Positions 1 to 59,151 are shown, numbered from the stretch's first letter. The stretch is DNA of 59,151 nt from a virus (IMGVR_UViG_3300044999_000021:1-59151), one strand, 5' to 3'. Made by a program: numbers and translations. The notes: generated by a model not told the origin, from the sequence alone.

Positions 1-127
1 CCCCATGCCGGACACCGCGTCGAACAGGGCGTAGTCGTCTCCCCCGCCCCCACCGCCCCCGCTCATCACCAGCGCCGTCGATGTCGGGCTATCCACTGCC
101 AGGACGAAATACCCCGTGCCCGCTCCC
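1..127. repeat. 127-bp terminal overlap, left copy (identical to 59025-59151); contig is circular
   Basis: Exact sequence match by reading; a gene stays in frame across the join. Confidence 0.97.
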
Positions 128-462
128 ATGACCCAACTGCCGGCCTGCGATCCGCCTTCATCGCCAGCGGACAGGGCAGTGATCGCCATGCCGTCGCCGT
201 TGGCCAGCCACCAGGGCAGGTCTTTCGTCGCTTCGCCGTAGCCGCCTGCCGGAATCGTGCAATTGTTGGACACCACCAGCCGCCGCGGGTCCATGCTGTC
301 GGCTGTGGGTTGCTCGACAGACAGGATGCCGTTTGTGTCCATGCCGGTGATGAGCATGAGTGAATTCGGCGGCGCGTCCGATCCGTCCGTGTTGTGCACG
401 GGGAGCCAGCGGACGGGCAGCGCTACGCTGGAAGGCGAATATGGTCGGCGGAAATCGCTCAT
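1..462 (-). CDS. 5' part of a ~268-aa tail-region protein spanning the circular junction (continues 59024->58680)
   Basis: ATG at 462 overlaps the stop of the 459..2288 gene (ATGA); translates MSDFRRPYSP...VDSPTSTALVMSGGGGGGGDDYALFDAVSGMG, joining the 58680..59120 ORF. Confidence 0.85.
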   Translation of the reverse strand, partial: MSDFRRPYSPSSVALPVRWLPVHNTDGSDAPPNSLMLITGMDTNGILSVEQPTADSMDPRRLVVSNNCTIPAGGYGEATKDLPWWLANGDGMAITALSAGDEGGSQAGSWVMGAGTGYFVLAVDSPTSTALVMSGGGGGGGDDYALFDAVSGMG

Positions 463-2288
463 CCCTTATCGCCCTTCTCAAGACGACGCTGGGCAGCAAT
501 TACATCGTGTTGCCGTGTAGTGGAGTGAAGGTCGGCCTCTTCGCGAAGTCGCCGCCCCTGATAGTTCGGCAGGTAGACGCTATGTTCCGTGTTCACGCTG
601 ACTGTCGTCGCCGGCTTGTTCTTGTCGCCGGCGGCGAACTCAAACGACACCTGCTGAGTCGCGCCGTCGGGATAGGCCGAGAGAATGCCGCAATAGGTCC
701 GCGTGTCGGCCGCGTCCGGAACCAATTTGGCAATCTCCCCATTCAGGTAATACGTGGACCGCTTCTGCATCTTGTCGGTGTTCTCTGTGAAATCCGTTTC
801 GGTCACGTTCTCGCCGTCAACTTTGTAATTGAAGACGACCGTCGAAAGCAATTCTTCCTTCACAACGTAGGTGGTGAGATTCGACAGGCCGCCGGGAATC
901 GACCGCGAGAAATCCTTGCGGCGAAACTGCCAATTGCTCTTGGGCGCGAAGTGACAGGCGGTGAGCAGTTCCACTTCGGCAGGGAGATTCTTTTTGTTTG
1001 ACAAGATATAAGTCGGCTGCGCGAAGATGATGATGCCATGCTCGGCGTCGATCGAAAACGGCATGATTATTTCGGTCGAGGCGTTCGTGTCGGTTCCACT
1101 AAGGGAAGCCGGGTTCCTGATGCCGCACGCCAAAAATCGCGAGTGCTTGCCGAAGGCTTGCGCCGGCGCCGGCGAGTGCCGCTTTAGATCGTCCGTTGTG
1201 ACCTGGACTTGGTTGGGCAGCAGGTAGACTTGCTTGATATAATTGAATGAATCCACCATTTGGCCGGAAGCATTCGGGAACGCCATTCTGATCCCACCGC
1301 TCAGGCGGTTCGTGATTCGGTAGGCCCGGTACATCCATGCGCTGGCCAGCGCTTTAGCATCAAAATAAGTGCGGTTGCCCGGCAGATTCGGCAACCATCC
1401 TACCGGTGGCCAGCCAAACGCCCCGACAGTCGTCCAGTCCGGCCCGGGGGCTCCCGGCGGAATCGGTGCATAGCTCACATCGTTCGCTGGCCGGAACGAT
1501 CCGTCGAATTCCGGCATGACCCACTCGCAAATGAATCGACGCTGATAGCGAATGTGCGCCGACCGCACGGTAATCTTGCTCGGCACCGGCTTCGGAGTCA
1601 GACTCGGCGCGTCAAACAGGAACGGGCCGTCCGGCAACGGAAGGCCGACGCCTTCCTTGCAAATGAAAACCGCGTTGGAGTCTTTGCGGTAGACGATGCG
1701 GCAGCCGTACCGCTCGACAAGAGCCTGAAGAGCGCGGGCCGGTACTTCGGAATCCCACTCGACCGACGGATACGACTTCGGGTCGATCGCGCTCACGTCG
1801 AACCGGGCAACGCCCATCGCCTTCAAACACCGCTTGCACAAATCCTGAGCGTTGACCGCCGTCTCGGGGCGAATCGGCAGTTCTTCGGGTGGAATCGGCA
1901 CCTGCGTGAAGTTCTGGTTTCCGAAGTTTGCTTGCGTGGCAAACGTGACCAGCGGAACGGTATTCAGGTACTCAGCCGGGACGTTGAACCGTCCGGAAAT
2001 CTGACCGCCGCTCCAAGTCCAGCGGTTGTCCTCAATCAGAATCGTCAGCGTCGGCCCTTGGCCGCTCCCGCCCGCAGCCGAGACGTTCGCAACTCGGCAA
2101 GCGGGCCAAACGATGGTATTCGACCCGTCGCTGAACGACAGGTCGCCGGTCGGCGCAATCGTGCCGACGTTGACCGCTGAAATGGTGATCGTCGCACGGC
2201 CGGGCATGATGCCCTGCGAATCGACCGCCTGCGCTGACAGGTAGTCGCCGGGTCCGATGCCAGGGTAAATGACGCTGCCGATGAGCAT
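459..2288 (-). CDS. Putative tail tip / baseplate-hub-like protein, 609 aa
   Basis: Long ORF, tightly coupled to neighbours, downstream of tape measure; function inferred from synteny. Confidence 0.6.
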   Translation of the reverse strand: MLIGSVIYPGIGPGDYLSAQAVDSQGIMPGRATITISAVNVGTIAPTGDLSFSDGSNTIVWPACRVANVSAAGGSGQGPTLTILIEDNRWTWSGGQISGRFNVPAEYLNTVPLVTFATQANFGNQNFTQVPIPPEELPIRPETAVNAQDLCKRCLKAMGVARFDVSAIDPKSYPSVEWDSEVPARALQALVERYGCRIVYRKDSNAVFICKEGVGLPLPDGPFLFDAPSLTPKPVPSKITVRSAHIRYQRRFICEWVMPEFDGSFRPANDVSYAPIPPGAPGPDWTTVGAFGWPPVGWLPNLPGNRTYFDAKALASAWMYRAYRITNRLSGGIRMAFPNASGQMVDSFNYIKQVYLLPNQVQVTTDDLKRHSPAPAQAFGKHSRFLACGIRNPASLSGTDTNASTEIIMPFSIDAEHGIIIFAQPTYILSNKKNLPAEVELLTACHFAPKSNWQFRRKDFSRSIPGGLSNLTTYVVKEELLSTVVFNYKVDGENVTETDFTENTDKMQKRSTYYLNGEIAKLVPDAADTRTYCGILSAYPDGATQQVSFEFAAGDKNKPATTVSVNTEHSVYLPNYQGRRLREEADLHSTTRQHDVIAAQRRLEKGDKG

Positions 2289-2289
2289 G

Positions 2290-3513
2290 TTAGGTGATGG
2301 TCACAGTCCGCCCGGTGCCGATCGCCAGCGTGACGCCCGTAATGTCCGCGTCCGGCAGGATCACGCCGTTGGTGAACGTGCAGGTGTGGTACGGGTCGAA
2401 CAATTGGCCGCCTTCGTACAACGTGCAGTTCGTCACCGTCCGGCTCCGCAAGTCCTCGCGGAACGACGCCAAGCCGTTGCCGCCGACGTTCAGAGTCGTG
2501 ATCGTGCCCGTGGACTGGTAGGACAGTGAGCCGCCGTAGATCGTCGCTGTCGTGACCGCTCCCGAGCCGGTGATGGTCAGAACCCCGCCGTATCCGAGAA
2601 TCGTCGTCACTGCCGCCGCGAGCGCAACCGTGCCCCCGGACCAGTCAAGAGTGGTGAGTGTCAGGCCGACTCCGGCGACAACCGAGCTTGTGGCATTCGC
2701 CCCGGCTGCGATCCGCAGAGTCGTGACCGTGGACGTTTCCCCGGGCTGGTAGGCAACGCCCACCGCCCCATTGTTGACGTTCAGGCTGGTGATCGATGAA
2801 CCGGTAAGCGTGACAATCTGCTCGCCGCTCTGCGCCGTCCCGGTGGCATTGATGTTGAACGTGGTGGCCGTGCTGCCCGCGGCGAGCTTGATCCGCGTCG
2901 GCGCCCCGCCCACGTTGAACGTCGTCGCCCCGAGTTGCAGGTACTGGCCCCGCCACTCGGCGTATCCCTTGGTGTTCTGCGGCGGCAGGCCGATGGAGAA
3001 GGCCGAGTCCACGTTGTTGCCGACCGTGAACGTCGTCGGCAGGATGGTATGCGCGTCGAGGGCGTAAAGGATCGGCGGCAGGTTCGGCCCGTCCGCGATC
3101 ACGTTGTCCGTGCTGGCCGGCAGACTCCCCGTGGACCAGTTGGCCGTATTCGACCAATAGTTCGGCCCCGTGCCGCTCGTGACCGTTGCTGTGACGAACG
3201 TCGGGGATCCCGACCCGCCGGCTGCGGTCGCAAAGCTGATGTTCGCCCCGTTGGCCGGCCCGGTGACCGTGATGACCGCCCCGAGGACGCTGTAGGTCGA
3301 TTCCTGGAACTCCGGTTCCGGGCTCGCCTGGAGCAACGCCAGCACTCCCGCCGCGGCATCGCTCGCGCTGGTGGTCGTGGCCGTGAATACGACCGTCTTG
3401 CCGTTGGCATTTGTAACCGTGAAAGTGCTACCGCTCGCAACAGTGCCGCCGCACGTTAGGCTCAAGACGACAGGGACGGCCTGGGCAGTTCCCAACCAAA
3501 TTGGCGTTGCCAC
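2290..3513 (-). CDS. Virion tail protein, 407 aa, T/G/A-rich with beta-solenoid-like repeats
   Basis: Composition (ITTLNVGG, VTTATIYGG-type repeats) and position in tail module. Confidence 0.6.
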   Translation of the reverse strand: MATPIWLGTAQAVPVVLSLTCGGTVASGSTFTVTNANGKTVVFTATTTSASDAAAGVLALLQASPEPEFQESTYSVLGAVITVTGPANGANISFATAAGGSGSPTFVTATVTSGTGPNYWSNTANWSTGSLPASTDNVIADGPNLPPILYALDAHTILPTTFTVGNNVDSAFSIGLPPQNTKGYAEWRGQYLQLGATTFNVGGAPTRIKLAAGSTATTFNINATGTAQSGEQIVTLTGSSITSLNVNNGAVGVAYQPGETSTVTTLRIAAGANATSSVVAGVGLTLTTLDWSGGTVALAAAVTTILGYGGVLTITGSGAVTTATIYGGSLSYQSTGTITTLNVGGNGLASFREDLRSRTVTNCTLYEGGQLFDPYHTCTFTNGVILPDADITGVTLAIGTGRTVTIT

Positions 3514-3528
3514 GAATCACGCTCATGC

Positions 3529-3610
3529 CGCTCTCCCCAGAGCGTTCCCCCGGTTCGCGTTCGTGACTGGACGGCGGAGGAATTGCCGTCCGGGTTGCAA
3601 ACCCTGTCAC
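3529..3610 (-). ncRNA. Cis structured RNA motif, copy 1 (three-way junction + pseudoknot + 5-bp/6-nt G-loop hairpin)
   Basis: P1 GTGAC/GTCAC, P2 GGGTT-TGC-AACCC, P3 GGACGGC/GCCGTCC; loop TTCCTCC pairs with downstream GGGGGAA; P4 CGCTC-TGGGGA-GAGCG. Confidence 0.7.
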
Positions 3611-3630
3611 TGTAAAACGGAATCCTTAAC

Positions 3631-4707
3631 TCATCCGGCCAATGCAGCCGACGCCACCTTGGCACGGTCGCGGTCGATTTCCACGCCGAGAAACCGACGG
3701 CCGATCTTCTTGGCCGCGACCAGTGTTGTTCCGGACCCAGCCATCGGGTCAAGGACGATGCCGCCCTTTGGGCAAAGCAACTCGATCAGATTGGCCGCCT
3801 CCATTTGGCCTTGAGCCCAATCGTGCTTTTCCTTATCGCCTGGCTCTGACCGAATCCAGTCGATCAGGTACTCGCCGCGATAGGTTCCTTTGACGAACCA
3901 TAAGAGCGGCTTCCATGCGACATCGACCCTGACACCGTGCATCCGCCGCAGACCGCCGGAATGCCGAAGGGCAAGCATCCAGTGGTATCGAAGGTCGGTC
4001 ATTTGCTGGAAGATCGACGGCAGGGCGTATTGCCCGGCATAGCAAATCAAGCTGCCTCCCTCGACTAGAACGCGAGCGGCGAGTTTGGATATGTCGCCAT
4101 AGAGCGGGATCGATTCCTTGTCGTAGGGCGGGTCGGTGAAGATGAGGTCTACGCTGGCGTCGGGAAGGTCATCCAAGACCTTGCGGAAGTCGCCACACCG
4201 AACGCCGTCCACGAGTTTCACTTTCGAGGCAGCGGCGGATCGGAGCTTTTGATGGTTCTTCTTCTTGGCACTGCTGGTAGCCTTGCTGACCAGCTCCTTT
4301 GATGAGACAGGCTGCCCCTTGGCTTTTCGATCTGCCAGCACGAACTCGAATTCGTCTTCGGGTATTCCTGCGATCCGTTCGCACCGGTGAGCGGCTTGCG
4401 GAGTTAGGCCGGCGGTTTTAAGGGTGACAGCTTTCAAACTTCCGCTAGGTGGAAGTTTGAAAGCCCCGTTCTTTCCAGTCCCATGACCTTTCTCCAGCGC
4501 CGAAGAGATTTCCCCAATGCGCCGCTGTGCCCTCACCTTGATCTCGGCAGCCCACGTTTCAAGTTCATGGTCGTTCGCCTGTCGGCCGTAGGCCCGTAGC
4601 GCCTCGGCCTTGTCGCGGATGGCTTTGGCTTCGTCAACCTTGCTGCACCGGTCGAGCGATCGGCGGGCTTCTTCGTATCGGACCAAAACTCCGTTTCCGA
4701 TTGTCAC
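3631..4707 (-). CDS. DNA N6-adenine/N4-cytosine methyltransferase (beta-class motif order) with N-terminal helical extension, 358 aa
   Basis: IFTDPPY catalytic motif precedes VLDPMAGSGTT SAM-binding motif and RRFLGVEID. Confidence 0.9.
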   Translation of the reverse strand: MTIGNGVLVRYEEARRSLDRCSKVDEAKAIRDKAEALRAYGRQANDHELETWAAEIKVRAQRRIGEISSALEKGHGTGKNGAFKLPPSGSLKAVTLKTAGLTPQAAHRCERIAGIPEDEFEFVLADRKAKGQPVSSKELVSKATSSAKKKNHQKLRSAAASKVKLVDGVRCGDFRKVLDDLPDASVDLIFTDPPYDKESIPLYGDISKLAARVLVEGGSLICYAGQYALPSIFQQMTDLRYHWMLALRHSGGLRRMHGVRVDVAWKPLLWFVKGTYRGEYLIDWIRSEPGDKEKHDWAQGQMEAANLIELLCPKGGIVLDPMAGSGTTLVAAKKIGRRFLGVEIDRDRAKVASAALAG

Positions 4708-6515
4708 AGAATGTTCTCCATCTTGGTCGATTGGAGCTTCTGGCGGATTTTATGCCGGGCCTTCTCCATAGACTCCGGCGACGTCAAGTTCGTCGTCAAT
4801 GACCCGATGCTCAGGGCATCGTCAAAGTCCTTGTCCGTGAACTCCGGCCGGCCTCGATTCAGCCATGCCTGGATGACGAACTGGCCGGCCCGGACGCAGT
4901 ATTCCTCATCGAAGTGCCGCTTGGCCAGCGCCCGCACGTCGGCGTCCGCTCCCACGTCCTGATAGCAGGATTCCAAGCCTTCGACGTAACGGAAGTAGGC
5001 GGGGTTCAAGAGGACGGTGTTCTCTTCCTTGCGGTAGACGGCCGCCTTGCCGTTCATCTCTTCCAAGATGGCCGGGTCGTCGGTGAAGTCTACGACTGGA
5101 ATGCCGATGGACCGGGAGGGGAGTTTCTTGCCCGAAGCCGGTGGCCTCTGCGGCGTGGGCGTAGCCGAATCTTCGCGAGGCTTGGGATTGGGGTTCGGCG
5201 TCCCGTACCGACGTTTCTGCTCGCTGCCCTCGTGGCCGTTGTTTGCCGGATCGACGCTCGACCGCTCGTCAGCCGCTGCCTTCAGTTCTTCCAAGAACGC
5301 CTTCAGTCGTTCCATCACCCCTTTGTTGTTAGTTTGGCTGAGCGCCTGTTGCTCGACATATTCCACCAACCATTCCGGCCGGCTGATCCGCACCAACTCG
5401 GCGAACACCTCGACGCGCACGGGTTGATTGTCGCCATCGCGATCGATGACCTGATCTCGGTAATCGTTGTTTTTGATCGGGCAGTCGTCAGGAAGAAGAA
5501 TCTGCACTACGACGTTGGCACTGCCGAACGTCAGTCCGAACGGGCCAGCGATTCTGACCCACGACGTGTGGATGTCGTAGCACTCGTTCCGCCAAACGAG
5601 ACAGATATGATCGCCGCGGCTGCCCACTCCGTAAGCGTCCATCGTCCGCGCCCGCGAATGACCCAATTTGTCTCGGTTGTATTCGCCTTGCAGTTTGCAG
5701 TATCGAATCGTGATCGGCCCGAACGCCGGATGGACTGCCGGCACGTCCTCCATGCGAGCGCCGCCCTTGCCCGACTTGGCAAAGGACATCGTCAAGTCTT
5801 CCAGGCCGCTGGCAGCGCGTGGCTCGCGAGAACCAGTGGTGGCGAATGCCCCGCGAACGGTAATGCCTGGACCGAACCGATAGAACCGCGTGTTGATGAG
5901 TTGCATGAGCCAGTTCGTGGAGGCCATGCCGGGAATAAGCTTATGTACGGTGTCATGGTCGGCCGACTTGCCAAGGATGACGACTTCCGTCCAATCCACG
6001 TCGAGCGGGCGATCTCGCCGACCAGAGAAGTCATCTGTCACATCGATGACTTCTTCCCACGTCCCGTCGATATAGGTGCGACGCTTGACGTAGACCGGAT
6101 GATCGAATCCCGCTTGGTGTTCAGCGGCAAGAGTGATCTGCGAAACGCGGCCAAGGTGGCAGGAGCGGTAGACCATGCCGAAGGGACTCACTTTCAGACC
6201 GCTCACTTTGGCCCCTTGGCCAAAGTTCTGGTCGATGCCGAGTTGCTTGCCCGTGCTGGCCAAGTCCATCAGGCGGGACAGGTCTTCACCAGACATCCCG
6301 GGGCCTTCGTTGAACAGGCCGAGCTTCGGGACATCACCAACCGATTCCGTGAACCATTTGACCGTACCCGCCGGACTAACGCCGAGAGCGGCGTCTTCGG
6401 CGTTTTTGAGAAGTTCACGAATCACTGTCATACTGGGACAGTTTTCGATGAACTTGTGAATGAAGAACGGCTGATTTCGGAACTGAATGGGTTCGTTTCG
6501 AGTCGCAGTAGCCAC
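4704..6515 (-). CDS. GHKL (HSP90/MORC-like) ATPase protein, ~603 aa
   Basis: RELLKNAEDA (N box), NEGPGMS (G1), NFGQGAK (G2); start set at GTG 6515 with GGAG 8 nt upstream. Confidence 0.8.
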   Translation of the reverse strand: MATATRNEPIQFRNQPFFIHKFIENCPSMTVIRELLKNAEDAALGVSPAGTVKWFTESVGDVPKLGLFNEGPGMSGEDLSRLMDLASTGKQLGIDQNFGQGAKVSGLKVSPFGMVYRSCHLGRVSQITLAAEHQAGFDHPVYVKRRTYIDGTWEEVIDVTDDFSGRRDRPLDVDWTEVVILGKSADHDTVHKLIPGMASTNWLMQLINTRFYRFGPGITVRGAFATTGSREPRAASGLEDLTMSFAKSGKGGARMEDVPAVHPAFGPITIRYCKLQGEYNRDKLGHSRARTMDAYGVGSRGDHICLVWRNECYDIHTSWVRIAGPFGLTFGSANVVVQILLPDDCPIKNNDYRDQVIDRDGDNQPVRVEVFAELVRISRPEWLVEYVEQQALSQTNNKGVMERLKAFLEELKAAADERSSVDPANNGHEGSEQKRRYGTPNPNPKPREDSATPTPQRPPASGKKLPSRSIGIPVVDFTDDPAILEEMNGKAAVYRKEENTVLLNPAYFRYVEGLESCYQDVGADADVRALAKRHFDEEYCVRAGQFVIQAWLNRGRPEFTDKDFDDALSIGSLTTNLTSPESMEKARHKIRQKLQSTKMENIL

Positions 6516-6554
6516 GAGTTTTGCTCCGGTGCGGCATTGTGATTGGCTGGGCAG

Positions 6555-6565
6555 ATTGTACCCCA
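6555..6565 (-). promoter_or_regulatory. Possible -10 box (TACAAT) for the GHKL/MTase cassette
   Basis: TGGGGTACAAT about 40 nt upstream of the GTG start; -35 poor. Confidence 0.35.
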
Positions 6566-6580
6566 TCGCCGCTCGGTCGC

Positions 6581-7297
6581 CTACCTCCAAGAATTCGGCA
6601 AGCCGCCGAGCGATCCAACCGCGCCCATCGTGTACGCCCACTCGACCCGGCATTCCCACTTCTTCGCACCGACCCGCTTCACCGACCTCTTGAACGTCGG
6701 CGCCATGAGCAGCGACGACTTGAACAGAGGCCCTGGGGGTGTGGCGTAGCTCACTGGTGTCAGGCCCTGCGTCACCGCGTAGCCTTGCTGAATCAGACGA
6801 TTCGGAGTCTGCCCGTACAACTGCACGGGGATGGGGGCGGCGTTGGCAGGCAACTGGAAGTCGATCACGGGGCCGGAACCGGACGATTCCACCGTTTCGA
6901 GGAAGTCGAGCAGGACAGGGCCGGTGCCGATCGGGTATGTGGCCTGGACCGTGAAATTGAAGTCGCGGTAGGTCGCGAACTGAGCGCCCTTGTACGACGG
7001 GTAATTGACCCCGCCGAGACAACGGGTTCCCGTCGTGCTGCCGGCGTTCAAGAGCCGCTGGGCAATCGACCCGTCGTTCGCGATCAGGACCAAATCTTGG
7101 TTGTTGATCGTCAAGGCATTTTCGAGAGCAGAACATTTTGCCACAATCTGCGCCGGCGTCCCGGTCCACTGGCCCTCGACGGACATCATCACTTCGGTTT
7201 CGTAGACCTGATTGGCCGCGTTCTCCGTGCCGCGTTTGGCAACGGTCCACCCGGCGCCGTTGGCCTCCAAGAACGCATTCCCCCAGCGTATCTGCAT
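6581..7297 (-). CDS. Putative distal-tail-like virion protein, 238 aa
   Basis: First minus-strand gene after tape measure; beta-rich; GGAG RBS. Confidence 0.55.
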   Translation of the reverse strand: MQIRWGNAFLEANGAGWTVAKRGTENAANQVYETEVMMSVEGQWTGTPAQIVAKCSALENALTINNQDLVLIANDGSIAQRLLNAGSTTGTRCLGGVNYPSYKGAQFATYRDFNFTVQATYPIGTGPVLLDFLETVESSGSGPVIDFQLPANAAPIPVQLYGQTPNRLIQQGYAVTQGLTPVSYATPPGPLFKSSLLMAPTFKRSVKRVGAKKWECRVEWAYTMGAVGSLGGLPNSWR

Positions 7298-7451
7298 TGG
7301 TTCGCTCCGCCTTCACTGGCGTCAACCTCTTCAGGATGCTAAAACGGTCCCATCGGGACGGCCGGAGTAATTAACCGGCTTGAGCCTGTCCGGCGCCGCC
7401 GCATGTTCCTCGGCTCGCCGGACAGGCATTGCCCGACAAGGAACACAACCG

Positions 7452-7733
7452 ATGAGCGATACCGTGACCTACTACCAACTGCGCGGCTTCAGCACGATCC
7501 GCATCCAATGCAACCACGCCGACTGCTACGCGGTCAGCGAACTTCCGATCGAAAAGGTGGAAGCGGCGATGAAGAAAACAAACGCCTGCTGCCCAATATG
7601 CGGCAAGCCGTTCACGAAGCCATCCGTAGACGGCGGCGCGGACGTGGTCTCGGCCTTGGCCAAGATCATCATGGCGCTCAACGGATTGGCAGAGCATGTC
7701 GCCATCGATCTTCCCGTTCGGATCGACGCATAA
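7452..7733 (+). CDS. Small Zn-ribbon protein (moron), 93 aa
   Basis: CNHADC and CPICG motifs, AAGGA RBS, opposite strand to tail genes. Confidence 0.65.
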   Translation: MSDTVTYYQLRGFSTIRIQCNHADCYAVSELPIEKVEAAMKKTNACCPICGKPFTKPSVDGGADVVSALAKIIMALNGLAEHVAIDLPVRIDA

Positions 7734-7938
7734 CCGCGCCGCCGGGGCCGAGCATTCGCGTTTTCCAGTCATAATTCGCATGCTCGGTCCCCCCATTTCC
7801 CCGTCCAATCTTCCGGTTATGCCGCCTTTGCGGCCCCATCTATACCGGCGTTCCCTAGCCATTTCGCGCCCGTTCGCTTGCAATGCCCAAATCAGCGAAT
7901 TAGGCTGATCCCAGCTGAAAAACACTCCGGAGGTTCCG

Positions 7939-8796
7939 ATGATTCAGGTCACCTGCCCGGTCTGCTCCAAGCGCGGCCGCGTTCCGGATGAGGCGGCGGG
8001 GCGGTCGGTGCGGTGTTCCAAGTGCGCGGCGGAAATGCGGGTGCCGTTCGACAACGCCCGCGAATATCCCGTTGCGGCGGCTCCGATCATCTCGCCGCGC
8101 GTCGCCGCGACTGCAACGTACCGACCGACTTCGAGTGCGCCCAAGCGTTCCAAAATTCGATTTGTTATTGGAGCAATTATTTTTGTCGCACTGGCCGGAT
8201 TGTCCGCAGCGAGTTTCCTTGTTCCGGGAATACTTGGCCGTGGAAAAGAAACGAAGCAAGTAGCTAACACGCTGCCAGTTCGCCGGATAAACTCCAAGTT
8301 CAACGACCTCTACACAAAGGCCGATAAAGCCTATACATCGCTCGACGCGGACCTCGCCATGTCCTATGCAGATTCGGCTCTGCTTGCTGCCGAAACTGAC
8401 CGAGAAAAGGCCAGCGTTATAGCTCTCATGGCCTATTGCTGCTCCATTAAGGGCCACCACTCTACCGCCGCCGATTACTGGACAATGGCAATACGTTTGG
8501 AGCCAGAGGACTTCGGCCATCGCCTTGCTCGGTGCAAATGTCGATTTCAAGTTGCTAAAGAACGCAGCCTTGACACGGTTCGCCTTTGGATTCAAGTCGT
8601 TGACGACTCTCAGGACCTTGTGCGAAGAAACGACAAATGCGCGGAAGCGTGGATGATGCTGGGCGAAGCCCAGTGGTGCATATTTCAAAAGGACGCGGCA
8701 GAACAAGCAATCAGGAAATCCCTTTCGCTGGACCCGTCCAGGGAATCGAAATTGAAGGCACATGATCTTTTCCCTGACGCTTTCCCGCTTCCGTGA
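7939..8796 (+). CDS. Zn-ribbon + single TM + TPR-like membrane protein (moron), 285 aa
   Basis: CPVC...CSKC N-terminus, hydrophobic FVIGAIIFVALAGLSAASFLV, TPR-like AEAWMMLGEAQW...SLSLDP; GGAGG RBS; lower GC. Confidence 0.8.
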   Translation: MIQVTCPVCSKRGRVPDEAAGRSVRCSKCAAEMRVPFDNAREYPVAAAPIISPRVAATATYRPTSSAPKRSKIRFVIGAIIFVALAGLSAASFLVPGILGRGKETKQVANTLPVRRINSKFNDLYTKADKAYTSLDADLAMSYADSALLAAETDREKASVIALMAYCCSIKGHHSTAADYWTMAIRLEPEDFGHRLARCKCRFQVAKERSLDTVRLWIQVVDDSQDLVRRNDKCAEAWMMLGEAQWCIFQKDAAEQAIRKSLSLDPSRESKLKAHDLFPDAFPLP

Positions 8797-8808
8797 ATCC
8801 CGTTACGA

Positions 8809-10560
8809 TCAGTTGTTCTTGCCCATCAGAATCTGATCGTTCACCTGCCGCTTGATCTCGCGTTTCACTTCATCCAGGCTCAGCTTGATCGCCTCTGTGA
8901 CCGCTTCGCCGACGCCGACCGCAAAATCCTTGGCTGCTGCGGCCTGCTTCTGATCCGAAGCCGCTCCCTGCTCGGCCCGCAGTTTGCGAACCTCGTCATC
9001 CTGCTCAGCCAGCGGTTTCCGAATCTGGTCGCGCATTCCCGGCGGAGCTAGTTCGGCGAGTGCGTCGCGGACCGGCTGGCCGATCTGGTCGCCACGCCGC
9101 TTTATCATCGGATTGAGAATTTCCGCCGCGCCGGGGATGGACTGGGCGCGGGCAATCAACTCGGGCGGCAATGCTCCGATGCCGTGCTGCCCGATCAGCC
9201 GCAGAATTTGGGCGTCCTCCATCGCCTGCGCCGGCGTTCCTGCGCCGTACTGAAGGGCACGGCCTTCCGCTCCCTGAGCGATCTGCCCCTTTACGGCTAG
9301 TAGGGCTTGCGCGTGGCCAAGTTCCGCTCTGGCAAGATCGACGCGCTTCTGTTCGATGTCTGCGATTTGCTTTTGACTCAGGGCAAGCTGTTCGCCAAGT
9401 TGTTTGCTCTTTTCAAGAGCCAGCCCTTGCGCCCCACTTGCATTGCCTGTCGCTTCGGTTCCCGCATTGGTAATTCGACCGCCGAAGTTTTGGAACCGAC
9501 CAAAAAACTGGCCTCGCAAATCATCGCGAGCCTTTTGCGCCCGGTCGGCGGCGGTTTGCAGAGTATCCGCATCGGTCCCTTGGACCGACACACCTGGACG
9601 CATTCCTCTGATTTGGCCAAGCGTAGCCGCATGTTCCCGTTCGCGCACCGCAAGTTGCTCGCGGGCGGCGTTGACCTGCGATGCGGACTGGTCAGCTGCC
9701 TCGGTCAGGCCACCGTAGGCTTCCCGGTAGCTGCTCAACCTACCCGGTGTCAGGCTTGCCGCGTAGGCCGCCGATGCGTTTGCTGTGGCTGTCGCATCGC
9801 CGGAGTGGATTGTGGCACCGTAAATCGTCTGTGCCAGTTGCGCGCGGCCCGCGGACTCGGCACGGACAGCCTGCATTTGCCGACCTAGGACTGTCAGGCC
9901 AGCGGAAGTCATCGCTGCAATGGCCGGTATTCCGGACAGAGCATAGCCCGCGTCGCCGATGCTCTTGACAAACCCGCCGAGAATTGGAATCCCTTCGAGA
10001 AGATGCTTCCCAAACAGACTTGCCGCTTCATTGGCAGATACACCGCCGCCGCTGCTCATGGCCCGCTGAGCCGCTAGGTCGCCGATTTCTCCAGCCGCAG
10101 AGCCGGCCGACGTAACCACCTTGCCAGCGGCGTAGGCGGCCCCGATGAGCGGAGCGGCCCGCATCGCCATGCCCGCGACACCGCCGAACGACCCGGCTTG
10201 CCGAGCATACCACGGCAACGACGCCTGACGCCGCTCCTCGATTTCTCGCCGTGCCTGTTCAATCTGCCGCGACTGCTCGGCTCCCTGAATTTGCCGGCGA
10301 GCTTGCAGGTGCGGATCGAACGGCAACGGCGGCGGCTCCGGGCGAAGCTGCCGCATCTGCTGCTTGATCGCCCGCTCTTTATCGACGGCCTCCAGCCGCT
10401 TCTGCGCCTCGGCGAGCGCGTCGAATTCCTTTTGCGTTCCCTTGGCAGCGGCCCCGGCCTCGCGGGTGCCGGCGGCCAGGTCCTTCATGGCCTTCGCGCC
10501 GTCGGACGTTTTTACCTTCAGGTCTAAAACGACTTCGGTATTTTGGGTCTGATCCGACAT
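8809..10560 (-). CDS. Tail tape measure protein, 583 aa
   Basis: Ala/Gln-rich helical protein directly after the tail chaperone frameshift pair. Confidence 0.75.
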   Translation of the reverse strand: MSDQTQNTEVVLDLKVKTSDGAKAMKDLAAGTREAGAAAKGTQKEFDALAEAQKRLEAVDKERAIKQQMRQLRPEPPPLPFDPHLQARRQIQGAEQSRQIEQARREIEERRQASLPWYARQAGSFGGVAGMAMRAAPLIGAAYAAGKVVTSAGSAAGEIGDLAAQRAMSSGGGVSANEAASLFGKHLLEGIPILGGFVKSIGDAGYALSGIPAIAAMTSAGLTVLGRQMQAVRAESAGRAQLAQTIYGATIHSGDATATANASAAYAASLTPGRLSSYREAYGGLTEAADQSASQVNAAREQLAVREREHAATLGQIRGMRPGVSVQGTDADTLQTAADRAQKARDDLRGQFFGRFQNFGGRITNAGTEATGNASGAQGLALEKSKQLGEQLALSQKQIADIEQKRVDLARAELGHAQALLAVKGQIAQGAEGRALQYGAGTPAQAMEDAQILRLIGQHGIGALPPELIARAQSIPGAAEILNPMIKRRGDQIGQPVRDALAELAPPGMRDQIRKPLAEQDDEVRKLRAEQGAASDQKQAAAAKDFAVGVGEAVTEAIKLSLDEVKREIKRQVNDQILMGKNN

Positions 10561-10561
10561 G

Positions 10562-10990
10562 TCACTGGTCCTTTCGTCTCAGCATCCGTCCCAACGTCAC
10601 CAGACCCTCGGTCGCGCTCTGCCGTTCAACGATGTCCTCGACCTCGCGAATGATCGCCGCGTGTCTCCGCACCAGCGGATCGGCCACCTCCGGAACCTGC
10701 CAGCCCACCGCTCGGCATTCGCGGTAGTGCATCCAACACTCCCGGTTCCGTTCGTCCAGTTCCACCGCCGATGCCGGGATGGGCGGTTCTCCCGGCGGTA
10801 CTTTCGGGCAACGGTCGCATGGCGTCGGACCCCTTCGTTTCATCCGGTCGGCCGGGTCGGTTGACGACGACGGCTTGTGGACGCAAACTCCGGTCGGCTC
10901 ATACTGAAATTCGATGCACTCGGCACAACTCAGAGCGGCCGTGGCTGGATGAGCCAATTCCAGCCAAATGCCGCGGGCTAGTTTTTTCCC
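10562..10990 (-). CDS. Tail assembly chaperone -1 frameshift extension (GT-like), Cys-rich
   Basis: -1 frame from GGGAAAAAAC reads KLARGIWLELAHPATAALSCAEC... up to 2 nt before the tape measure start. Confidence 0.75.
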   Translation of the reverse strand, partial: GKKLARGIWLELAHPATAALSCAECIEFQYEPTGVCVHKPSSSTDPADRMKRRGPTPCDRCPKVPPGEPPIPASAVELDERNRECWMHYRECRAVGWQVPEVADPLVRRHAAIIREVEDIVERQSATEGLVTLGRMLRRKDQ

Positions 10991-11337
10991 GCACCCACGC
11001 TCGGCCCTTGATAGCCGAGGATGCGGTTGACAATTCCGTGCCAGAGGTTCGCATGGAGCTTCTTCAACGTCTCGGCGGTCAGCACCACCGGCTCGCCGAC
11101 AACCTCTTTGCCGGCCGCATCCACGTCGATCGGAGTGAAGGTCTGGTTCTCGACATGGCTGATAATCAGCTTCACCGCCGCCTCATCAGCCTTGGCCTCT
11201 GGCGTGGCTTGAAACGCCCGCGTCTCAGGACCGGTGCACGGCCGGTAGGTGAACCGCAAGGCCGGGTGAAGGCCAGCAACAGCCGGGATGGTGTCGGTGA
11301 AAGCGTAGCCGTCGGTAACAAACATCGAAACGGACAT
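10978..11337 (-). CDS. Tail assembly chaperone (G-like), 119 aa
   Basis: Between tail tube and tape measure, GGAG RBS, ends GCG GGA AAA AAC TAG. Confidence 0.75.
   Translation of the reverse strand: MSVSMFVTDGYAFTDTIPAVAGLHPALRFTYRPCTGPETRAFQATPEAKADEAAVKLIISHVENQTFTPIDVDAAGKEVVGEPVVLTAETLKKLHANLWHGIVNRILGYQGPSVGAGKN
10981..10990 (-). promoter_or_regulatory. Programmed -1 ribosomal frameshift site G GGA AAA AAC
   Basis: XXXYYYZ heptamers (GGGAAAA, AAAAAAC) at the canonical lambda G/GT position. Confidence 0.8.
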
Positions 11338-11354
11338 CGAATAGTCTCCGTGAA

Positions 11355-12272
11355 TCAAGAGGTTGCCAAAGTAACCGCCAATTCGTCGCCGGCTGCGGTC
11401 GTTCCCCGGGCTGATCCGGACAACGCCAGCATGATCTCTTCTCGGCTGGACGCGGTCGGCGTCGGGTCCTCGAATTGCACCAGCGGCATCGAGAATGTCA
11501 GGACGTAAACGCCGTTCGTGTAGACCGCTGTGACGGGGACGCCGCCTTGGCTCAATGCGTAAGCCGCTGCGGCGTCGCCGTAGGGAAGGCTGGCCGACAC
11601 GGCAATACGCCGGTCGGTCGCCTGAATGGTTTGCAGGTCTTGAGTGTTGAAGTACCGCCCGGCATCGACGGCGTTGTCGAGCGTGATCGTGAAGTCCTTG
11701 CACTGGTAGATCGTGCTGTTGATTGTCAGCACCAATTCATGGTGCATCCAGGGATTCGTCGTCTTGTCCAGCGTGAACGACGGGAAGCTGCTGCCGGCAG
11801 TCGTGCTGTCCTCGGAACTGAGCCCGGACCCGACCGCGCCGAGCAAGTCCAGGTCAGCCGCGAGCGGAGCGCCTTGAGACGAACTAATCCGAGCGCTGCC
11901 CACGCCGACAACGGGATATTTGAAGATTTTGCCGGCACCCGTCGGGCTCAGGCCGCGCAGCACCCAATATGCCTGCATCAGGAGATTTTCAGCTTGCGGG
12001 TAACTGGTTCCGCTGGGAGTGCCGCCGAGAATCCACGGCAGCAACGTCTCCCATTCGATGGCCGTTGGTTGGCAGGACAGCGGACCACCCACCGGGCGGA
12101 TTCCCGGCACGGCCCGGTTAGCCCAGCGGGTTCGCGTTCCGGCGAGCGCGTTCGTGTCCACGAGCGGGCGCTGGCGCTTGAGGTTCTCGGAAACGAAGTC
12201 CATCGCCGTGCCCGGGGTGCCGTTGGCAGCGCCCAAGAGCAGCTTGGCAGTCACGCCCATTGATCCGGCCAT
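11355..12272 (-). CDS. Tail tube (major tail) protein, 305 aa
   Basis: Size, synteny and tube-like motifs (LAGTRTR, DFTITLDN, RRIAVSASL); no sheath gene seen. Confidence 0.8.
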   Translation of the reverse strand: MAGSMGVTAKLLLGAANGTPGTAMDFVSENLKRQRPLVDTNALAGTRTRWANRAVPGIRPVGGPLSCQPTAIEWETLLPWILGGTPSGTSYPQAENLLMQAYWVLRGLSPTGAGKIFKYPVVGVGSARISSSQGAPLAADLDLLGAVGSGLSSEDSTTAGSSFPSFTLDKTTNPWMHHELVLTINSTIYQCKDFTITLDNAVDAGRYFNTQDLQTIQATDRRIAVSASLPYGDAAAAYALSQGGVPVTAVYTNGVYVLTFSMPLVQFEDPTPTASSREEIMLALSGSARGTTAAGDELAVTLATS

Positions 12273-12286
12273 GTCTCACCATCGAT

Positions 12287-12364
12287 CACCCTCCCCCGGG
12301 TGTCTTCCGTGTTTCACAGCGGCAGGACGGCGGAAGATGCCGTCCGGGTTGCAAGCCCTGCCGC
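12287..12364 (-). ncRNA. Cis structured RNA motif, copy 2
   Basis: P1 GCGGC/GCCGC, P2 GGGCT-TGC-AACCC, P3 GGACGGC/GCCGTCC; loop TCTTCC pairs with downstream GGAAGA; P4 CACCC-GGGGGA-GGGTG. Confidence 0.7.
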
Positions 12365-12369
12365 GATTT

Positions 12370-13149
12370 CTACGCTCCGAATCCCCGCGCCTCCCGGCAA
12401 ACGAACCGCATCAGAAACGCCGAGCCGGTGACCGCTAACAGTCCAAGTTTACCCGATACCGTAACGGCGTCCGGTTCAATTCGGCATGTCATGACCTCGG
12501 GGACGCCCGGCAACAACTGCTCCCGGAACGATCGTAGCAGGCCCTGCCGGTTCTTGTGCCGCCGCTTGTCGATCGCCTGCCGGTCCGCTGGCGTCTCGGG
12601 TTCGCGGTCCAGCAGGGTCACCATGACCGGATAGCCGCGGTCGTCCCGCTGGTTCGTGCCGCCGATCTCCGATTCGCTCTTGCCGAAGATGCTCAGCACC
12701 ACGCACGGGAACTGCACGGCGCTCAGGTCTTCATATTCCTTGACATACACCTGCGCGATTCCAGGGAGGGCCAGCAGTTTGATCCGGGCTTGTGTGGCGT
12801 CGAATATCCTATCGTGCAGGCAGTCCAGCCCGCTCGTCGCCACAGCATAGACCGGCATCGAAAACGAGCATACGCCCCCGGACGTTTGCGACACGGCCCA
12901 CCAAAGGTAGAACCCGTTCGGCGTCGCTACCGAAACGCTTCCGCTGGAGACAAGGCTGGCAACCTGATGCCAGGGCAGGTTGATCCCCATCGCGCCTGTC
13001 CCGACAACCGCCTGCTGTGGAACGCCTCCCGATAACGAACTGCGGTAGACGATCGTGCTGGTCGCTGTTGGGTCGATTGTCAACGCAACCGTGTTGCCGC
13101 TGCCATTGGCGTTGTCCTGCACGGTGAGAACCGGGGAGGCAATGCTCAT
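12370..13149 (-). CDS. Putative tail terminator/neck protein with N-terminal beta domain, 259 aa
   Basis: Synteny just before tail tube; FPCVVLS motif typical of terminators. Confidence 0.55.
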   Translation of the reverse strand: MSIASPVLTVQDNANGSGNTVALTIDPTATSTIVYRSSLSGGVPQQAVVGTGAMGINLPWHQVASLVSSGSVSVATPNGFYLWWAVSQTSGGVCSFSMPVYAVATSGLDCLHDRIFDATQARIKLLALPGIAQVYVKEYEDLSAVQFPCVVLSIFGKSESEIGGTNQRDDRGYPVMVTLLDREPETPADRQAIDKRRHKNRQGLLRSFREQLLPGVPEVMTCRIEPDAVTVSGKLGLLAVTGSAFLMRFVCREARGFGA

Positions 13150-13619
13150 CGGGTCAGTCCCGTCTCCTGACCAAAGATCTTCCCGGCCAACGTTGCCAGA
13201 TTGCGCCGAAGTTTTTCGCTGAAGCCGACGAACGGCCGGGCAACCATGAACTTCGTGCCGTCCTGATGGAAGTGGGCGTAGGCCAAATTCGTTCCCAGCG
13301 TCAGACCGTCCTGCGTCGTCCGCTGAACGTGTCCTTGCCCGCTGGTGAGGCTGGCAAGCAGTAGCCCGGTATCACGCAGCGGCTGCTGAGTCCCTGCCCC
13401 CTTGGCCTTTCGGTCCCGCTTGCGTCGCCGTGGATGCTTTAGCGGAGCGAACGGCGTCCCATCCGGAGACTTGCTGTCATCAATGCCGCGTTTCAACTCC
13501 GAGGAGCAGAGAATCGCCGCCGCACTTAGGAACTTCGGCACGGCCCCGGGCATGGCGTTTGCGCCCGCCTCCAGTTGGTCGGCCATTTCGTCCAGAGATA
13601 TGCTTTTCCCGAATCCCAC
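13146..13619 (-). CDS. Phage virion morphogenesis protein (Mu G-like), 157 aa
   Basis: SPDGTPFAPL, LRDTGLLLASL, GTNLAYAHFHQDG, ARPFVGFS motifs. Confidence 0.85.
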   Translation of the reverse strand: MGFGKSISLDEMADQLEAGANAMPGAVPKFLSAAAILCSSELKRGIDDSKSPDGTPFAPLKHPRRRKRDRKAKGAGTQQPLRDTGLLLASLTSGQGHVQRTTQDGLTLGTNLAYAHFHQDGTKFMVARPFVGFSEKLRRNLATLAGKIFGQETGLTR

Positions 13620-13622
13620 GGG

Positions 13623-14045
13623 TCACCAGCGGGTGTTGAGGCTGAAGATGTCGCCACAGTTGCGGATCGGCCCGAACCCGACCCTCTGCTGCCCGTTCTG
13701 GACGTTCTGCAACGCGCCTGCGACCGTGAAGCTGACCGTCTTCAGTTCCTTGCGGCGGTCGTACTTCAACGGCCAAACATCGCCCGTTTCGGTGTTCACC
13801 TGATCGATCATGAGCCAGTAGATCGCCAAGTCCCGATTGAACTCGACAGCCCGGTCCCAAAGGTCGATCTGACTCTTGAGGAATCCCCGCTCCTGCATGA
13901 TGGTGAGGATGTCCCCGTACCCGCGGGCGTTGGCCACAGTGACCCCGTCGGACGTGCCCGGTGGCAGTTCCGACGCGTTGGTGTTCTTCATCAGAACGAC
14001 CGTCAGGTATGCCAGAATGTCAACGTCGCTGAGGTAGGTTGGCAT
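13623..14045 (-). CDS. Putative head-tail adaptor, 140 aa
   Basis: Helical protein starting MPTYLS..DI, at adaptor position after capsid. Confidence 0.55.
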   Translation of the reverse strand: MPTYLSDVDILAYLTVVLMKNTNASELPPGTSDGVTVANARGYGDILTIMQERGFLKSQIDLWDRAVEFNRDLAIYWLMIDQVNTETGDVWPLKYDRRKELKTVSFTVAGALQNVQNGQQRVGFGPIRNCGDIFSLNTRW

Positions 14046-14048
14046 GGG

Positions 14049-14312
14049 TCACTTCATGGATGGGCCGACCATCTTTTTCCGCTGGTTCTCTACCCTGCGA
14101 GCTTCCGCCTTCTCGGCATCCGCACGGTGGGCCATCGTCCGCAACATGCCGTCTTCAAGCGTCCCCTCTACGGGGACTGGATCAGGCTTCACTGCCAGCG
14201 GGTGGTTTGGCACGGGCAGCCCGCAGACGGAGCAGCAAATCACTTCGCCCTTCGTGCAGAGTTGGGCGCGGCATTGCTCGCACTGGCCCAGTCGGTTCAT
14301 CGTGTCCGGCAT
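14049..14312 (-). CDS. Small Zn-finger protein, 87 aa
   Basis: CEQC...CSVCG; GGAGG RBS. Confidence 0.65.
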   Translation of the reverse strand: MPDTMNRLGQCEQCRAQLCTKGEVICCSVCGLPVPNHPLAVKPDPVPVEGTLEDGMLRTMAHRADAEKAEARRVENQRKKMVGPSMK

Positions 14313-14321
14313 AGCGTCCTC

Positions 14322-14546
14322 CTAGATGTTTTGCTGGCAGATGCGGGCCAACACGCCCTGAACTCCGCCGACAAATGGCAGGTTGTTGGCGACAAGTCGC
14401 TCGTATTCCTCGTGAAAACCCCTGCTGTGGCGAGCGCACAAAAACCCCGGCCTGCTGACGCAATAGCACTCGCCTCGAGCGTCCATTTCATCAAGCTGTC
14501 GCATTTTCGCGACCTGCGGATGCTCTATGATGGGCAGATCATTCAT
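14322..14546 (-). CDS. Hypothetical protein, 74 aa
   Basis: ORF filling the gap after the capsid terminator. Confidence 0.55.
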   Translation of the reverse strand: MNDLPIIEHPQVAKMRQLDEMDARGECYCVSRPGFLCARHSRGFHEEYERLVANNLPFVGGVQGVLARICQQNI

Positions 14547-14560
14547 CGTCGCATCCCCGG

Positions 14561-14596
14561 AAAAGAAAACGGCCCGGCCAGCATTGGCCAGGCCGC
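14561..14596 (-). terminator. Rho-independent terminator after the major capsid gene
   Basis: CGGCCTGGCCA-ATGC-TGGCCGGGCCG followed by TTTTCTTTT. Confidence 0.7.
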
Positions 14597-14626
14597 AAGG
14601 TAACGTGAATCCACTCACCCGCCGCG

Positions 14627-15634
14627 TTAGTTCATGAAAGCGGAGGGGATGAACTTCGCCCACTTCTTGTACAAGTTCGGGTTGCTGATCGTCTGGGCCG
14701 TTCCGCTGCCCGGCGTTGCCCCCGAACCCTGACCACCCGGAACATACGTCGCGATGTTCTCCAGGCCCAACGCCTGCGCGGCGATCCGCTCCAGCTTGGT
14801 CGAGCCGACCAGGATCATGTTCGTGTCGTTGAACTCCGCCTGCTCGTGGATGTACTCGCCGTCCTCGCTGACAATCGCCTTCGGCAGCGTGAACGTCCGT
14901 AGCGCGTCGCTGATCGTCTGGAGGCCGACCTGGAAGTCCAGCACGGTCGGCAGGTTCGTCCACTCAAACAGGACGGCATCCCACCAGTAACCGAACGCGG
15001 CTTGGCCTTCCAAGTCGATCCAGTAGTGGATTTCCTTGGCTTCATAGGCCAAGTCCGATCCGGAGTTGTCGCGGAACTGAGCCGGCTTGCGGTCCTGCCA
15101 CAACAGCGGCTTGAGCGCTCCGCCGGTGTACATGGCTGCGAGACGGTAAACGAGTCCGTCGCTGTTGCCGTTGCCGGTCCCGGCGTAGAGGTTGTTGCCC
15201 GCGCCGATCGAATGGCTGCCGGCGAAGAAGTTCGATCCGTCGAAGCAAGCCGCGCTCTTCCCGGTGGCCAGCGTCTTGATGACAAACCGGCCGGGGAACA
15301 ACTTGGCCCGCATCGCCAGTTCGCGCGGCTTCAACTTGTAGCCGCCCGTCTGGTCGTCCTCGATGTCGCGCATCAGGACGCTGAAGGCCGCGTCGAATTC
15401 CTTGTTCTCGACCGTGTACTTGACAGTCGAGAGCTTTCCGAATCGCCGGTGGCCGGAGTATGCGGCCAGACCGGGAGCGGGGGACATCCAGGTGTAGTTT
15501 TCGATCCGAGCGGTACTCGGAATGACCTGGGTGAACTGTTCCCACGGCGCGGGTTCGGCGGTCGGCGCATAGGCGACCTCGAACTCATTCCGCATCGCGA
15601 CGGTGAAAATCTGGACCTGTGAGTCAATGGACAT
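14627..15634 (-). CDS. Major capsid protein, Mu gpT-like, 335 aa
   Basis: IPSTARIENYTWM, YTVENKEFDAAFSVLMRDIEDDQTG, CFDGSNFF, AAFGYWW motifs. Confidence 0.9.
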   Translation of the reverse strand: MSIDSQVQIFTVAMRNEFEVAYAPTAEPAPWEQFTQVIPSTARIENYTWMSPAPGLAAYSGHRRFGKLSTVKYTVENKEFDAAFSVLMRDIEDDQTGGYKLKPRELAMRAKLFPGRFVIKTLATGKSAACFDGSNFFAGSHSIGAGNNLYAGTGNGNSDGLVYRLAAMYTGGALKPLLWQDRKPAQFRDNSGSDLAYEAKEIHYWIDLEGQAAFGYWWDAVLFEWTNLPTVLDFQVGLQTISDALRTFTLPKAIVSEDGEYIHEQAEFNDTNMILVGSTKLERIAAQALGLENIATYVPGGQGSGATPGSGTAQTISNPNLYKKWAKFIPSAFMN

Positions 15635-15648
15635 TCATCACCGTCTCG

Positions 15649-15727
15649 CCCCCGCCCCAGGGGGTCCCCGTTTGTCTCAGGCGGCTGATTGGTCGGGGAT
15701 GACCAATCGGGGTGCCCCCCTGCCGCC
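15649..15727 (-). ncRNA. Cis structured RNA motif, copy 3 (most divergent)
   Basis: P1 GGCGGC/GCCGCC, P2 GGGG-GGCA-CCCC, P3 GATTGGTC/GACCAATC; loop TCCCC pairs with downstream GGGGA; P4 CCCCC-TGGGGC-GGGGG. Confidence 0.7.
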
Positions 15728-15740
15728 CTTTTTCGTGGCC

Positions 15741-15932
15741 TTACGCCGCGCCGTTCAACTCCGCATTGACTTCCCGTCCCCGGGCTTCGTCACTGGCCGC
15801 CTGCTCCGCTTCGAGGAGCATGTACCGCACGACCTGAAGCGCGCCGTCGCACCGGTTCAACTGCGCTAGAACACCGGCCCGCTCGTTTTCGAGCATGGCA
15901 ATTTTTGCTTTAAGATCGCCGATGGTCAGCAT
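15741..15932 (-). CDS. Small coiled-coil protein, 63 aa (possible fibre chaperone)
   Basis: TAATG overlap with upstream gene; heptad pattern. Confidence 0.6.
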   Translation of the reverse strand: MLTIGDLKAKIAMLENERAGVLAQLNRCDGALQVVRYMLLEAEQAASDEARGREVNAELNGAA

Positions 15933-17614
15933 TAGCTCGCCGCTCCCTTGATGACAGCGAAGTTGATGACGATGGCCTCGCTCAGCGTTCCGGCCGAAAG
16001 GTTGGTCACCGAAATCTGGCACGACCCCGCTGCCACCGTGTCAACGATGACTGCGTAGGTGCCCCCTGTGGCCGCCCCTGACTTGATTGAGACGACCACA
16101 GTATCGGTCGCTGCGATGGCCGAGTCGGTCAGCGTGAACGAGACGCGGGTCAGCGTTGTCAACGCCGCGTTGTTCATCGTGATCGCGCCGGTGACATTGT
16201 TGAGCGTCACACCGGTTGATTTGTTGGTCGCCTGGGTGACAGCGCCACCGGCCCCGGTTGCATAGCCCACGCCGCCGGTAGGCGACGTGCTTTTGACCGA
16301 GGTGCCAAAGGCAACCGCGGTGGCGTTCGTGCCGCCGATCGTGATGGTTCCACCCGTGCCGCCGGCTGCCGCCCCGCAGTCGATTGTGATGGAACCAGCC
16401 GTGCCGGTTCCACCAGCGGACGCACCGGAAGCGATTGTGACAGCGCCGCCCGTGCCGGTGCCGGTCGCAACGCCGCCGGTGACCTGCGCGGCCCCGCCGG
16501 AACCGTTGGTCGAAAGCGATGCCCCGCCGACAATCTTGGAAACGCCGCCGTTGCCGGTCGCACCAGCGCCGGATGCTCCACCGGTCAGGCCGGCGATGGC
16601 CCCCGCAGCCGTTCCGTTGCCGGCCCCGGCTGCGAGCGTCAGCGCTCCGGCTGTCGCATTGCCGTTCGTGCCTGCTCCCCCTGTGATTGTGACCGCCGCT
16701 CCGGACCCGGAAGTCGCCCCGCCGGCACCGCCGGTGATTGTCACAGCACCGCCGGTGCCAGTCGTTCCGCCGGCACCGCCGACCAGAGACGACGCCCCGC
16801 CAGCGGCCGAGCCTTGCCCGGCCCCGCCCGTAAGGCTGACAAGACCGCCGGCCGCATTGCCGGCCGTTCCCGCACCGCCGGCCATGACGACAGTTCCGCC
16901 CGCTCCGGACGCTGAACCACCGATGCCGCCGGTGACCGTAACCCCACCGCCGGTGTTGCCTGTTCCAGTGGCTGCGACACCGCCGATTTTCGTGACTTCC
17001 GACCCGTCGGTCGTCGTGAACGTCATATAGACGTTCGTGCCCTGCTGAATGACCAGCGCCGACGCTTCGTTGTCGGGGATGGCGATGTTGTTTTGGCCAG
17101 TCGTGCCGGCGAATGTCAGCGTGTTGTTCGCGATGGCCAGCGCCTGCGCGCCCGGTACCCATGCCGGGATGATCTCGACCATCGTTCCGGTCGTTCCGGT
17201 TGTCACTGTGAGGATGACCTTGGACACCCAGCCGACCAGAATCGAATTGGTGACACCGGCCACATAGGCGACATGGCTGTCGTCCAAAGCGTAGACCGCC
17301 TTGCCCTCATCCCCAGCGGTCGCAAGGGCGATCGGCATGGTGAACTTGAGCGGCTGATCGACCTCGACCAACTTGTCGCCGAGAACGTCGGTCGTTGCGA
17401 CAGTGACTTTGTCGCCGGTCGAGCTGCCGACCATGATGCCGGTGAATGTCAGGCCCGCAGTGTCGCCCGCCTTCACAGCGTTGCCCGACGCATTCAGGGC
17501 GATCATCGACCCGATGTAATAAGTCGCGTTCGTGCCGACATCGATTCGCCGGTAGTCTTTGGTCTGGGTGTATGGGACCGTTGTGGACCCGACGCCAGCG
17601 GTAGCATTCGCCAT
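15932..17614 (-). CDS. Capsid decoration-like domain fused to a long Gly-rich repeat region (putative head fibre), 560 aa
   Basis: N-terminal cement-like motif (IYxGSMIAL-type, GKAVYALDD, VGWV) then repeats of GGAVTITGGAG; lies between scaffold and capsid genes. Confidence 0.7.
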   Translation of the reverse strand: MANATAGVGSTTVPYTQTKDYRRIDVGTNATYYIGSMIALNASGNAVKAGDTAGLTFTGIMVGSSTGDKVTVATTDVLGDKLVEVDQPLKFTMPIALATAGDEGKAVYALDDSHVAYVAGVTNSILVGWVSKVILTVTTGTTGTMVEIIPAWVPGAQALAIANNTLTFAGTTGQNNIAIPDNEASALVIQQGTNVYMTFTTTDGSEVTKIGGVAATGTGNTGGGVTVTGGIGGSASGAGGTVVMAGGAGTAGNAAGGLVSLTGGAGQGSAAGGASSLVGGAGGTTGTGGAVTITGGAGGATSGSGAAVTITGGAGTNGNATAGALTLAAGAGNGTAAGAIAGLTGGASGAGATGNGGVSKIVGGASLSTNGSGGAAQVTGGVATGTGTGGAVTIASGASAGGTGTAGSITIDCGAAAGGTGGTITIGGTNATAVAFGTSVKSTSPTGGVGYATGAGGAVTQATNKSTGVTLNNVTGAITMNNAALTTLTRVSFTLTDSAIAATDTVVVSIKSGAATGGTYAVIVDTVAAGSCQISVTNLSAGTLSEAIVINFAVIKGAAS

Positions 17615-17650
17615 GATTCAACTCTCCAGTGAACTCGTTCCCGCCGGCCC

Positions 17651-19279
17651 TTACGCCACACCCGCACCGAGGTAGTCTTCCGCCCGCGTGTCCGGCATGC
17701 GCTTCTTGAGCGCCCGGAACCCGGCGACCAGCTTCTCCTCGTCCAGGCCCTGCTTCTTGTAGTTTTCGGCGAAGCTGTGGTAGTGCTGCTTGACTCGGTT
17801 CTCTTCGTGGTCCGCAGCGGCAGAGCCGCTCTTGCCGTTCGCCAGCCGTTCGCTGAAGTGCAGCAGGTTCGGGCCGCTGGTGATGATCGCCTTGAGCTTG
17901 TCGAGGGCAGTCACCTGCTTGCCGTCGCTGAACTTGTGGACCTTGACTGCGTCCAGTTCCATCGCGACTTCGATCAGGCCGGCGTCGATCCACGCGGGGA
18001 GCAACTTGCCGGCCTTGACCTGCGATTCACAGAACACTTGGAAGCCGGCTTTCTTCTCGTCGGCGACTCGGTCGCCGCTGATCTTGTCGAGCGCGGCGAG
18101 TCGTTTTTCGAGCGCCTCGGCCCAGGCGTTCATGGCAACGATCTGTTGTTCGCTGTACTTGACCATGTGTGTGACACTCGTGGGCTGGGCCATGTTTTGC
18201 TGTGACACCGCCGGATTGCTCGGGGCCAGCCCGGTCGCAGTAGGCGCGACTGGGACGGCCGAAGTGTTGTCCGCGTAAGTGTGCTTGCTCGGGTGGTAGT
18301 CGCCTTCCGGGTCCTTGGCGTTGATCGCTGCGAGTTGCCCGGCTTGGTTCTTGCCCCGTAGTTCGTTCGACCCGTCCATTTGGGTTGAGGCGGGTTCGGC
18401 CGGAGTGTCGGGAGCCTGGCTGCTCAACACCCGCAGCATCTCGGCCAATTCATCGTCGTCCATGCCCTCGGTCACCGAAGGATCAACGCCGTAGTCGCTG
18501 AGCATTTCGAGCATGTCGGCCCGGCTGATCCCCTCAGGAGCGCCCGCCGCGTCCTCGGGCGCGTCGGCAAACTTCTTCATGCCGCCCTGAGTTTTGGGTG
18601 TGCAGTCGGCGAATTTCTTGTACTTCTTGGCCATCGTTGCACACTCCGAAAACCGGATGACTCGCGTGTGTTCCAGCGGCCGGACTGTCACGCCCCGAAA
18701 CCGCAACGGCCGTCGGGCGACATTGACCACTCCGGCCGACTCGCCGAAGTGCTGAACCTCGGGGTCCGGCATCTCGCCGAGATTCTTGATCTGCGGCAAC
18801 TCCCCGCCCAGCAGGGCCACCCGCCGCAAGACCGGCCCCTTGGCCTTCTCCAACCCGTCCGGCGGCTCGTCGTAAATCTCGGCCGACCGATCGACGTAAT
18901 GCTTTCCAGCTATCAGGGCTGCCAACCAGCCGGGCACGTTGGTGGCATCCACGGTCAGGTAAGTGACCGGCTGCCCTGTCTCGTCCTTGGCCTCTTCGGT
19001 TCGGACGTTCTCGATCGATCCGAAGGACGGCTCGCCGCTGTTCTGTGTCCCGGTCGCCGGCAACCCGTCGGCATAGGTCTGCTTCTCTTCGTGGCCGATC
19101 ACCAGCGGCGGCCGGACTAGGTCCTTGAACTCGCCGTGATTCCTGGCCATGTCCACAAGGTCTTGGCGCGTCCACTGGACGCCGCGCGCTTTGCCAGCGG
19201 CAAAGACGCGCAGGCCGTTGAGCCGGTAGAGCTTCGCTGTGAGCTTTTGGGGTTTCGGTGGTGGCTGAGTCGCGACAAT
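17651..19279 (-). CDS. Prohead protease/scaffold (Mu I-like), ~542 aa; start probably non-canonical ATT
   Basis: VFAAG..WTRQDLVDMARN, PPLVIGH, YVDRSAEIY, LRRVALLGGELPQIKNL; conserved N-terminus lies upstream of the first GTG/ATG. Confidence 0.8.
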   Translation of the reverse strand: MVATQPPPKPQKLTAKLYRLNGLRVFAAGKARGVQWTRQDLVDMARNHGEFKDLVRPPLVIGHEEKQTYADGLPATGTQNSGEPSFGSIENVRTEEAKDETGQPVTYLTVDATNVPGWLAALIAGKHYVDRSAEIYDEPPDGLEKAKGPVLRRVALLGGELPQIKNLGEMPDPEVQHFGESAGVVNVARRPLRFRGVTVRPLEHTRVIRFSECATMAKKYKKFADCTPKTQGGMKKFADAPEDAAGAPEGISRADMLEMLSDYGVDPSVTEGMDDDELAEMLRVLSSQAPDTPAEPASTQMDGSNELRGKNQAGQLAAINAKDPEGDYHPSKHTYADNTSAVPVAPTATGLAPSNPAVSQQNMAQPTSVTHMVKYSEQQIVAMNAWAEALEKRLAALDKISGDRVADEKKAGFQVFCESQVKAGKLLPAWIDAGLIEVAMELDAVKVHKFSDGKQVTALDKLKAIITSGPNLLHFSERLANGKSGSAAADHEENRVKQHYHSFAENYKKQGLDEEKLVAGFRALKKRMPDTRAEDYLGAGVA

Positions 19280-19280
19280 T

Positions 19281-19315
19281 AAAAACGCCCCGGCAGCTAT
19301 GAAGCTGCGCGGGGC
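19281..19315 (-). terminator. Terminator-like hairpin abutting the protease start
   Basis: GCCCCGCGCAGCT-TCAT-AGCTGCCGGGGC then GTTTTT. Confidence 0.55.
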
Positions 19316-19437
19316 ATCAAGTCGCGCGAGTGACCGGACCGGTCTGCCGATGTTCTATGCGGCTAGTCTGATAGTTTTGACATGCGGGCGAAAGGGATGC
19401 GCTGACGCTAATTGCGAGCGGGGAGGGGTTTCGGTGC

Positions 19438-19461
19438 GGAGTTGGCCGAGTTTGCGGGGTT
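19438..19461 (-). promoter_or_regulatory. Late regulatory box A, copy 1
   Basis: 24-bp exact repeat AACCCCGCAAACTCGGCCAACTCC shared with 24462-24485. Confidence 0.65.
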
Positions 19462-19506
19462 AGGAGTTGCCGCGTTGCCAGACTGGTGGCCCGTCGTGGC
19501 GTGGGA

Positions 19507-19611
19507 TCATCTCCCAAGGGCCGTCGTCAAGTGGTCGATTCGCGATTGTGCCGGCAGGTTGTCGGCCGGGGCGGCGATGATGGCTTGCAGGAAGGCGGCA
19601 CGGTCGGTCAT
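19507..19611 (-). pseudogene. Truncated TIGR02996-type N-terminal remnant, 34 aa
   Basis: MTDRAAFLQAIIAAPADNLP matches the family start but lacks the expected RLVYADWL continuation. Confidence 0.6.
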
Positions 19612-19632
19612 GCCCTGAATTGTATCAGCCAC

Positions 19633-19830
19633 CTACCCTGGTTTCGAGTGGCTCGGCCGCCATATCGTCTCCGTCTGGCAGTGCGCGCAGGTGATGAGCA
19701 TTCGCCGCTCCACGATCGCGTTTCCGAGACGCAGCTTGCCCGGGCTGAGATAGAGGCCCAGCGGGCGGTTGCAGGCCGGGCATTGCAACACGGGGACTTC
19801 GGGCGGCGGGGTGAGGTTGGCAGGGGTCAT
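19633..19830 (-). CDS. Com-like zinc-finger regulator, 65 aa
   Basis: LQCPACNRPL...ITCAHCQTE spacing typical of the Mu Com family. Confidence 0.6.
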   Translation of the reverse strand: MTPANLTPPPEVPVLQCPACNRPLGLYLSPGKLRLGNAIVERRMLITCAHCQTETIWRPSHSKPG

Positions 19831-20048
19831 TCGCGGATCATGCTCCCGACGAATGTGGCTGCCACACCCATAACCGCTGCTACGATCGAGTTTGTCAGTT
19901 CGGGCCAAAACTCCAACCACAAGCGAACGTCGGTCATGTCGGGATGGCGAAGCTTGAGAATGCCGATATTGATTCCGGCCAAGAACACGAGAGCGAATCC
20001 GGCATAGGAAACGGTGTAACCGAGCGTCTGTCGGCGATGGTCGGTCAT
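19827..20048 (-). CDS. Small two-TM membrane protein, 73 aa
   Basis: Two hydrophobic stretches; ATGA overlaps both sides. Confidence 0.6.
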   Translation of the reverse strand: MTDHRRQTLGYTVSYAGFALVFLAGINIGILKLRHPDMTDVRLWLEFWPELTNSIVAAVMGVAATFVGSMIRE

Positions 20049-22486
20049 GTCTCTCCCCCTGGCATCCGCCGCGGCGGAGCGTCGAAGATGGTCATGCCGC
20101 CTTCGTCGCCGAACGTGCTGACCTTCTCGCCCTTGGCTTGAAGCTCGGCCCACTCAAAATCCGCGATCGGAGCGGAAGTGCAGCGATCGTTATAGCCGTC
20201 GAATTTTCCCTTTACGGAATCCCGGACTTCGGCAAATGTCACCGAGGACGGGTAGTATTTGTTGAAGTGGACCGCATGGCTGGCGCGTTCCCGTCCATCG
20301 CTGATGCCGAGATACTTCCAGACTGGGAATAACTCCCGCATACCCTTTGTGGCCAACTCGCGGGAGGTGCCGGAGTTGTAGGAGTCCATCATGTTCGTGC
20401 GGAACACCATTTCGCTGTACTGCGGGTTGCCTTCGCTCACTCCCGCATTGTCGAGTATTTTCGCGATCGTCCTCGGACCGCGAGCCACTTCCCCCGACTC
20501 CAGCGCCTCGCTGATCGCGTTCTGCACCCGAGTCAACAACTCCTCATCCGTCCCCTTGGCCAGCGTGAAGGCCGCCCGCTCGTGCAGCGTCCCGAAACGG
20601 TCCGCCTGGACGCCCAGACGGGGGAACAGCCGGCGGAAGTAATCCAGGGCCTTGCGCGGCGAGAGCGGCTGAATCGGCGTCGTGTCATCGAATGCGGAGA
20701 ACGGCGTCGGGTCCTCGGCGAACATCTTCACGCCCGACCTGACCTTGTCGGCTCGTTCCTGAATCCGCGACCGGCCCAATAGGTCGGCTGTGGAATTGCA
20801 GGCCGCGAGCGCATCGGCCAGTCCTAGCCGTTCGTCGGCGGTGAACAGCGTCTTGACCTTCAACGGATGCGGTGACTTGAGCAGCCGCTTGACCGCATCC
20901 CGGGCGATCTCGCCGAGTGCCCGCGTTCCGAGGCGGACACTGTTGGCGAGCAACTTCGCTGCGGCGGCCCCGTCATGTCCGGCTAAGGCCACGTCGCCAC
21001 GGGTAGCCGGCGTCACGCCGGCCCCGGCTTTTGGGTCCGGTGGCTCCGCGTAGTCGTCCGCGTCGTCAAACTGCGACTCCTCATCCGTCTCCCCGAGGTT
21101 CGGCCGCGTCTCGTGATCGTCGTCGGCCTGGCTGCCGGCCGGGGGAATCATCCCGTTTCCGTTGCTGTGGCCGTTGGTGCTGAACAGGCCGTCGAGTGGC
21201 GAACCGCCCCCGCCGGCACTGGTAGCCGCCGGCTCCGGCTTGAGCGTGTCCGTCTGGTCCTCCGGCCGCTGGCGTCGGTATCGCCCGTAGGTGGCCTTCC
21301 TGCTCAGCGGCAGGCCCATTTGCAGTAGGCCCGCGTCGATCTCCAGGCTCGCCTTCAACTCCGTGTCGTTGATTCCCCCGATGGTCACCAGCGGGTAGCC
21401 GGCCCCGACCATGTTCAAGTCAACCAAGTCCGGCACCAGTTGCTCGTTGATCGCCCCTTCCAGCAGCGAGCAGGTGTACCACACCGGCAGTTCGCTCTGA
21501 TCCCGGTGGACCTGAGTTGCCGCACGAGCGCCAGTGACGTTGCCTTCCAGGCTTTGCAGCGTGGCGAAGCTGATGCCCAGCGTGACCTCATGCATTAGGT
21601 CCTTGATCGTGGCCGAGTAGTCGGACGTGCCGAGATTGGCGATCGACATGGCCTCGATCTGGGCGCTCTCGGGAATGCTGATCCAAGTCCCTTGCTTGAC
21701 CTGCGACAAGGCGGCGTCGAGCGGAGGCTTGTCGGTCGCCGCATCGCCATACTTCCCCACAAGAAACGGGCTGCCCCACTTCTCCAGGCCGATCATCCGC
21801 AGTTTTTCCGCCGTGTCGATCATCCAGTAGGCCCGATACGCGGCCCGCAAATCGCTGGTGCCGACGCTCGCCCCATAGAGCGGCATGTGCTGGATGTAAA
21901 CGAAATTGCTGATCGGAAAGAACTCGTTTGCCAGCAAGATCGCCGTAATGCCGCCGAGGTTCCGGTACTGGTCCTCCATCAGCCGGTAGATGTCAGGGTC
22001 CTTGGCCTTCAACGCTGCGAGTCCGACGTTGCTGCGGTATTCGCCGTGTTCGGTGTAGCCCCAGACCTTTTCGGCGATGCTGAAGCCTTCCAGGCAAGCC
22101 GGGAAGACGGTGTTCTCCACAAGGCCCCTGAGTCCGCCGCAGGAGTGCAGCAGCGCCCACCGGACCCAGCCGGCTACCTTCTTAGCTCGCGGTCCATCCC
22201 CGTCGGGCTGCACGTCCAGGTCGAGCGATGCGACGTTCCACAGTTTCGAGAACAGCGCCGATTTAACCGTGCTGTCGCGGAGCATCCACCGATAAGACTT
22301 GCGGATCAACTCCGTCTCTTGGGTGTAGGAGTCCAAGTAGGGCAGGAACCAGAATTGGCCGGCGACGCCGTGGAGGGACGCCTTGACCTTCTCGCGGCCG
22401 AGCATCCATGCTGGTCGGCGGTCGCGGCTCAGCTTGTTGCCGATCCACGGTGCGCCTTTGTCACGGAGCCATTGGAGGACGCCCAC
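20045..22486 (-). CDS. Portal protein (DUF935/Mu gp29-like) fused to minor head morphogenesis domain (Mu F/SPP1 gp7-like), 813 aa
   Basis: Portal motifs (GFSIAEKVW, EKWGSPFLVGKY, AATQVH, INEQLV); C-terminal VFRTNMMDSYNSG, DGRERASH, YNDRCT. Confidence 0.85.
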   Translation of the reverse strand: MGVLQWLRDKGAPWIGNKLSRDRRPAWMLGREKVKASLHGVAGQFWFLPYLDSYTQETELIRKSYRWMLRDSTVKSALFSKLWNVASLDLDVQPDGDGPRAKKVAGWVRWALLHSCGGLRGLVENTVFPACLEGFSIAEKVWGYTEHGEYRSNVGLAALKAKDPDIYRLMEDQYRNLGGITAILLANEFFPISNFVYIQHMPLYGASVGTSDLRAAYRAYWMIDTAEKLRMIGLEKWGSPFLVGKYGDAATDKPPLDAALSQVKQGTWISIPESAQIEAMSIANLGTSDYSATIKDLMHEVTLGISFATLQSLEGNVTGARAATQVHRDQSELPVWYTCSLLEGAINEQLVPDLVDLNMVGAGYPLVTIGGINDTELKASLEIDAGLLQMGLPLSRKATYGRYRRQRPEDQTDTLKPEPAATSAGGGGSPLDGLFSTNGHSNGNGMIPPAGSQADDDHETRPNLGETDEESQFDDADDYAEPPDPKAGAGVTPATRGDVALAGHDGAAAAKLLANSVRLGTRALGEIARDAVKRLLKSPHPLKVKTLFTADERLGLADALAACNSTADLLGRSRIQERADKVRSGVKMFAEDPTPFSAFDDTTPIQPLSPRKALDYFRRLFPRLGVQADRFGTLHERAAFTLAKGTDEELLTRVQNAISEALESGEVARGPRTIAKILDNAGVSEGNPQYSEMVFRTNMMDSYNSGTSRELATKGMRELFPVWKYLGISDGRERASHAVHFNKYYPSSVTFAEVRDSVKGKFDGYNDRCTSAPIADFEWAELQAKGEKVSTFGDEGGMTIFDAPPRRMPGGET

Positions 22487-22497
22487 AAATCACCCTC

Positions 22498-23133
22498 TCA
22501 GAACTGCGGGAAGGACATTGCCGGGGCTGCCGTAAACGCCTTCGACCAATCGCTCACATTGCTCCGCTCGCCGAACCAGCAGGCCATCGCGACAGCCAAC
22601 ACCAAGTCGTCGTGAAGCCCCTCGCGCCAGACGCCGAACGTCTCGTTGGCTGACGCGGTGATCTTCACCCGGAAGTTCGTCAGTTCCTTGCGGAGAATCG
22701 CCGCGTCGGGCAACTTCGGCGCGACGATCAGCCGGCGAGTCTGGAGCAACGCCTGGAGAACGCCGACCAGTTCCTTTTTCGGCACCTTCCAACCGTCCGC
22801 ATCTTGCGTGGCCATTGACCCGGCGGTGATCGTCACCGGCTTGAGCCTCGCCTTGAGACTCCGGCTGCGGAAGATGTCCACCACTGCCCGGCCGACGCCC
22901 GTTTGATCGACGGCCAGCGGCCAGCCCGGAAGCTTGGCAGCCAAGGCTTCGTCCACCTCCCGGACGATGTCCGGGTAACTCGTGCCGAGTGGCCATCGCT
23001 TCAGGTGACGTACCGCGTGCTGCCATACGGACGATCCCGGGCGGAACGGATGCGGAACCCGTGTCAACTCGACAACGGCGAATGCTGTCAAGTCGCTCGC
23101 CTGCCCCAAGTCCAATCCGCTGACGAACGGCAC
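22498..23133 (-). CDS. terL: Terminase large subunit, nuclease half, 211 aa
   Basis: GLDLGQASDLTA, AVDQTGVG, HDDLVLAVAMA RNase H-like motifs. Confidence 0.85.
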   Translation of the reverse strand: MPFVSGLDLGQASDLTAFAVVELTRVPHPFRPGSSVWQHAVRHLKRWPLGTSYPDIVREVDEALAAKLPGWPLAVDQTGVGRAVVDIFRSRSLKARLKPVTITAGSMATQDADGWKVPKKELVGVLQALLQTRRLIVAPKLPDAAILRKELTNFRVKITASANETFGVWREGLHDDLVLAVAMACWFGERSNVSDWSKAFTAAPAMSFPQF

Positions 23134-23951
23134 TCGCCCGGCCCTCGAAACAGCGGCTCGACCTCATCCACGAACATCGCCGCAATGTCCGACCCGGAGA
23201 ACACGGCACCTTCAGCGTCCTCGAATGAGCAGAAATACTCTTGCAGATACCACCGCTCACCCATCGCCAGCCGCTCTTCGGCAAGGAACTCCGGTGTGAT
23301 GCGGGAACACTGGTCGGCCTTCACTTCCCACCGTCGCCAGTGCTGATCCGGGGAAGACCACGCCTCCCAGAACCAACCGCGTTTACCGAAGGGCGTTGTC
23401 AGTGCCAGCAGTTCACCGCCGCTCACTGCGAGCATCGGCCGGACGGCCTTGTACAGCCCGTCCGATATGCGAGAGGCTTCGTCCAGGATCAGCAACCGGA
23501 CTCCCGCGTAGGTCCGGATACCCTCTTCGTTGTCCGGCAGGCTGATGATCCGGCTGCCGTTCGCCAACTCCAGGTCGTGCATCGTCTCCTTGACGATGCG
23601 GACTTTTCGATCCAGTTGCCGGTACAGCCGGACGACTTTATCCCGGAAGAACTCGCCCGATTGCCGCAACGTCGGCGACAGAATCAAGGTGAGCGAATCC
23701 GGCTCCTCCAAGGCAATCTTGACCGCGTTCGCTCCGGCCGCGAACGACTTGCCCGCCTGCCGACTGCACAACACCAGCTTGCGGGCCACATCCTCAGTGA
23801 ATACTTCCGACTGCCACGGGTCGGGATGAATCGCCGCCCGGACCAGCAGAGAGTCGAAACTATCCGGCGGCGTCCGGCGGCGAAGTTGCTGTTCCTTCAA
23901 GAGCAGCAATCTTTGCCTCAGTTTCCTCGATTCGGCGATTGAGCTCGGCAT
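23088..23951 (-). CDS. terL: Terminase large subunit, ATPase half, 287 aa
   Basis: PDPWQ, CSRQAGKS (Walker A), LLILDEAS (Walker B), TTPFGKRGWF, YLQEYFCSF. Confidence 0.9.
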   Translation of the reverse strand: MPSSIAESRKLRQRLLLLKEQQLRRRTPPDSFDSLLVRAAIHPDPWQSEVFTEDVARKLVLCSRQAGKSFAAGANAVKIALEEPDSLTLILSPTLRQSGEFFRDKVVRLYRQLDRKVRIVKETMHDLELANGSRIISLPDNEEGIRTYAGVRLLILDEASRISDGLYKAVRPMLAVSGGELLALTTPFGKRGWFWEAWSSPDQHWRRWEVKADQCSRITPEFLAEERLAMGERWYLQEYFCSFEDAEGAVFSGSDIAAMFVDEVEPLFRGPGECRSSADWTWGRRAT

Positions 23952-24378
23952 CGGTCAGGCTGTCAATCTCAAGGTCGATCTTGCCCGCATGTTCAACCTT
24001 CACGTTGTCGCGGAACTTTTCCGGCCGATGCGCCTTCAGCAGGAAGATCAACAGCGTGTCGCTATAGTCCTGAACCTCTCCGACACGGGCTCCGCCCTGA
24101 AACACCGGCCGCACAACTCCCTCTTTCGCCCGCCGCCGGGCTTCTAGCTCAAGGTCGTCGCAAGCGTCGTCAATCGCGGCGGCCATAGCCGCGGCGAACA
24201 TTACATCGTTGTCACGGCGGAGATAGACGGTTGACCGGCTGACCTTGGCGGCCTTGCACGCGGCGTAGATGTTCGCCGACTCGGCGAGACTGATGAGGAA
24301 ACGGGGACCCCAATCAGGCGAAGTCCGTTTTTGCGGCTTCCCTTTTTTAGGTGTCCGATTTGTCCGGTTGTTTGCCAC
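23860..24378 (-). CDS. terS: Terminase small subunit, 172 aa
   Basis: N-terminal HTH, LELEARRRAKEG, YSDTLLIFLLKAHRPEKFRD; directly upstream of terL. Confidence 0.8.
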   Translation of the reverse strand: MANNRTNRTPKKGKPQKRTSPDWGPRFLISLAESANIYAACKAAKVSRSTVYLRRDNDVMFAAAMAAAIDDACDDLELEARRRAKEGVVRPVFQGGARVGEVQDYSDTLLIFLLKAHRPEKFRDNVKVEHAGKIDLEIDSLTDAELNRRIEETEAKIAALEGTATSPPDAAG

Positions 24379-24461
24379 ACTGACGTTTACGCTACCGGAC
24401 CGGTCCTATCGGGCAGCGCACGAACAGGCACGGCCGGCCCCTTATGTCCGGGGTCGGCCGT

Positions 24462-24485
24462 GGAGTTGGCCGAGTTTGCGGGGTT
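24462..24485 (-). promoter_or_regulatory. Late regulatory box A, copy 2
   Basis: Exact repeat of 19438-19461, upstream of terS. Confidence 0.65.
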
Positions 24486-24541
24486 GTGTTGCTACTTGCC
24501 TTCGATTACCTTAGCCAGACGCTCCAGTGCCAACGGCTGCG

Positions 24542-25285
24542 TCAGGCCGGCATCAAAGCGGCGGCGATCCATTCGCTGACCATGTCCAATCCGCGGCGGA
24601 AATGCGGGTCCTCTTCCGGGATGCGTTCCAGGCAGTTGATCGCCTGGACGGCATGGACGACCCCCACCGGGCGCGGCGTGGTCTTCTTCGGGTCCGGAGG
24701 TTCGCTTTCGAGCGGCAGGCCGGCAGCATAGGCCCGCTGGTCATCTGCCGTGTGCGACGTGAGCAAGGCCGCCGTGCTGACGGCCATGCGTCCTTGATCG
24801 ACTGCCTGAACGACCTCGGGGACCGCTTCGGCAATGACCTTATTCGCCAGGTCGATCATCTTGCCGCTGACTCCGACGGCGGCCCCGGCGGCGTCACGTG
24901 CCTTCCCGGCGTCCTGTGGTGGTAAATTTGCCACCACAGAATTCAACGGCTTTCGCTTCTGCCGCTCTTTCGCTTGTTTCTTGAACAACTCTGCGGCACG
25001 CGCCCCGACCATCGCCCACTGTGATGTCGTCAAATGCCGGCGATGCAGATTCAGGGAGAGGACGTAAGCGACCGGGTCATCCACTTTCACGGCTTTGAAT
25101 CGCGGCTCGACTCCGGCTTTGATGCACGCGAGCAACCGTCGGCGGCCGTCGAGCACTTTGCTGTCGAGCAATTCGATCGGCACGAGCAGCCCATGCTTTT
25201 TCACATCGGCGGCCAGTTCGTCAATGCGTCCCTCATCAAGAGGGAAAATACCCGCCGCTTCGTGGATCGGCATTTCCTTGGCCAT
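24542..25285 (-). CDS. ParB-like N-terminal domain protein, 247 aa
   Basis: HGLLVPI, VLDGRRRLLAC, SLNLHRRHLT. Confidence 0.8.
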   Translation of the reverse strand: MAKEMPIHEAAGIFPLDEGRIDELAADVKKHGLLVPIELLDSKVLDGRRRLLACIKAGVEPRFKAVKVDDPVAYVLSLNLHRRHLTTSQWAMVGARAAELFKKQAKERQKRKPLNSVVANLPPQDAGKARDAAGAAVGVSGKMIDLANKVIAEAVPEVVQAVDQGRMAVSTAALLTSHTADDQRAYAAGLPLESEPPDPKKTTPRPVGVVHAVQAINCLERIPEEDPHFRRGLDMVSEWIAAALMPA

Positions 25286-25293
25286 TCATGCCC

Positions 25294-25911
25294 CTAGCCG
25301 GCCAAGATCGCCGAAAGTGCAGACAGGTCCAATGGCCGCGGCATCACGATTTGACAGCCGGACGCCTTCCAAGGTCCTATCGAGGCGTCATCCTCAGTCG
25401 GCACAACAACGATCCGACGAACACCTTGGACCCGCCGAAGTTGCTCTGCCACGCCGAGCGTCTCCGTGCGCCCGATCGCGTTGGCGTCGAGCATGGCGGC
25501 GTCATTCGGACCGAGAGCGGCCCCGAAGTAACCCGCTTGCGCTGCGCTGTCCGCGAACCGTAGGGCAACTTCGGGTATGGCGACCGCAAGGCTGTTTCTT
25601 TCATCCTCAGAGAGCCCGGCGACCAGAGCAGCGACCGGGGGGCCGCATGTCAACTCGGCGGGCACACGCGATCCGTTCGACCGGCAGAACGCCACCACGG
25701 CTGACGACGGAATGCGGCGTTGTTGAATACCTTCGCCTGACGGAGGGAGCCGGAACGCTCCGGGGAGGCCGCCTTGATCCACGGTCCGGGCGATGTATCG
25801 AGCGCTGACGCCCAGCAATTCGGCGACTTGTTCGACCGTGAGTGTTCGCGGAAGCCGGCCAGACCTGGAGCGGACGGTCACAGACGCACCTCCTTGGCTC
25901 GTTGCAATCAT
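25294..25911 (-). CDS. HTH (excisionase/MerR-like) + degenerate receiver-like domain regulator, 205 aa
   Basis: LTVEQVAELLGVSARYIARTVDQGGL..RRIP; C-terminal alpha/beta pattern (GPNDAAMLD, MPRPLD). Confidence 0.6.
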   Translation of the reverse strand: MIATSQGGASVTVRSRSGRLPRTLTVEQVAELLGVSARYIARTVDQGGLPGAFRLPPSGEGIQQRRIPSSAVVAFCRSNGSRVPAELTCGPPVAALVAGLSEDERNSLAVAIPEVALRFADSAAQAGYFGAALGPNDAAMLDANAIGRTETLGVAEQLRRVQGVRRIVVVPTEDDASIGPWKASGCQIVMPRPLDLSALSAILAG

Positions 25912-26189
25912 CGTATCACCCTATTTCGCTGATTTCTCGACGGAAAGGGAACTGGGTGCGTGATCGCTGCCGAGTCCGATGAGGTCCATGAAGCAATGTT
26001 GCTGCATTAGGGCCGACGAGTAATTGTCGCCCGGCGCTCCGATCAGGTGATGGGGAACGGCGTAATCGAGCGCTAACAGCCGGCACGATTGAGGACCGTC
26101 AATGCGGATGATGGGATCAGCCATACCGTCGAATCTTACCGACCCCACGGGGGAAGGGCAATCACGGATCAGAACTTCTGCTCAGACAC

Positions 26190-26218
26190 TGGACGCATTC
26201 TAGGCGATGCGTTAGGAT
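26190..26218 (+). promoter_or_regulatory. Sigma70-like promoter overlapping operator ATTCTA-N10-TAGGAT
   Basis: TGGACG-17bp-TAGGAT; predicted +1 falls on ATG 26225. Confidence 0.55.
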
Positions 26219-26224
26219 ATGTCG

Positions 26225-26407
26225 ATGTCGCGCACTCCAAAGCTACTGACCACCACAGAAGCCGGCCTCAAGGTCGGCGTCTCTCCGTCCCGTATCCGGC
26301 AGTTCATCGCCGACGGGCGGCTCACGGCGGTCAAGCTCGGCCGGGACAATTTCATCGATTCCGCCCAATTAGGCCGACTTGTCCGGCGGAAATACGTCAA
26401 AAAATAG
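26225..26407 (+). CDS. Small HTH DNA-binding protein (Xis/Cro-like), 60 aa, probably leaderless
   Basis: LLTTTEAGLKVGVSPSRIRQFIADGRLTAVKLGR; no RBS. Confidence 0.8.
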   Translation: MSRTPKLLTTTEAGLKVGVSPSRIRQFIADGRLTAVKLGRDNFIDSAQLGRLVRRKYVKK

Positions 26408-26454
26408 GCCGAAAGGCGGCCCAAAAGAAATCTCGATAAAATGGAAAACTGACC

Positions 26455-26484
26455 TTGCATATCCTAACGCATAGAGTAGGATAT
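26455..26484 (+). promoter_or_regulatory. Early promoter with operator ATATCCTA-N10-TAGGATAT
   Basis: TTGCAT-16bp-TAGGAT; 26459-26472 is the exact reverse complement of 26207-26220. Confidence 0.6.
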
Positions 26485-26549
26485 AGGTGTAGAGAGTGCA
26501 ACGCGGCCCACGTCGGGCCGGGCACCAGTGGACGCAAGGGGATCGGATT

Positions 26550-26735
26550 ATGGCGACTGTAACGAAAATCGACTACGCGAAGCCAATCTTGCGGAAGCAG
26601 AGTACCGACCTGGGCGAACCGGTCGCGCTGCGGAATGCGACGGACGACGAGATCGCCGCGAGCAAGGCGAGCGAGGCGAGCGGGCAGGACGGCTATATCG
26701 ACGTGGACGGCGTGACGTGCTACGTCGAGGACTGA
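26550..26735 (+). CDS. Hypothetical protein, 61 aa
   Basis: AAGGGG RBS, first gene after promoter. Confidence 0.65.
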   Translation: MATVTKIDYAKPILRKQSTDLGEPVALRNATDDEIAASKASEASGQDGYIDVDGVTCYVED

Positions 26736-26809
26736 CCCCCTGATGATGGCTCCGGGCGCGGGGCCGAAACGCCGCAAGGCGTCGGGGTCGCAAATGGTGG
26801 AGGTCATCC

Positions 26810-27163
26810 ATGTCGGGGAGACGGCTGGAATTGGCTGGCACGGTGAATGGCCAACTGACCGTCATCGAGCCGGTGTACATTCACGGCGTCCGCGGGTGGG
26901 TCTGCCAGTGCATCTGCGGCCGGAAGTGCGCCTACACGACCGGGGAAATACGGGGCGGAGTGAAATCGTGCGGGTGCATCCATGACGTAGGGATGCACGA
27001 GGCGAACCGACGCAACCAGCGGGGCCGATATGAGAGATACAGGCGGCTGCGTGAAGGTGGAATGACGCCGACCGAAATCGCCCGTCTCTGCGGCGTGTCG
27101 GATGCGGCGGTGCACCAGACACTCCGGTATCGCCCCAAGGCCCCGCGACTCCCAGCAGATTGA
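26810..27163 (+). CDS. Zn-binding N-terminal motif + C-terminal HTH protein, 117 aa
   Basis: GQLTVI..WVCQCICG..KSCGC motif (typical of HNH/AP2 proteins) then TPTEIARLCGVSDAAVHQ. Confidence 0.65.
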   Translation: MSGRRLELAGTVNGQLTVIEPVYIHGVRGWVCQCICGRKCAYTTGEIRGGVKSCGCIHDVGMHEANRRNQRGRYERYRRLREGGMTPTEIARLCGVSDAAVHQTLRYRPKAPRLPAD

Positions 27164-27250
27164 CCAGCCCCCGGTCGCCCCGCGTGGGGCGGCCCCTGGA
27201 CGCGGGCGACGAGAGTAGGGATCGGCCACACTACGAGGGAGGGACGGACG

Positions 27251-27622
27251 ATGCAGGACAACGAATTGGCCGGCGACAACGACTCGCAGGACTGGTGCGA
27301 ATGCGACGGCTGCGGCGCCAGGATCGCGGAGCCGGGGCATCCAGACCTGATCGTGATCGACGACCAGCGGCTGTGCCCGGCCTGCGCGGTCGGCCCGTCG
27401 TGCATCGTCTGCCGACGGCGGATGACCGCCGCCGAATTCGAGGCCGAGCGCGTGGCCCTGGGGCTGCCGCTGGGCTGCCCGCCCGTGTGCCAGTTGGACT
27501 GCCTCTATGCGGCCGAGCGGATGGCGGACGACCACCCGGACCTGGCGGCGGCGAGGGCGGCGCTGCTCGCTCACGGCGTCGATCTGGCCGCTCTGACTAC
27601 CAGGCCGATGGTCGCGTGGTGA
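27251..27622 (+). CDS. Cys-rich hypothetical protein, 123 aa
   Basis: CDGC, CPAC, CIVC, CQLDC motifs; RBS present. Confidence 0.55.
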   Translation: MQDNELAGDNDSQDWCECDGCGARIAEPGHPDLIVIDDQRLCPACAVGPSCIVCRRRMTAAEFEAERVALGLPLGCPPVCQLDCLYAAERMADDHPDLAAARAALLAHGVDLAALTTRPMVAW

Positions 27623-27642
27623 CACTCACGGAGACACGACTC

Positions 27643-27849
27643 ATGACAGTGCCGACGACCTTGGAAGCCCGGTGCGATTCGGATCAGTCCATCTATGTCG
27701 CCTGGATCGACACCCAATCGATCTACAGCGAGGACGGCGGCAAATCGTGGGTGAATTACGACGGCAAGGCGCCACCGCCGGAATTCTCCGGCGCGACGAT
27801 CCGCATGGCCGACGGGCCGAATGAGGGAGAGACGACGACGCTCCCTTGA
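27643..27849 (+). CDS. Hypothetical protein, 68 aa
   Basis: GGAG RBS. Confidence 0.55.
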   Translation: MTVPTTLEARCDSDQSIYVAWIDTQSIYSEDGGKSWVNYDGKAPPPEFSGATIRMADGPNEGETTTLP

Positions 27850-27883
27850 CACCGGCCGCTTAGCTGCACCGAGGAGAACTGCG

Positions 27884-28111
27884 ATGCCGGTCAGGCAGGA
27901 GCGATCTGAGGACGGCCGGTACGACTACGGCGACATGGATCGCGTCTGCGTCTGCGGCCATACGCTCGGGGATCATGCCGGCGGGCCGAATCCGAAACGG
28001 TGCCTCGCGCATGCCAACGGCAGTGTCCCCAGGACCGATGCGGACCCGGACTGCCAGTGCGAGAAGTTCCGGCCAAAGCGGACAAAAGCGAAGCGACGAA
28101 ATAATTCCTGA
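27884..28111 (+). CDS. Small Cys/His protein, 75 aa
   Basis: CVCGHTLGDH...C...CQCEKF; GAGGAG RBS. Confidence 0.65.
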   Translation: MPVRQERSEDGRYDYGDMDRVCVCGHTLGDHAGGPNPKRCLAHANGSVPRTDADPDCQCEKFRPKRTKAKRRNNS

Positions 28112-28131
28112 CGCCGAACTGGGAGACGACA

Positions 28132-28362
28132 ATGACGACGCGACAAATGATCGACGCGATTCAACCGCAGACTGAGCAAGCATTCCGCCGCGGCGCAGCC
28201 ACTCTGACCGTGGCCCGCGACGAATACCGGTGTCTGCGATTCCGCCAAGGCGGCAAATACGAGGACTGGTACGAGACGACGGCTGACGCTCTGGTCCGGC
28301 AAATGGAATCCAAGGCTACCGAGCTTGGGGCGTGGGAGCCAGAACTAGCCGCCGCGAAATAA
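28132..28362 (+). CDS. Hypothetical protein, 76 aa
   Basis: GGGAG RBS. Confidence 0.6.
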   Translation: MTTRQMIDAIQPQTEQAFRRGAATLTVARDEYRCLRFRQGGKYEDWYETTADALVRQMESKATELGAWEPELAAAK

Positions 28363-28376
28363 TTCCGCAACGGCCC

Positions 28377-28405
28377 TTGCAACCTCGATTGCGGGCCGGT
28401 AGAGT
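28377..28405 (+). promoter_or_regulatory. Sigma70-like promoter
   Basis: TTGCAA-17bp-TAGAGT. Confidence 0.6.
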
Positions 28406-28410
28406 GTGAC

Positions 28411-28511
28411 GCAGACGAAAGCCCCGCGAAGGCCCAAGACACGAAAACTTGCCGTCGCCCCATCGGAGACATCTCCTCAACCTTCGCGGGCTTGAGGGGC
28501 GACGGCATTTT
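28411..28511 (+). ncRNA. Candidate ~100-nt structured RNA next to attP
   Basis: 12-bp stem 28450-61/28496-507 followed by TTTT; loop 28481-90 perfectly complementary to 28423-32. Confidence 0.45.
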
Positions 28512-28582
28512 GCGCACGGTGACGACGATGACCCACAATGACGCATATTCCGAAAAGGGTTGGAGTCAAAACGACCTTCGCG

Positions 28583-28624
28583 CTCACACGGTAGGGGTCA
28601 CTGGTTCGAGTCCAGTAGCGCCCA
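28583..28624 (+). mobile_element. attP core: 3' half of tRNA-Val(CAC)
   Basis: CT-CAC-AC loop, GGTAG, GGGTC, T-arm ACTGG-TTCGAGT-CCAGT, acceptor AGCGCCC-A; no 5' half; ends 2 nt from integrase stop. Confidence 0.85.
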
Positions 28625-28626
28625 GT

Positions 28627-29601
28627 TCACTTCTTCGGCACTCCCAATTCGGCCGCGGCGCGCATCGCGTCGATAGCACCTTCCGACCGGTGCCAATAAA
28701 ATCGTTCGGTCACGGCCGTTGTGCTGTGGCCGGCTTGCTCGGCAACGAGCTTGATCGGTGCGCCGGCCTCAATCATCGCGGACAGGGCACGGTGACGAAC
28801 GCCGTGGAGGCTGGCCTTCACGTCGATACCGTGCCGTTTCTTGAGTCTGCGAAGCTGGTAGGACAGGACGCCGGGACGCCACGGGCCGCCGCGGGTGTTC
28901 CGGAAGATGAAATTTGTCGGTGCGATCATCCCAAGGCTTGGCACTACCGGCGCAAGGGAATCTGTTTGGTCCGTGGCTGCCAATGCCCCGAGTATTGCGC
29001 GAAGAACAGCAACCGCTTCGGTGACCAACGCGACCACCTTCGGCCGGCCGGTGAATCGCCGGCTCTTATGTCTTTCGATAGTCCAAATTCCCCGCTCCAA
29101 ATCCATATCGCCCCACGTTGCCTGACACAATTCCCCCGTCCGGCAGCCGGTCAGCCGAAGGAATCGCAACACTGCCTCGAATTGCTTGCTCGACACCCGC
29201 TCAAGCTGAGCCAGGGCGTCGTCGGGCATTTCTGCTCGCCGCTCATGTTCGGCGTATTGGACGTTCACGAAGGGGTTGCGGGCGATCCTCTCCTGACGGA
29301 ACGCCCAGTTGAAGGCCGCGCGGATGCCGTTGGCTTTTGCTCGGCGAGTGCTGATGGACCGCCACTCAGGATGGGCTTCAACGAAGTCCGTCAAGTGGAA
29401 CGGCTTCAAGTCGGCGACGACCACGCCACCACAAGCGGCGACGAACAGGCCAAAAGTGTATTCGCGGTCGGCTTTGGCAGCCGGACCGTGGACGCCCTCG
29501 GCGGCGCAATGACGCCGGTACAAGGCCACGACGTCCTTGACGGTCAACTGTGGTACGCGCCCCGTGTCCTGGTCGGGACGGAACAAACGAAGTGTGGCCA
29601 A
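28627..29601 (-). CDS. int: Tyrosine integrase, 324 aa
   Basis: TGCRTGE (R), HKS (K), HGVRH (HxxR), AGHS (H), RFYWH (Y). Confidence 0.92.
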   Translation of the reverse strand: MATLRLFRPDQDTGRVPQLTVKDVVALYRRHCAAEGVHGPAAKADREYTFGLFVAACGGVVVADLKPFHLTDFVEAHPEWRSISTRRAKANGIRAAFNWAFRQERIARNPFVNVQYAEHERRAEMPDDALAQLERVSSKQFEAVLRFLRLTGCRTGELCQATWGDMDLERGIWTIERHKSRRFTGRPKVVALVTEAVAVLRAILGALAATDQTDSLAPVVPSLGMIAPTNFIFRNTRGGPWRPGVLSYQLRRLKKRHGIDVKASLHGVRHRALSAMIEAGAPIKLVAEQAGHSTTAVTERFYWHRSEGAIDAMRAAAELGVPKK

Positions 29602-29875
29602 CGGGGAGAGCCTCGGCCAACAAGCACGGAGGCTTTTTCGCCCGTCACCGGTGCGTTGCCGGTGGCGGGCTTTCCCAACCTCCGGAATCGAATCGTTTTT
29701 ATCAACCCGCCATCCTCGCGCGCGGAATCCTGGCTGTCCATTCCGAACAGTTTGGATTGTGAAGATTTTGCCGATTATGAGGGCGAAAGACGCCAGCTGA
29801 AACGGACCAACCCCCAGCCGGCTGCGTTCGCGCGGATGCGGCCGGCTCCCCTCTCACCCTGAAAGGAACACGACG

Positions 29876-30487
29876 ATGGCCAAAACATGGATCGAAGGCG
29901 CGAACGGCAACCGCTGCTCCGTGGAGCTTTTCGGCAGCGAATTACTCGCGCGGGAAGCCCTCGAAACACTCATTAACTGCTCGCGCTGCTCGGACTGCTC
30001 GGGCTGCTCGCGCTGCTCGGACTGCTCGGGCTGCTCGGACTGCTCGGACTGCTCGGGCTGCTCGGACTGCTCGCGCTGCTCGGACTGCTCGGGCTGCTCG
30101 GGCTGCTCGGACTGCTCGGACTGCTCGGACTGCTCGGGCTGCTCGCGCTGCTCGGGCTGCTCGGGCTGCTCGGGCATGGCTCCTGTCAAAATCAACCGCG
30201 AAATCCCCGTCATCCCGGACATCCACAAGCGGCTCCTGGAAGCCGTCACCGCCCCGCAGCACAAGCTGAGCATGAGCGATTGGCACACCTGCGAAACGAC
30301 GCATTGCCGCGCCGGGTGGGTGGTTCATCTGGCCGGGAAGGCCGGGTACGAACTCGAAAAGCAAACTTCGGCCTTGTTCGCCGCCCAGCAAATCTACAAG
30401 GCCAGCGGCTATGAGATTTCGCCGGTCCGATTCTTTGACGACAACGAGGCGGCGATGGCCGACATGAAGCGGCTCGCCGGCGCTTGA
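29876..30487 (+). CDS. (Cys-Ser-X)22 repeat protein with C-terminal WHTCETTHCRAGW domain, 203 aa
   Basis: AAGGA RBS; translation. Confidence 0.8.
   Translation: MAKTWIEGANGNRCSVELFGSELLAREALETLINCSRCSDCSGCSRCSDCSGCSDCSDCSGCSDCSRCSDCSGCSGCSDCSDCSDCSGCSRCSGCSGCSGMAPVKINREIPVIPDIHKRLLEAVTAPQHKLSMSDWHTCETTHCRAGWVVHLAGKAGYELEKQTSALFAAQQIYKASGYEISPVRFFDDNEAAMADMKRLAGA
29978..30175 (+). repeat. 22 tandem 9-bp units TGCTCG(GAC/GGC/CGC)
   Basis: Directly visible; in frame, encoding CSD/CSG/CSR. Confidence 0.95.
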
Positions 30488-30535
30488 CGCTGCGGACATT
30501 GTTAGCCCAACCCCGGACCGCGAAAGGACAGAGAC

Positions 30536-31009
30536 ATGACAACCGACGATGACTGCGACGCGACCTACTTCCTGCAAATCCAATTCGGCACCGAGTGGTA
30601 CAGCGTCGGTGTTTACCCGACGCGCGACGACGCCCATTGGGCTGCGGCCCAATGGCGGATGCGGTTCGGACGCCCCCAGCATGAGGGCGATCCATTTAGG
30701 GTCACAGAGGACGCTTGCCATCCGGTGGGCGAGAAGGACGACAAGACCCGGCCGCCGGTCCGCGAGCCGGAAGCCGACGAGTCGGAAACTCTTACCGACA
30801 AGGAAATGCTAACGGCGTGCAAACTGGCCGTTGCGGTTGTGGAGCGAGCCGACCCAACCGTGTCCGAGATCATGGCTGAGGCCCGCCAGAGCGACCGCAG
30901 CGACGGGAAGCAGGACGCGATTGACGAGCAGGACGGCTATGGAGACCGCGCGGAAACGTCCATCCCCTATCCGAGCCATGCGCCGGACGGCAGCCCGATT
31001 CCCTACTGA
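30536..31009 (+). CDS. Acidic hypothetical protein, 157 aa
   Basis: AAGGA RBS. Confidence 0.6.
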   Translation: MTTDDDCDATYFLQIQFGTEWYSVGVYPTRDDAHWAAAQWRMRFGRPQHEGDPFRVTEDACHPVGEKDDKTRPPVREPEADESETLTDKEMLTACKLAVAVVERADPTVSEIMAEARQSDRSDGKQDAIDEQDGYGDRAETSIPYPSHAPDGSPIPY

Positions 31010-31023
31010 GGAGAGCGATCCCG

Positions 31024-31425
31024 ATGGACCAACCGCCAATCGACATACCCGATCATCCTGACGACGACGAACGCTGCCCCGAATGTGGCAACGTGATGAC
31101 TCAAGATTGGGAGGGCGACCCCGACGTGATCGGTGGCACCCGCGAGTTGTCGGTCTGCTCCAAATGCCCCGTCGTAATCGCTGCCGACCAGTGGCACGAA
31201 GACTTTCTGAAAGAGATTGTTCGTTCATCGGACCCGGAACTAATAGTCTCGGTTCCCGTCGCAACGCTCAAAAAACTCGCCGGCGCTTGTCACGCCGCCG
31301 CTCAATGGTACGGCGCGGGACGGGTAATGAACGAACCCGGCGCGGGGCCAATGGCCAAGGAAATGATTGACCTGCTCGGTGAAGTCGAAGACCTGATTCT
31401 CAATGCCCAAGGACGCCAGCGATGA
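31024..31425 (+). CDS. Zn-ribbon + WYGAGR..NEPGAGP domain protein, 133 aa
   Basis: CPECG...CSKC; C-terminal motif shared with 33631..33876. Confidence 0.65.
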   Translation: MDQPPIDIPDHPDDDERCPECGNVMTQDWEGDPDVIGGTRELSVCSKCPVVIAADQWHEDFLKEIVRSSDPELIVSVPVATLKKLAGACHAAAQWYGAGRVMNEPGAGPMAKEMIDLLGEVEDLILNAQGRQR

Positions 31426-31583
31426 AACGTAAACCGCGCCGACCGCTTTCGGAGGAACTGGCTTTCATCCTCTGGCTCGGCGACAAGTTGCGAAAGTGCG
31501 GTCCAGCCGGGCAGCGGATCGCTGGTGACATTCTGACGTACCTATTAGCGCACGGAAACCTGCCGAGGGAGGACCACCCATGA
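31422..31583 (+). CDS. Hypothetical protein, 53 aa
   Basis: ATGA overlaps on both sides. Confidence 0.5.
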   Translation: MKRKPRRPLSEELAFILWLGDKLRKCGPAGQRIAGDILTYLLAHGNLPREDHP

Positions 31584-31906
31584 CCCGCACCCGCAAATGG
31601 TCCCGCGTCCCCGGCACCACGGTCATCGATTACGACTCCGGGGAGGAGTGTACCCCGCTCTGCTTCCGTGACTTGGACGTCCAAGGACTGGTGATCGAGT
31701 GGGAGTCCAGCGGCGAATACGATCCCGGCCGGCGATGGGGCGATCCGCCTGAACCACCGGAAGGCTGGGAGGAGCGCCGCATCACCACGATGACGGCCGT
31801 GTTCCGCGGCGGCGCGACGATGACGCCCAGCAAGGCCGACCGCGAAGAACTGGAATCGATGTATCAGGGGCGGATCGACCACCAGGAGTTTGACCCGACG
31901 GACTGA
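31580..31906 (+). CDS. Acidic hypothetical protein, 108 aa
   Basis: GGAGG RBS; YDPGRRWGDPPEPPEG motif. Confidence 0.65.
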   Translation: MTRTRKWSRVPGTTVIDYDSGEECTPLCFRDLDVQGLVIEWESSGEYDPGRRWGDPPEPPEGWEERRITTMTAVFRGGATMTPSKADREELESMYQGRIDHQEFDPTD

Positions 31907-32186
31907 ATCAGGCCCACGGGAGCGCATCCCCGTGTGGCCGGCCGGTGGAGCGCGGGTGGCCGGACCAACCCGCAGCGGCCTGAAAAGCCGCCACTCCACC
32001 GGTTTTTACCACCTACGCAACCAGAACCCCGCTGACGGAGCGGGCCGTGTGCGAGTCGCGGGTCGGTGGCTTGACCCTGAACGCCTTACCGGAGCTAACG
32101 ACGATGACTGCGACCGACGGCGTAGAGAGGATCATTCCCTCTCGGTCGCACTGATTCAACCATCACTCCCTAACCGGAGGCATTCC

Positions 32187-33131
32187 ATGCCAGCAGTTGC
32201 AGACGCACCAAGACGACGGGTCGCAAAAGCGGAACCAGCACCCGAACGCATCATCGCGCTCGTCGCCGGCGAGTCGGGCACGGGGAAATCCTTCTTCGTC
32301 GCCTCGCTCCCCAACGCCCTCATCATCGACACCGACATCGGCGGCGGTCTGCGCTACGCCGACCGCATGATTGAGGCCAACCAGTCCCAGCGCGTCGGGC
32401 CAGGGGTCGCGGACCCGGACTTCGACATCACGATCAGCGAATACCCAGAACTGCTCGACTTCCTCACACGGATGGACCGGACGCATCAGATCGACAAGTA
32501 CACGACGCTCGTCATCGACCATCTCACGACGCTCCAGGACAACGCCGTGGACCGGCACAATCCGAAGATGGACCGCGACTTCGGTCGCTCGGGAGAAATG
32601 GGCACGAAGGAGTGGAAGAAGATTCGCGAATTCTGCCGCAACAAAGACTTCAACCTCGTCACCATCGCGCACCTGAAGGGCAAGTGGGCGCAAGACAAGG
32701 AAGTCGGCAAACAGGCCGCCGGACCCAAGGAAGTCATCGGCGACATGGACATCGCCGTTTACCTCCAGCGCAACGCCTCGGGCGGCTATCCGTCGAATGG
32801 TCAAGTCGTGAAGTGGCGGCGGCTCCCGTCCGACGAACGCGGACCGGTGCCGAGCATGTTCCCGTTCACGTTCGACAATTTCCTCAAGATCGACGGAACG
32901 AATGCCTTCACCCGCGGCCGTGAGCCGGTGGCACTCGCCAGCGCCGAGCAAGTCGCCGAAGTCACAAAGTTGTTGGAAGTGGCCAAGGTGGACGAGAAGG
33001 AAATTACCAAGTGGTTCAAAGCGGCTGGAGCCGAGTCATGGGCCGAGTTTCCGGCTCCCCGAATTGACAGCGCCATCAAGTACATCCGCAATCTCATTCA
33101 CACGGCCGCGAACGGCCAGAAAGCGAGCTAG
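32187..33131 (+). CDS. AAA/RecA-fold ATPase, Sak4-like single-strand annealing protein, 314 aa
   Basis: GESGTGKS Walker A, TLVIDHLT Walker B, VTIAH; adjacent to SSB-like gene. Confidence 0.75.
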   Translation: MPAVADAPRRRVAKAEPAPERIIALVAGESGTGKSFFVASLPNALIIDTDIGGGLRYADRMIEANQSQRVGPGVADPDFDITISEYPELLDFLTRMDRTHQIDKYTTLVIDHLTTLQDNAVDRHNPKMDRDFGRSGEMGTKEWKKIREFCRNKDFNLVTIAHLKGKWAQDKEVGKQAAGPKEVIGDMDIAVYLQRNASGGYPSNGQVVKWRRLPSDERGPVPSMFPFTFDNFLKIDGTNAFTRGREPVALASAEQVAEVTKLLEVAKVDEKEITKWFKAAGAESWAEFPAPRIDSAIKYIRNLIHTAANGQKAS

Positions 33132-33133
33132 TC

Positions 33134-33574
33134 ATGGCTTGGGATTACGATCCGAAAGAAGCCGTCCAAGTCCTGCCTGAGGGCGAGTATGACGGCGAAC
33201 TGACCACCGTAGAGGAAAAGGTCAGCGCCAAGGGAAACCCCATGCTGGTCCTGACGTGGGCCGTCACAATGCCCGACCGAGTTCACCGCATCCTCGAATA
33301 CGTCGTGCGCCCGTCGGGAATCTGGAAGTACAAGATGATCGCCGTCGCTCTCGGGGAGGAACGAGCATTCGACCATAACACTTTCGACATTCACCAGCAT
33401 GTCGGGAAGTTTTGCCGGCTCGCGGTCGGCATCCAGAAGCAGGACAACTACCCCGAGAAAAACGTCATCGGTCAATATGATGCGGCCAGTTTCGATCCGG
33501 GCAATGAACCAATTCCAGTGGCGGGGCGCGAAGCCGCGTTCGACGCCAGCGGCAACTCGGATATCCCGTTCTGA
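33134..33574 (+). CDS. DUF669-like single-stranded DNA-binding protein, 146 aa
   Basis: LPEGEY, SAKGNPMLVLTW, acidic C-terminal DIPF. Confidence 0.75.
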   Translation: MAWDYDPKEAVQVLPEGEYDGELTTVEEKVSAKGNPMLVLTWAVTMPDRVHRILEYVVRPSGIWKYKMIAVALGEERAFDHNTFDIHQHVGKFCRLAVGIQKQDNYPEKNVIGQYDAASFDPGNEPIPVAGREAAFDASGNSDIPF

Positions 33575-33630
33575 TTAATCGCTGGGGTCGAGGCGAATTG
33601 GTTCGCCCCGACCCCAGCCCTGGAGGTTGC

Positions 33631-33876
33631 GTGATGGACGACCCCTGCCGAAATTGCGGACTGTTTCACGTCTGCGCCGATCCATGCCTAAACGCCGCGC
33701 CCGGCCCGACGGTCGCCGTGCCGGTGGACGTGATCCGCTCATGCATCCAGGCCGCCAAAGCCGCCGCCTTCTGGTACGGCGCTGGCCGTGGCCTGAACGA
33801 ACCGGGAGCCGGCCCCAATGCCGCCGCAATGGTGCGACTGCGGGCCGGCCTTGAAACGCTCTTGCTGACCCTCTGA
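33631..33876 (+). CDS. Small protein with WYGAGR..NEPGAGP motif, 81 aa
   Basis: GGAGG RBS; paralogous to the C-terminus of 31024..31425. Confidence 0.6.
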   Translation: MMDDPCRNCGLFHVCADPCLNAAPGPTVAVPVDVIRSCIQAAKAAAFWYGAGRGLNEPGAGPNAAAMVRLRAGLETLLLTL

Positions 33877-33895
33877 TACACAAGGAGCCGACCCA

Positions 33896-34150
33896 ATGGC
33901 ATGCCCGACATGCGGAAACGAAAAGATGCACAACGTCGCGGCTCCTGTGGCCGACGTTCGCTAGTGTCCTGTCTGCGGAACGGTTCTGCAAATGGATGGT
34001 GAAATCGTGTTTCATGGCGACACTACCGAGTTGGTTGAGCGATGTCGCCACTTCCAGGCCGAATCGAATCGTTATCCGGCTGACCACAAGACGGACATTT
34101 GGCACCGGCTGCGCATGCCCGAAGCAATTAACCTGCCCGCCGCCCGCTGA
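33896..34150 (+). pseudogene. Zn-ribbon gene interrupted by an in-frame TAG (33962-33964)
   Basis: AAGGAG RBS; MACPTCG...DVR*CPVCGT...; frame stays open 61 more codons. Confidence 0.65.
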
Positions 34151-34211
34151 CGATTTGAGCCGCAAGCCCCAGCGGCACGGATTGAGTCAATGCCCCCACG
34201 GGCAATGGAGG

Positions 34212-35057
34212 ATGACACCCGAGATGAAGCCGCACCCGTTCGCCGAAGAATACCCGTCCGTCTCGGCTGAGAAGCTGACCGAGATTACGGACAACATGCG
34301 CGAGCATGGATACGACCGCCGCTTTCCAACGGTGGTCTATCGCAACATGATTCTGGACGGCCGCACCCGCGAGAAGGCGGCGAAGGCGGCGGGGATTAAA
34401 CCGAAGCGCATCACGTTCAAGGGGACCGTTGACCAGGCCCACCAATTCGTTGAGACGGCCAACCTCCATCGGCGGCATCTAACGACGACTGAGCAAGAGG
34501 AACGGAAGCAAGCCCGCGTCGGCCGGGTTGTCGAAGCGCGGCAGGAAGGCCAGAGCATTCGCGCTATTGCCGAGGCCGAGGAAGTCAGCACGGCGACGGT
34601 TCAACGCGACTTGGAAACCGCGCACTGTGACGGGGGGGTCACAGTGACACCCTTGGACGGCAAGGTCACCGGCAAGGATGGCCGCCAGCAGCCCGCCACG
34701 AAGCCCGATCGCCGCTGTCACAACTGCATCCGCAAATACCCCGACGGCGGACATACGAAGGGCTGCGAAGGCTGCGCTGCTGAGCGGTCGGCGGCCAAAT
34801 CTGGGCGCACCGAACCCGGCACTCACACGCCCCGCCCGTCGTCCGGCAAAGGCCAGGGCGGCAAGGCCGCTTTCGACTGGCGACCGCTCCGCGACGGCTA
34901 CGGCCAACTCATGCGGCAGGTGGACACATTCGCCAAACTCTATGGCGTGAGAGACTCCGGCGAAGCCGAACGGCTCCGCGACGATTTGGTTGCATGGAAA
35001 AAGAAGTTCGAGGAATGGGCCGCCACAACTTCAAGGATGCCGGTACCGGCGCACTGA
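34212..35057 (+). CDS. ParB-like domain + HTH + Cys cluster protein, 281 aa
   Basis: HPFAEEYP, ILDGRTR, ANLHRRHLT, SIRAIAEAEEVSTATVQRDL. Confidence 0.75.
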   Translation: MTPEMKPHPFAEEYPSVSAEKLTEITDNMREHGYDRRFPTVVYRNMILDGRTREKAAKAAGIKPKRITFKGTVDQAHQFVETANLHRRHLTTTEQEERKQARVGRVVEARQEGQSIRAIAEAEEVSTATVQRDLETAHCDGGVTVTPLDGKVTGKDGRQQPATKPDRRCHNCIRKYPDGGHTKGCEGCAAERSAAKSGRTEPGTHTPRPSSGKGQGGKAAFDWRPLRDGYGQLMRQVDTFAKLYGVRDSGEAERLRDDLVAWKKKFEEWAATTSRMPVPAH

Positions 35058-35058
35058 C

Positions 35059-36732
35059 ATGGACCGTTGGCCTCACCAATTGCGCGGGCTCGCCGCGTTC
35101 CTGGACTGCTACGATCGCGGCGTTCGGCGAGTCTGCCTAACGTCCCCGACCGGCGGCGGCAAGACCGTCATCATCGAAGACGTGATCCGCGCCGTGGTCG
35201 GACTGCGCCGCAAGGTGGCCGTCTACTCCAGCCGCAAAATCCTTGTCTCGCAACTCATCGATAGCCTCACCGCAGCCCGCATTCCGTTCGGCGTTCGCGC
35301 CGCAGGACATGACCATGAACTCGATGAGCCGGTGCAAATCTGCTCAATGCAAACCGAGGTGTCCCGCGTCCTGAAACGCGGCCAGTGGAGCCTCCACGCC
35401 GCCGGCCCGGGCGACCTTGCGATTGTGGACGAGGGCCACTTGCACACGACCGGTCAGGCCCTCATCATCCGTCGGCGGCATACCGACGGCGGGGCGTTCA
35501 CTCTGGACGTGACGGCTACCCCGCTCGGGATGGGTGACGTTTGTGATGACTTGATCGTCGCCGGCACGAACTCGGAACTCCGCCAGTGCGGAGCGTTGGT
35601 TCTCGCGCATCACTTCGCGCCCGATGAGCCGGACATGGCGGCGCTCAAGGCGCTGAAGTCGAAGCCGGCCGACGGTGAGGATTTGAGCGACACGCAACAA
35701 CAGAAAATCATGGGCAAGGTGGTGGACGGCGAGCCGACGCCTAACCTTGTCGCGCTGCACGGTCGAATCTGGAAACACTACCAACGGCTGAACGCCGACC
35801 GCCGGCCGTCGATCTTGTTCGCTCCCGGCGTCAACGAATCAATCTGGTTCGCCCAGCAGTTCACGGCCAAGGGCGTTCGGGCCGCGCATATCGACGGCGA
35901 GCATATTTGGATCGACGGGGAGTTGCACCGCAAGACGGACGACCTCTGGCAGGAGCTTCTCAATGAAAGCCGAACAGGACGTATCGGTGTATTGTGTAAC
36001 CGCTTTGTCTTGCGGGAAGGCGTTAATGCTCCGTGGCTTGCCCACGGAATTTTCGCCACCATCTTCGGAAGTGTGCAGAGCTATTTACAGGCAGGCGGCC
36101 GACTTCTGCGAGCTTCGCTTGGTCTGGAGTCGGTCAACTTCCAGGACCACGGCGGCAACTTCTGGCGGCATGGCTCCCTCAATATCGACCGAGCCTGGAT
36201 GCTCAACGACACCGCCAGCAGCGTCTATCACCGCCGAGCCGATCGGATAAGGGCCAAGAAAGAATCCCCGCCGGTGGTCTGCCCCGAATGCTCGCGGGTG
36301 ATGGCTCGCCGCGTTTGTTTGTGTGGCTACGAATTCCCGCCGAACAAAGTGCCGCGGGCCGTGGTCACAACCGATGGCGAATTAAAGCACACGACGGCCG
36401 ACTACTTTCCCGCCCGCAGGCGCAGCACGTTCACTGACGGCCCCGCAGTCGGCGCGTGGATCATCACTTGGAAGCGGGCTTGCTCGATCAAATGGAACGC
36501 GACGTTCCGTCAGGCCGAAGCCGACTACGCCCGCAACAACAAGGGGTTTTATCCGAGTCAGACTTGGCCATTGTTCCCGATCGACATGGACCGGGACTAT
36601 TACCGGCGCGTGTTAGACGTGCCGGTCGATCGACTGCGAGGCGACCCGGATTTGCTGGCTAGGATGCGGGTCTATCAGGAAGCTCAACTCGCCAAATTAA
36701 CAGAAGTCGCCCTTTTCCCCCAAGGAGTATGA
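35059..36732 (+). CDS. Superfamily 2 (DExH) helicase with C-terminal Zn finger, 557 aa
   Basis: SPTGGGKT, DEGH, TATP, LREGVNAP, QAGGRLLR, CPEC..CLCG. Confidence 0.9.
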   Translation: MDRWPHQLRGLAAFLDCYDRGVRRVCLTSPTGGGKTVIIEDVIRAVVGLRRKVAVYSSRKILVSQLIDSLTAARIPFGVRAAGHDHELDEPVQICSMQTEVSRVLKRGQWSLHAAGPGDLAIVDEGHLHTTGQALIIRRRHTDGGAFTLDVTATPLGMGDVCDDLIVAGTNSELRQCGALVLAHHFAPDEPDMAALKALKSKPADGEDLSDTQQQKIMGKVVDGEPTPNLVALHGRIWKHYQRLNADRRPSILFAPGVNESIWFAQQFTAKGVRAAHIDGEHIWIDGELHRKTDDLWQELLNESRTGRIGVLCNRFVLREGVNAPWLAHGIFATIFGSVQSYLQAGGRLLRASLGLESVNFQDHGGNFWRHGSLNIDRAWMLNDTASSVYHRRADRIRAKKESPPVVCPECSRVMARRVCLCGYEFPPNKVPRAVVTTDGELKHTTADYFPARRRSTFTDGPAVGAWIITWKRACSIKWNATFRQAEADYARNNKGFYPSQTWPLFPIDMDRDYYRRVLDVPVDRLRGDPDLLARMRVYQEAQLAKLTEVALFPQGV

Positions 36733-36735
36733 CCC

Positions 36736-37077
36736 GTGGCAAAGACGAAGAAAGCCCCGAAGAAGGCCGCCCCGAAGAAGCGGGCACCGAGGCTCAAGCA
36801 ACAACACCTGGAGGGCATGGAGCCGCCGCGCATCCCGACCCTGGATAGCGCCATCGAGCGCTATTGCGACGCGATGCACGAACGTCTCCCGCTCACCCAA
36901 GCTGAGAAGGAAGCCAAGGACGAGTTGATCGCGCAGATTCACAAGCATCACGCCGAGCTTGGCGGCGCGACCAAGTACACCTCGCCGGACGGATACGAAG
37001 TGAACTTCACCGACGTTACCCAGGTGAAGGTCAAGATGGCCAAGAGCGACCCCGAATCAAACGGGGAGGCCGAGTAA
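36736..37077 (+). CDS. Hypothetical protein with basic N-terminus, 113 aa
   Basis: AAGGAG RBS. Confidence 0.65.
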   Translation: MAKTKKAPKKAAPKKRAPRLKQQHLEGMEPPRIPTLDSAIERYCDAMHERLPLTQAEKEAKDELIAQIHKHHAELGGATKYTSPDGYEVNFTDVTQVKVKMAKSDPESNGEAE

Positions 37078-37319
37078 TGCTCGCCGACATGCTCCGCCAG
37101 GGCGACCTCGCCTTTAACCGTGGCTGCGACACCCGCATTGCCGGGAAGTCGCAGCGCTACAACCCGTACTGCTCCGTCACCCAGGGCTGGCTCCGGCAAC
37201 TCTGGAAAGCCGGCTGGGATGAGGCGCACGAGAACTGGGGCAAATACGTCCAGGGGCCGGTCGTTCCTTTACCGCCCGTGGCGAAGGATAAGAACTTCCG
37301 ACGGCAGCCCGTGGAGTGA
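37077..37319 (+). CDS. Small protein with Rmf-like NPY...W..GW motif, 80 aa
   Basis: AFNRG..AGKS..NPY..LWKAGW. Confidence 0.5.
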   Translation: MLADMLRQGDLAFNRGCDTRIAGKSQRYNPYCSVTQGWLRQLWKAGWDEAHENWGKYVQGPVVPLPPVAKDKNFRRQPVE

Positions 37320-37326
37320 CTACCGA

Positions 37327-37599
37327 ATGGATGCAATCGAAACCGCATGGGGACCAGTACCGATGGACGAATCGAAGTGTCCCGAATGCCAGGCCGATCT
37401 GATCTGGGCCAAAGCCGAGAGCGGTTCCCGAATCGCCCTCGACGCCCAACCGCGATCGGACGGCAAGATCGTGAACCGCAACGGCGCGGCCGTGTACCTG
37501 AGTCGTGACCTGTTCACCGAAGTCGATGAGGCCCGATACGTCGCTCATGCGGCGACCTGTCCCAAACGGGCGTCGTGGCGGCGGAGCAAGCCCAAGTAG
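37327..37599 (+). CDS. Zn-binding hypothetical protein, 90 aa
   Basis: CPECQADLIWA..IALDAQP..HAATCP. Confidence 0.65.
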   Translation: MDAIETAWGPVPMDESKCPECQADLIWAKAESGSRIALDAQPRSDGKIVNRNGAAVYLSRDLFTEVDEARYVAHAATCPKRASWRRSKPK

Positions 37600-37610
37600 A
37601 GGACCTACCG

Positions 37611-38471
37611 ATGCCGACGAAACGAGTTGTTGGATTCTCCGGCGGGATCGATTCCCAAGCGACGGCGCTATGGGTGCGCCGCCGCTATCCGGCGGAAGAC
37701 ATCATCATGTTGAACTGCGATGCCGGTGGCAATGAAGACCCGATTACCACCGAGTTCATCAATGAATACTCGGCAACGGTTTTTCCGCTCACGGTGGTCC
37801 CCTCTCTAATCGTGGATATGTGCGGGCGCGAGGCAGGAGCGATCCCCGCGATGGGGCTGAAGCCTGACGACCCGCTGTCGTTCGACCTCATGGCGTTGCT
37901 GAAGGGAAGATTCCCTTCAGCAACGCGACAATTCTGCACTGAACACCTGAAACTCGCCCCGCAAGCCCGCTGGTCGAAAGAGAACCTTGTTGGCAAAGGG
38001 ATCGACTTTGAGCGATACGTCGGCGTTCGGCAAGACGAAAGCCGACGGCGCAAGGACACCCCAGCAACAAGGCACGACGACTATTTCGATTGTCTAATCC
38101 ACTACCCACTCCGGCTGTGGTCCAAGCAGCGGTGTTTCGATTACGTCCAGAAAGCCGGCGAGAAGATCAACCCGCTATACACGATGGGTTTCAACCGCGT
38201 CGGCTGCGCCCCGTGCATCAACAGCACTAAGGGCGACGTTCGCGAATGGAACGCTCGCCGGCCGGAAATGATCGACAAGATTCGCGGCTGGGAAAAACGG
38301 GTCGGACGCACGTTCTTTGCCCCATGCGTCCCCGGCATGGAGATGAACTTCATTGACGACGTTGTGGCCTGGAGCAAGACCGAACGCGGCGGGACGCGGC
38401 TGAGCCTTCCCTACGTCGAAGCCGACGCGGCGGCGGGAACCTGCGTCAGCAAGTACGGCCTTTGTGAGTAG
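37611..38471 (+). CDS. PAPS reductase-family (PP-loop) protein, 286 aa
   Basis: FSGGIDS, RQFCTEHLK, GVRQDESRRR, RVGCAPC. Confidence 0.85.
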   Translation: MPTKRVVGFSGGIDSQATALWVRRRYPAEDIIMLNCDAGGNEDPITTEFINEYSATVFPLTVVPSLIVDMCGREAGAIPAMGLKPDDPLSFDLMALLKGRFPSATRQFCTEHLKLAPQARWSKENLVGKGIDFERYVGVRQDESRRRKDTPATRHDDYFDCLIHYPLRLWSKQRCFDYVQKAGEKINPLYTMGFNRVGCAPCINSTKGDVREWNARRPEMIDKIRGWEKRVGRTFFAPCVPGMEMNFIDDVVAWSKTERGGTRLSLPYVEADAAAGTCVSKYGLCE

Positions 38472-38529
38472 GAACCGTGCCCCCGGAGCCGGTTCAGGCC
38501 GGCCTGTTTGAGTAGAGGACGTGAGACGC

Positions 38530-38835
38530 ATGGACCGCACCGAATTCATCAACGCCTACCGCGACGAATTGCTCGGCATGGTCGCCGATGCCGCCATGCA
38601 GGCGCGGAGCGGCTCCGAGTTGGCCGTTTGGCTGCGTCAGCGAAACGGCTGGATTCACCATAAGCTCGGCGAGATTTACGACCGGCTCCGCGACGAAATG
38701 CCGTCACGGGAAGCGTTGGTTTCCCCGAGCGATCGGGCGCGGATTGCGGTTGCGCCCAGAGGATATGTTCGCCCTGATCCACCCAAACCGGCCCTTAACG
38801 GGACGGTCACCAACAAGAGGACGTCAGGCCCATGA
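38530..38835 (+). CDS. Hypothetical protein, ~101 aa
   Basis: ORF coupled to next gene. Confidence 0.55.
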   Translation: MDRTEFINAYRDELLGMVADAAMQARSGSELAVWLRQRNGWIHHKLGEIYDRLRDEMPSREALVSPSDRARIAVAPRGYVRPDPPKPALNGTVTNKRTSGP

Positions 38836-39023
38836 GCGAAGCGACAACCGAAACCACACGGCGACGGAATCCCGAAACCGTAGCGATGGACCAGATCGAC
38901 CGCATCCTCACCGGCCTGGGGGATGAGAACGCCGAACTGCGCGTGATGGCCTGGGTGATGACCAGCCGGTTCCCGCAGTGCAAGTTCACGATGGACAGCA
39001 ACCCCGACGCGCCCAAGGAGTAG
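38832..39023 (+). CDS. Hypothetical protein, 63 aa
   Basis: ATGA overlap. Confidence 0.6.
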   Translation: MSEATTETTRRRNPETVAMDQIDRILTGLGDENAELRVMAWVMTSRFPQCKFTMDSNPDAPKE

Positions 39024-39177
39024 ATGCCGTGAGTGAAGCAATGTTCTGGGGCTTCATGCTCTCTTGGATGGCCACGAATTTCTTGCTTGTCCGAATCGTC
39101 TGGGCACTCGAAGCGAAAAAGTAACCGAGTCGCCCCGGTCCGGACTTGTCCGGCCGGGGAGGGGAGGGACGGGGGAT

Positions 39178-39444
39178 ATGACGCCTTGCAAACACGAAAA
39201 CTTCGACTGCTTTTGCAATGTCGCCCGCATCGAGGACATCGGCCGTTTCAGCGTTGACGTGACCGTGAAGTGCATGGACTGCGGGACGCCGTTCAAGTTT
39301 CTCGGCCTGCCGCTGGGCCTCGACTTGAATGGGGCTTGCGTCAATTTCGACGGCACCGAGGCCCGGTTGGCGATAGCGCCGAAGGGCGAAGCGATTCCAC
39401 CGATTCACGGCGTTGAAGGTTTTACGGTGAGGGCGAAACCGTGA
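39178..39444 (+). CDS. Zn-binding hypothetical protein, 88 aa
   Basis: CKHENF...CMDCGTPFKFLGLPLG. Confidence 0.65.
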   Translation: MTPCKHENFDCFCNVARIEDIGRFSVDVTVKCMDCGTPFKFLGLPLGLDLNGACVNFDGTEARLAIAPKGEAIPPIHGVEGFTVRAKP

Positions 39445-39677
39445 GTTTCCGCTACCTGGACGACAACGAAGGCTTCCGGTTCGCCATCGGCAAACGAGTG
39501 AAGGCCATGCGCAAAGAACACGGCCTTTCCCTGGACACGCTGGCGGCGAACACAGACATGAGCAAAGCCGGCATCTGGCAGATTGAACGCGGGCGGAGCG
39601 AGCCAGGAGCGGCCACGTTGTTGCGGCTTTCCATCGCGTTGCGTTGCACGATTGACTACCTCGTTAAAGGAGACTGA
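39441..39677 (+). CDS. XRE-family HTH regulator, 78 aa
   Basis: IGKRVKAMRKEHGLSLDTLA..IWQIERGRSEP..IDYLV. Confidence 0.85.
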   Translation: MSFRYLDDNEGFRFAIGKRVKAMRKEHGLSLDTLAANTDMSKAGIWQIERGRSEPGAATLLRLSIALRCTIDYLVKGD

Positions 39678-39679
39678 CC

Positions 39680-39874
39680 ATGCACCCAGCCATTGCGCAC
39701 GTCCTGAAATTCTTCGCCTACGAACACCTGCCGGAGAAGCTGAAGGCGGTTTCGCTACCGTTCGCGGTTCTGGCGCACCAGGTCGCCGAACGCGCCCCCG
39801 ACAATCAGGAGACGACGGTTGCCCTGCGGAAGTTGCTCGAATCCAAGGACGCGGCCGTACGCGCGGCCCTGTGA
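39680..39874 (+). CDS. Conserved small helical-hairpin phage protein (possible Acb2/Tad1-like fold), 64 aa
   Basis: FFAYEHLP..SLPF..ETTVALRKLLESKDAAVRA. Confidence 0.55.
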   Translation: MHPAIAHVLKFFAYEHLPEKLKAVSLPFAVLAHQVAERAPDNQETTVALRKLLESKDAAVRAAL

Positions 39875-39888
39875 TCGGAGGTGATCCA

Positions 39889-40248
39889 GTGAAATGGTCC
39901 GACCCCGCGACAGTCCGACGATTCAAAGGACCGGGACGATGCGAACGCTGCCACCGGTACACCGAATACCGCGATCCTCACCATACGTTCGTCAAGAAGG
40001 GCATGGGCGGGACACCGATCGACGTGTCGCTCAACTTGGCGGGGGTCTGCCGCATTTGTCACGGCATCGTTGAGACGAACCACGCCGAGAACCACGCCCT
40101 GCAACGGAAGATCATCCGCCGCGAGTATCCCGAACCTCGGGGGCGACCGAAACGGAAGTCGGTGCTGGCGTGGATTCAACTGATTTGGCGGATGCCGAAC
40201 GGTTCGCCGTTACCCGAGATGCCGTGGAGGGCACATGCCGAAGTCTGA
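39889..40248 (+). CDS. HNH-like Zn-binding nuclease, 119 aa
   Basis: CERC..DPHH..KGMGG..NLAGVCRICH. Confidence 0.6.
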   Translation: MKWSDPATVRRFKGPGRCERCHRYTEYRDPHHTFVKKGMGGTPIDVSLNLAGVCRICHGIVETNHAENHALQRKIIRREYPEPRGRPKRKSVLAWIQLIWRMPNGSPLPEMPWRAHAEV

Positions 40249-40564
40249 CGTAATCACGATCAGTGGGACCGCCGGCGAATGCAGCACTTACAGAGTCACG
40301 CCAATTGAAGGCGTCCAGGACATTTCCGGGCCAGCGTACACGGTTCAGAGACTGGAGGACAACGGCGAGCCAATGAAGGACTTCTGCTACACCGTGGCGA
40401 ATACCGAGTACGGGTTGACCTGCACCTGCGGGTCGATGGCGTGGAAGCGGCAGAACGATCCGACGGTTTGCAAGCACGTCTCGCGTCTTTGGGCGTTAGG
40501 ATATTTCCCTCGAATCAAGTTTCCCCCCGGAGTGAAGTTTCCTGACCCCAAGGAGCCATCATGA
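40235..40564 (+). CDS. SWIM zinc-finger protein, 109 aa
   Basis: CTC-x13-CKH. Confidence 0.7.
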   Translation: MPKSDVITISGTAGECSTYRVTPIEGVQDISGPAYTVQRLEDNGEPMKDFCYTVANTEYGLTCTCGSMAWKRQNDPTVCKHVSRLWALGYFPRIKFPPGVKFPDPKEPS

Positions 40565-41067
40565 CAACCCCACCGGCCGCAACGTGGCCCACGCTGGATG
40601 ATGAACGCGAATTGCTGCGGACCACCGGCCGCCGGCATCAAGCCAGAACCCGCTCTCTCATACACCGAATCCGCGAGCTTGAAGCCGAGAACAAACGGCT
40701 CCGCGACGAAGTGTGTAACGCCGAGCTTGGCGGCGAAATCCTCGATGAGATCGGCCGACTGCTCGGCGAGTTCCCGTGCCAGTGCCCAGGAGGCAACCAC
40801 GGCCACGGAAGTACGCCGCCGATGTTTTACCCGGAGTTGATCGCCTGTGTCGTCAGGAAGGCTTCAGAGTCGGCCGCCCCGCCGCGGACCAAGGCCCAGG
40901 TGGAGCGAGCGGTAGAAAAGTTGTTCTCGCTAGGACCAGTCAGCTACACGATCATTGGTCGATTGGTGTTGGTCGATCAACGCGGCGAGCAAGTACAGGG
41001 CACCGAATGCCGTTATCTCGCCGACGTCGTCCACCTGCTCTGTTCGGAACTCGGAATTAAGGAGTGA
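40561..41067 (+). CDS. Hypothetical protein with coiled coil, 168 aa
   Basis: AAGGAG RBS, ATGA overlap. Confidence 0.6.
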   Translation: MTTPPAATWPTLDDERELLRTTGRRHQARTRSLIHRIRELEAENKRLRDEVCNAELGGEILDEIGRLLGEFPCQCPGGNHGHGSTPPMFYPELIACVVRKASESAAPPRTKAQVERAVEKLFSLGPVSYTIIGRLVLVDQRGEQVQGTECRYLADVVHLLCSELGIKE

Positions 41068-41072
41068 CTGCG

Positions 41073-41330
41073 ATGGGACAGTACCGAAAACGCCCGGTTG
41101 TGATCGAGGCCATCCAATTCACGGGCATGGTAAGCGGTCATTATCTGACGCGAGAACTGGCCCTGTTTCTCGCCGAAGTCGTGACTTCGGAAAAGGCCGG
41201 CGGCATCATCATTCACACCTTGGAAGGTGAGATGCGGGCCGACCCCGGCGATTGGATCATCAAGGGCGTGAAGGGCGAATTTTACCCGTGCAAGCCGGAC
41301 ATCTTCGCCGCGACCTACGAACCGGTTTAG
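41073..41330 (+). CDS. Conserved phage protein of the YRKxPVVIEA...GEFYPCKPDIF family (candidate Acb4-type nucleotide sponge), 85 aa
   Basis: YRKRPVVIEAIQ, HTLEGEM, PGDWIIKGVKGEFYPCKPDIFAATYE. Confidence 0.6.
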   Translation: MGQYRKRPVVIEAIQFTGMVSGHYLTRELALFLAEVVTSEKAGGIIIHTLEGEMRADPGDWIIKGVKGEFYPCKPDIFAATYEPV

Positions 41331-41363
41331 GAGTAACCCCGTGGCATCATCCCGGAGCGAACC

Positions 41364-41786
41364 GTGAGCAAGCGCGGCGACGCATTATCGGCCGACGCCA
41401 TTGAGCGCTACACCCAGCTTGCGCTGGAGCGGGGCGGAGTCGTCGTCGGACACAAGCGATTCGATGCCCCCACGCCGGTCGAGGAAGTCGATGAGGACAC
41501 AGCCGAAAAGGAATTCCAACAGTGGGTCACGGACCGGGCTGACGAGAACAAGTGGCAATGGCACCACCAGACGAATAGTCGGCGGTCCAAGTCCGGCTGG
41601 CTCGATTTGACGCTGTGGCATGAGGTCCGCCGATTGCTGTTGTTCCGTGAAGTGAAAACCGAGACGGGGATCGTGAGCGCCGCGCAGGCATCCATGATCG
41701 ATTCATTGACGGCGGCTGGCTTAGATGCCGGAGTATGGCGGCCGTCGATGCAAGTGGAAATCGTCCGCATTCTGTCCGTTCCCTGA
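41364..41786 (+). CDS. VRR-NUC (PD-(D/E)xK) nuclease, 140 aa
   Basis: EKEFQ, GWLDL, FREVKTETG..S..Q, VWRP. Confidence 0.75.
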   Translation: MSKRGDALSADAIERYTQLALERGGVVVGHKRFDAPTPVEEVDEDTAEKEFQQWVTDRADENKWQWHHQTNSRRSKSGWLDLTLWHEVRRLLLFREVKTETGIVSAAQASMIDSLTAAGLDAGVWRPSMQVEIVRILSVP

Positions 41787-41801
41787 ACCCGTGGAGGCAC
41801 G

Positions 41802-41999
41802 ATGAGCAAGCCGAAACTGTACGTTCTGACGTGGGACACCGAAAAACAGGCATTCACGCCGCAGCAGGGCGTCCGCCGCGGGCCTTACACGCTCTTTGGA
41901 ATCCGCAAGGCGCTGCGAAAGCTCCAGGCGATGGGCTATCCATGCGACCGGAACGACCCAGCTGTCTTGGTCTGTGATTATTCCGCCAGAAGAGCTTAG
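41802..41999 (+). CDS. Hypothetical protein, 65 aa
   Basis: GGAGG RBS. Confidence 0.6.
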   Translation: MSKPKLYVLTWDTEKQAFTPQQGVRRGPYTLFGIRKALRKLQAMGYPCDRNDPAVLVCDYSARRA

Positions 42000-42292
42000 G
42001 AGTAACCCATGAGTGGGCACCCCGATTGAACCGAAATAGCGGCCTTATTTGCCGCACTCCGAAGTTGCCGGCGGGTACGACCGGCGACGGCCCTGCCGCA
42101 AGAATCCTCGCAAGGGAGTGTTTGGCCAGCGATGGCCACCACGGCAGTAAGCCGGGCATCCGCGACTGCGGACCCTCCGAACGGTTCCTAGCCTCCATTT
42201 GTCATGGGGGTCAGGGGGCATCGTAAAGCGGCCGCGTGCGCAGCGAGCGGCACACGCGGCAGTTTGAAATACACTTCGATGGGGAGGAGAGA

Positions 42293-42538
42293 ATGTACCG
42301 TCCTGGCCGTCAACGAGCCATCAAGGAAAAGCACTGGGCGGGACTCACCGGGAAGCCTGTTCCCGTCAATAAGACCGCGATGGCGACAATGCACTCCAAC
42401 GTCCGCGAGGCGTACCTGAACGGAGCCGGCCTGTATGCTTTCAACCTGATGCTCGACTTGGAGCGGGCGTTGGACGACGAGAATCCGGTGAACCGGGACT
42501 TCGAGGAACGATACCGGAAGTTGTGCCGGCAAAAGTGA
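42293..42538 (+). CDS. Hypothetical protein, 81 aa
   Basis: GGAGGAG RBS. Confidence 0.55.
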   Translation: MYRPGRQRAIKEKHWAGLTGKPVPVNKTAMATMHSNVREAYLNGAGLYAFNLMLDLERALDDENPVNRDFEERYRKLCRQK

Positions 42539-42589
42539 ACCCCAGAGTGGCGCGGCCCACTGGCGGCGACCTCTCCCGGAGACTCCCCT

Positions 42590-42910
42590 ATGACCCGACC
42601 AACGACCGAGAACGAAGTGGATGCGGCATATGAGCGGCGACAGCGTATTGCAACCGGCGAATCCGACGAATCGGTCTACGGCCATCACTCTGACTGTCTA
42701 GTGACCAATGCCGTGATCGTCGGGCGCAGGATGCGAGACGACACCGACCTAATTGCCGATGCCTACACCGCTCTCCGCGAGCGGCATGATCGGCTGGTGC
42801 GGGTCTGCCGGGACTTCGCTGACAAGGCCCGATTCTACCCGTCGGAGTGGCACGAATCAGGTGTTGTCGCCGCCCTCGCGGCCGAACCCCAGGAGCAAGC
42901 CAAGCCATGA
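42590..42910 (+). CDS. Hypothetical protein, 106 aa
   Basis: GGAG RBS, coupled downstream. Confidence 0.6.
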   Translation: MTRPTTENEVDAAYERRQRIATGESDESVYGHHSDCLVTNAVIVGRRMRDDTDLIADAYTALRERHDRLVRVCRDFADKARFYPSEWHESGVVAALAAEPQEQAKP

Positions 42911-43140
42911 GCGACGCAGACCGATTCCGCGAACTGCTGGCCGCTCTGCCGCCTCAGGTCGCGGGCGATTACAAGATGATCGAAGTCCGCGAAGGCACGG
43001 CCGCCCGGTGGCTAGCGCTGCTGGAGGCGGTGAAGGCGAAGCGTCGCAGCCCGAACCATCCGCCACTGTGTGTCTGTGGCGTGTGCGAGGACTTCGACAA
43101 TGCGATCAAGGCCCTGGAGGCCCCATGTCCGACGAACTGA
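42907..43140 (+). CDS. Hypothetical protein, 77 aa
   Basis: ATGA overlap; HPPLCVCGVC. Confidence 0.55.
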   Translation: MSDADRFRELLAALPPQVAGDYKMIEVREGTAARWLALLEAVKAKRRSPNHPPLCVCGVCEDFDNAIKALEAPCPTN

Positions 43141-43502
43141 GCCGAGACGCCGTGCTGGCATGGCTGCAAGACATCATCAGCATCAATGACGCAGCGGTTG
43201 CCGTCGAGGAACTCTGCGGCAACGATGAGAGCGTGAAGGTCTTCAACCGCCAGCAAGCCGCTAACGCCCGTGCCGCCGCGGCCATGCTCTCGTCCGAATC
43301 CACCCCAGACGCCGAGGTGCGACGGCTGGAGCGCGACCGGTTGCTGGTGGCCGTTGGCAAGGAAGGATTCAACGTCATCAAAGAGGTCGCCATTTTAGCC
43401 GCCGACTTCGACAGAGCGGCCGCGCTGCGAGACTATCACTATGCCGTGGACGCCGCCATCCGTCGTCTCGCCGCCCAGCCGGACGCAAAGGAGAAACCGT
43501 GA
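43125..43502 (+). CDS. Hypothetical protein with UVR-like motif, 125 aa
   Basis: KEVAILAADFDRAAALRD; GGAGG RBS. Confidence 0.55.
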   Translation: MSDELSRDAVLAWLQDIISINDAAVAVEELCGNDESVKVFNRQQAANARAAAAMLSSESTPDAEVRRLERDRLLVAVGKEGFNVIKEVAILAADFDRAAALRDYHYAVDAAIRRLAAQPDAKEKP

Positions 43503-43897
43503 CAACCGTGATTTCAGTCCGTGGCCTCGACCGCGACATTCTGCTGGCCGACATGGACTTTGTGTATGTTGGGCGAGCGGTATTCCGCCCCCAGCACTGG
43601 AAAGCGTCTGTCTGGGGCAACCCGTTCAAGGTCGGCATGAAGCGGAGCGTGGCTGTCGTTATTCTCGCGGACGACATCGACAATAGTGTCCGCGCGCCAC
43701 ACCTGGATGCCGCCTTGGCGTGTTTGTTTTACCGGGCGTGGATTTTAAAGTCGCCCGCTCATATCGAGCGGCTTCCCGAACTTCGCGGCAAGCGGCTTGG
43801 CTGCTGGTGTTGCAACTGGTCGCCGGGCGAACCGAAGATCGCTTGTCATGCCGTGATCCTCGCAAAGCTGGCGGACGCAAAGGAGGCAGGTCGATGA
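43499..43897 (+). CDS. DUF4326-family protein, 132 aa
   Basis: VYVGR, SVWGNPF, LPELRGKRLGCWC, CHAVIL. Confidence 0.8.
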   Translation: MTTVISVRGLDRDILLADMDFVYVGRAVFRPQHWKASVWGNPFKVGMKRSVAVVILADDIDNSVRAPHLDAALACLFYRAWILKSPAHIERLPELRGKRLGCWCCNWSPGEPKIACHAVILAKLADAKEAGR

Positions 43898-44045
43898 AAA
43901 CGCCAACTGTTGCAGAAATCTCCGCCGGGCTTGATGCGATGCTGACGCGGGACCGGCAATTACATTGCGATTGAGAACGGCCACGACATGCGGAAGACGC
44001 TTGAGACTATCCGCGACCGCTGCCTTTTCGCAGGAGAGTGATGCG

Positions 44046-44252
44046 ATGCGGCGTCATTGGGAATGGGAACCAGCTTGGGCAATCGTCCGGGTTGGATTGG
44101 CTGAGCAAGTGACAATTGCCGAAATAATGCGGGATGCTGCTCAGGCGAAACGAGAACTTAGGCGGTTGAACGCTCTTTCCATACCCGGCGTCCGTTATTT
44201 TTGTAGGTATACTCGACTCAAGAAAAAGTCGCCGATCATTTTAGGAGCCTGA
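44046..44252 (+). CDS. Hypothetical protein, 68 aa
   Basis: AGGAG upstream. Confidence 0.45.
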   Translation: MRRHWEWEPAWAIVRVGLAEQVTIAEIMRDAAQAKRELRRLNALSIPGVRYFCRYTRLKKKSPIILGA

Positions 44253-44256
44253 CCCA

Positions 44257-44523
44257 ATGGATCTTGAGTCGCTGGCCCGGGACCTGCGGGCGTGGATGCT
44301 TCGCGGCGATCCTGAAATGGCCGACTGGAGCGTTGCCGACGATGTGTCGAAGATGTTCTGGCTCGCCGTCGCCCGCCGCTCGATCGAGTTACAAGCCGAA
44401 CGGGATACGGCTATCGCGAGTCGGTGCCAGAACATCATCAATACCGTGCCGGGGATGTCATTTGCCGCCGACGAGGCCCAAGCCATCCTCGTCCTGCTCG
44501 CCACAAAGGAACCGACCCAATGA
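44257..44523 (+). CDS. Hypothetical protein, 88 aa
   Basis: AGGAG RBS. Confidence 0.55.
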   Translation: MDLESLARDLRAWMLRGDPEMADWSVADDVSKMFWLAVARRSIELQAERDTAIASRCQNIINTVPGMSFAADEAQAILVLLATKEPTQ

Positions 44524-44681
44524 AGCCGCCGCCTGGTCTATGCCGTTGGTGCGGACGTTTGCACGTCGGCAAATGCCCGCGAGTGAAGTCGATCGAATAC
44601 CTGGATGACGGCAAAACCGTTAAGAAGGTGGAGTTTTTCGAACCTTCCAAACCACCAACGCCAAAGGGGTTCGCCCAATGA
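44520..44681 (+). CDS. Small Zn-ribbon protein, 53 aa
   Basis: CRWCGRLH..CPRVKSIEY..DG.TVKKVEF. Confidence 0.6.
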   Translation: MKPPPGLCRWCGRLHVGKCPRVKSIEYLDDGKTVKKVEFFEPSKPPTPKGFAQ

Positions 44682-44986
44682 CCCTCTCGTCCGTAGACCT
44701 GGACAGGCTGGAAGCCGCCGCTACGCATCCCGAGCGTCACGTCTGGGGAGTCATGTTATCCGACGAACTGCTTTCCCTTATCTCCGCCGCGCGCATCCGC
44801 GAGCAACTGCTGGCCGTGTTGGAGGCTGCGGGGCCATTTGCGGAGTGGGCGGCGCGCCCAAAATGCACCGCCTTGCCTGAACAGTGGCGTATCAGCGATC
44901 TTGATGGTTCGCCTTATGGCGCCGATCTTCGCGTTCTTGCCACTGCCGTCGAATCCGCCCGTGCCGCCCTTAAAGGAGGATCATGA
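44678..44986 (+). CDS. Hypothetical protein, 102 aa
   Basis: ATGA overlaps. Confidence 0.55.
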   Translation: MTLSSVDLDRLEAAATHPERHVWGVMLSDELLSLISAARIREQLLAVLEAAGPFAEWAARPKCTALPEQWRISDLDGSPYGADLRVLATAVESARAALKGGS

Positions 44987-45300
44987 TGCACACACCGGAA
45001 AAGTTGCACCTTGGAATCGACGGGCACATTTACGCCTATGAGACAGGCGGCGAGTTGATCGCTGAGGTGACCCATGGAAAGGGCGATAAATCAGTCAAGG
45101 GAAAGCACGGACTGATGCTTGTCAGGCGCTGGAACACCTATGACGCTCTGGTGGCGGCGCTGGAGCAGATCGCCAACCACGCCACGGCAGACGATCCGTG
45201 CTGGAAGCATGACTATAGCGGCGACTGTCGGCAGCATCTGCAAAGCATCGCCCGTGCCGCCCTCGCCGTCGCCAAGCCCGCACCCAAGGAGACGCCATGA
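44983..45300 (+). CDS. Hypothetical protein, 105 aa
   Basis: AAGGAGG RBS; HTP..LVRRWN..LVAALEQIA pattern common in phage accessory genes. Confidence 0.6.
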   Translation: MMHTPEKLHLGIDGHIYAYETGGELIAEVTHGKGDKSVKGKHGLMLVRRWNTYDALVAALEQIANHATADDPCWKHDYSGDCRQHLQSIARAALAVAKPAPKETP

Positions 45301-45656
45301 GCAACCTAAGAAGCGACTGCCTGGATTTGGTCAAGGACCGTGAGGCCGGCGACGTTTGGAGGTCGCATATCGAGCGTCTCTGCCACCAAATCGACTTGTT
45401 GGAGAAATCTTGGCAGGGATCGAACCGGCGATTGGCGTCGATTCGAGAGACTCTGGAAACGGCAGTCTGCACCGTAGAGCCGGACAAGGGCGTTATCTTG
45501 CTCTCGGATCACGGTTCCACGCACACGGAAATCATCAACGGCAAGACGTTCGCCAACGTCTATGACCATCAGTATTTCTCGCCACTCGGCGATGCCCTAA
45601 TTGCGGCATGGGAGAAAGCCAAAACAGTTGGATGCCCCATTGAGGAGACGCCATGA
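45297..45656 (+). CDS. Hypothetical protein, 119 aa
   Basis: AAGGAG RBS, ATGA overlap. Confidence 0.6.
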   Translation: MSNLRSDCLDLVKDREAGDVWRSHIERLCHQIDLLEKSWQGSNRRLASIRETLETAVCTVEPDKGVILLSDHGSTHTEIINGKTFANVYDHQYFSPLGDALIAAWEKAKTVGCPIEETP

Positions 45657-46213
45657 CGCCGAACGAGATTGAAGCGGGATTGCGGGAATGGGCCGCAGAG
45701 TGGAAACGTGATGCTGACGTCACACTCGTCACAAACCCAGCCGAGTGGCACAAGGCCGTTGGTCCATACAGGCTGCTCATAGAGGCCGCCGACCACATCG
45801 CCGCCACGCAGCCGCCGACCACAGGCGGCAGTCCACGCTGTTCATGCGGCCAACCTGATGACGCCAGCCTCGTCCACCGATACGGCAATCCCTGTTTTGT
45901 CCGCGACCCCGAATTGTGCGCATCAGAGCAGCCGCCGGCCACGGGGTGGAGGGATGACGGGGAACCGGTGACGGAGGAATGGCTGCGAAGCGTGGCAGAC
46001 GACTCCCGTGATTTAGATTTCCGGTTCGGGAAACTTGGCCAGACTATATGGATCGAATGCCGCGGAACCGCTCTGTCGCTGCCAGAACGCCGTTGGTATT
46101 TTGGAAATCACCCGATGCCGACACGAGGACATGTTCGCCGTCTGCTCGCCGCTCTCGGCATCTCGCCGCTCAGCGATCCGTCAGCCACGGGTGGGAGCGG
46201 ATCAGCCGGTTAG
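45653..46213 (+). CDS. Hypothetical mosaic protein, 186 aa; last plus-strand gene
   Basis: GAGGAG RBS; PVTEEWL..TRGHVRRLLAALGI. Confidence 0.6.
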   Translation: MTPNEIEAGLREWAAEWKRDADVTLVTNPAEWHKAVGPYRLLIEAADHIAATQPPTTGGSPRCSCGQPDDASLVHRYGNPCFVRDPELCASEQPPATGWRDDGEPVTEEWLRSVADDSRDLDFRFGKLGQTIWIECRGTALSLPERRWYFGNHPMPTRGHVRRLLAALGISPLSDPSATGGSGSAG

Positions 46214-46525
46214 GGCCGGCTTGGTGTCGTCCTTGATGACCCACTTGAACTTCGCCAGCGTGGCCATGTTGTTCAGGTCGATCCGCTTCCAGACGAAGAA
46301 GTAATCTCCCGCCGGCAATGACTCGGTGAACCCCGATGCGAATGTCAGGTTGACCTGCAACGGTCCAATTACGGTGAACGTGGGCACACACGCGACCGGG
46401 TTGTTGTGGGAGTCGGTGAAGCTCTGCAATTGGTGTGTCCACCCGGTCATGTCCACGATGCTGGTGCCTGGGAACGTGGCCGAGTCGCCCATCGAACATT
46501 GGTCAGCTTGAAGATTCTGCTTCAC
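46202..46525 (-). CDS. Small beta-sandwich virion-associated protein, 107 aa; last minus-strand gene
   Basis: LPAGDYFFVWKR Ig-like pattern; converges on plus-strand arm. Confidence 0.55.
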   Translation of the reverse strand: MKQNLQADQCSMGDSATFPGTSIVDMTGWTHQLQSFTDSHNNPVACVPTFTVIGPLQVNLTFASGFTESLPAGDYFFVWKRIDLNNMATLAKFKWVIKDDTKPALTG

Positions 46526-46526
46526 G

Positions 46527-46757
46527 TCATCGCTCCGACAATTTAACGGGCATCACGTTTTTCGCGTCCAGCTTGACCGGCATGATGTTCTTTGGGTCCA
46601 AGTCAATCGGCATCACGTTATAGGCGCAGAGACGGACCGGCAGCATGACGGCTCGGCCTGGGGGCGGCGCTTTTCCCCATGACAAGTCAAAGGGAGTGCT
46701 GAGCAGCCATGCCCGCAGCTTCGTCAGCCCGGTCCCTGGAATGCTGAATAGTCGCAT
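46527..46757 (-). CDS. Small protein with PxxLxxxNxM repeats, 76 aa
   Basis: TGATG overlap; NVMPIDL/NIMPVKL/NVMPVKL. Confidence 0.55.
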   Translation of the reverse strand: MRLFSIPGTGLTKLRAWLLSTPFDLSWGKAPPPGRAVMLPVRLCAYNVMPIDLDPKNIMPVKLDAKNVMPVKLSER

Positions 46758-49516
46758 CAGCTAAACGGCCCCTGAGTTTGGGTTGTCCCGTCGTCCGAGA
46801 CAGTGGACGAGCTATTGGGCGTCGTCCCGTCATCCTTGAACAGCGTCCACGTCGTGGCGGTCAGGGTGGCTTTCTTGTAGAGCCTTCGCCAGATGCCGAC
46901 GATCATCTTCGCCAGCGTCGTCTGAGATGCCGGTGCGCCGGGGTCGGTCACGGCGATGGCGTCCAGGCCGGTCGCCGACAGGGCCACGCCCGATGCCGCT
47001 GTGATGTTCGTCCGGCTCGCCAGCGTAGCTCCCGGGTCGTGGCCGGCGAGCGTGGCAAGGGCCGTCGTCAACGTGCTGCTGAGCCGGGAGAGCAGCGTTG
47101 TCGTCCCCGCGGCGTCGTTCTGGATGTAGCTGCCGAGAACGTCCGTGCCCGGGCCAGCGAAACGCTTAAGCAGGTACGACTGGATCAAGGCGTCGGTGCC
47201 ATCGGCTACCGTGTCAGATTCCACGATGAGCAGGGCCGCCAGATTGTTGCCGGCGTCCATCGGTGTGCCGATCTGGTCAAACTGCGGCGCCCCGACGACA
47301 TTGCTCAAGTCCAGGTCAATCCCGCTCAACCCAGACCCAGTGAACTTGCCGTCGTTCGACGATACAGTGAGGTTGATCTGTCGCCACCGCGCCAGGATCA
47401 GATTCGAGCCGATGTAAGTTGCGGCCTGCGGGTCATCGTCGCCAATATGGAAGGCTACCAAGTTCGCGTTTGTGATCCCCATCGCTCCGGACCCGCCGGA
47501 GTGATTGAGGACGTACCAATTTGAGTTTGGGACCCGCGTACCGACGGCATAGATCGTGAATGACTGCATGTCGGGAATGTCGATCGCGCCGCTCATGGAG
47601 TAGGAGTTGCTGCCGCTGAACAGTACGCGGCCCGAACTGTCCACGGTTGGCGGCGGGCTGCCGACTCCGCTGAGCGTGATGCCGCCGGCCTTGACCGTCG
47701 CTCCCTCGATCCAGAGGGCCAAGTCCGCGCCAAGGCTGGCCGGCGTCCAGGGGTTCAGGACTGCGCTGGATTCAATCGCCGCATAGGCGTCTCCGGTCTG
47801 TGGCGTGTTCCCAGTGTATGTCGCGATCGTGTCCGCTGTCGTTAGCCCTTGGATAGCCTTGACCGCCGTCACCGGCGACGTGCTGACATTGTTGATCGCC
47901 CCCACGTCCACGGCCGCAATCCCCACGATCGTATAAACCGAAGTCGCGTCGGGCGTCGTGTTCCAATTGGGTGTCACAGCGGCAACCCGCGTGGCGCCGG
48001 TGTACGCCGTGATCCGCCGGGGAGCCTGTCCCGTTCCGGTCCCCGAGTAGATGCGGACCCAGCAATCGACGTAGAAGCTGTTGGTCGCGGACTCGGCCGA
48101 GTTCAGCTTGATCGAAGATGACGTGCTGCCGGTCTGCGCGAGGTTGCCAGACGTGACAATCAGCCCCGTTTGGAGGGAGTTCAGGAGTATGTAGAGGACG
48201 CTCAGGCCATGCGTCCCGTCGATCGTTTGCGCATACGCATCCCCCGTCTGCGGCGTATTGCCGGTATAGGTCGTCACCGTATCCGTCAGCACGACTTCGC
48301 TGATCTTGCCACCAGCCGTGATGCCCAGCACCGCGAAGTTCGCCGGCACGTTGGCGGCCAACAGCGGCGTCGTCGGGATGGCGGCGACCGAGGTAATCAA
48401 TTCGTCCGTGTCGGCGTTGATCTCTGTCGCCAGCGAGCCGACGTCGGCCCCCGTCTGCAACGTGCCTCCGAGATACTTCGCGCTGACATTGAGGACGTTG
48501 TTGCTGTCGAGCGTCACTGCCGTGCCGAGAGCCTTGCCGATGTCTACCCGGCCGCTTGCATCGATCGACTGCGCGGCAAAGTTGGTCGGAAACGCCTGCA
48601 CGTTGACGTATCCGCAGAGGATGCGGTCCGTCTTAGTGGTGGATGTGACAAGCCCGGTGGCGCTGAACCGGATGCGCACTAGCCCGAGATTGCCTCCGGT
48701 GCCCGTATGGGCGCTGGTCAACTCCCAATCCTGTGTCCCGTTCATCGTGCCTGTGATGCCGACCACCGATCCGATTTGGTCCCACGCCGAATTGCCCCAG
48801 TTGTAGGCGTAGGCTTTGACAGTGTTCGCCACGCCGACGACGTAGCCGATCCAGTTGACGCCGACTCCAGTTTGGCCGGTCGATCCAAGAGAAAACTGAT
48901 AGTAGAAATCCACCGTCCCGGCCGTGTCCGTCACAGAATCATAGACGCCGTCGAGAGTCGCCGTGTTTGCGAATCCGCCAGTGTCGCTGCCCGTCGTGTA
49001 GGTCGCGCTGGCCGCTGTCGCATTGAGCGCCGCTGTCGTGACACCGATGTTAGTGACAGCGGCATAAAGATCGCCGCCGGATTGGTTGACCGCCCCAACG
49101 GTTTTGACATTCACGTCCGGCGTTCCGGCCACGCCCGGGGTCAGCCACGCCGTGCCGAGAAGCTGGCGAACGTCCACCTGCGGATAAGAAACGTCAACGA
49201 CCTCACAAAGAACGTGTTTGCCGGATGCTTCGCCAATGATCTTCACCTTCCCGGCGCTGGACCACATAGCATCCGGGCAATCCAGGCGATACCCGCCACC
49301 AGACAATTCCTTGACGCCACCGGCCGAAAATGCGGTGGTAATCGTGGATAAGTCCGTTAGCGACGGAAACGCGACGGCGGCATTGGCCCCGGCTATCCAG
49401 TAGGTGAGGCTAGGGAACGTCGCAGCAACCAAGCTAGTCACAGGAAGTCCGCTGTCGTCAACAATCTGGACGAATACGGATTTAGACGTGACGCCAGGCG
49501 CATAAATAATGCTCAT
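46757..49516 (-). CDS. Large modular fibre / receptor-binding-like virion protein, 919 aa
   Basis: T/G/A/S-rich, repeated YTGNTPQTGDAYA linker, WTPASLG.DLALW lectin-like module. Confidence 0.65.
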   Translation of the reverse strand: MSIIYAPGVTSKSVFVQIVDDSGLPVTSLVAATFPSLTYWIAGANAAVAFPSLTDLSTITTAFSAGGVKELSGGGYRLDCPDAMWSSAGKVKIIGEASGKHVLCEVVDVSYPQVDVRQLLGTAWLTPGVAGTPDVNVKTVGAVNQSGGDLYAAVTNIGVTTAALNATAASATYTTGSDTGGFANTATLDGVYDSVTDTAGTVDFYYQFSLGSTGQTGVGVNWIGYVVGVANTVKAYAYNWGNSAWDQIGSVVGITGTMNGTQDWELTSAHTGTGGNLGLVRIRFSATGLVTSTTKTDRILCGYVNVQAFPTNFAAQSIDASGRVDIGKALGTAVTLDSNNVLNVSAKYLGGTLQTGADVGSLATEINADTDELITSVAAIPTTPLLAANVPANFAVLGITAGGKISEVVLTDTVTTYTGNTPQTGDAYAQTIDGTHGLSVLYILLNSLQTGLIVTSGNLAQTGSTSSSIKLNSAESATNSFYVDCWVRIYSGTGTGQAPRRITAYTGATRVAAVTPNWNTTPDATSVYTIVGIAAVDVGAINNVSTSPVTAVKAIQGLTTADTIATYTGNTPQTGDAYAAIESSAVLNPWTPASLGADLALWIEGATVKAGGITLSGVGSPPPTVDSSGRVLFSGSNSYSMSGAIDIPDMQSFTIYAVGTRVPNSNWYVLNHSGGSGAMGITNANLVAFHIGDDDPQAATYIGSNLILARWRQINLTVSSNDGKFTGSGLSGIDLDLSNVVGAPQFDQIGTPMDAGNNLAALLIVESDTVADGTDALIQSYLLKRFAGPGTDVLGSYIQNDAAGTTTLLSRLSSTLTTALATLAGHDPGATLASRTNITAASGVALSATGLDAIAVTDPGAPASQTTLAKMIVGIWRRLYKKATLTATTWTLFKDDGTTPNSSSTVSDDGTTQTQGPFS

Positions 49517-50331
49517 GCCGCGGCCCTCCGTCGTTTCATCAGGAGGCCGCCGGTCCTAGCCGGGACGAACCACGTCCGCGTGCTGATCCACCGGAGCGGG
49601 CTGTCGGGGACGCGGTAGCCGATATTGGACAGCCTGAAGTCCAGGGCGGCGAGAGTCGCGGTGATGCCCATGCCCATCCACAGAACGGCATCGGCACACG
49701 ACCCGGGCCACGCGAAAGCGCCGAACGCAACGCCAAAATTGCCGATGGCGACCCCGCCAGTCGTGAAATTGCTCGCGTCGGCCGACGGTCCGCCGGCCAA
49801 GACGCCGTCCACGAAAAGATAAATCTGTCCGTTTATGCGAGTGCCCAGCAATCGGTGCCATTTTCCATCGGCGATGGCTGGACCGTTCACGCTCGTGCTG
49901 CCCGAGGTGAACTCCGCTGCAGTGGATTCTCCGAGCCACCAACTGGTGCCCGAAGTGCTGCTCCCCATCGCGACCTGAGTGCCCGATGTGGTGACCTTGG
50001 CCGTGACAGCAACAGCATAGTCACCAGTTCCGGGGACGGCCAAGATTGACGATAAGTCAACATAGCTGGATGCGGAGCCGGCGAAGGCAAGCGAGCTCCC
50101 TTGTGCATTCGGCCCAGCTCCCCACATCGGAGTGCCCGGCGCAACTCCGACGATGGTGCCGTGCTGCCGGCCGCAGAGATTTAGCAATCGTGTGCCAGCG
50201 GCCGGGATGTCGGGCGACATGAATCCCCAAAAAACCCGCTTGCCGCGCGGATTCGCATTCAACGGGTGATCCCAATCAACGGCCCCGTCAGCCGCGACCG
50301 CGTTGTATCGAGTGTCGGAATGAGGATGCAT
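49513..50331 (-). CDS. LamG/concanavalin-A-like lectin domain protein, 272 aa
   Basis: DGKWHRLLGTR..IYLFVDG..VAIG..WPGSCAD. Confidence 0.75.
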   Translation of the reverse strand: MHPHSDTRYNAVAADGAVDWDHPLNANPRGKRVFWGFMSPDIPAAGTRLLNLCGRQHGTIVGVAPGTPMWGAGPNAQGSSLAFAGSASSYVDLSSILAVPGTGDYAVAVTAKVTTSGTQVAMGSSTSGTSWWLGESTAAEFTSGSTSVNGPAIADGKWHRLLGTRINGQIYLFVDGVLAGGPSADASNFTTGGVAIGNFGVAFGAFAWPGSCADAVLWMGMGITATLAALDFRLSNIGYRVPDSPLRWISTRTWFVPARTGGLLMKRRRAAA

Positions 50332-50333
50332 CG

Positions 50334-50942
50334 TTAGACCGCCGTGTCGCTGGCGTGGACTTCCGCATCGATCGCCATGACTACCGTCTGCCCGCTGTTG
50401 TTGATCGGCGTGATTTCATAGACGGCCCCGCCGGGCAGCAGTATAGCACCGCAGTCCGCTCCATTCGTCACCACGTCGCTCGCGTTGTGCGTCACAAGGA
50501 ACCCGCTGCCCCGATCAATCGTGATCGTCGCTGAGGTCAGATCGTCAATGCCGAAGAATTCGCAGCGCGCCGCCGCAAGCTGGGCGCAACAAATCTGCTG
50601 GGCCGCGAATCCGGTTCCGCTGGCAAGGACCATAGTCGTCGCCGCTGCCGCCCCGCCGCTGCTGACCGTCGTCGCGTTGACTGCCGCTGTGGACGAAATG
50701 AAGTCGTACGGGTTGGCCGGGAACCCATTTAACGTCGTGTTCATCTGCCGGCGAATCGAAATGTAAGCGGCACGGGTCAGCGCCGTTGCCACGTTTCGGC
50801 CGATGCGGCAGTAGAGGTAGGCGTACTGCTTAACGGTTAAATCGAGCGTCAGCATTGAACCGGGCGTCGTGAACGAGGCCATCGAAGTTGGCGCAAGCGG
50901 CTGACTAAACGTCGGGATTGTCGGTGTAATTACAGTCGCCAC
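50334..50942 (-). CDS. Putative virion protein, 202 aa
   Basis: T/A-rich beta protein preceding LamG gene; GAGGGGAG RBS. Confidence 0.55.
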   Translation of the reverse strand: MATVITPTIPTFSQPLAPTSMASFTTPGSMLTLDLTVKQYAYLYCRIGRNVATALTRAAYISIRRQMNTTLNGFPANPYDFISSTAAVNATTVSSGGAAAATTMVLASGTGFAAQQICCAQLAAARCEFFGIDDLTSATITIDRGSGFLVTHNASDVVTNGADCGAILLPGGAVYEITPINNSGQTVVMAIDAEVHASDTAV

Positions 50943-50973
50943 TCGCTCTCCCCCTCACTGTGCCGCCGGCATG

Positions 50974-51011
50974 AAAAAGCCCCGGGCCGCCGCTCCTGCA
51001 TTGGCCCGGGG
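50974..51011 (-). terminator. Rho-independent terminator
   Basis: CCCCGGGCC...GGCCCGGGG followed by CTTTTT. Confidence 0.6.
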
Positions 51012-51076
51012 TGTCCAAAGGCTTCTGCTCACCGAACCTTTTGACCCTCGAACGCAGAGCAGGGCGAACAACGACG

Positions 51077-51466
51077 CTATCCGCCGCAGGACGAGCATGA
51101 GCCAGACCCGCCGCGGCGAGAGGCCCGGCGTTCGCGGATGCGGTCCCCCAAGTGCCAGCGGTCGCCCGACGACGAATATGCTGCGGAGGTATAAGTCTCG
51201 CCCTGGACCGCGTTACAGCCCGTCATCCCGCATTGGCCCGACGTACACGCGCCCCCGGCCGTGCAGGTGCCAGTGGGGCACGGACAGGCCGTAGCCGTGG
51301 GGGAAGTCGGGATCGGGGTGGCGTCCTGGACCCAGACCATTTGGCAAGAGCGGCCGTGGCACTGGCGCTCGAGGTGGTAAGTCGGAGCGGCCTTCGGTGG
51401 ATCGGCCGCGAACGCCGCGGAACCGAGGAACAGGCCCACTACCAGGGCCGCGAGAATGTAACGCAT
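51077..51466 (-). CDS. Secreted Cys-rich peptide, 129 aa
   Basis: Signal peptide ending AAFA-AD; CHGRSC, CPCPTGTC..C..CGMTGC, CSSCGG; AAGGAG RBS. Confidence 0.7.
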   Translation of the reverse strand: MRYILAALVVGLFLGSAAFAADPPKAAPTYHLERQCHGRSCQMVWVQDATPIPTSPTATACPCPTGTCTAGGACTSGQCGMTGCNAVQGETYTSAAYSSSGDRWHLGDRIRERRASRRGGSGSCSSCGG

Positions 51467-51505
51467 GAGAAGACTCCTTTGAAACACTGGGCGAGAGAAT
51501 CAGGG

Positions 51506-51652
51506 CTATCGTGGGCTGCCGTCGCTGTTCGGCGTGGCGTACCGGTTGATCGCCTTTTCGATGCGCTCCACGGCGCGGTCAAAATGGTTGCAAGACGCCG
51601 CATACAGTGCAGCCAACCCAAGCGCGATGATGGCCAACAGCAGATTCGTCAT
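51506..51652 (-). CDS. Small membrane protein, 48 aa
   Basis: MTNLLLAIIALGLAALYAASC. Confidence 0.5.
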   Translation of the reverse strand: MTNLLLAIIALGLAALYAASCNHFDRAVERIEKAINRYATPNSDGSPR

Positions 51653-51674
51653 GCTGCGTTCTTTTTCCACCGGC

Positions 51675-51818
51675 TCACCTCCCGAACATCACGATCAACG
51701 CCGCAGAGAGCAGCAAAATCAGGAACGCGAGGAACGCCATGTCGTTGACACCGCCAGCGCCCTTCATTTCGCGGCGCGGTTCAGCGGTCAATCTGGGGTC
51801 AGGAATGTCGCTTCGCAT
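51675..51818 (-). CDS. Small membrane protein, 47 aa
   Basis: C-terminal FLAFLILLLSAALIVMFGR; GAGGTG RBS. Confidence 0.5.
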   Translation of the reverse strand: MRSDIPDPRLTAEPRREMKGAGGVNDMAFLAFLILLLSAALIVMFGR

Positions 51819-51876
51819 CTCGTCACCTCACGAACATCACCATCAACACCGCCGCGACGCCAGCGGTCGAAACGAC

Positions 51877-52335
51877 TCAGGGGTCGGTGGTTTTAATCAG
51901 CCGGCCAGAACCACGGCAGACGGGGCATGTATTGCGGTCCATACCCGCGCCTTTGCAGCAGACGCACACGGCCCATTCGTGTGTGCTTCCCTCTAGTTTG
52001 CCCGCACCTTTGCAGCATGTGCATGTGCTGGTTACTCGGCCGCCGCCGCCGCATTCGTGGCATTGGACGGTCGCCACGCCAGCCAACGGTGGCTCTGGCG
52101 ATTCGGTCCGCAGCCCGCACCCCATCGTCATCATCATCACAACCGCGATCACGCCAGCGGCCAGAACCGCGTACCCGGCGATGCGCCAGGATGGAGACGC
52201 GGGCCGGTCTCCCTGCTCCGGGTCACTGGCGAAAAATCCGTGCGGGTCGGCGAACGGCTTTGGCTCATCGCCGCGGATGAAGGCCAAGGCCCGGTCCACC
52301 TCTCCGTCGTCTTCATTGACCGACCGGTAATCCAT
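51877..52335 (-). CDS. TM protein with four CxxCxGxG (DnaJ-type) Zn-finger repeats, 152 aa
   Basis: CHECGGGG, CTCCKGAG, CVCCKGAG, CPVCRGSG; GGAGG RBS. Confidence 0.7.
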   Translation of the reverse strand: MDYRSVNEDDGEVDRALAFIRGDEPKPFADPHGFFASDPEQGDRPASPSWRIAGYAVLAAGVIAVVMMMTMGCGLRTESPEPPLAGVATVQCHECGGGGRVTSTCTCCKGAGKLEGSTHEWAVCVCCKGAGMDRNTCPVCRGSGRLIKTTDP

Positions 52336-52363
52336 CGCCGTGTCCTCCGTGGGTCGAATCAGT

Positions 52364-52528
52364 TCACCACATCCCGACGTATCCGGGAGGCAGGTGAATC
52401 GTTTGCACCAGCGTCATTTCGGGGCCGTCCCCAAGCTTGACATGGACAGTCTTGCAGCCGTCCGGGTGGGTGCAAATGACAGTCGCCTTCGTGATCGGTT
52501 CCAAGTTGTCGAGTGGCTTGGCGTCCAT
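52364..52528 (-). CDS. Hypothetical protein, 54 aa
   Basis: GGAGG RBS; MDAKPLDNLEP... Confidence 0.5.
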   Translation of the reverse strand: MDAKPLDNLEPITKATVICTHPDGCKTVHVKLGDGPEMTLVQTIHLPPGYVGMW

Positions 52529-52543
52529 CAGTTGTCCTCCGCG

Positions 52544-52645
52544 TCAGTCCAGGTCCGCCGGTCGCGTGATCCACCACCAAGCAACCACGCCGAACCCGGC
52601 GACGAACATTGCAGCACCGATCCAAAAGCGGGGGTTCGTCAGCAT
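52544..52645 (-). CDS. Single-TM micropeptide, 33 aa
   Basis: MLTNPRFWIGAAMFVAGFGVVAWWWITRPADLD. Confidence 0.45.
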   Translation of the reverse strand: MLTNPRFWIGAAMFVAGFGVVAWWWITRPADLD

Positions 52646-52917
52646 GTCACCACCCACCGCAGCGCCGCCAGAGCGATCATGCCGCCCATGTAGCCGGCGA
52701 AGTCGGACAGTGAACCACCCCATCCGAGTTCATCCCGTTCAATGAGCCAGTCGAATCCGTATTCTTTTGCCGTGGCGAATCCGACCGTGGCAGCGAGCGG
52801 TACCCACTCCGGCCAGCCGATCAGCCAGCAGACCAAGCCGATGACCCAACTTCCAAGCACGTGACAGGTGGCGAACCCGACGTTCGCGCTTGGCGTCCAG
52901 ATTGGCTCGGCCTTCAT
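52639..52917 (-). CDS. Small multi-TM protein, 92 aa
   Basis: H...AKEYGFD...DF..Y.GG pattern with hydrophobic helices. Confidence 0.6.
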   Translation of the reverse strand: MKAEPIWTPSANVGFATCHVLGSWVIGLVCWLIGWPEWVPLAATVGFATAKEYGFDWLIERDELGWGGSLSDFAGYMGGMIALAALRWVVTC

Positions 52918-53081
52918 AGGAACTCCCGCCACTTGATCGGCTGCTTGATAGGCTGCGATTCCACTGGCAGCGTCTGAGCGTTCTTTTCCCTGTTTGGTCC
53001 GCAGTCACTTTTGCCGCAATACTTGTAACCGGCGGCAATTGGCCGCTTGCAGGTGCGACAGCAGTTTTCGGGCTGATCCAT
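52914..53081 (-). CDS. Small Zn-finger protein, 55 aa
   Basis: CRTCKRPI..YCGKSDC; coupled overlaps. Confidence 0.55.
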   Translation of the reverse strand: MDQPENCCRTCKRPIAAGYKYCGKSDCGPNREKNAQTLPVESQPIKQPIKWREFL

Positions 53082-53260
53082 CACAACTCCGAAGTGGCTA
53101 AAGCACCCCGACTCTTTGCGTCGGCGTGTTCGCGATCAGCCGCTTGGTTGATTTCATCTAGGCCGATGTTCAGCAAGAAGTCGGGGTCGGACTGCGCGTA
53201 AAACGCATCCATGCCGCCCCAGATTTTCCAAGTGTCGTCTTTCCAAATCGTGATCGCCAT
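53081..53260 (-). CDS. Hypothetical protein, 59 aa
   Basis: GGAG RBS; MAITIWKDDTWKIWGG... Confidence 0.55.
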   Translation of the reverse strand: MAITIWKDDTWKIWGGMDAFYAQSDPDFLLNIGLDEINQAADREHADAKSRGALATSEL

Positions 53261-53315
53261 GATTCAACTCCAAAGTGGGGGCCGGTCGTGCGAGACGACC
53301 GGCCCCGGGGAACGA

Positions 53316-53873
53316 TTACCTGATGGTGGGCACACCGAACGACACGGCCAATCCCGTGACGGGCCCCGTGCCTGAGGTGCAGGGAATCACGATCGTGAAC
53401 GGCCCGACGCTTCCATCCGTCCAAGTGGCTACGGCGGTCACGTTGGCTGTGCCCGCCGTCAGCGCGTGGCACTTGTCCGTCATCCCGACGGGGGGATCGA
53501 CAGTCAGCACGGCGGGCGCGTCGGACACCGGAACCGGCGTCAACGTCGCGACAGCGGAAATGTCCGCGGCAGTCCCGTCGGCGTATTGGCCCTGGATCGT
53601 GAACGACCCGTCTTCGTTGTCAAGCAGGACGTAATTCGGAACCGGGGTACCGGCCTTGTGCGGCACGGCCAGCTTCTTGAGGGCGGACTTCTTCAGCAGC
53701 TTGATACTCGGCATAGGAACTCCTTCGGGGCGAATGGTCGGTGGATTCTCGGTGACTCCGAGGCCAACCACCTTCGGCTTCGGGGGGCAGAGACAGGCGA
53801 GCAGTCGCTCAAACTGGCACTCGTCCAGTTTGAGCGTGATTGTCAGATCGACAGCATGAGACAGGATGAACAT
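53316..53873 (-). CDS. Ig-like beta-sandwich protein, 185 aa, with strong internal start at 53714
   Basis: SDAPAVLTV..ALTAGTANVTAVA Big-domain pattern; AAGGAG before MPSIKLLKK. Confidence 0.6.
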   Translation of the reverse strand: MFILSHAVDLTITLKLDECQFERLLACLCPPKPKVVGLGVTENPPTIRPEGVPMPSIKLLKKSALKKLAVPHKAGTPVPNYVLLDNEDGSFTIQGQYADGTAADISAVATLTPVPVSDAPAVLTVDPPVGMTDKCHALTAGTANVTAVATWTDGSVGPFTIVIPCTSGTGPVTGLAVSFGVPTIR

Positions 53874-53880
53874 GGGTGCC

Positions 53881-54120
53881 TCAAGGCGTCGGTGGGGCCG
53901 GGGGAACGGGCGTCGGATTAAGGAAGGACAGCAGGAACGCCAAAAGCTGCGGGCCGTACTTCATGACAAGAGCCAGCAAGCCAGCCCAATTGAACGTCCC
54001 CATGCCGGCGGTCGCCATCTTTTCGTTGTGGCACTCCAGAGCGCAAATCGCGACTTCGGGGACGCCGGCGGCGAGAAGCTGGAGGCGGGTGCTTGGATCA
54101 CAGCAACATTCCACTTTCAT
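53881..54120 (-). CDS. Small amphipathic/membrane protein, 79 aa
   Basis: AAGGAG RBS; FNWAGLLALVMKYGPQLLAFLLSFL. Confidence 0.6.
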   Translation of the reverse strand: MKVECCCDPSTRLQLLAAGVPEVAICALECHNEKMATAGMGTFNWAGLLALVMKYGPQLLAFLLSFLNPTPVPPAPPTP

Positions 54121-54152
54121 CAGTAACTCCTTGGGGCGAATGGTTCGGGGGT

Positions 54153-55376
54153 TCAATACGCGAGCATGTAACGGTGACGGAAAAATCCCTGCCGAGTCCG
54201 TACCCACGCTGGCTGCACGTCACCCGGCGGCATCGGCAGGTAGACACCGCTGGACGGCGGCGGCAACTGCGGCCGGATGAGCTTGTCGAGCGCATCCCAT
54301 TGGGCTTGCGTCGGAAGGCCGCTCGCCGGCGGCACGGGCGCCGGAGGAGGCGTCGGCGGAATCGGTGGCACTGGCGGGACTGGAGCGGGCGGCGGCGGCA
54401 CAGCCCCGGCCGTCATCCAGATTGCTTCGGTGCCCCACGAATACGATCCGTAGGCGATCCAGAACGTGCCGTTCGGCCCACCCCAGGAATCGCCCCATTG
54501 GTTCATCCCAAGGAACGCGCCTTTGGAGTCGTCCCAGCCGATGCATAGCACTGCGTGATCGACGCTGTTCCCGCGGCCGGACATGACCTGCGGCCACTGG
54601 TAGTTGTCGCAGCCGCTGGCGTCGAACGCGACCGAGATCGGCCCATACTGGGCCATGCAGTTCTTGATGTCCTGATCGCTCGCCGGCCCCTGCTGCTGGG
54701 AGGGAGTGCAGAACCCATAGTCGCCGATCTTGTAGACCGCCATTCCGCTGATCGGCTTCAGTCGGCCAGGGCCCCCCTGATACGGTCCGTAGTCGCTGGT
54801 GAGCGGCGCGCCCTTGTTCTTCATCCAGTCGATGACTTGCGCCTCGTCGCCGCCGCCGCAGCCGCCTTCAAATGCGCCGCTGTCCAGCCCGTACTGCGAC
54901 GACAGGCGGCCCTTCGAGGCGTCCAGCGGCAGGACTCCGGCCTTGACGAGCGCCATGGAGCAGCCGTCGAACGAACTGACCCCGAAGCAGTCGCCGCATT
55001 GCTTTTGATCGTCGGTCGGCAGCACGTTCCCGAACGCGGTCCGACAATCGAACGACGCCTGAGTGGCTTTGGGCAGATGGCCGATGCGGTGCCCGTGGCG
55101 CTTGAACGACTCGTCATGGAGAGCCTTGCGGACTGCCTCCGGGGCTGGCTTGTGGCCGCGGGGATGTTTCGCCGGAATCTGCACCGGGGCGAGCTTGAGG
55201 TTCTGGACGTTCAGCGGCGGCAGGTTGACGCCGCAGTCGCACGGGGCGGCATTCAGCGTGGCAGGAACCAGAATGTTCTGCGGCGGCTCCGGCTGCGCCG
55301 GCGTCGGCAGGGAAGCCGTCAGGCCGGCCAATCCGGCGGCGAACATCAACAGCGCGGCTTTCACTTTCCACTTCAT
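54153..55376 (-). CDS. Secreted papain-like (C1 family) cysteine peptidase, 407 aa; candidate lysin
   Basis: Signal peptide; DQKQCGDCF (Q, Cys), GCGGG, GPISVAF, DHAVLCIGW (His), MNQWGDSWG (Asn); Pro-rich tail. Confidence 0.88.
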   Translation of the reverse strand: MKWKVKAALLMFAAGLAGLTASLPTPAQPEPPQNILVPATLNAAPCDCGVNLPPLNVQNLKLAPVQIPAKHPRGHKPAPEAVRKALHDESFKRHGHRIGHLPKATQASFDCRTAFGNVLPTDDQKQCGDCFGVSSFDGCSMALVKAGVLPLDASKGRLSSQYGLDSGAFEGGCGGGDEAQVIDWMKNKGAPLTSDYGPYQGGPGRLKPISGMAVYKIGDYGFCTPSQQQGPASDQDIKNCMAQYGPISVAFDASGCDNYQWPQVMSGRGNSVDHAVLCIGWDDSKGAFLGMNQWGDSWGGPNGTFWIAYGSYSWGTEAIWMTAGAVPPPPAPVPPVPPIPPTPPPAPVPPASGLPTQAQWDALDKLIRPQLPPPSSGVYLPMPPGDVQPAWVRTRQGFFRHRYMLAY

Positions 55377-55388
55377 GAGGCAACTCCT

Positions 55389-55598
55389 TTACATGCTGGC
55401 CACTAAGCGGATGGCGAAGATGACCATGAAGGCCACCACGACGATCCAAAAGCACTGCTTGACCCAATCGGGGATGGCCACGCCGAACTTGTTCAGCGCG
55501 ACGAACATCAGCGCGATGACGGCGGCGATCATGACAATCACGATGCATAGTTCGGTGATCGACCACGACCGAACGACGAGCAGATCGGCGAGCATCAT
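55389..55598 (-). CDS. Two-TM protein (holin candidate), 69 aa
   Basis: Two long hydrophobic helices; dual Met start; precedes peptidase. Confidence 0.55.
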   Translation of the reverse strand: MMLADLLVVRSWSITELCIVIVMIAAVIALMFVALNKFGVAIPDWVKQCFWIVVVAFMVIFAIRLVASM

Positions 55599-55948
55599 GG
55601 ACCCCCTTGCGTTTCCGGCCGCTTGGCTTCCGGGCTCCCGGGAGCCGGCAGTGTGCCGTTGAGTGCTTTGATCGCTTCCTGCTTCTGCGCGGGGGGCCCG
55701 GCGAATCCGTCAATGGCAGTCCGGGCGACAACGCCGATGGCCTGCTTGTTGTCGTCGGCCTTGGCTGTCGCCTTGTCGGCCTTGACGTAGGCGAGCAAGG
55801 CAATCACGATCGGCCCGAGGAACGCGCCGACCTCGGCGACCGTCGTCACTTGGTCGGCCATTGGGACGCCAGCAACCCGCATCCCAAACACGCCGATCGT
55901 GAAGACGATGCCGATGGCTGTCAGGACATAGACCGCGGCAGCTTGCAT
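55595..55948 (-). CDS. Two-TM protein (holin candidate), 117 aa
   Basis: Two hydrophobic helices, charged C-terminal tail; GGAGG RBS. Confidence 0.55.
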   Translation of the reverse strand: MQAAAVYVLTAIGIVFTIGVFGMRVAGVPMADQVTTVAEVGAFLGPIVIALLAYVKADKATAKADDNKQAIGVVARTAIDGFAGPPAQKQEAIKALNGTLPAPGSPEAKRPETQGGP

Positions 55949-56346
55949 CAGTCTTCCTCCGCCATGCCGCCTTCGAGCTTGTACTTGCCGAGCATCACGC
56001 CCTTCATCCACTTCATGTCCGTCATCATGACCTGCTGGCCTTGGCTGTTCTGATGGAACGATTGATGGAGATAGTCCTCCATTTTCTCGAACCTCTTCGC
56101 GACCTCTTCGGTGCTTTTGTCCGAGCGGCGCTTCAACTCCTCCATGTCGCGCTCCATGCGTTCAAGCCGCGAGTCCATTTGCGAATGCGTGACGTATTGC
56201 GATCCTTCGGCCACTGGAGGCGGGAGCGGGAAGTGCGACAGGTAAATTTGCCGGCACAGCCAGTATCCCGCCAAGACGAACAGGGCGATCACCAGCCAAC
56301 CGTCCAGTCCCGCAGGGGCAGTCACGGGGAATCCGTCGGCCAGCAT
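55948..56346 (-). CDS. Single-TM coiled-coil protein (holin/antiholin-like), 132 aa
   Basis: WLVIALFVLAGYWL then YVT..RLERMERDM..RFEKM; AAGGAG RBS. Confidence 0.6.
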   Translation of the reverse strand: MLADGFPVTAPAGLDGWLVIALFVLAGYWLCRQIYLSHFPLPPPVAEGSQYVTHSQMDSRLERMERDMEELKRRSDKSTEEVAKRFEKMEDYLHQSFHQNSQGQQVMMTDMKWMKGVMLGKYKLEGGMAEED

Positions 56347-56358
56347 CTCGGCTCCTTC

Positions 56359-56742
56359 CTAAAGCGACCGCGATTCGATCGCCAGCTTCGCCTCCAGCAG
56401 CCCTCTCCGCCGCTCCTGCTCATCCCGGCCCGTGCAGAGCAACGCCTTGTTGGCGATCGCTGCGGCGTTCTGGCCTCTCTCCGTCTCCGCTCCGTCATGC
56501 CGCAAGCCGATGGCCATGACTTCCAGACGACCTTGCAACTTCCGGCGGGACTCGTGGCTGACGTCGCCGCATTCCTCCATCAGGATTCGGGCGATGGCCG
56601 CTTTCGTGGCTGGGCAATTCGTCATCGGTAGCGCATCCGCGTTTGGGGCAACGGACGGAGGCGCAGTCGTGCCGCAGATGAGGTTTGGCCATGCGCTGTG
56701 GTGATTGTTTGGGCCATGATCGCTCGGGTGGTGACTTGTCAC
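56359..56742 (-). CDS. Hypothetical protein, up to 127 aa (start uncertain)
   Basis: ORF fills gap on the operon strand. Confidence 0.4.
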   Translation of the reverse strand: MTSHHPSDHGPNNHHSAWPNLICGTTAPPSVAPNADALPMTNCPATKAAIARILMEECGDVSHESRRKLQGRLEVMAIGLRHDGAETERGQNAAAIANKALLCTGRDEQERRRGLLEAKLAIESRSL

Positions 56743-56751
56743 CTGATCCGA

Positions 56752-56792
56752 GCGTCCGGGTCGTGCCGCGTGCGCGGCGTCCGGGTCGTGCC
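56752..56792. repeat. 16-bp direct repeat GGCACGACCCGGACGC (minus strand), 9-bp spacer
   Basis: 56752-56767 equals 56777-56792; intergenic. Confidence 0.85.
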
Positions 56793-56809
56793 CTTGATTG
56801 CGACGTATC

Positions 56810-57004
56810 TTAACCGATTTCGGGGGGCACCGGCAAGCCCTTAAGTTTCGTCGTCAACACCGCCGCGTGTTTCATGTCCCTTAGAACACCGTCATTGATC
56901 CACACTTTCAGGTCAATCTCGGCCGTCACCCCGTGCTTGCGAGTGTCGCGAAGGTAACGCACCAGTATTTGGACGGGGACTTCCTCCCCCGGGAGCAATT
57001 CCAT
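56810..57004 (-). CDS. Small protein, 64 aa (DUF2292/YezD-like pattern)
   Basis: GGAGG RBS; HGVTAEIDLKVWINDGVL. Confidence 0.55.
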   Translation of the reverse strand: MELLPGEEVPVQILVRYLRDTRKHGVTAEIDLKVWINDGVLRDMKHAAVLTTKLKGLPVPPEIG

Positions 57005-57020
57005 TTTAATCCTCCATGTC

Positions 57021-58676
57021 TCAGAGGGCCTTGTGTGATTCTAGTATAGACAGCCGTTCGCGTTCCATATCGATCGCCTGCCGGATGATGAACTCGTAGA
57101 CGTTCAGCGTCGGGTCGCCGGTCAGGTCACGCGCCTGCGCCTCCAACTCGGTGAGCCGATCGGCGTATCCGAGCTTCACGGCGTTCTCGCGGAGTTGGCA
57201 GGCGAACTTGGACAGGTTCTGCTCGACCCCTTCCGGCGTGGCGTTGTCCAATTGGGTTTTCAGGGAGGCGCACCCGCAGCCGCCGGACGACTTGCCGCCG
57301 GCTTCTTCAATCAGCTTCTCCAGGGCGGTTCCTATGCCGCCTTTCTCGCGAAACGGGAGCCGGGGCGAGAACCCGATGCTGACCGTCTTCTCGCCGGCTA
57401 ACCTCCGGTCGATCGACGCCGCATATCCCGGCGTATAGGCGACCGAGTGGCAGAACTGGCAATCGTCGCGGCGGGGAAAATGTCGGCACGGACTGAATGG
57501 GCGGGCGCCCGTCGCCCCGGTGGCAGCCAGCGCGTCTGCGAGTTCGACGCCGTTGGACAGCAGCACCCAGGCTCGGTGCATGACCGCCTCTTCAGGCGTG
57601 GCCGGGCAGTGCCAGTCGATGTAGTCGCCGGCGCTGCCGGTCTGGCAACTCTGGTAACTGCCGTCCAGATTCAACGTCACGCAGGCGTTGACGCGAAAGA
57701 CGAAATTACCGAAGTTCTTCTGGTCCGGCGGGCAGTCGTAGGGGTTACATCCTTGCAAATCGTCCTGGACGCTGCATCCGTTGCAGAACGTGAAGCGGTA
57801 GTCACGCCCTAGGAGGCAGATACCGCAGTACCCTACACAACTTGGATCGTTGTTGGAGTAAGGATCGCCGGCGCAGGTGTCGGGGTTGGGAACTATCGGC
57901 ACCCAACACGACGAATCGTTGCCGAGAGGGCTGGAGCAGCAATCCACCAACGCCACGCATCGTGTGCTGATAGCGACACACTGCAAAGAGCAGGCCGGGC
58001 AAGCTGCCCTGCAACAGACGCACCCCGATGCCACAGTGCCGGCCGGGCACGGCGGCGGAGCGCTGTTGTGATAGGTGCCTCCGGTCTGGAGGACGCAATC
58101 GGCGTCGTAGTAGTACCAAGTGCAATCCGAGAATCCGTCATCTCCGACCGGTCCGCAATCGCAAGCTTTGGCCAGCAGGTTGATGTTCGCGCGAAAAAGC
58201 TGAAAGCTCGATTGCAGCCACCCAGCCCGTGGATTTCGCGTGTCGAGATGCTCGCAGTTGAACACTCCCGGAAATCCGGGGGCCGCGAGGCTGCACAGCA
58301 ACTGCGCCCCGCCGACGAACGGCCCGCAATCGGGAATCGTGTAGCCGGTCAGGTCGGGCCGCCAAATGTACTCCGTTCCGCAAAGGTACGTCGTCCAGAT
58401 CGTGCAGTGCAGCGGGTCGGTGACAATGTCGGCGCAGTGCTTGGCAGCGACGTACTGCGGGTCGGACGGGTCGAGAGCGTCAACGCGGGTCGCCGTGGAC
58501 GAGAACACCCCGCTGTCCTGCGCCTCCGGGCACGACCCGGCGGTGACAACGGTGAAGTCCATGTGCGCGGGGTAGTACCACGACCTCCCGTCGGAGGCCA
58601 TGCAGTGGAACGCCATGCAGCAGAACGTGAACGGATTCGCCGGGAACGTCTGCGTGAAGAACGATGAACACGCCAC
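57021..58676 (-). CDS. Cys-rich tail-end protein, 551 aa
   Basis: About 43 Cys by hand count; last large gene of the tail module. Confidence 0.8.
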   Translation of the reverse strand: MACSSFFTQTFPANPFTFCCMAFHCMASDGRSWYYPAHMDFTVVTAGSCPEAQDSGVFSSTATRVDALDPSDPQYVAAKHCADIVTDPLHCTIWTTYLCGTEYIWRPDLTGYTIPDCGPFVGGAQLLCSLAAPGFPGVFNCEHLDTRNPRAGWLQSSFQLFRANINLLAKACDCGPVGDDGFSDCTWYYYDADCVLQTGGTYHNSAPPPCPAGTVASGCVCCRAACPACSLQCVAISTRCVALVDCCSSPLGNDSSCWVPIVPNPDTCAGDPYSNNDPSCVGYCGICLLGRDYRFTFCNGCSVQDDLQGCNPYDCPPDQKNFGNFVFRVNACVTLNLDGSYQSCQTGSAGDYIDWHCPATPEEAVMHRAWVLLSNGVELADALAATGATGARPFSPCRHFPRRDDCQFCHSVAYTPGYAASIDRRLAGEKTVSIGFSPRLPFREKGGIGTALEKLIEEAGGKSSGGCGCASLKTQLDNATPEGVEQNLSKFACQLRENAVKLGYADRLTELEAQARDLTGDPTLNVYEFIIRQAIDMERERLSILESHKAL

Positions 58677-58679
58677 GGA

Positions 58680-59151
58680 TCAGCCCTCGTTGTCCGTGGC
58701 CGGTCCGGTTGCCGCGCAGTCCACCCGCCAAGCCCAGCCGGCTTCCGTAGTGAAGAACACCCGCCGCAGACCGTGGGTGCCGGTGCCGTCGGTCGGGTTG
58801 TAGGACAAGCCGGTGTACTTGACCTTGTGAACTGAATTGCCGTCGAGCTTGAACGGGGTACCAGGGGAAGTGTCATTGTAGATGATGGGGTTGTACACTC
58901 CGAAAACCCAGATAGCTTCGGTGAATTGGAGTCCCTGATTCGACCCTCCGGCCGTGTTCCAGCCGTTCCAGAGCTTGCACGAATAGAAGCAGACGCTGTT
59001 CGTCAGGTCGCTGAAATACGGCGTCCCCATGCCGGACACCGCGTCGAACAGGGCGTAGTCGTCTCCCCCGCCCCCACCGCCCCCGCTCATCACCAGCGCC
59101 GTCGATGTCGGGCTATCCACTGCCAGGACGAAATACCCCGTGCCCGCTCCC
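58680..59151 (-). CDS. 3' part of the junction-spanning tail-region protein (starts at 462)
   Basis: In frame with 1..462 through the 127-bp overlap. Confidence 0.85.
   Translation of the reverse strand, partial: GAGTGYFVLAVDSPTSTALVMSGGGGGGGDDYALFDAVSGMGTPYFSDLTNSVCFYSCKLWNGWNTAGGSNQGLQFTEAIWVFGVYNPIIYNDTSPGTPFKLDGNSVHKVKYTGLSYNPTDGTGTHGLRRVFFTTEAGWAWRVDCAATGPATDNEG
59025..59151. repeat. 127-bp terminal overlap, right copy
   Basis: Identical to 1-127. Confidence 0.97.

Follow-up and report, generated by a model that had tools for sequence, protein, structure and literature searches.

A pseudoknotted three-way-junction RNA in the leaders of virion genes of a Mu-like siphophage and its relatives

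From one late transcript, phages produce capsid and tail-tube subunits by the hundred and neighbouring gene products in a few copies only, an excess mostly ascribed to Shine-Dalgarno strength and terminators. The locus considered here raises the question of why the leaders of a capsid gene, a tail-tube gene and a third gene should share one elaborate RNA architecture despite different sequences. The window, i.e. the whole stretch of 59,151 nt that was analysed, is the complete 59-kb genome of a Mu-like siphophage. Direct reading of its minus strand located three copies of the element at coordinates identical to those in a preliminary description of the locus, and every feature listed there was seen in the sequence (table 1). 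The order at all three sites is P1-A-P2-P3-N-P1', approximately 10 nt, S4, P4, 14-15 nt and the start codon. P1 (GTGAC/GTCAC, GCGGC/GCCGC and GGCGGC/GCCGCC in copies 1 to 3) is followed by a single A, P2 is a short hairpin tipped by GCA, and P3 has 7-8 bp and a pyrimidine-rich loop (L3), to which the purine tract S4 is complementary (TTCCTCC/GGGGGAA with one G-U, TCTTCC/GGAAGA and TCCCC/GGGGA). P4 is a 5-bp hairpin with an NGGGGN loop (stems CGCTC, CACCC and CCCCC; loops TGGGGA, GGGGGA and TGGGGC), separated by 15, 14 and 14 nt from the start codons GTG 3513, ATG 12272 and ATG 15634, respectively. Upstream of copy 2, the stop codon of the preceding gene (12372-12370) ends 5 nt ahead of P1, and the capsid cistron is bracketed by copy 3 on its 5' side and a terminator-like hairpin on its 3' side.

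Table 1. Coordinates of the three copies of the element and of an associated hairpin in the window.
Feature	Position	Strand	Basis or details
Copy 1, whole leader, P1 to GTG start of 407-aa gene (2290-3513)	3511..3610	-	read; MFE fold; 83.9 and 76.7 bits in two covariance-model searches
Copy 1, three-way junction	3563..3610	-	sequence reading and MFE fold
Copy 1, P1, A and P2	P1 3610-3606 with 3567-3563; A 3605; P2 3604-3592	-	
Copy 1, P3, L3 and J	P3 3591-3585 with 3575-3569; L3 3584-3576; J 3568	-	
Copy 1, S4 (3551-3545, pairs with L3) and P4 (3544-3529, loop TGGGGA)	3529..3551	-	7-bp pseudoknot TTCCTCC/GGGGGAA
Copy 2, whole leader, P1 to ATG start of tail-tube gene (11355-12272)	12270..12364	-	read; MFE fold; 78.3 and 69.9 bits
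Copy 2, three-way junction	12319..12364	-	sequence reading and MFE fold
Copy 2, P1, A and P2	P1 12364-12360 with 12323-12319; A 12359; P2 12358-12346	-	
Copy 2, P3, L3 and J	P3 12345-12339 with 12331-12325; L3 12338-12332; J 12324	-	
Copy 2, S4 (12308-12303, GGAAGA, pairs with L3 TCTTCC) and P4 (12302-12287, loop GGGGGA)	12287..12308	-	
Copy 3, whole leader, P1 to ATG start of major head gene (14627-15634)	15632..15728	-	read; MFE fold; 44 bits with model untrained on copy 3
Copy 3, three-way junction	15680..15727	-	sequence reading and MFE fold
Copy 3, P1, A and P2	P1 15727-15722 with 15685-15680; A 15721; P2 15720-15709	-	
Copy 3, P3, L3 and J	P3 15708-15701 with 15694-15687; L3 15700-15695; J 15686	-	
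Copy 3, S4 (15670-15665, CGGGGA, pairs with L3 plus closing G) and P4 (15664-15649, loop TGGGGC)	15649..15670	-	
Terminator-like hairpin, approximately 30 nt 3' of capsid stop codon	14569..14596	-	12 pairs, then T run

Pfam matches bear out the identities proposed for two of the three downstream genes, that after copy 3 encoding the major head protein gpT (PF10124, E = 3.4e-37) and that after copy 2 the tail tube (PF18906, E = 1.8e-12). The 407-aa protein encoded after copy 1 obtained no family assignment in the Pfam scan, and its label as a tail protein is putative, being based on the position of the gene in the tail-fibre region alone; its GTG start is backed by an N-terminus conserved in 26 of 27 aligned homologues.

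The MFE fold of each window leader gives the three-way junction and P4. The stability of the single sequences is unexceptional, with z-scores of -1.60, -1.90 and -1.33 and with 15, 10 and 24 of 200 shuffles folding as well as the respective native leader. A covariance model for which only copies 1 and 2 had been used recovered copy 3 (44 bits, E = 3.6e-9), and model R2, run with filters off, matched only these three sites in the window (74-84 bits), the next match scoring 13.4 bits (E = 1.8). P4-type hairpins occur four times in the window against 1.1 expected, and three of the four are the element sites. When the distinct copies from the window and related phages are aligned, 92.5% of 466 helix cells pair, as opposed to 59.2% in shuffled data, 138 cells and 19 of the 21 helix pairs exhibit double changes, and the covariation score is 0.766, compared with at most 0.111 in slid controls. 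Compensatory changes are present in P1 (all cells paired, double changes in 5/5 pairs), P2, P3, P4 (4/5 pairs, the stem being variable and the loop conserved) and the L3-S4 pseudoknot. The latter comprises at least 5 bp in 22 of the 23 copies, and L3 pairs with its own S4 partner over 5.48 bp on average versus 4.44 bp for permuted partners, with none of 10,000 permutations doing as well. The selection on RNA structure postulated in the preliminary description is thus upheld by homologues, with strong covariation in the helices that extends to the pseudoknot. The element is a self-folding structured RNA forming a three-way junction with the P3 loop latched to S4, and its fold is under selection, as related phages keep it despite different sequences. 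We infer a geometry in which P3, the pseudoknot and P4 would form a quasi-continuous stack, if these parts stack. Junctions vary in sequence and in length (0-5 nt for J2/3, 0-3 nt for J3/1), and the only recurring unpaired nucleotides are the A before P2 and the GGG of the P4 loop.

A covariance-model search of both strands of the 59,151 bases against Rfam 15 yielded no match at the gathering score, including no ribozyme or riboswitch, in agreement with the initial failure to recognize a named family. The element is a previously undescribed RNA leader of approximately 85 nt and, whatever its mechanism, adds an RNA family to the phages that carry it. A pseudoknotted RNA inside an operon with terminator-like hairpins nearby could also represent a processive antitermination RNA (put-like or EAR-like), a riboswitch or a ribozyme, but this is highly improbable. 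Several copies stand before particular genes, instead of one near a promoter, such terminators as were observed either precede the element or follow the capsid gene, and neither a terminator-like site nor a T run after P1' or P4 was found at the three window copies. No unpaired junction core is conserved across copies, which leaves nothing that could serve as a ligand pocket or catalytic core.

When the search was extended beyond the window, as had been suggested, covariance models located the element in 14 phage contigs, with a total of 24 copies (23 distinct), all of them on the sense strand directly 5' of a start codon. The genes following the distinct copies encode capsid proteins (14), decoration-like proteins (six; phrog_1731 matched in two of five scanned), a tube protein, a chaperone-like protein (its gene sitting before that of the tape measure) and the 407-aa protein. 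The capsid gene is the constant carrier in element-bearing phages, joined in some by a decoration-like, tube, chaperone-like or other virion gene, with up to three copies per genome, so that the location in leaders of abundant virion genes noted at the outset applies to the window and to related contigs alike. Sister capsid genes with and without the element (contigs L020 and L025, respectively; branch support 96/92) imply that it is dispensable, and it has been gained or lost repeatedly. Gemmatales are the only named lineage with related capsid genes, the host being unproven. The carriers are phages of soil and fresh water, a group that has received little study.

The position of the element relative to the start codon is constrained, with 12-16 nt between P4 and the start in 21 of the 23 copies; the spacers of L001, L009 and L042 have 16-25 nt and an extra hairpin. 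Conserved features of the spacer include GAG within 8 nt after P4 in about 15 of 23 copies (judged by eye) and an out-of-frame ATG, 4-13 nt upstream of the true start, in 13 of 23 copies, where 4.5 would be expected (0/20,000 shuffles). The true start is GTG in seven of the 23 copies, and it is from this downstream codon, past the out-of-frame ATG, that the conserved N-termini of the proteins start. These observations would be compatible with structure-guided start selection, in which the knot would bind the platform of the 30S subunit and serve as an IRES-like ruler, largely independent of Shine-Dalgarno pairing; with the P site fixed approximately 14 nt after P4, GTG starts would be usable and nearby out-of-frame AUGs ignored. 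Such a mechanism is nevertheless improbable, given the moderate Shine-Dalgarno complementarity of the spacers and the three longer, hairpin-bearing spacers, and we know of no bacterial precedent for an IRES-like start-site ruler. The ordinary GGAG-type sites at other genes of the window phage indicate that its host uses Shine-Dalgarno pairing. Predicted pairing in element leaders (mean -6.4 kcal/mol) does not differ from that in 15 element-free capsid orthologues (-7.1 kcal/mol, p = 0.19), so the element does not visibly replace the Shine-Dalgarno site.

RNase J is the known bacterial 5'-to-3' exoribonuclease, and the preliminary description likened the element to exoribonuclease-resistant RNAs (xrRNAs), proposing a 5' nuclease block. 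According to the accessible text of PMC5760640, flaviviral xrRNAs combine a three-way junction with an L3-S4 pseudoknot and a hairpin next to it, and one flaviviral xrRNA halts bacterial RNase J1 in vitro; that of PMC8374639 gives a ring of 15-16 nt for solved xrRNAs. The element has the same two-dimensional plan, with the three-way junction of class 1 xrRNAs found by reading, MFE folding and covariation, the long-range L3-S4 pseudoknot and the adjoining hairpin, and its strand connecting the 3' end of P3 to S4 is of similar length (16-19 nt, counted by hand). Were it a true xrRNA, the L3-S4 latch would ring the 5' strand, a 5'-to-3' exonuclease arriving over the A/U-rich single strand ahead of P1 would stall at P1, and a stable mRNA would start there. 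We find this doubtful for several reasons. No Rfam xrRNA family matched the region 3300-16000 at E <= 10. The second xrRNA pseudoknot, between the 5' end and the junction, needs two unpaired junction nucleotides and is unable to form in the window copies, which have a single such nucleotide at each of the P1/P2 and P3/P1' junctions and no spare nucleotide at P2/P3; relatives offer no consistent partner for it (judged by eye). The RNase J model exceeded its cut-off in none of 31 Gemmatales genomes (best 44.7 bits versus 400), a lineage unproven as host, compared with 8 of 14 genomes of a control set. Finally, a nuclease block has no need of tight start-codon spacing, and this spacing and the spacer features point at least equally to the ribosome-binding site, which weakens the proposal. 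What stands of the initial interpretation is a real, selected RNA lacking from Rfam and laid out like an xrRNA, without the xrRNA model match and the second pseudoknot; the resemblance holds in two dimensions only.

We tentatively favour, as the most plausible explanation, a boundary module acting in cis, which would protect a cistron on its 5' side and organize its ribosome-binding site. The leader cassette would be joined, at a constant spacing, to the ribosome-binding sites of those virion genes whose products are required most abundantly, its compact knot marking the 5' boundary of the cistron within a long late transcript. Endonucleolytic cleavage of the A/U-rich stretch ahead of P1 would leave a base-paired, hard-to-unwind 5' end, so that this part of the mRNA would outlive its neighbours. 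The fold would also keep the short Shine-Dalgarno/start segment single-stranded, hold it a defined number of nucleotides from a rigid helix and shield it from both upstream sequence and ribosome traffic, allowing efficient initiation at the correct codon. As a net effect, the cistron would yield more protein than adjacent genes, and stoichiometry control, as originally proposed, seems a reasonable reading. The covarying fold, the uniform sense-strand placement 5' of start codons and the spacer features linked to the ribosome-binding site (GAG, the ATG in the spacer and GTG starts) speak for this module. In keeping with a boundary role, the window capsid cistron is closed at its 3' side by the 12-pair hairpin. 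Among relatives, a tRNA-Met gene precedes the element within 7-45 nt in L018, and strong terminator-like hairpins, with energies from -19.7 to -24.7 kcal/mol and a U run at one of them, precede it in L009, L042 and at the chaperone-gene copy of L005; such sites are where a new 5' end should arise. However, a clear 3'-end structure lies just upstream in only 4-5 of the 23 copies, and since a plain hairpin would be enough to protect a 5' end, that role by itself leaves the elaborate fold unaccounted for. The dispensability of the element and the unaltered Shine-Dalgarno pairing of its leaders also count against the boundary module, which moreover does not account for the out-of-frame ATG in the spacer, expected to lower output if used.

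A further feature outside the boundary module is the P4 loop, whose constancy within a phage and divergence between phages hint at a trans-acting partner. The element, above all its G-rich P4 loop by the Shine-Dalgarno site, might be a translational operator bound by a trans-acting factor, such as a late regulator encoded by the phage, a ribosomal component or a small RNA, that would switch the translation of several structural genes on or off together. Operators of MS2 and T4 gp43 combine a conserved loop with a variable stem directly 5' of the ribosome-binding site, and P4 is of the same kind and in the same place. Unusual loop variants, unseen in other phages, are common to all copies in one phage (ACGGGA in 3/3 copies of L005, TGTGGGA in 2/2 of L018, AGGGTAA in 2/2 of L014), and among these same-loop copies the P4 stems covary and L3/S4 sequences differ. 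We nonetheless regard an operator as rather unlikely, as Pfam scans of 75 crude window ORFs revealed no RNA-binding protein family, the three-way junction and pseudoknot would be left unexplained, and loop identity within a phage could stem from recent duplication or gene conversion (two of the L005 copies have an identical 3' half).

There is a modest chance that the knot is a phage counterpart of a eukaryotic viral RNA machine, either an IRES-like ruler or the first xrRNA-type nuclease block in a DNA phage; in both cases one portable cassette would determine how much product single cistrons of a late operon yield. A portable fold of approximately 85 nt with solid covariation marks exactly the genes of high-copy products, and in G+C-rich bacteria it may be of use as a part that insulates a gene or boosts its expression.

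Several known systems invite comparison. The Mu-gpT-DE RNA motif is an Rfam family that is likewise associated with Mu-like major head genes, but it lies downstream of gpT, and its model matches nowhere in the window. The MS2 coat-protein and T4 gp43 hairpins resemble P4 in their conserved loop, covarying stem and location immediately 5' of the Shine-Dalgarno site, and a pseudoknot is likewise present in the leader of T4 gene 32; the element differs from these operators in serving several different genes, in its additional three-way junction and in having no known binding protein. As for xrRNAs, the accessible portion of a 2021 review (PMC8374639) places them in RNA-virus lineages and draws no link to phages. 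In class 1 xrRNAs the junction C is conserved, a U-A-U (or C+-G-C) base triple forms and the 5' end passes through the ring; they have no sequence or covariance-model similarity to the element and reside in the 3' UTR of RNA viruses, whereas the element belongs to the 5' leaders of dsDNA-phage genes, 12-16 nt ahead of the start codon. The E. coli ompA 5' UTR and the Bacillus aprE and SP82 leaders, too, are structured modules placed ahead of the ribosome-binding site in mRNAs for abundant proteins, where they probably shield the 5' end and leave the ribosome-binding site accessible. As stabilizers they consist of plain hairpins or of polypurine tracts, located at the 5' ends of primary transcripts; the element, unlike them, is a pseudoknotted three-way junction that occurs inside operons, in as many as three copies per genome and at a fixed spacing from the start codon.

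The three leaders in the window belong to a structured RNA family that we regard as real. Its comparative support is strong. The family is small, with 14 contigs to date, and no description of a phage leader of this kind was found in the literature outside subscription journals. All the structural parts set out in the preliminary description are present at the three minus-strand sites when the sequence is read, and minimum-energy folds recover the junction and the terminal hairpin P4 in each leader. Helix P1 (5-6 pairs) is followed by a single A, a short hairpin, P2, with GCA at its tip, and helix P3 (7-8 pairs) with a pyrimidine-rich loop, L3; one nucleotide then leads to the 3' strand of P1. 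After some 10 A/C-rich nucleotides comes S4, a purine tract complementary to L3, directly followed by P4, a 5-pair hairpin with an NGGGGN loop, from which 14-15 nt remain to the start codon. In copies 1 and 2, P2 and P3 are identical nearly letter for letter, and the differences in P1, L3/S4 and P4 are compensated. The stability of the single-sequence folds is non-significant by itself in this 62% G+C genome (z = -1.3 to -1.9).

The virus record is complete, with 59,151 bases and direct terminal repeats, and its minus strand holds a structural module of the Mu-like type. The window yielded no tRNA genes. The gene behind copy 1 encodes a 407-aa protein whose true start is the GTG at 3513, for the N-terminus beginning there lines up with the conserved one in 26 of 27 aligned homologues; the start in the database gene call is 16 codons too late. 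This family comprises 35 homologues, so far almost only from uncultured viruses. The protein gave no sequence matches in Pfam, PHROG or PDB, and its Atlas neighbours are viral hypothetical proteins. Its AlphaFold model is of high confidence (pLDDT 94.2), beta-rich and without a clear PDB match, the best Foldseek match being a weak one to the outer domains of phage sheath proteins (E 5.5e-3, TM 0.21). Upstream of 22 IMG/VR homologues, plain leaders and no element were seen by eye.

Positions of the element copies and other features (in the window unless a locus of a related phage, L, is named)
Feature	Position	Strand	Remark
Element, copy 1	3610-3529	minus	sequence reading; before 407-aa gene
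Element, copy 2	12364-12287	minus	sequence reading; before tail tube gene
Element, copy 3	15727-15649	minus	sequence reading; before gpT gene
Out-of-frame spacer ATG	3526-3524, 12282-12280, 15638-15636	minus	also in 10 relatives
Terminase, then portal		minus	portal PF06074; start of structural module
Protease and 560-aa gene		minus	after portal; 560-aa gene with phrog_1731 head domain
Major head protein gpT	14627-15634	minus	PF10124
Hairpin after capsid gene	14569-14596	minus
Phage_tail_S protein		minus	between gpT and tail tube
Tail tube	11355-12272	minus	PF18906
583-aa ORF	8809-10560	minus	tape-measure position; without family match; further large ORFs after
DNA methyltransferase	3631-4707	minus	inserted between tail genes
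Inverted repeat	4430-4464	plus	16 pairs, near-perfect; inside methyltransferase gene
407-aa gene	2290-3513	minus
Three-stem structure	31942-32002	minus	strong, 9-pair closing helix; intergenic, near divergent early genes; unrelated to element
PAPS-reductase-domain protein	37575-38471
DUF4326 protein	43499-43897
Papain-family cysteine protease	54153-55376		PF00112
Extra P4-to-start hairpin, L001	4498-4519		capsid leader
Extra P4-to-start hairpin, L009	2010-2023		capsid leader
Extra P4-to-start hairpin, L042	5978-6000		capsid leader
Hairpin after capsid gene, L007	5041-5105		same contig as L001
tRNA-Met (CAT) gene, L018	1728-1802		within structural operon
Element copies with shared 3' half, L005	8636-8720, 9896-9987

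A loose three-way-junction descriptor had no discrimination (more than 100 matches in the window), and a composite one recovered the three window copies but also about five doubtful matches in 114 kb of relatives. The covariance-model search proposed at the outset recovered both copy 3 and sites in relatives: a model from copies 1 and 2 alone detects copy 3 at 44 bits and, with filters off, eight more sites in related phage DNA (E < 0.06), each on the coding strand just upstream of a structural gene. Alignments were made through iterated models (R1, R2 and R3), since MAFFT alignments were not structure-consistent; R3, reached after two rebuilding rounds, holds 21 sequences. With filters off, R2 picks out only these three copies in the window (74-84 bits; next match 13.4 bits). 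R3, run on related loci totalling 324 kb, yields 24 matches of at least 29.3 bits, representing 23 distinct sequences on 14 contigs, and nothing else above 20.3 bits. The element had not been recognised as a named Rfam family, and no Rfam 15 family reached its gathering score anywhere in the window; even at E <= 10, nothing overlapped the sites. In five Gemmatales genomes with related prophage capsids and 151 others, R3 gave no matches among the 29-150 candidates scored per genome, out of hundreds to thousands, a negative of little weight. Scanning IMG/VR for the pattern of one P4 subtype returned at least 119 stretches, of which 80 loci were taken for an R3 search; in these, R3 matched just two already-known contigs and L062, which was dropped as a new copy, being a long plain hairpin adjoining the pre-selected pattern.

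In the alignment of the 23 distinct sequences, whose fitting to the model favours the structure, standard pairs fill 92.5% of 466 cells (59.2% after shuffling), both sides have changed in 19 of 21 pairs, with 138 cells double-changed, and the covariation score is 0.766 as against 0.07-0.11 with partners slid by 1-3 columns; for four of five measures the observed values were reached by none of 500 shuffles. Despite this fitting, the comparison with slid partners and R1's independent detection speak for a real signal. Both the strand bias of all matches and the 15 G-U cells in the pairing table (counted by eye) are consistent with a sense-strand RNA.

Since Infernal cannot model pseudoknots, the L3-S4 pairing was tested apart from the model. 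With its own downstream tract L3 forms a mean of 5.48 contiguous pairs, versus 4.44 for permuted partners (0/10,000 permutations); a duplex energy test had the same outcome, and at least 12 different pseudoknot sequences occur (e.g. TACCCT/AGGGTA, TTCCCAT/ATGGGAA, TCCAC/GTGGA, GCCTC/GAGGC and AACCCG/CGGGTT). The covarying pseudoknot and the compensatory helix changes first noticed in the three window copies are borne out. Own pairs were also better than permuted ones for an alternative pairing of L3 with the P4 loop, L4 (2/10,000 permutations), which may be a by-product because all copies of a phage have the same L4 but not the same L3, and because S4 resembles L4 in capsid copies.

Capsid-based searches provided the relatives (6 and 11 IMG/VR loci, 25 metagenome loci and 6 genome loci). 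The same architecture, in different sequences, lies upstream of the capsid gene in L001, L002, L003, L005, L009, L010, L014, L016, L018, L020, L021 (the copy of which is identical to that of L047), L042 and L048. Six phages have extra copies upstream of a decoration-like gene just 5' of the capsid gene, the encoded proteins having a MANxx N-terminus in all six and a phrog_1731 match in two of five scanned, and L005 has one upstream of a 146-aa gene that precedes the tape measure. Two copies in L005 are identical in their 3' half (from the S4-proximal linker through P4 to the GTGAG behind it) and differ in P1, P3 and L3/S4, which suggests that they exchanged modules or underwent partial gene conversion. 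Three complete relatives carry one copy each, at the capsid gene, according to a whole-record search of imperfect sensitivity, since it missed one copy known from the R3 search. The element is missing from 17 capsid relatives for which upstream sequence is available; their leaders are plain and of the GGAG type, and five of these relatives are prophages in Gemmatales and Gemmata genomes. On the capsid tree the element falls in three clades and requires six gains or losses, at least three of them forced by well-supported branches; the sister pair L020 (with the element) and L025 (without) has a branch support of 96/92.

In 21 of the 23 copies, 12-16 nt separate the end of P4 from the start codon, and the longest spacers (L009, 16 nt; L001, 21 nt; L042, 25 nt) each hold an extra small hairpin, which in L001 partly covers GGAGG. 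The spacer usually opens with G-Y-G-A-G (about 15/23 copies, read by eye), and GTG is the true start in 7/23. An ATG, always out of frame, lies 4-13 nt before the true start in 13 of the 23 spacers, versus 4.5 expected (0/20,000 base shuffles reach 13). Its reading as a short conserved uORF is ruled out, the frames running for 4-54 codons and the peptides being unrelated. A role of the element as substitute for a strong Shine-Dalgarno site is unsupported, the predicted pairing being no weaker than in element-free capsid genes (p = 0.19). That the element helps to choose the start site in the manner of a ruler or an IRES seems to us improbable. The P4 loop always keeps GGG, and its unusual variants are common to all copies of one phage and absent from other phages; the P4 stems and L3/S4 pairs of copies sharing such a loop differ. 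A phage-specific loop would suit an operator bound by a trans-acting factor, which we consider conceivable, if rather unlikely.

The position and context of the element lead us to favour, tentatively and with somewhat less than even confidence in the scheme as a whole, a module that marks the 5' limit of a cistron within the late transcript; it would protect the 5' cistron end after processing and would also keep the ribosome-binding site open and in a fixed setting. Immediately 5' of P1 the sequence is A/U-rich within G+C-rich DNA. Strong terminator-like hairpins precede the element by 9-41 nt in L009, L042 and one of the L005 copies, and in L018 a tRNA-Met gene lies upstream of the element of the decoration-like gene, its end 13 nt away. 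In the window the capsid stop codon is followed, after about 30 nt, by a 12-pair G+C-rich hairpin with a T run, which looks like an intrinsic terminator or 3' stabiliser, and a similar hairpin directly follows the capsid gene in L007.

The preliminary description had likened the element to flaviviral exoribonuclease-resistant RNAs (xrRNAs), and their two-dimensional plan and connecting-strand length do fit (PMC5760640 for the defining features and for RNase J1, which a flaviviral xrRNA stops in vitro; PMC8374639 for ring size and known distribution, with the word 'phage' absent from its main text). A block to 5'-to-3' exonucleases is, however, one of several candidate mechanisms and not the best supported: no xrRNA model matched, the window copies lack the junction nucleotides for a second pseudoknot, and RNase J was over the cut-off in none of 31 Gemmatales genomes versus 8 of 14 control genomes, the host being inferred only from prophage capsids 42-45% identical. 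We give this block the same low weight as the ruler-like role. The absence of T runs and of a conserved junction core makes antitermination, ligand sensing and self-cleavage unlikely. Beyond the xrRNAs, known systems with which the element can be compared include ompA, aprE/SP82, MS2, T4 and put/EAR.
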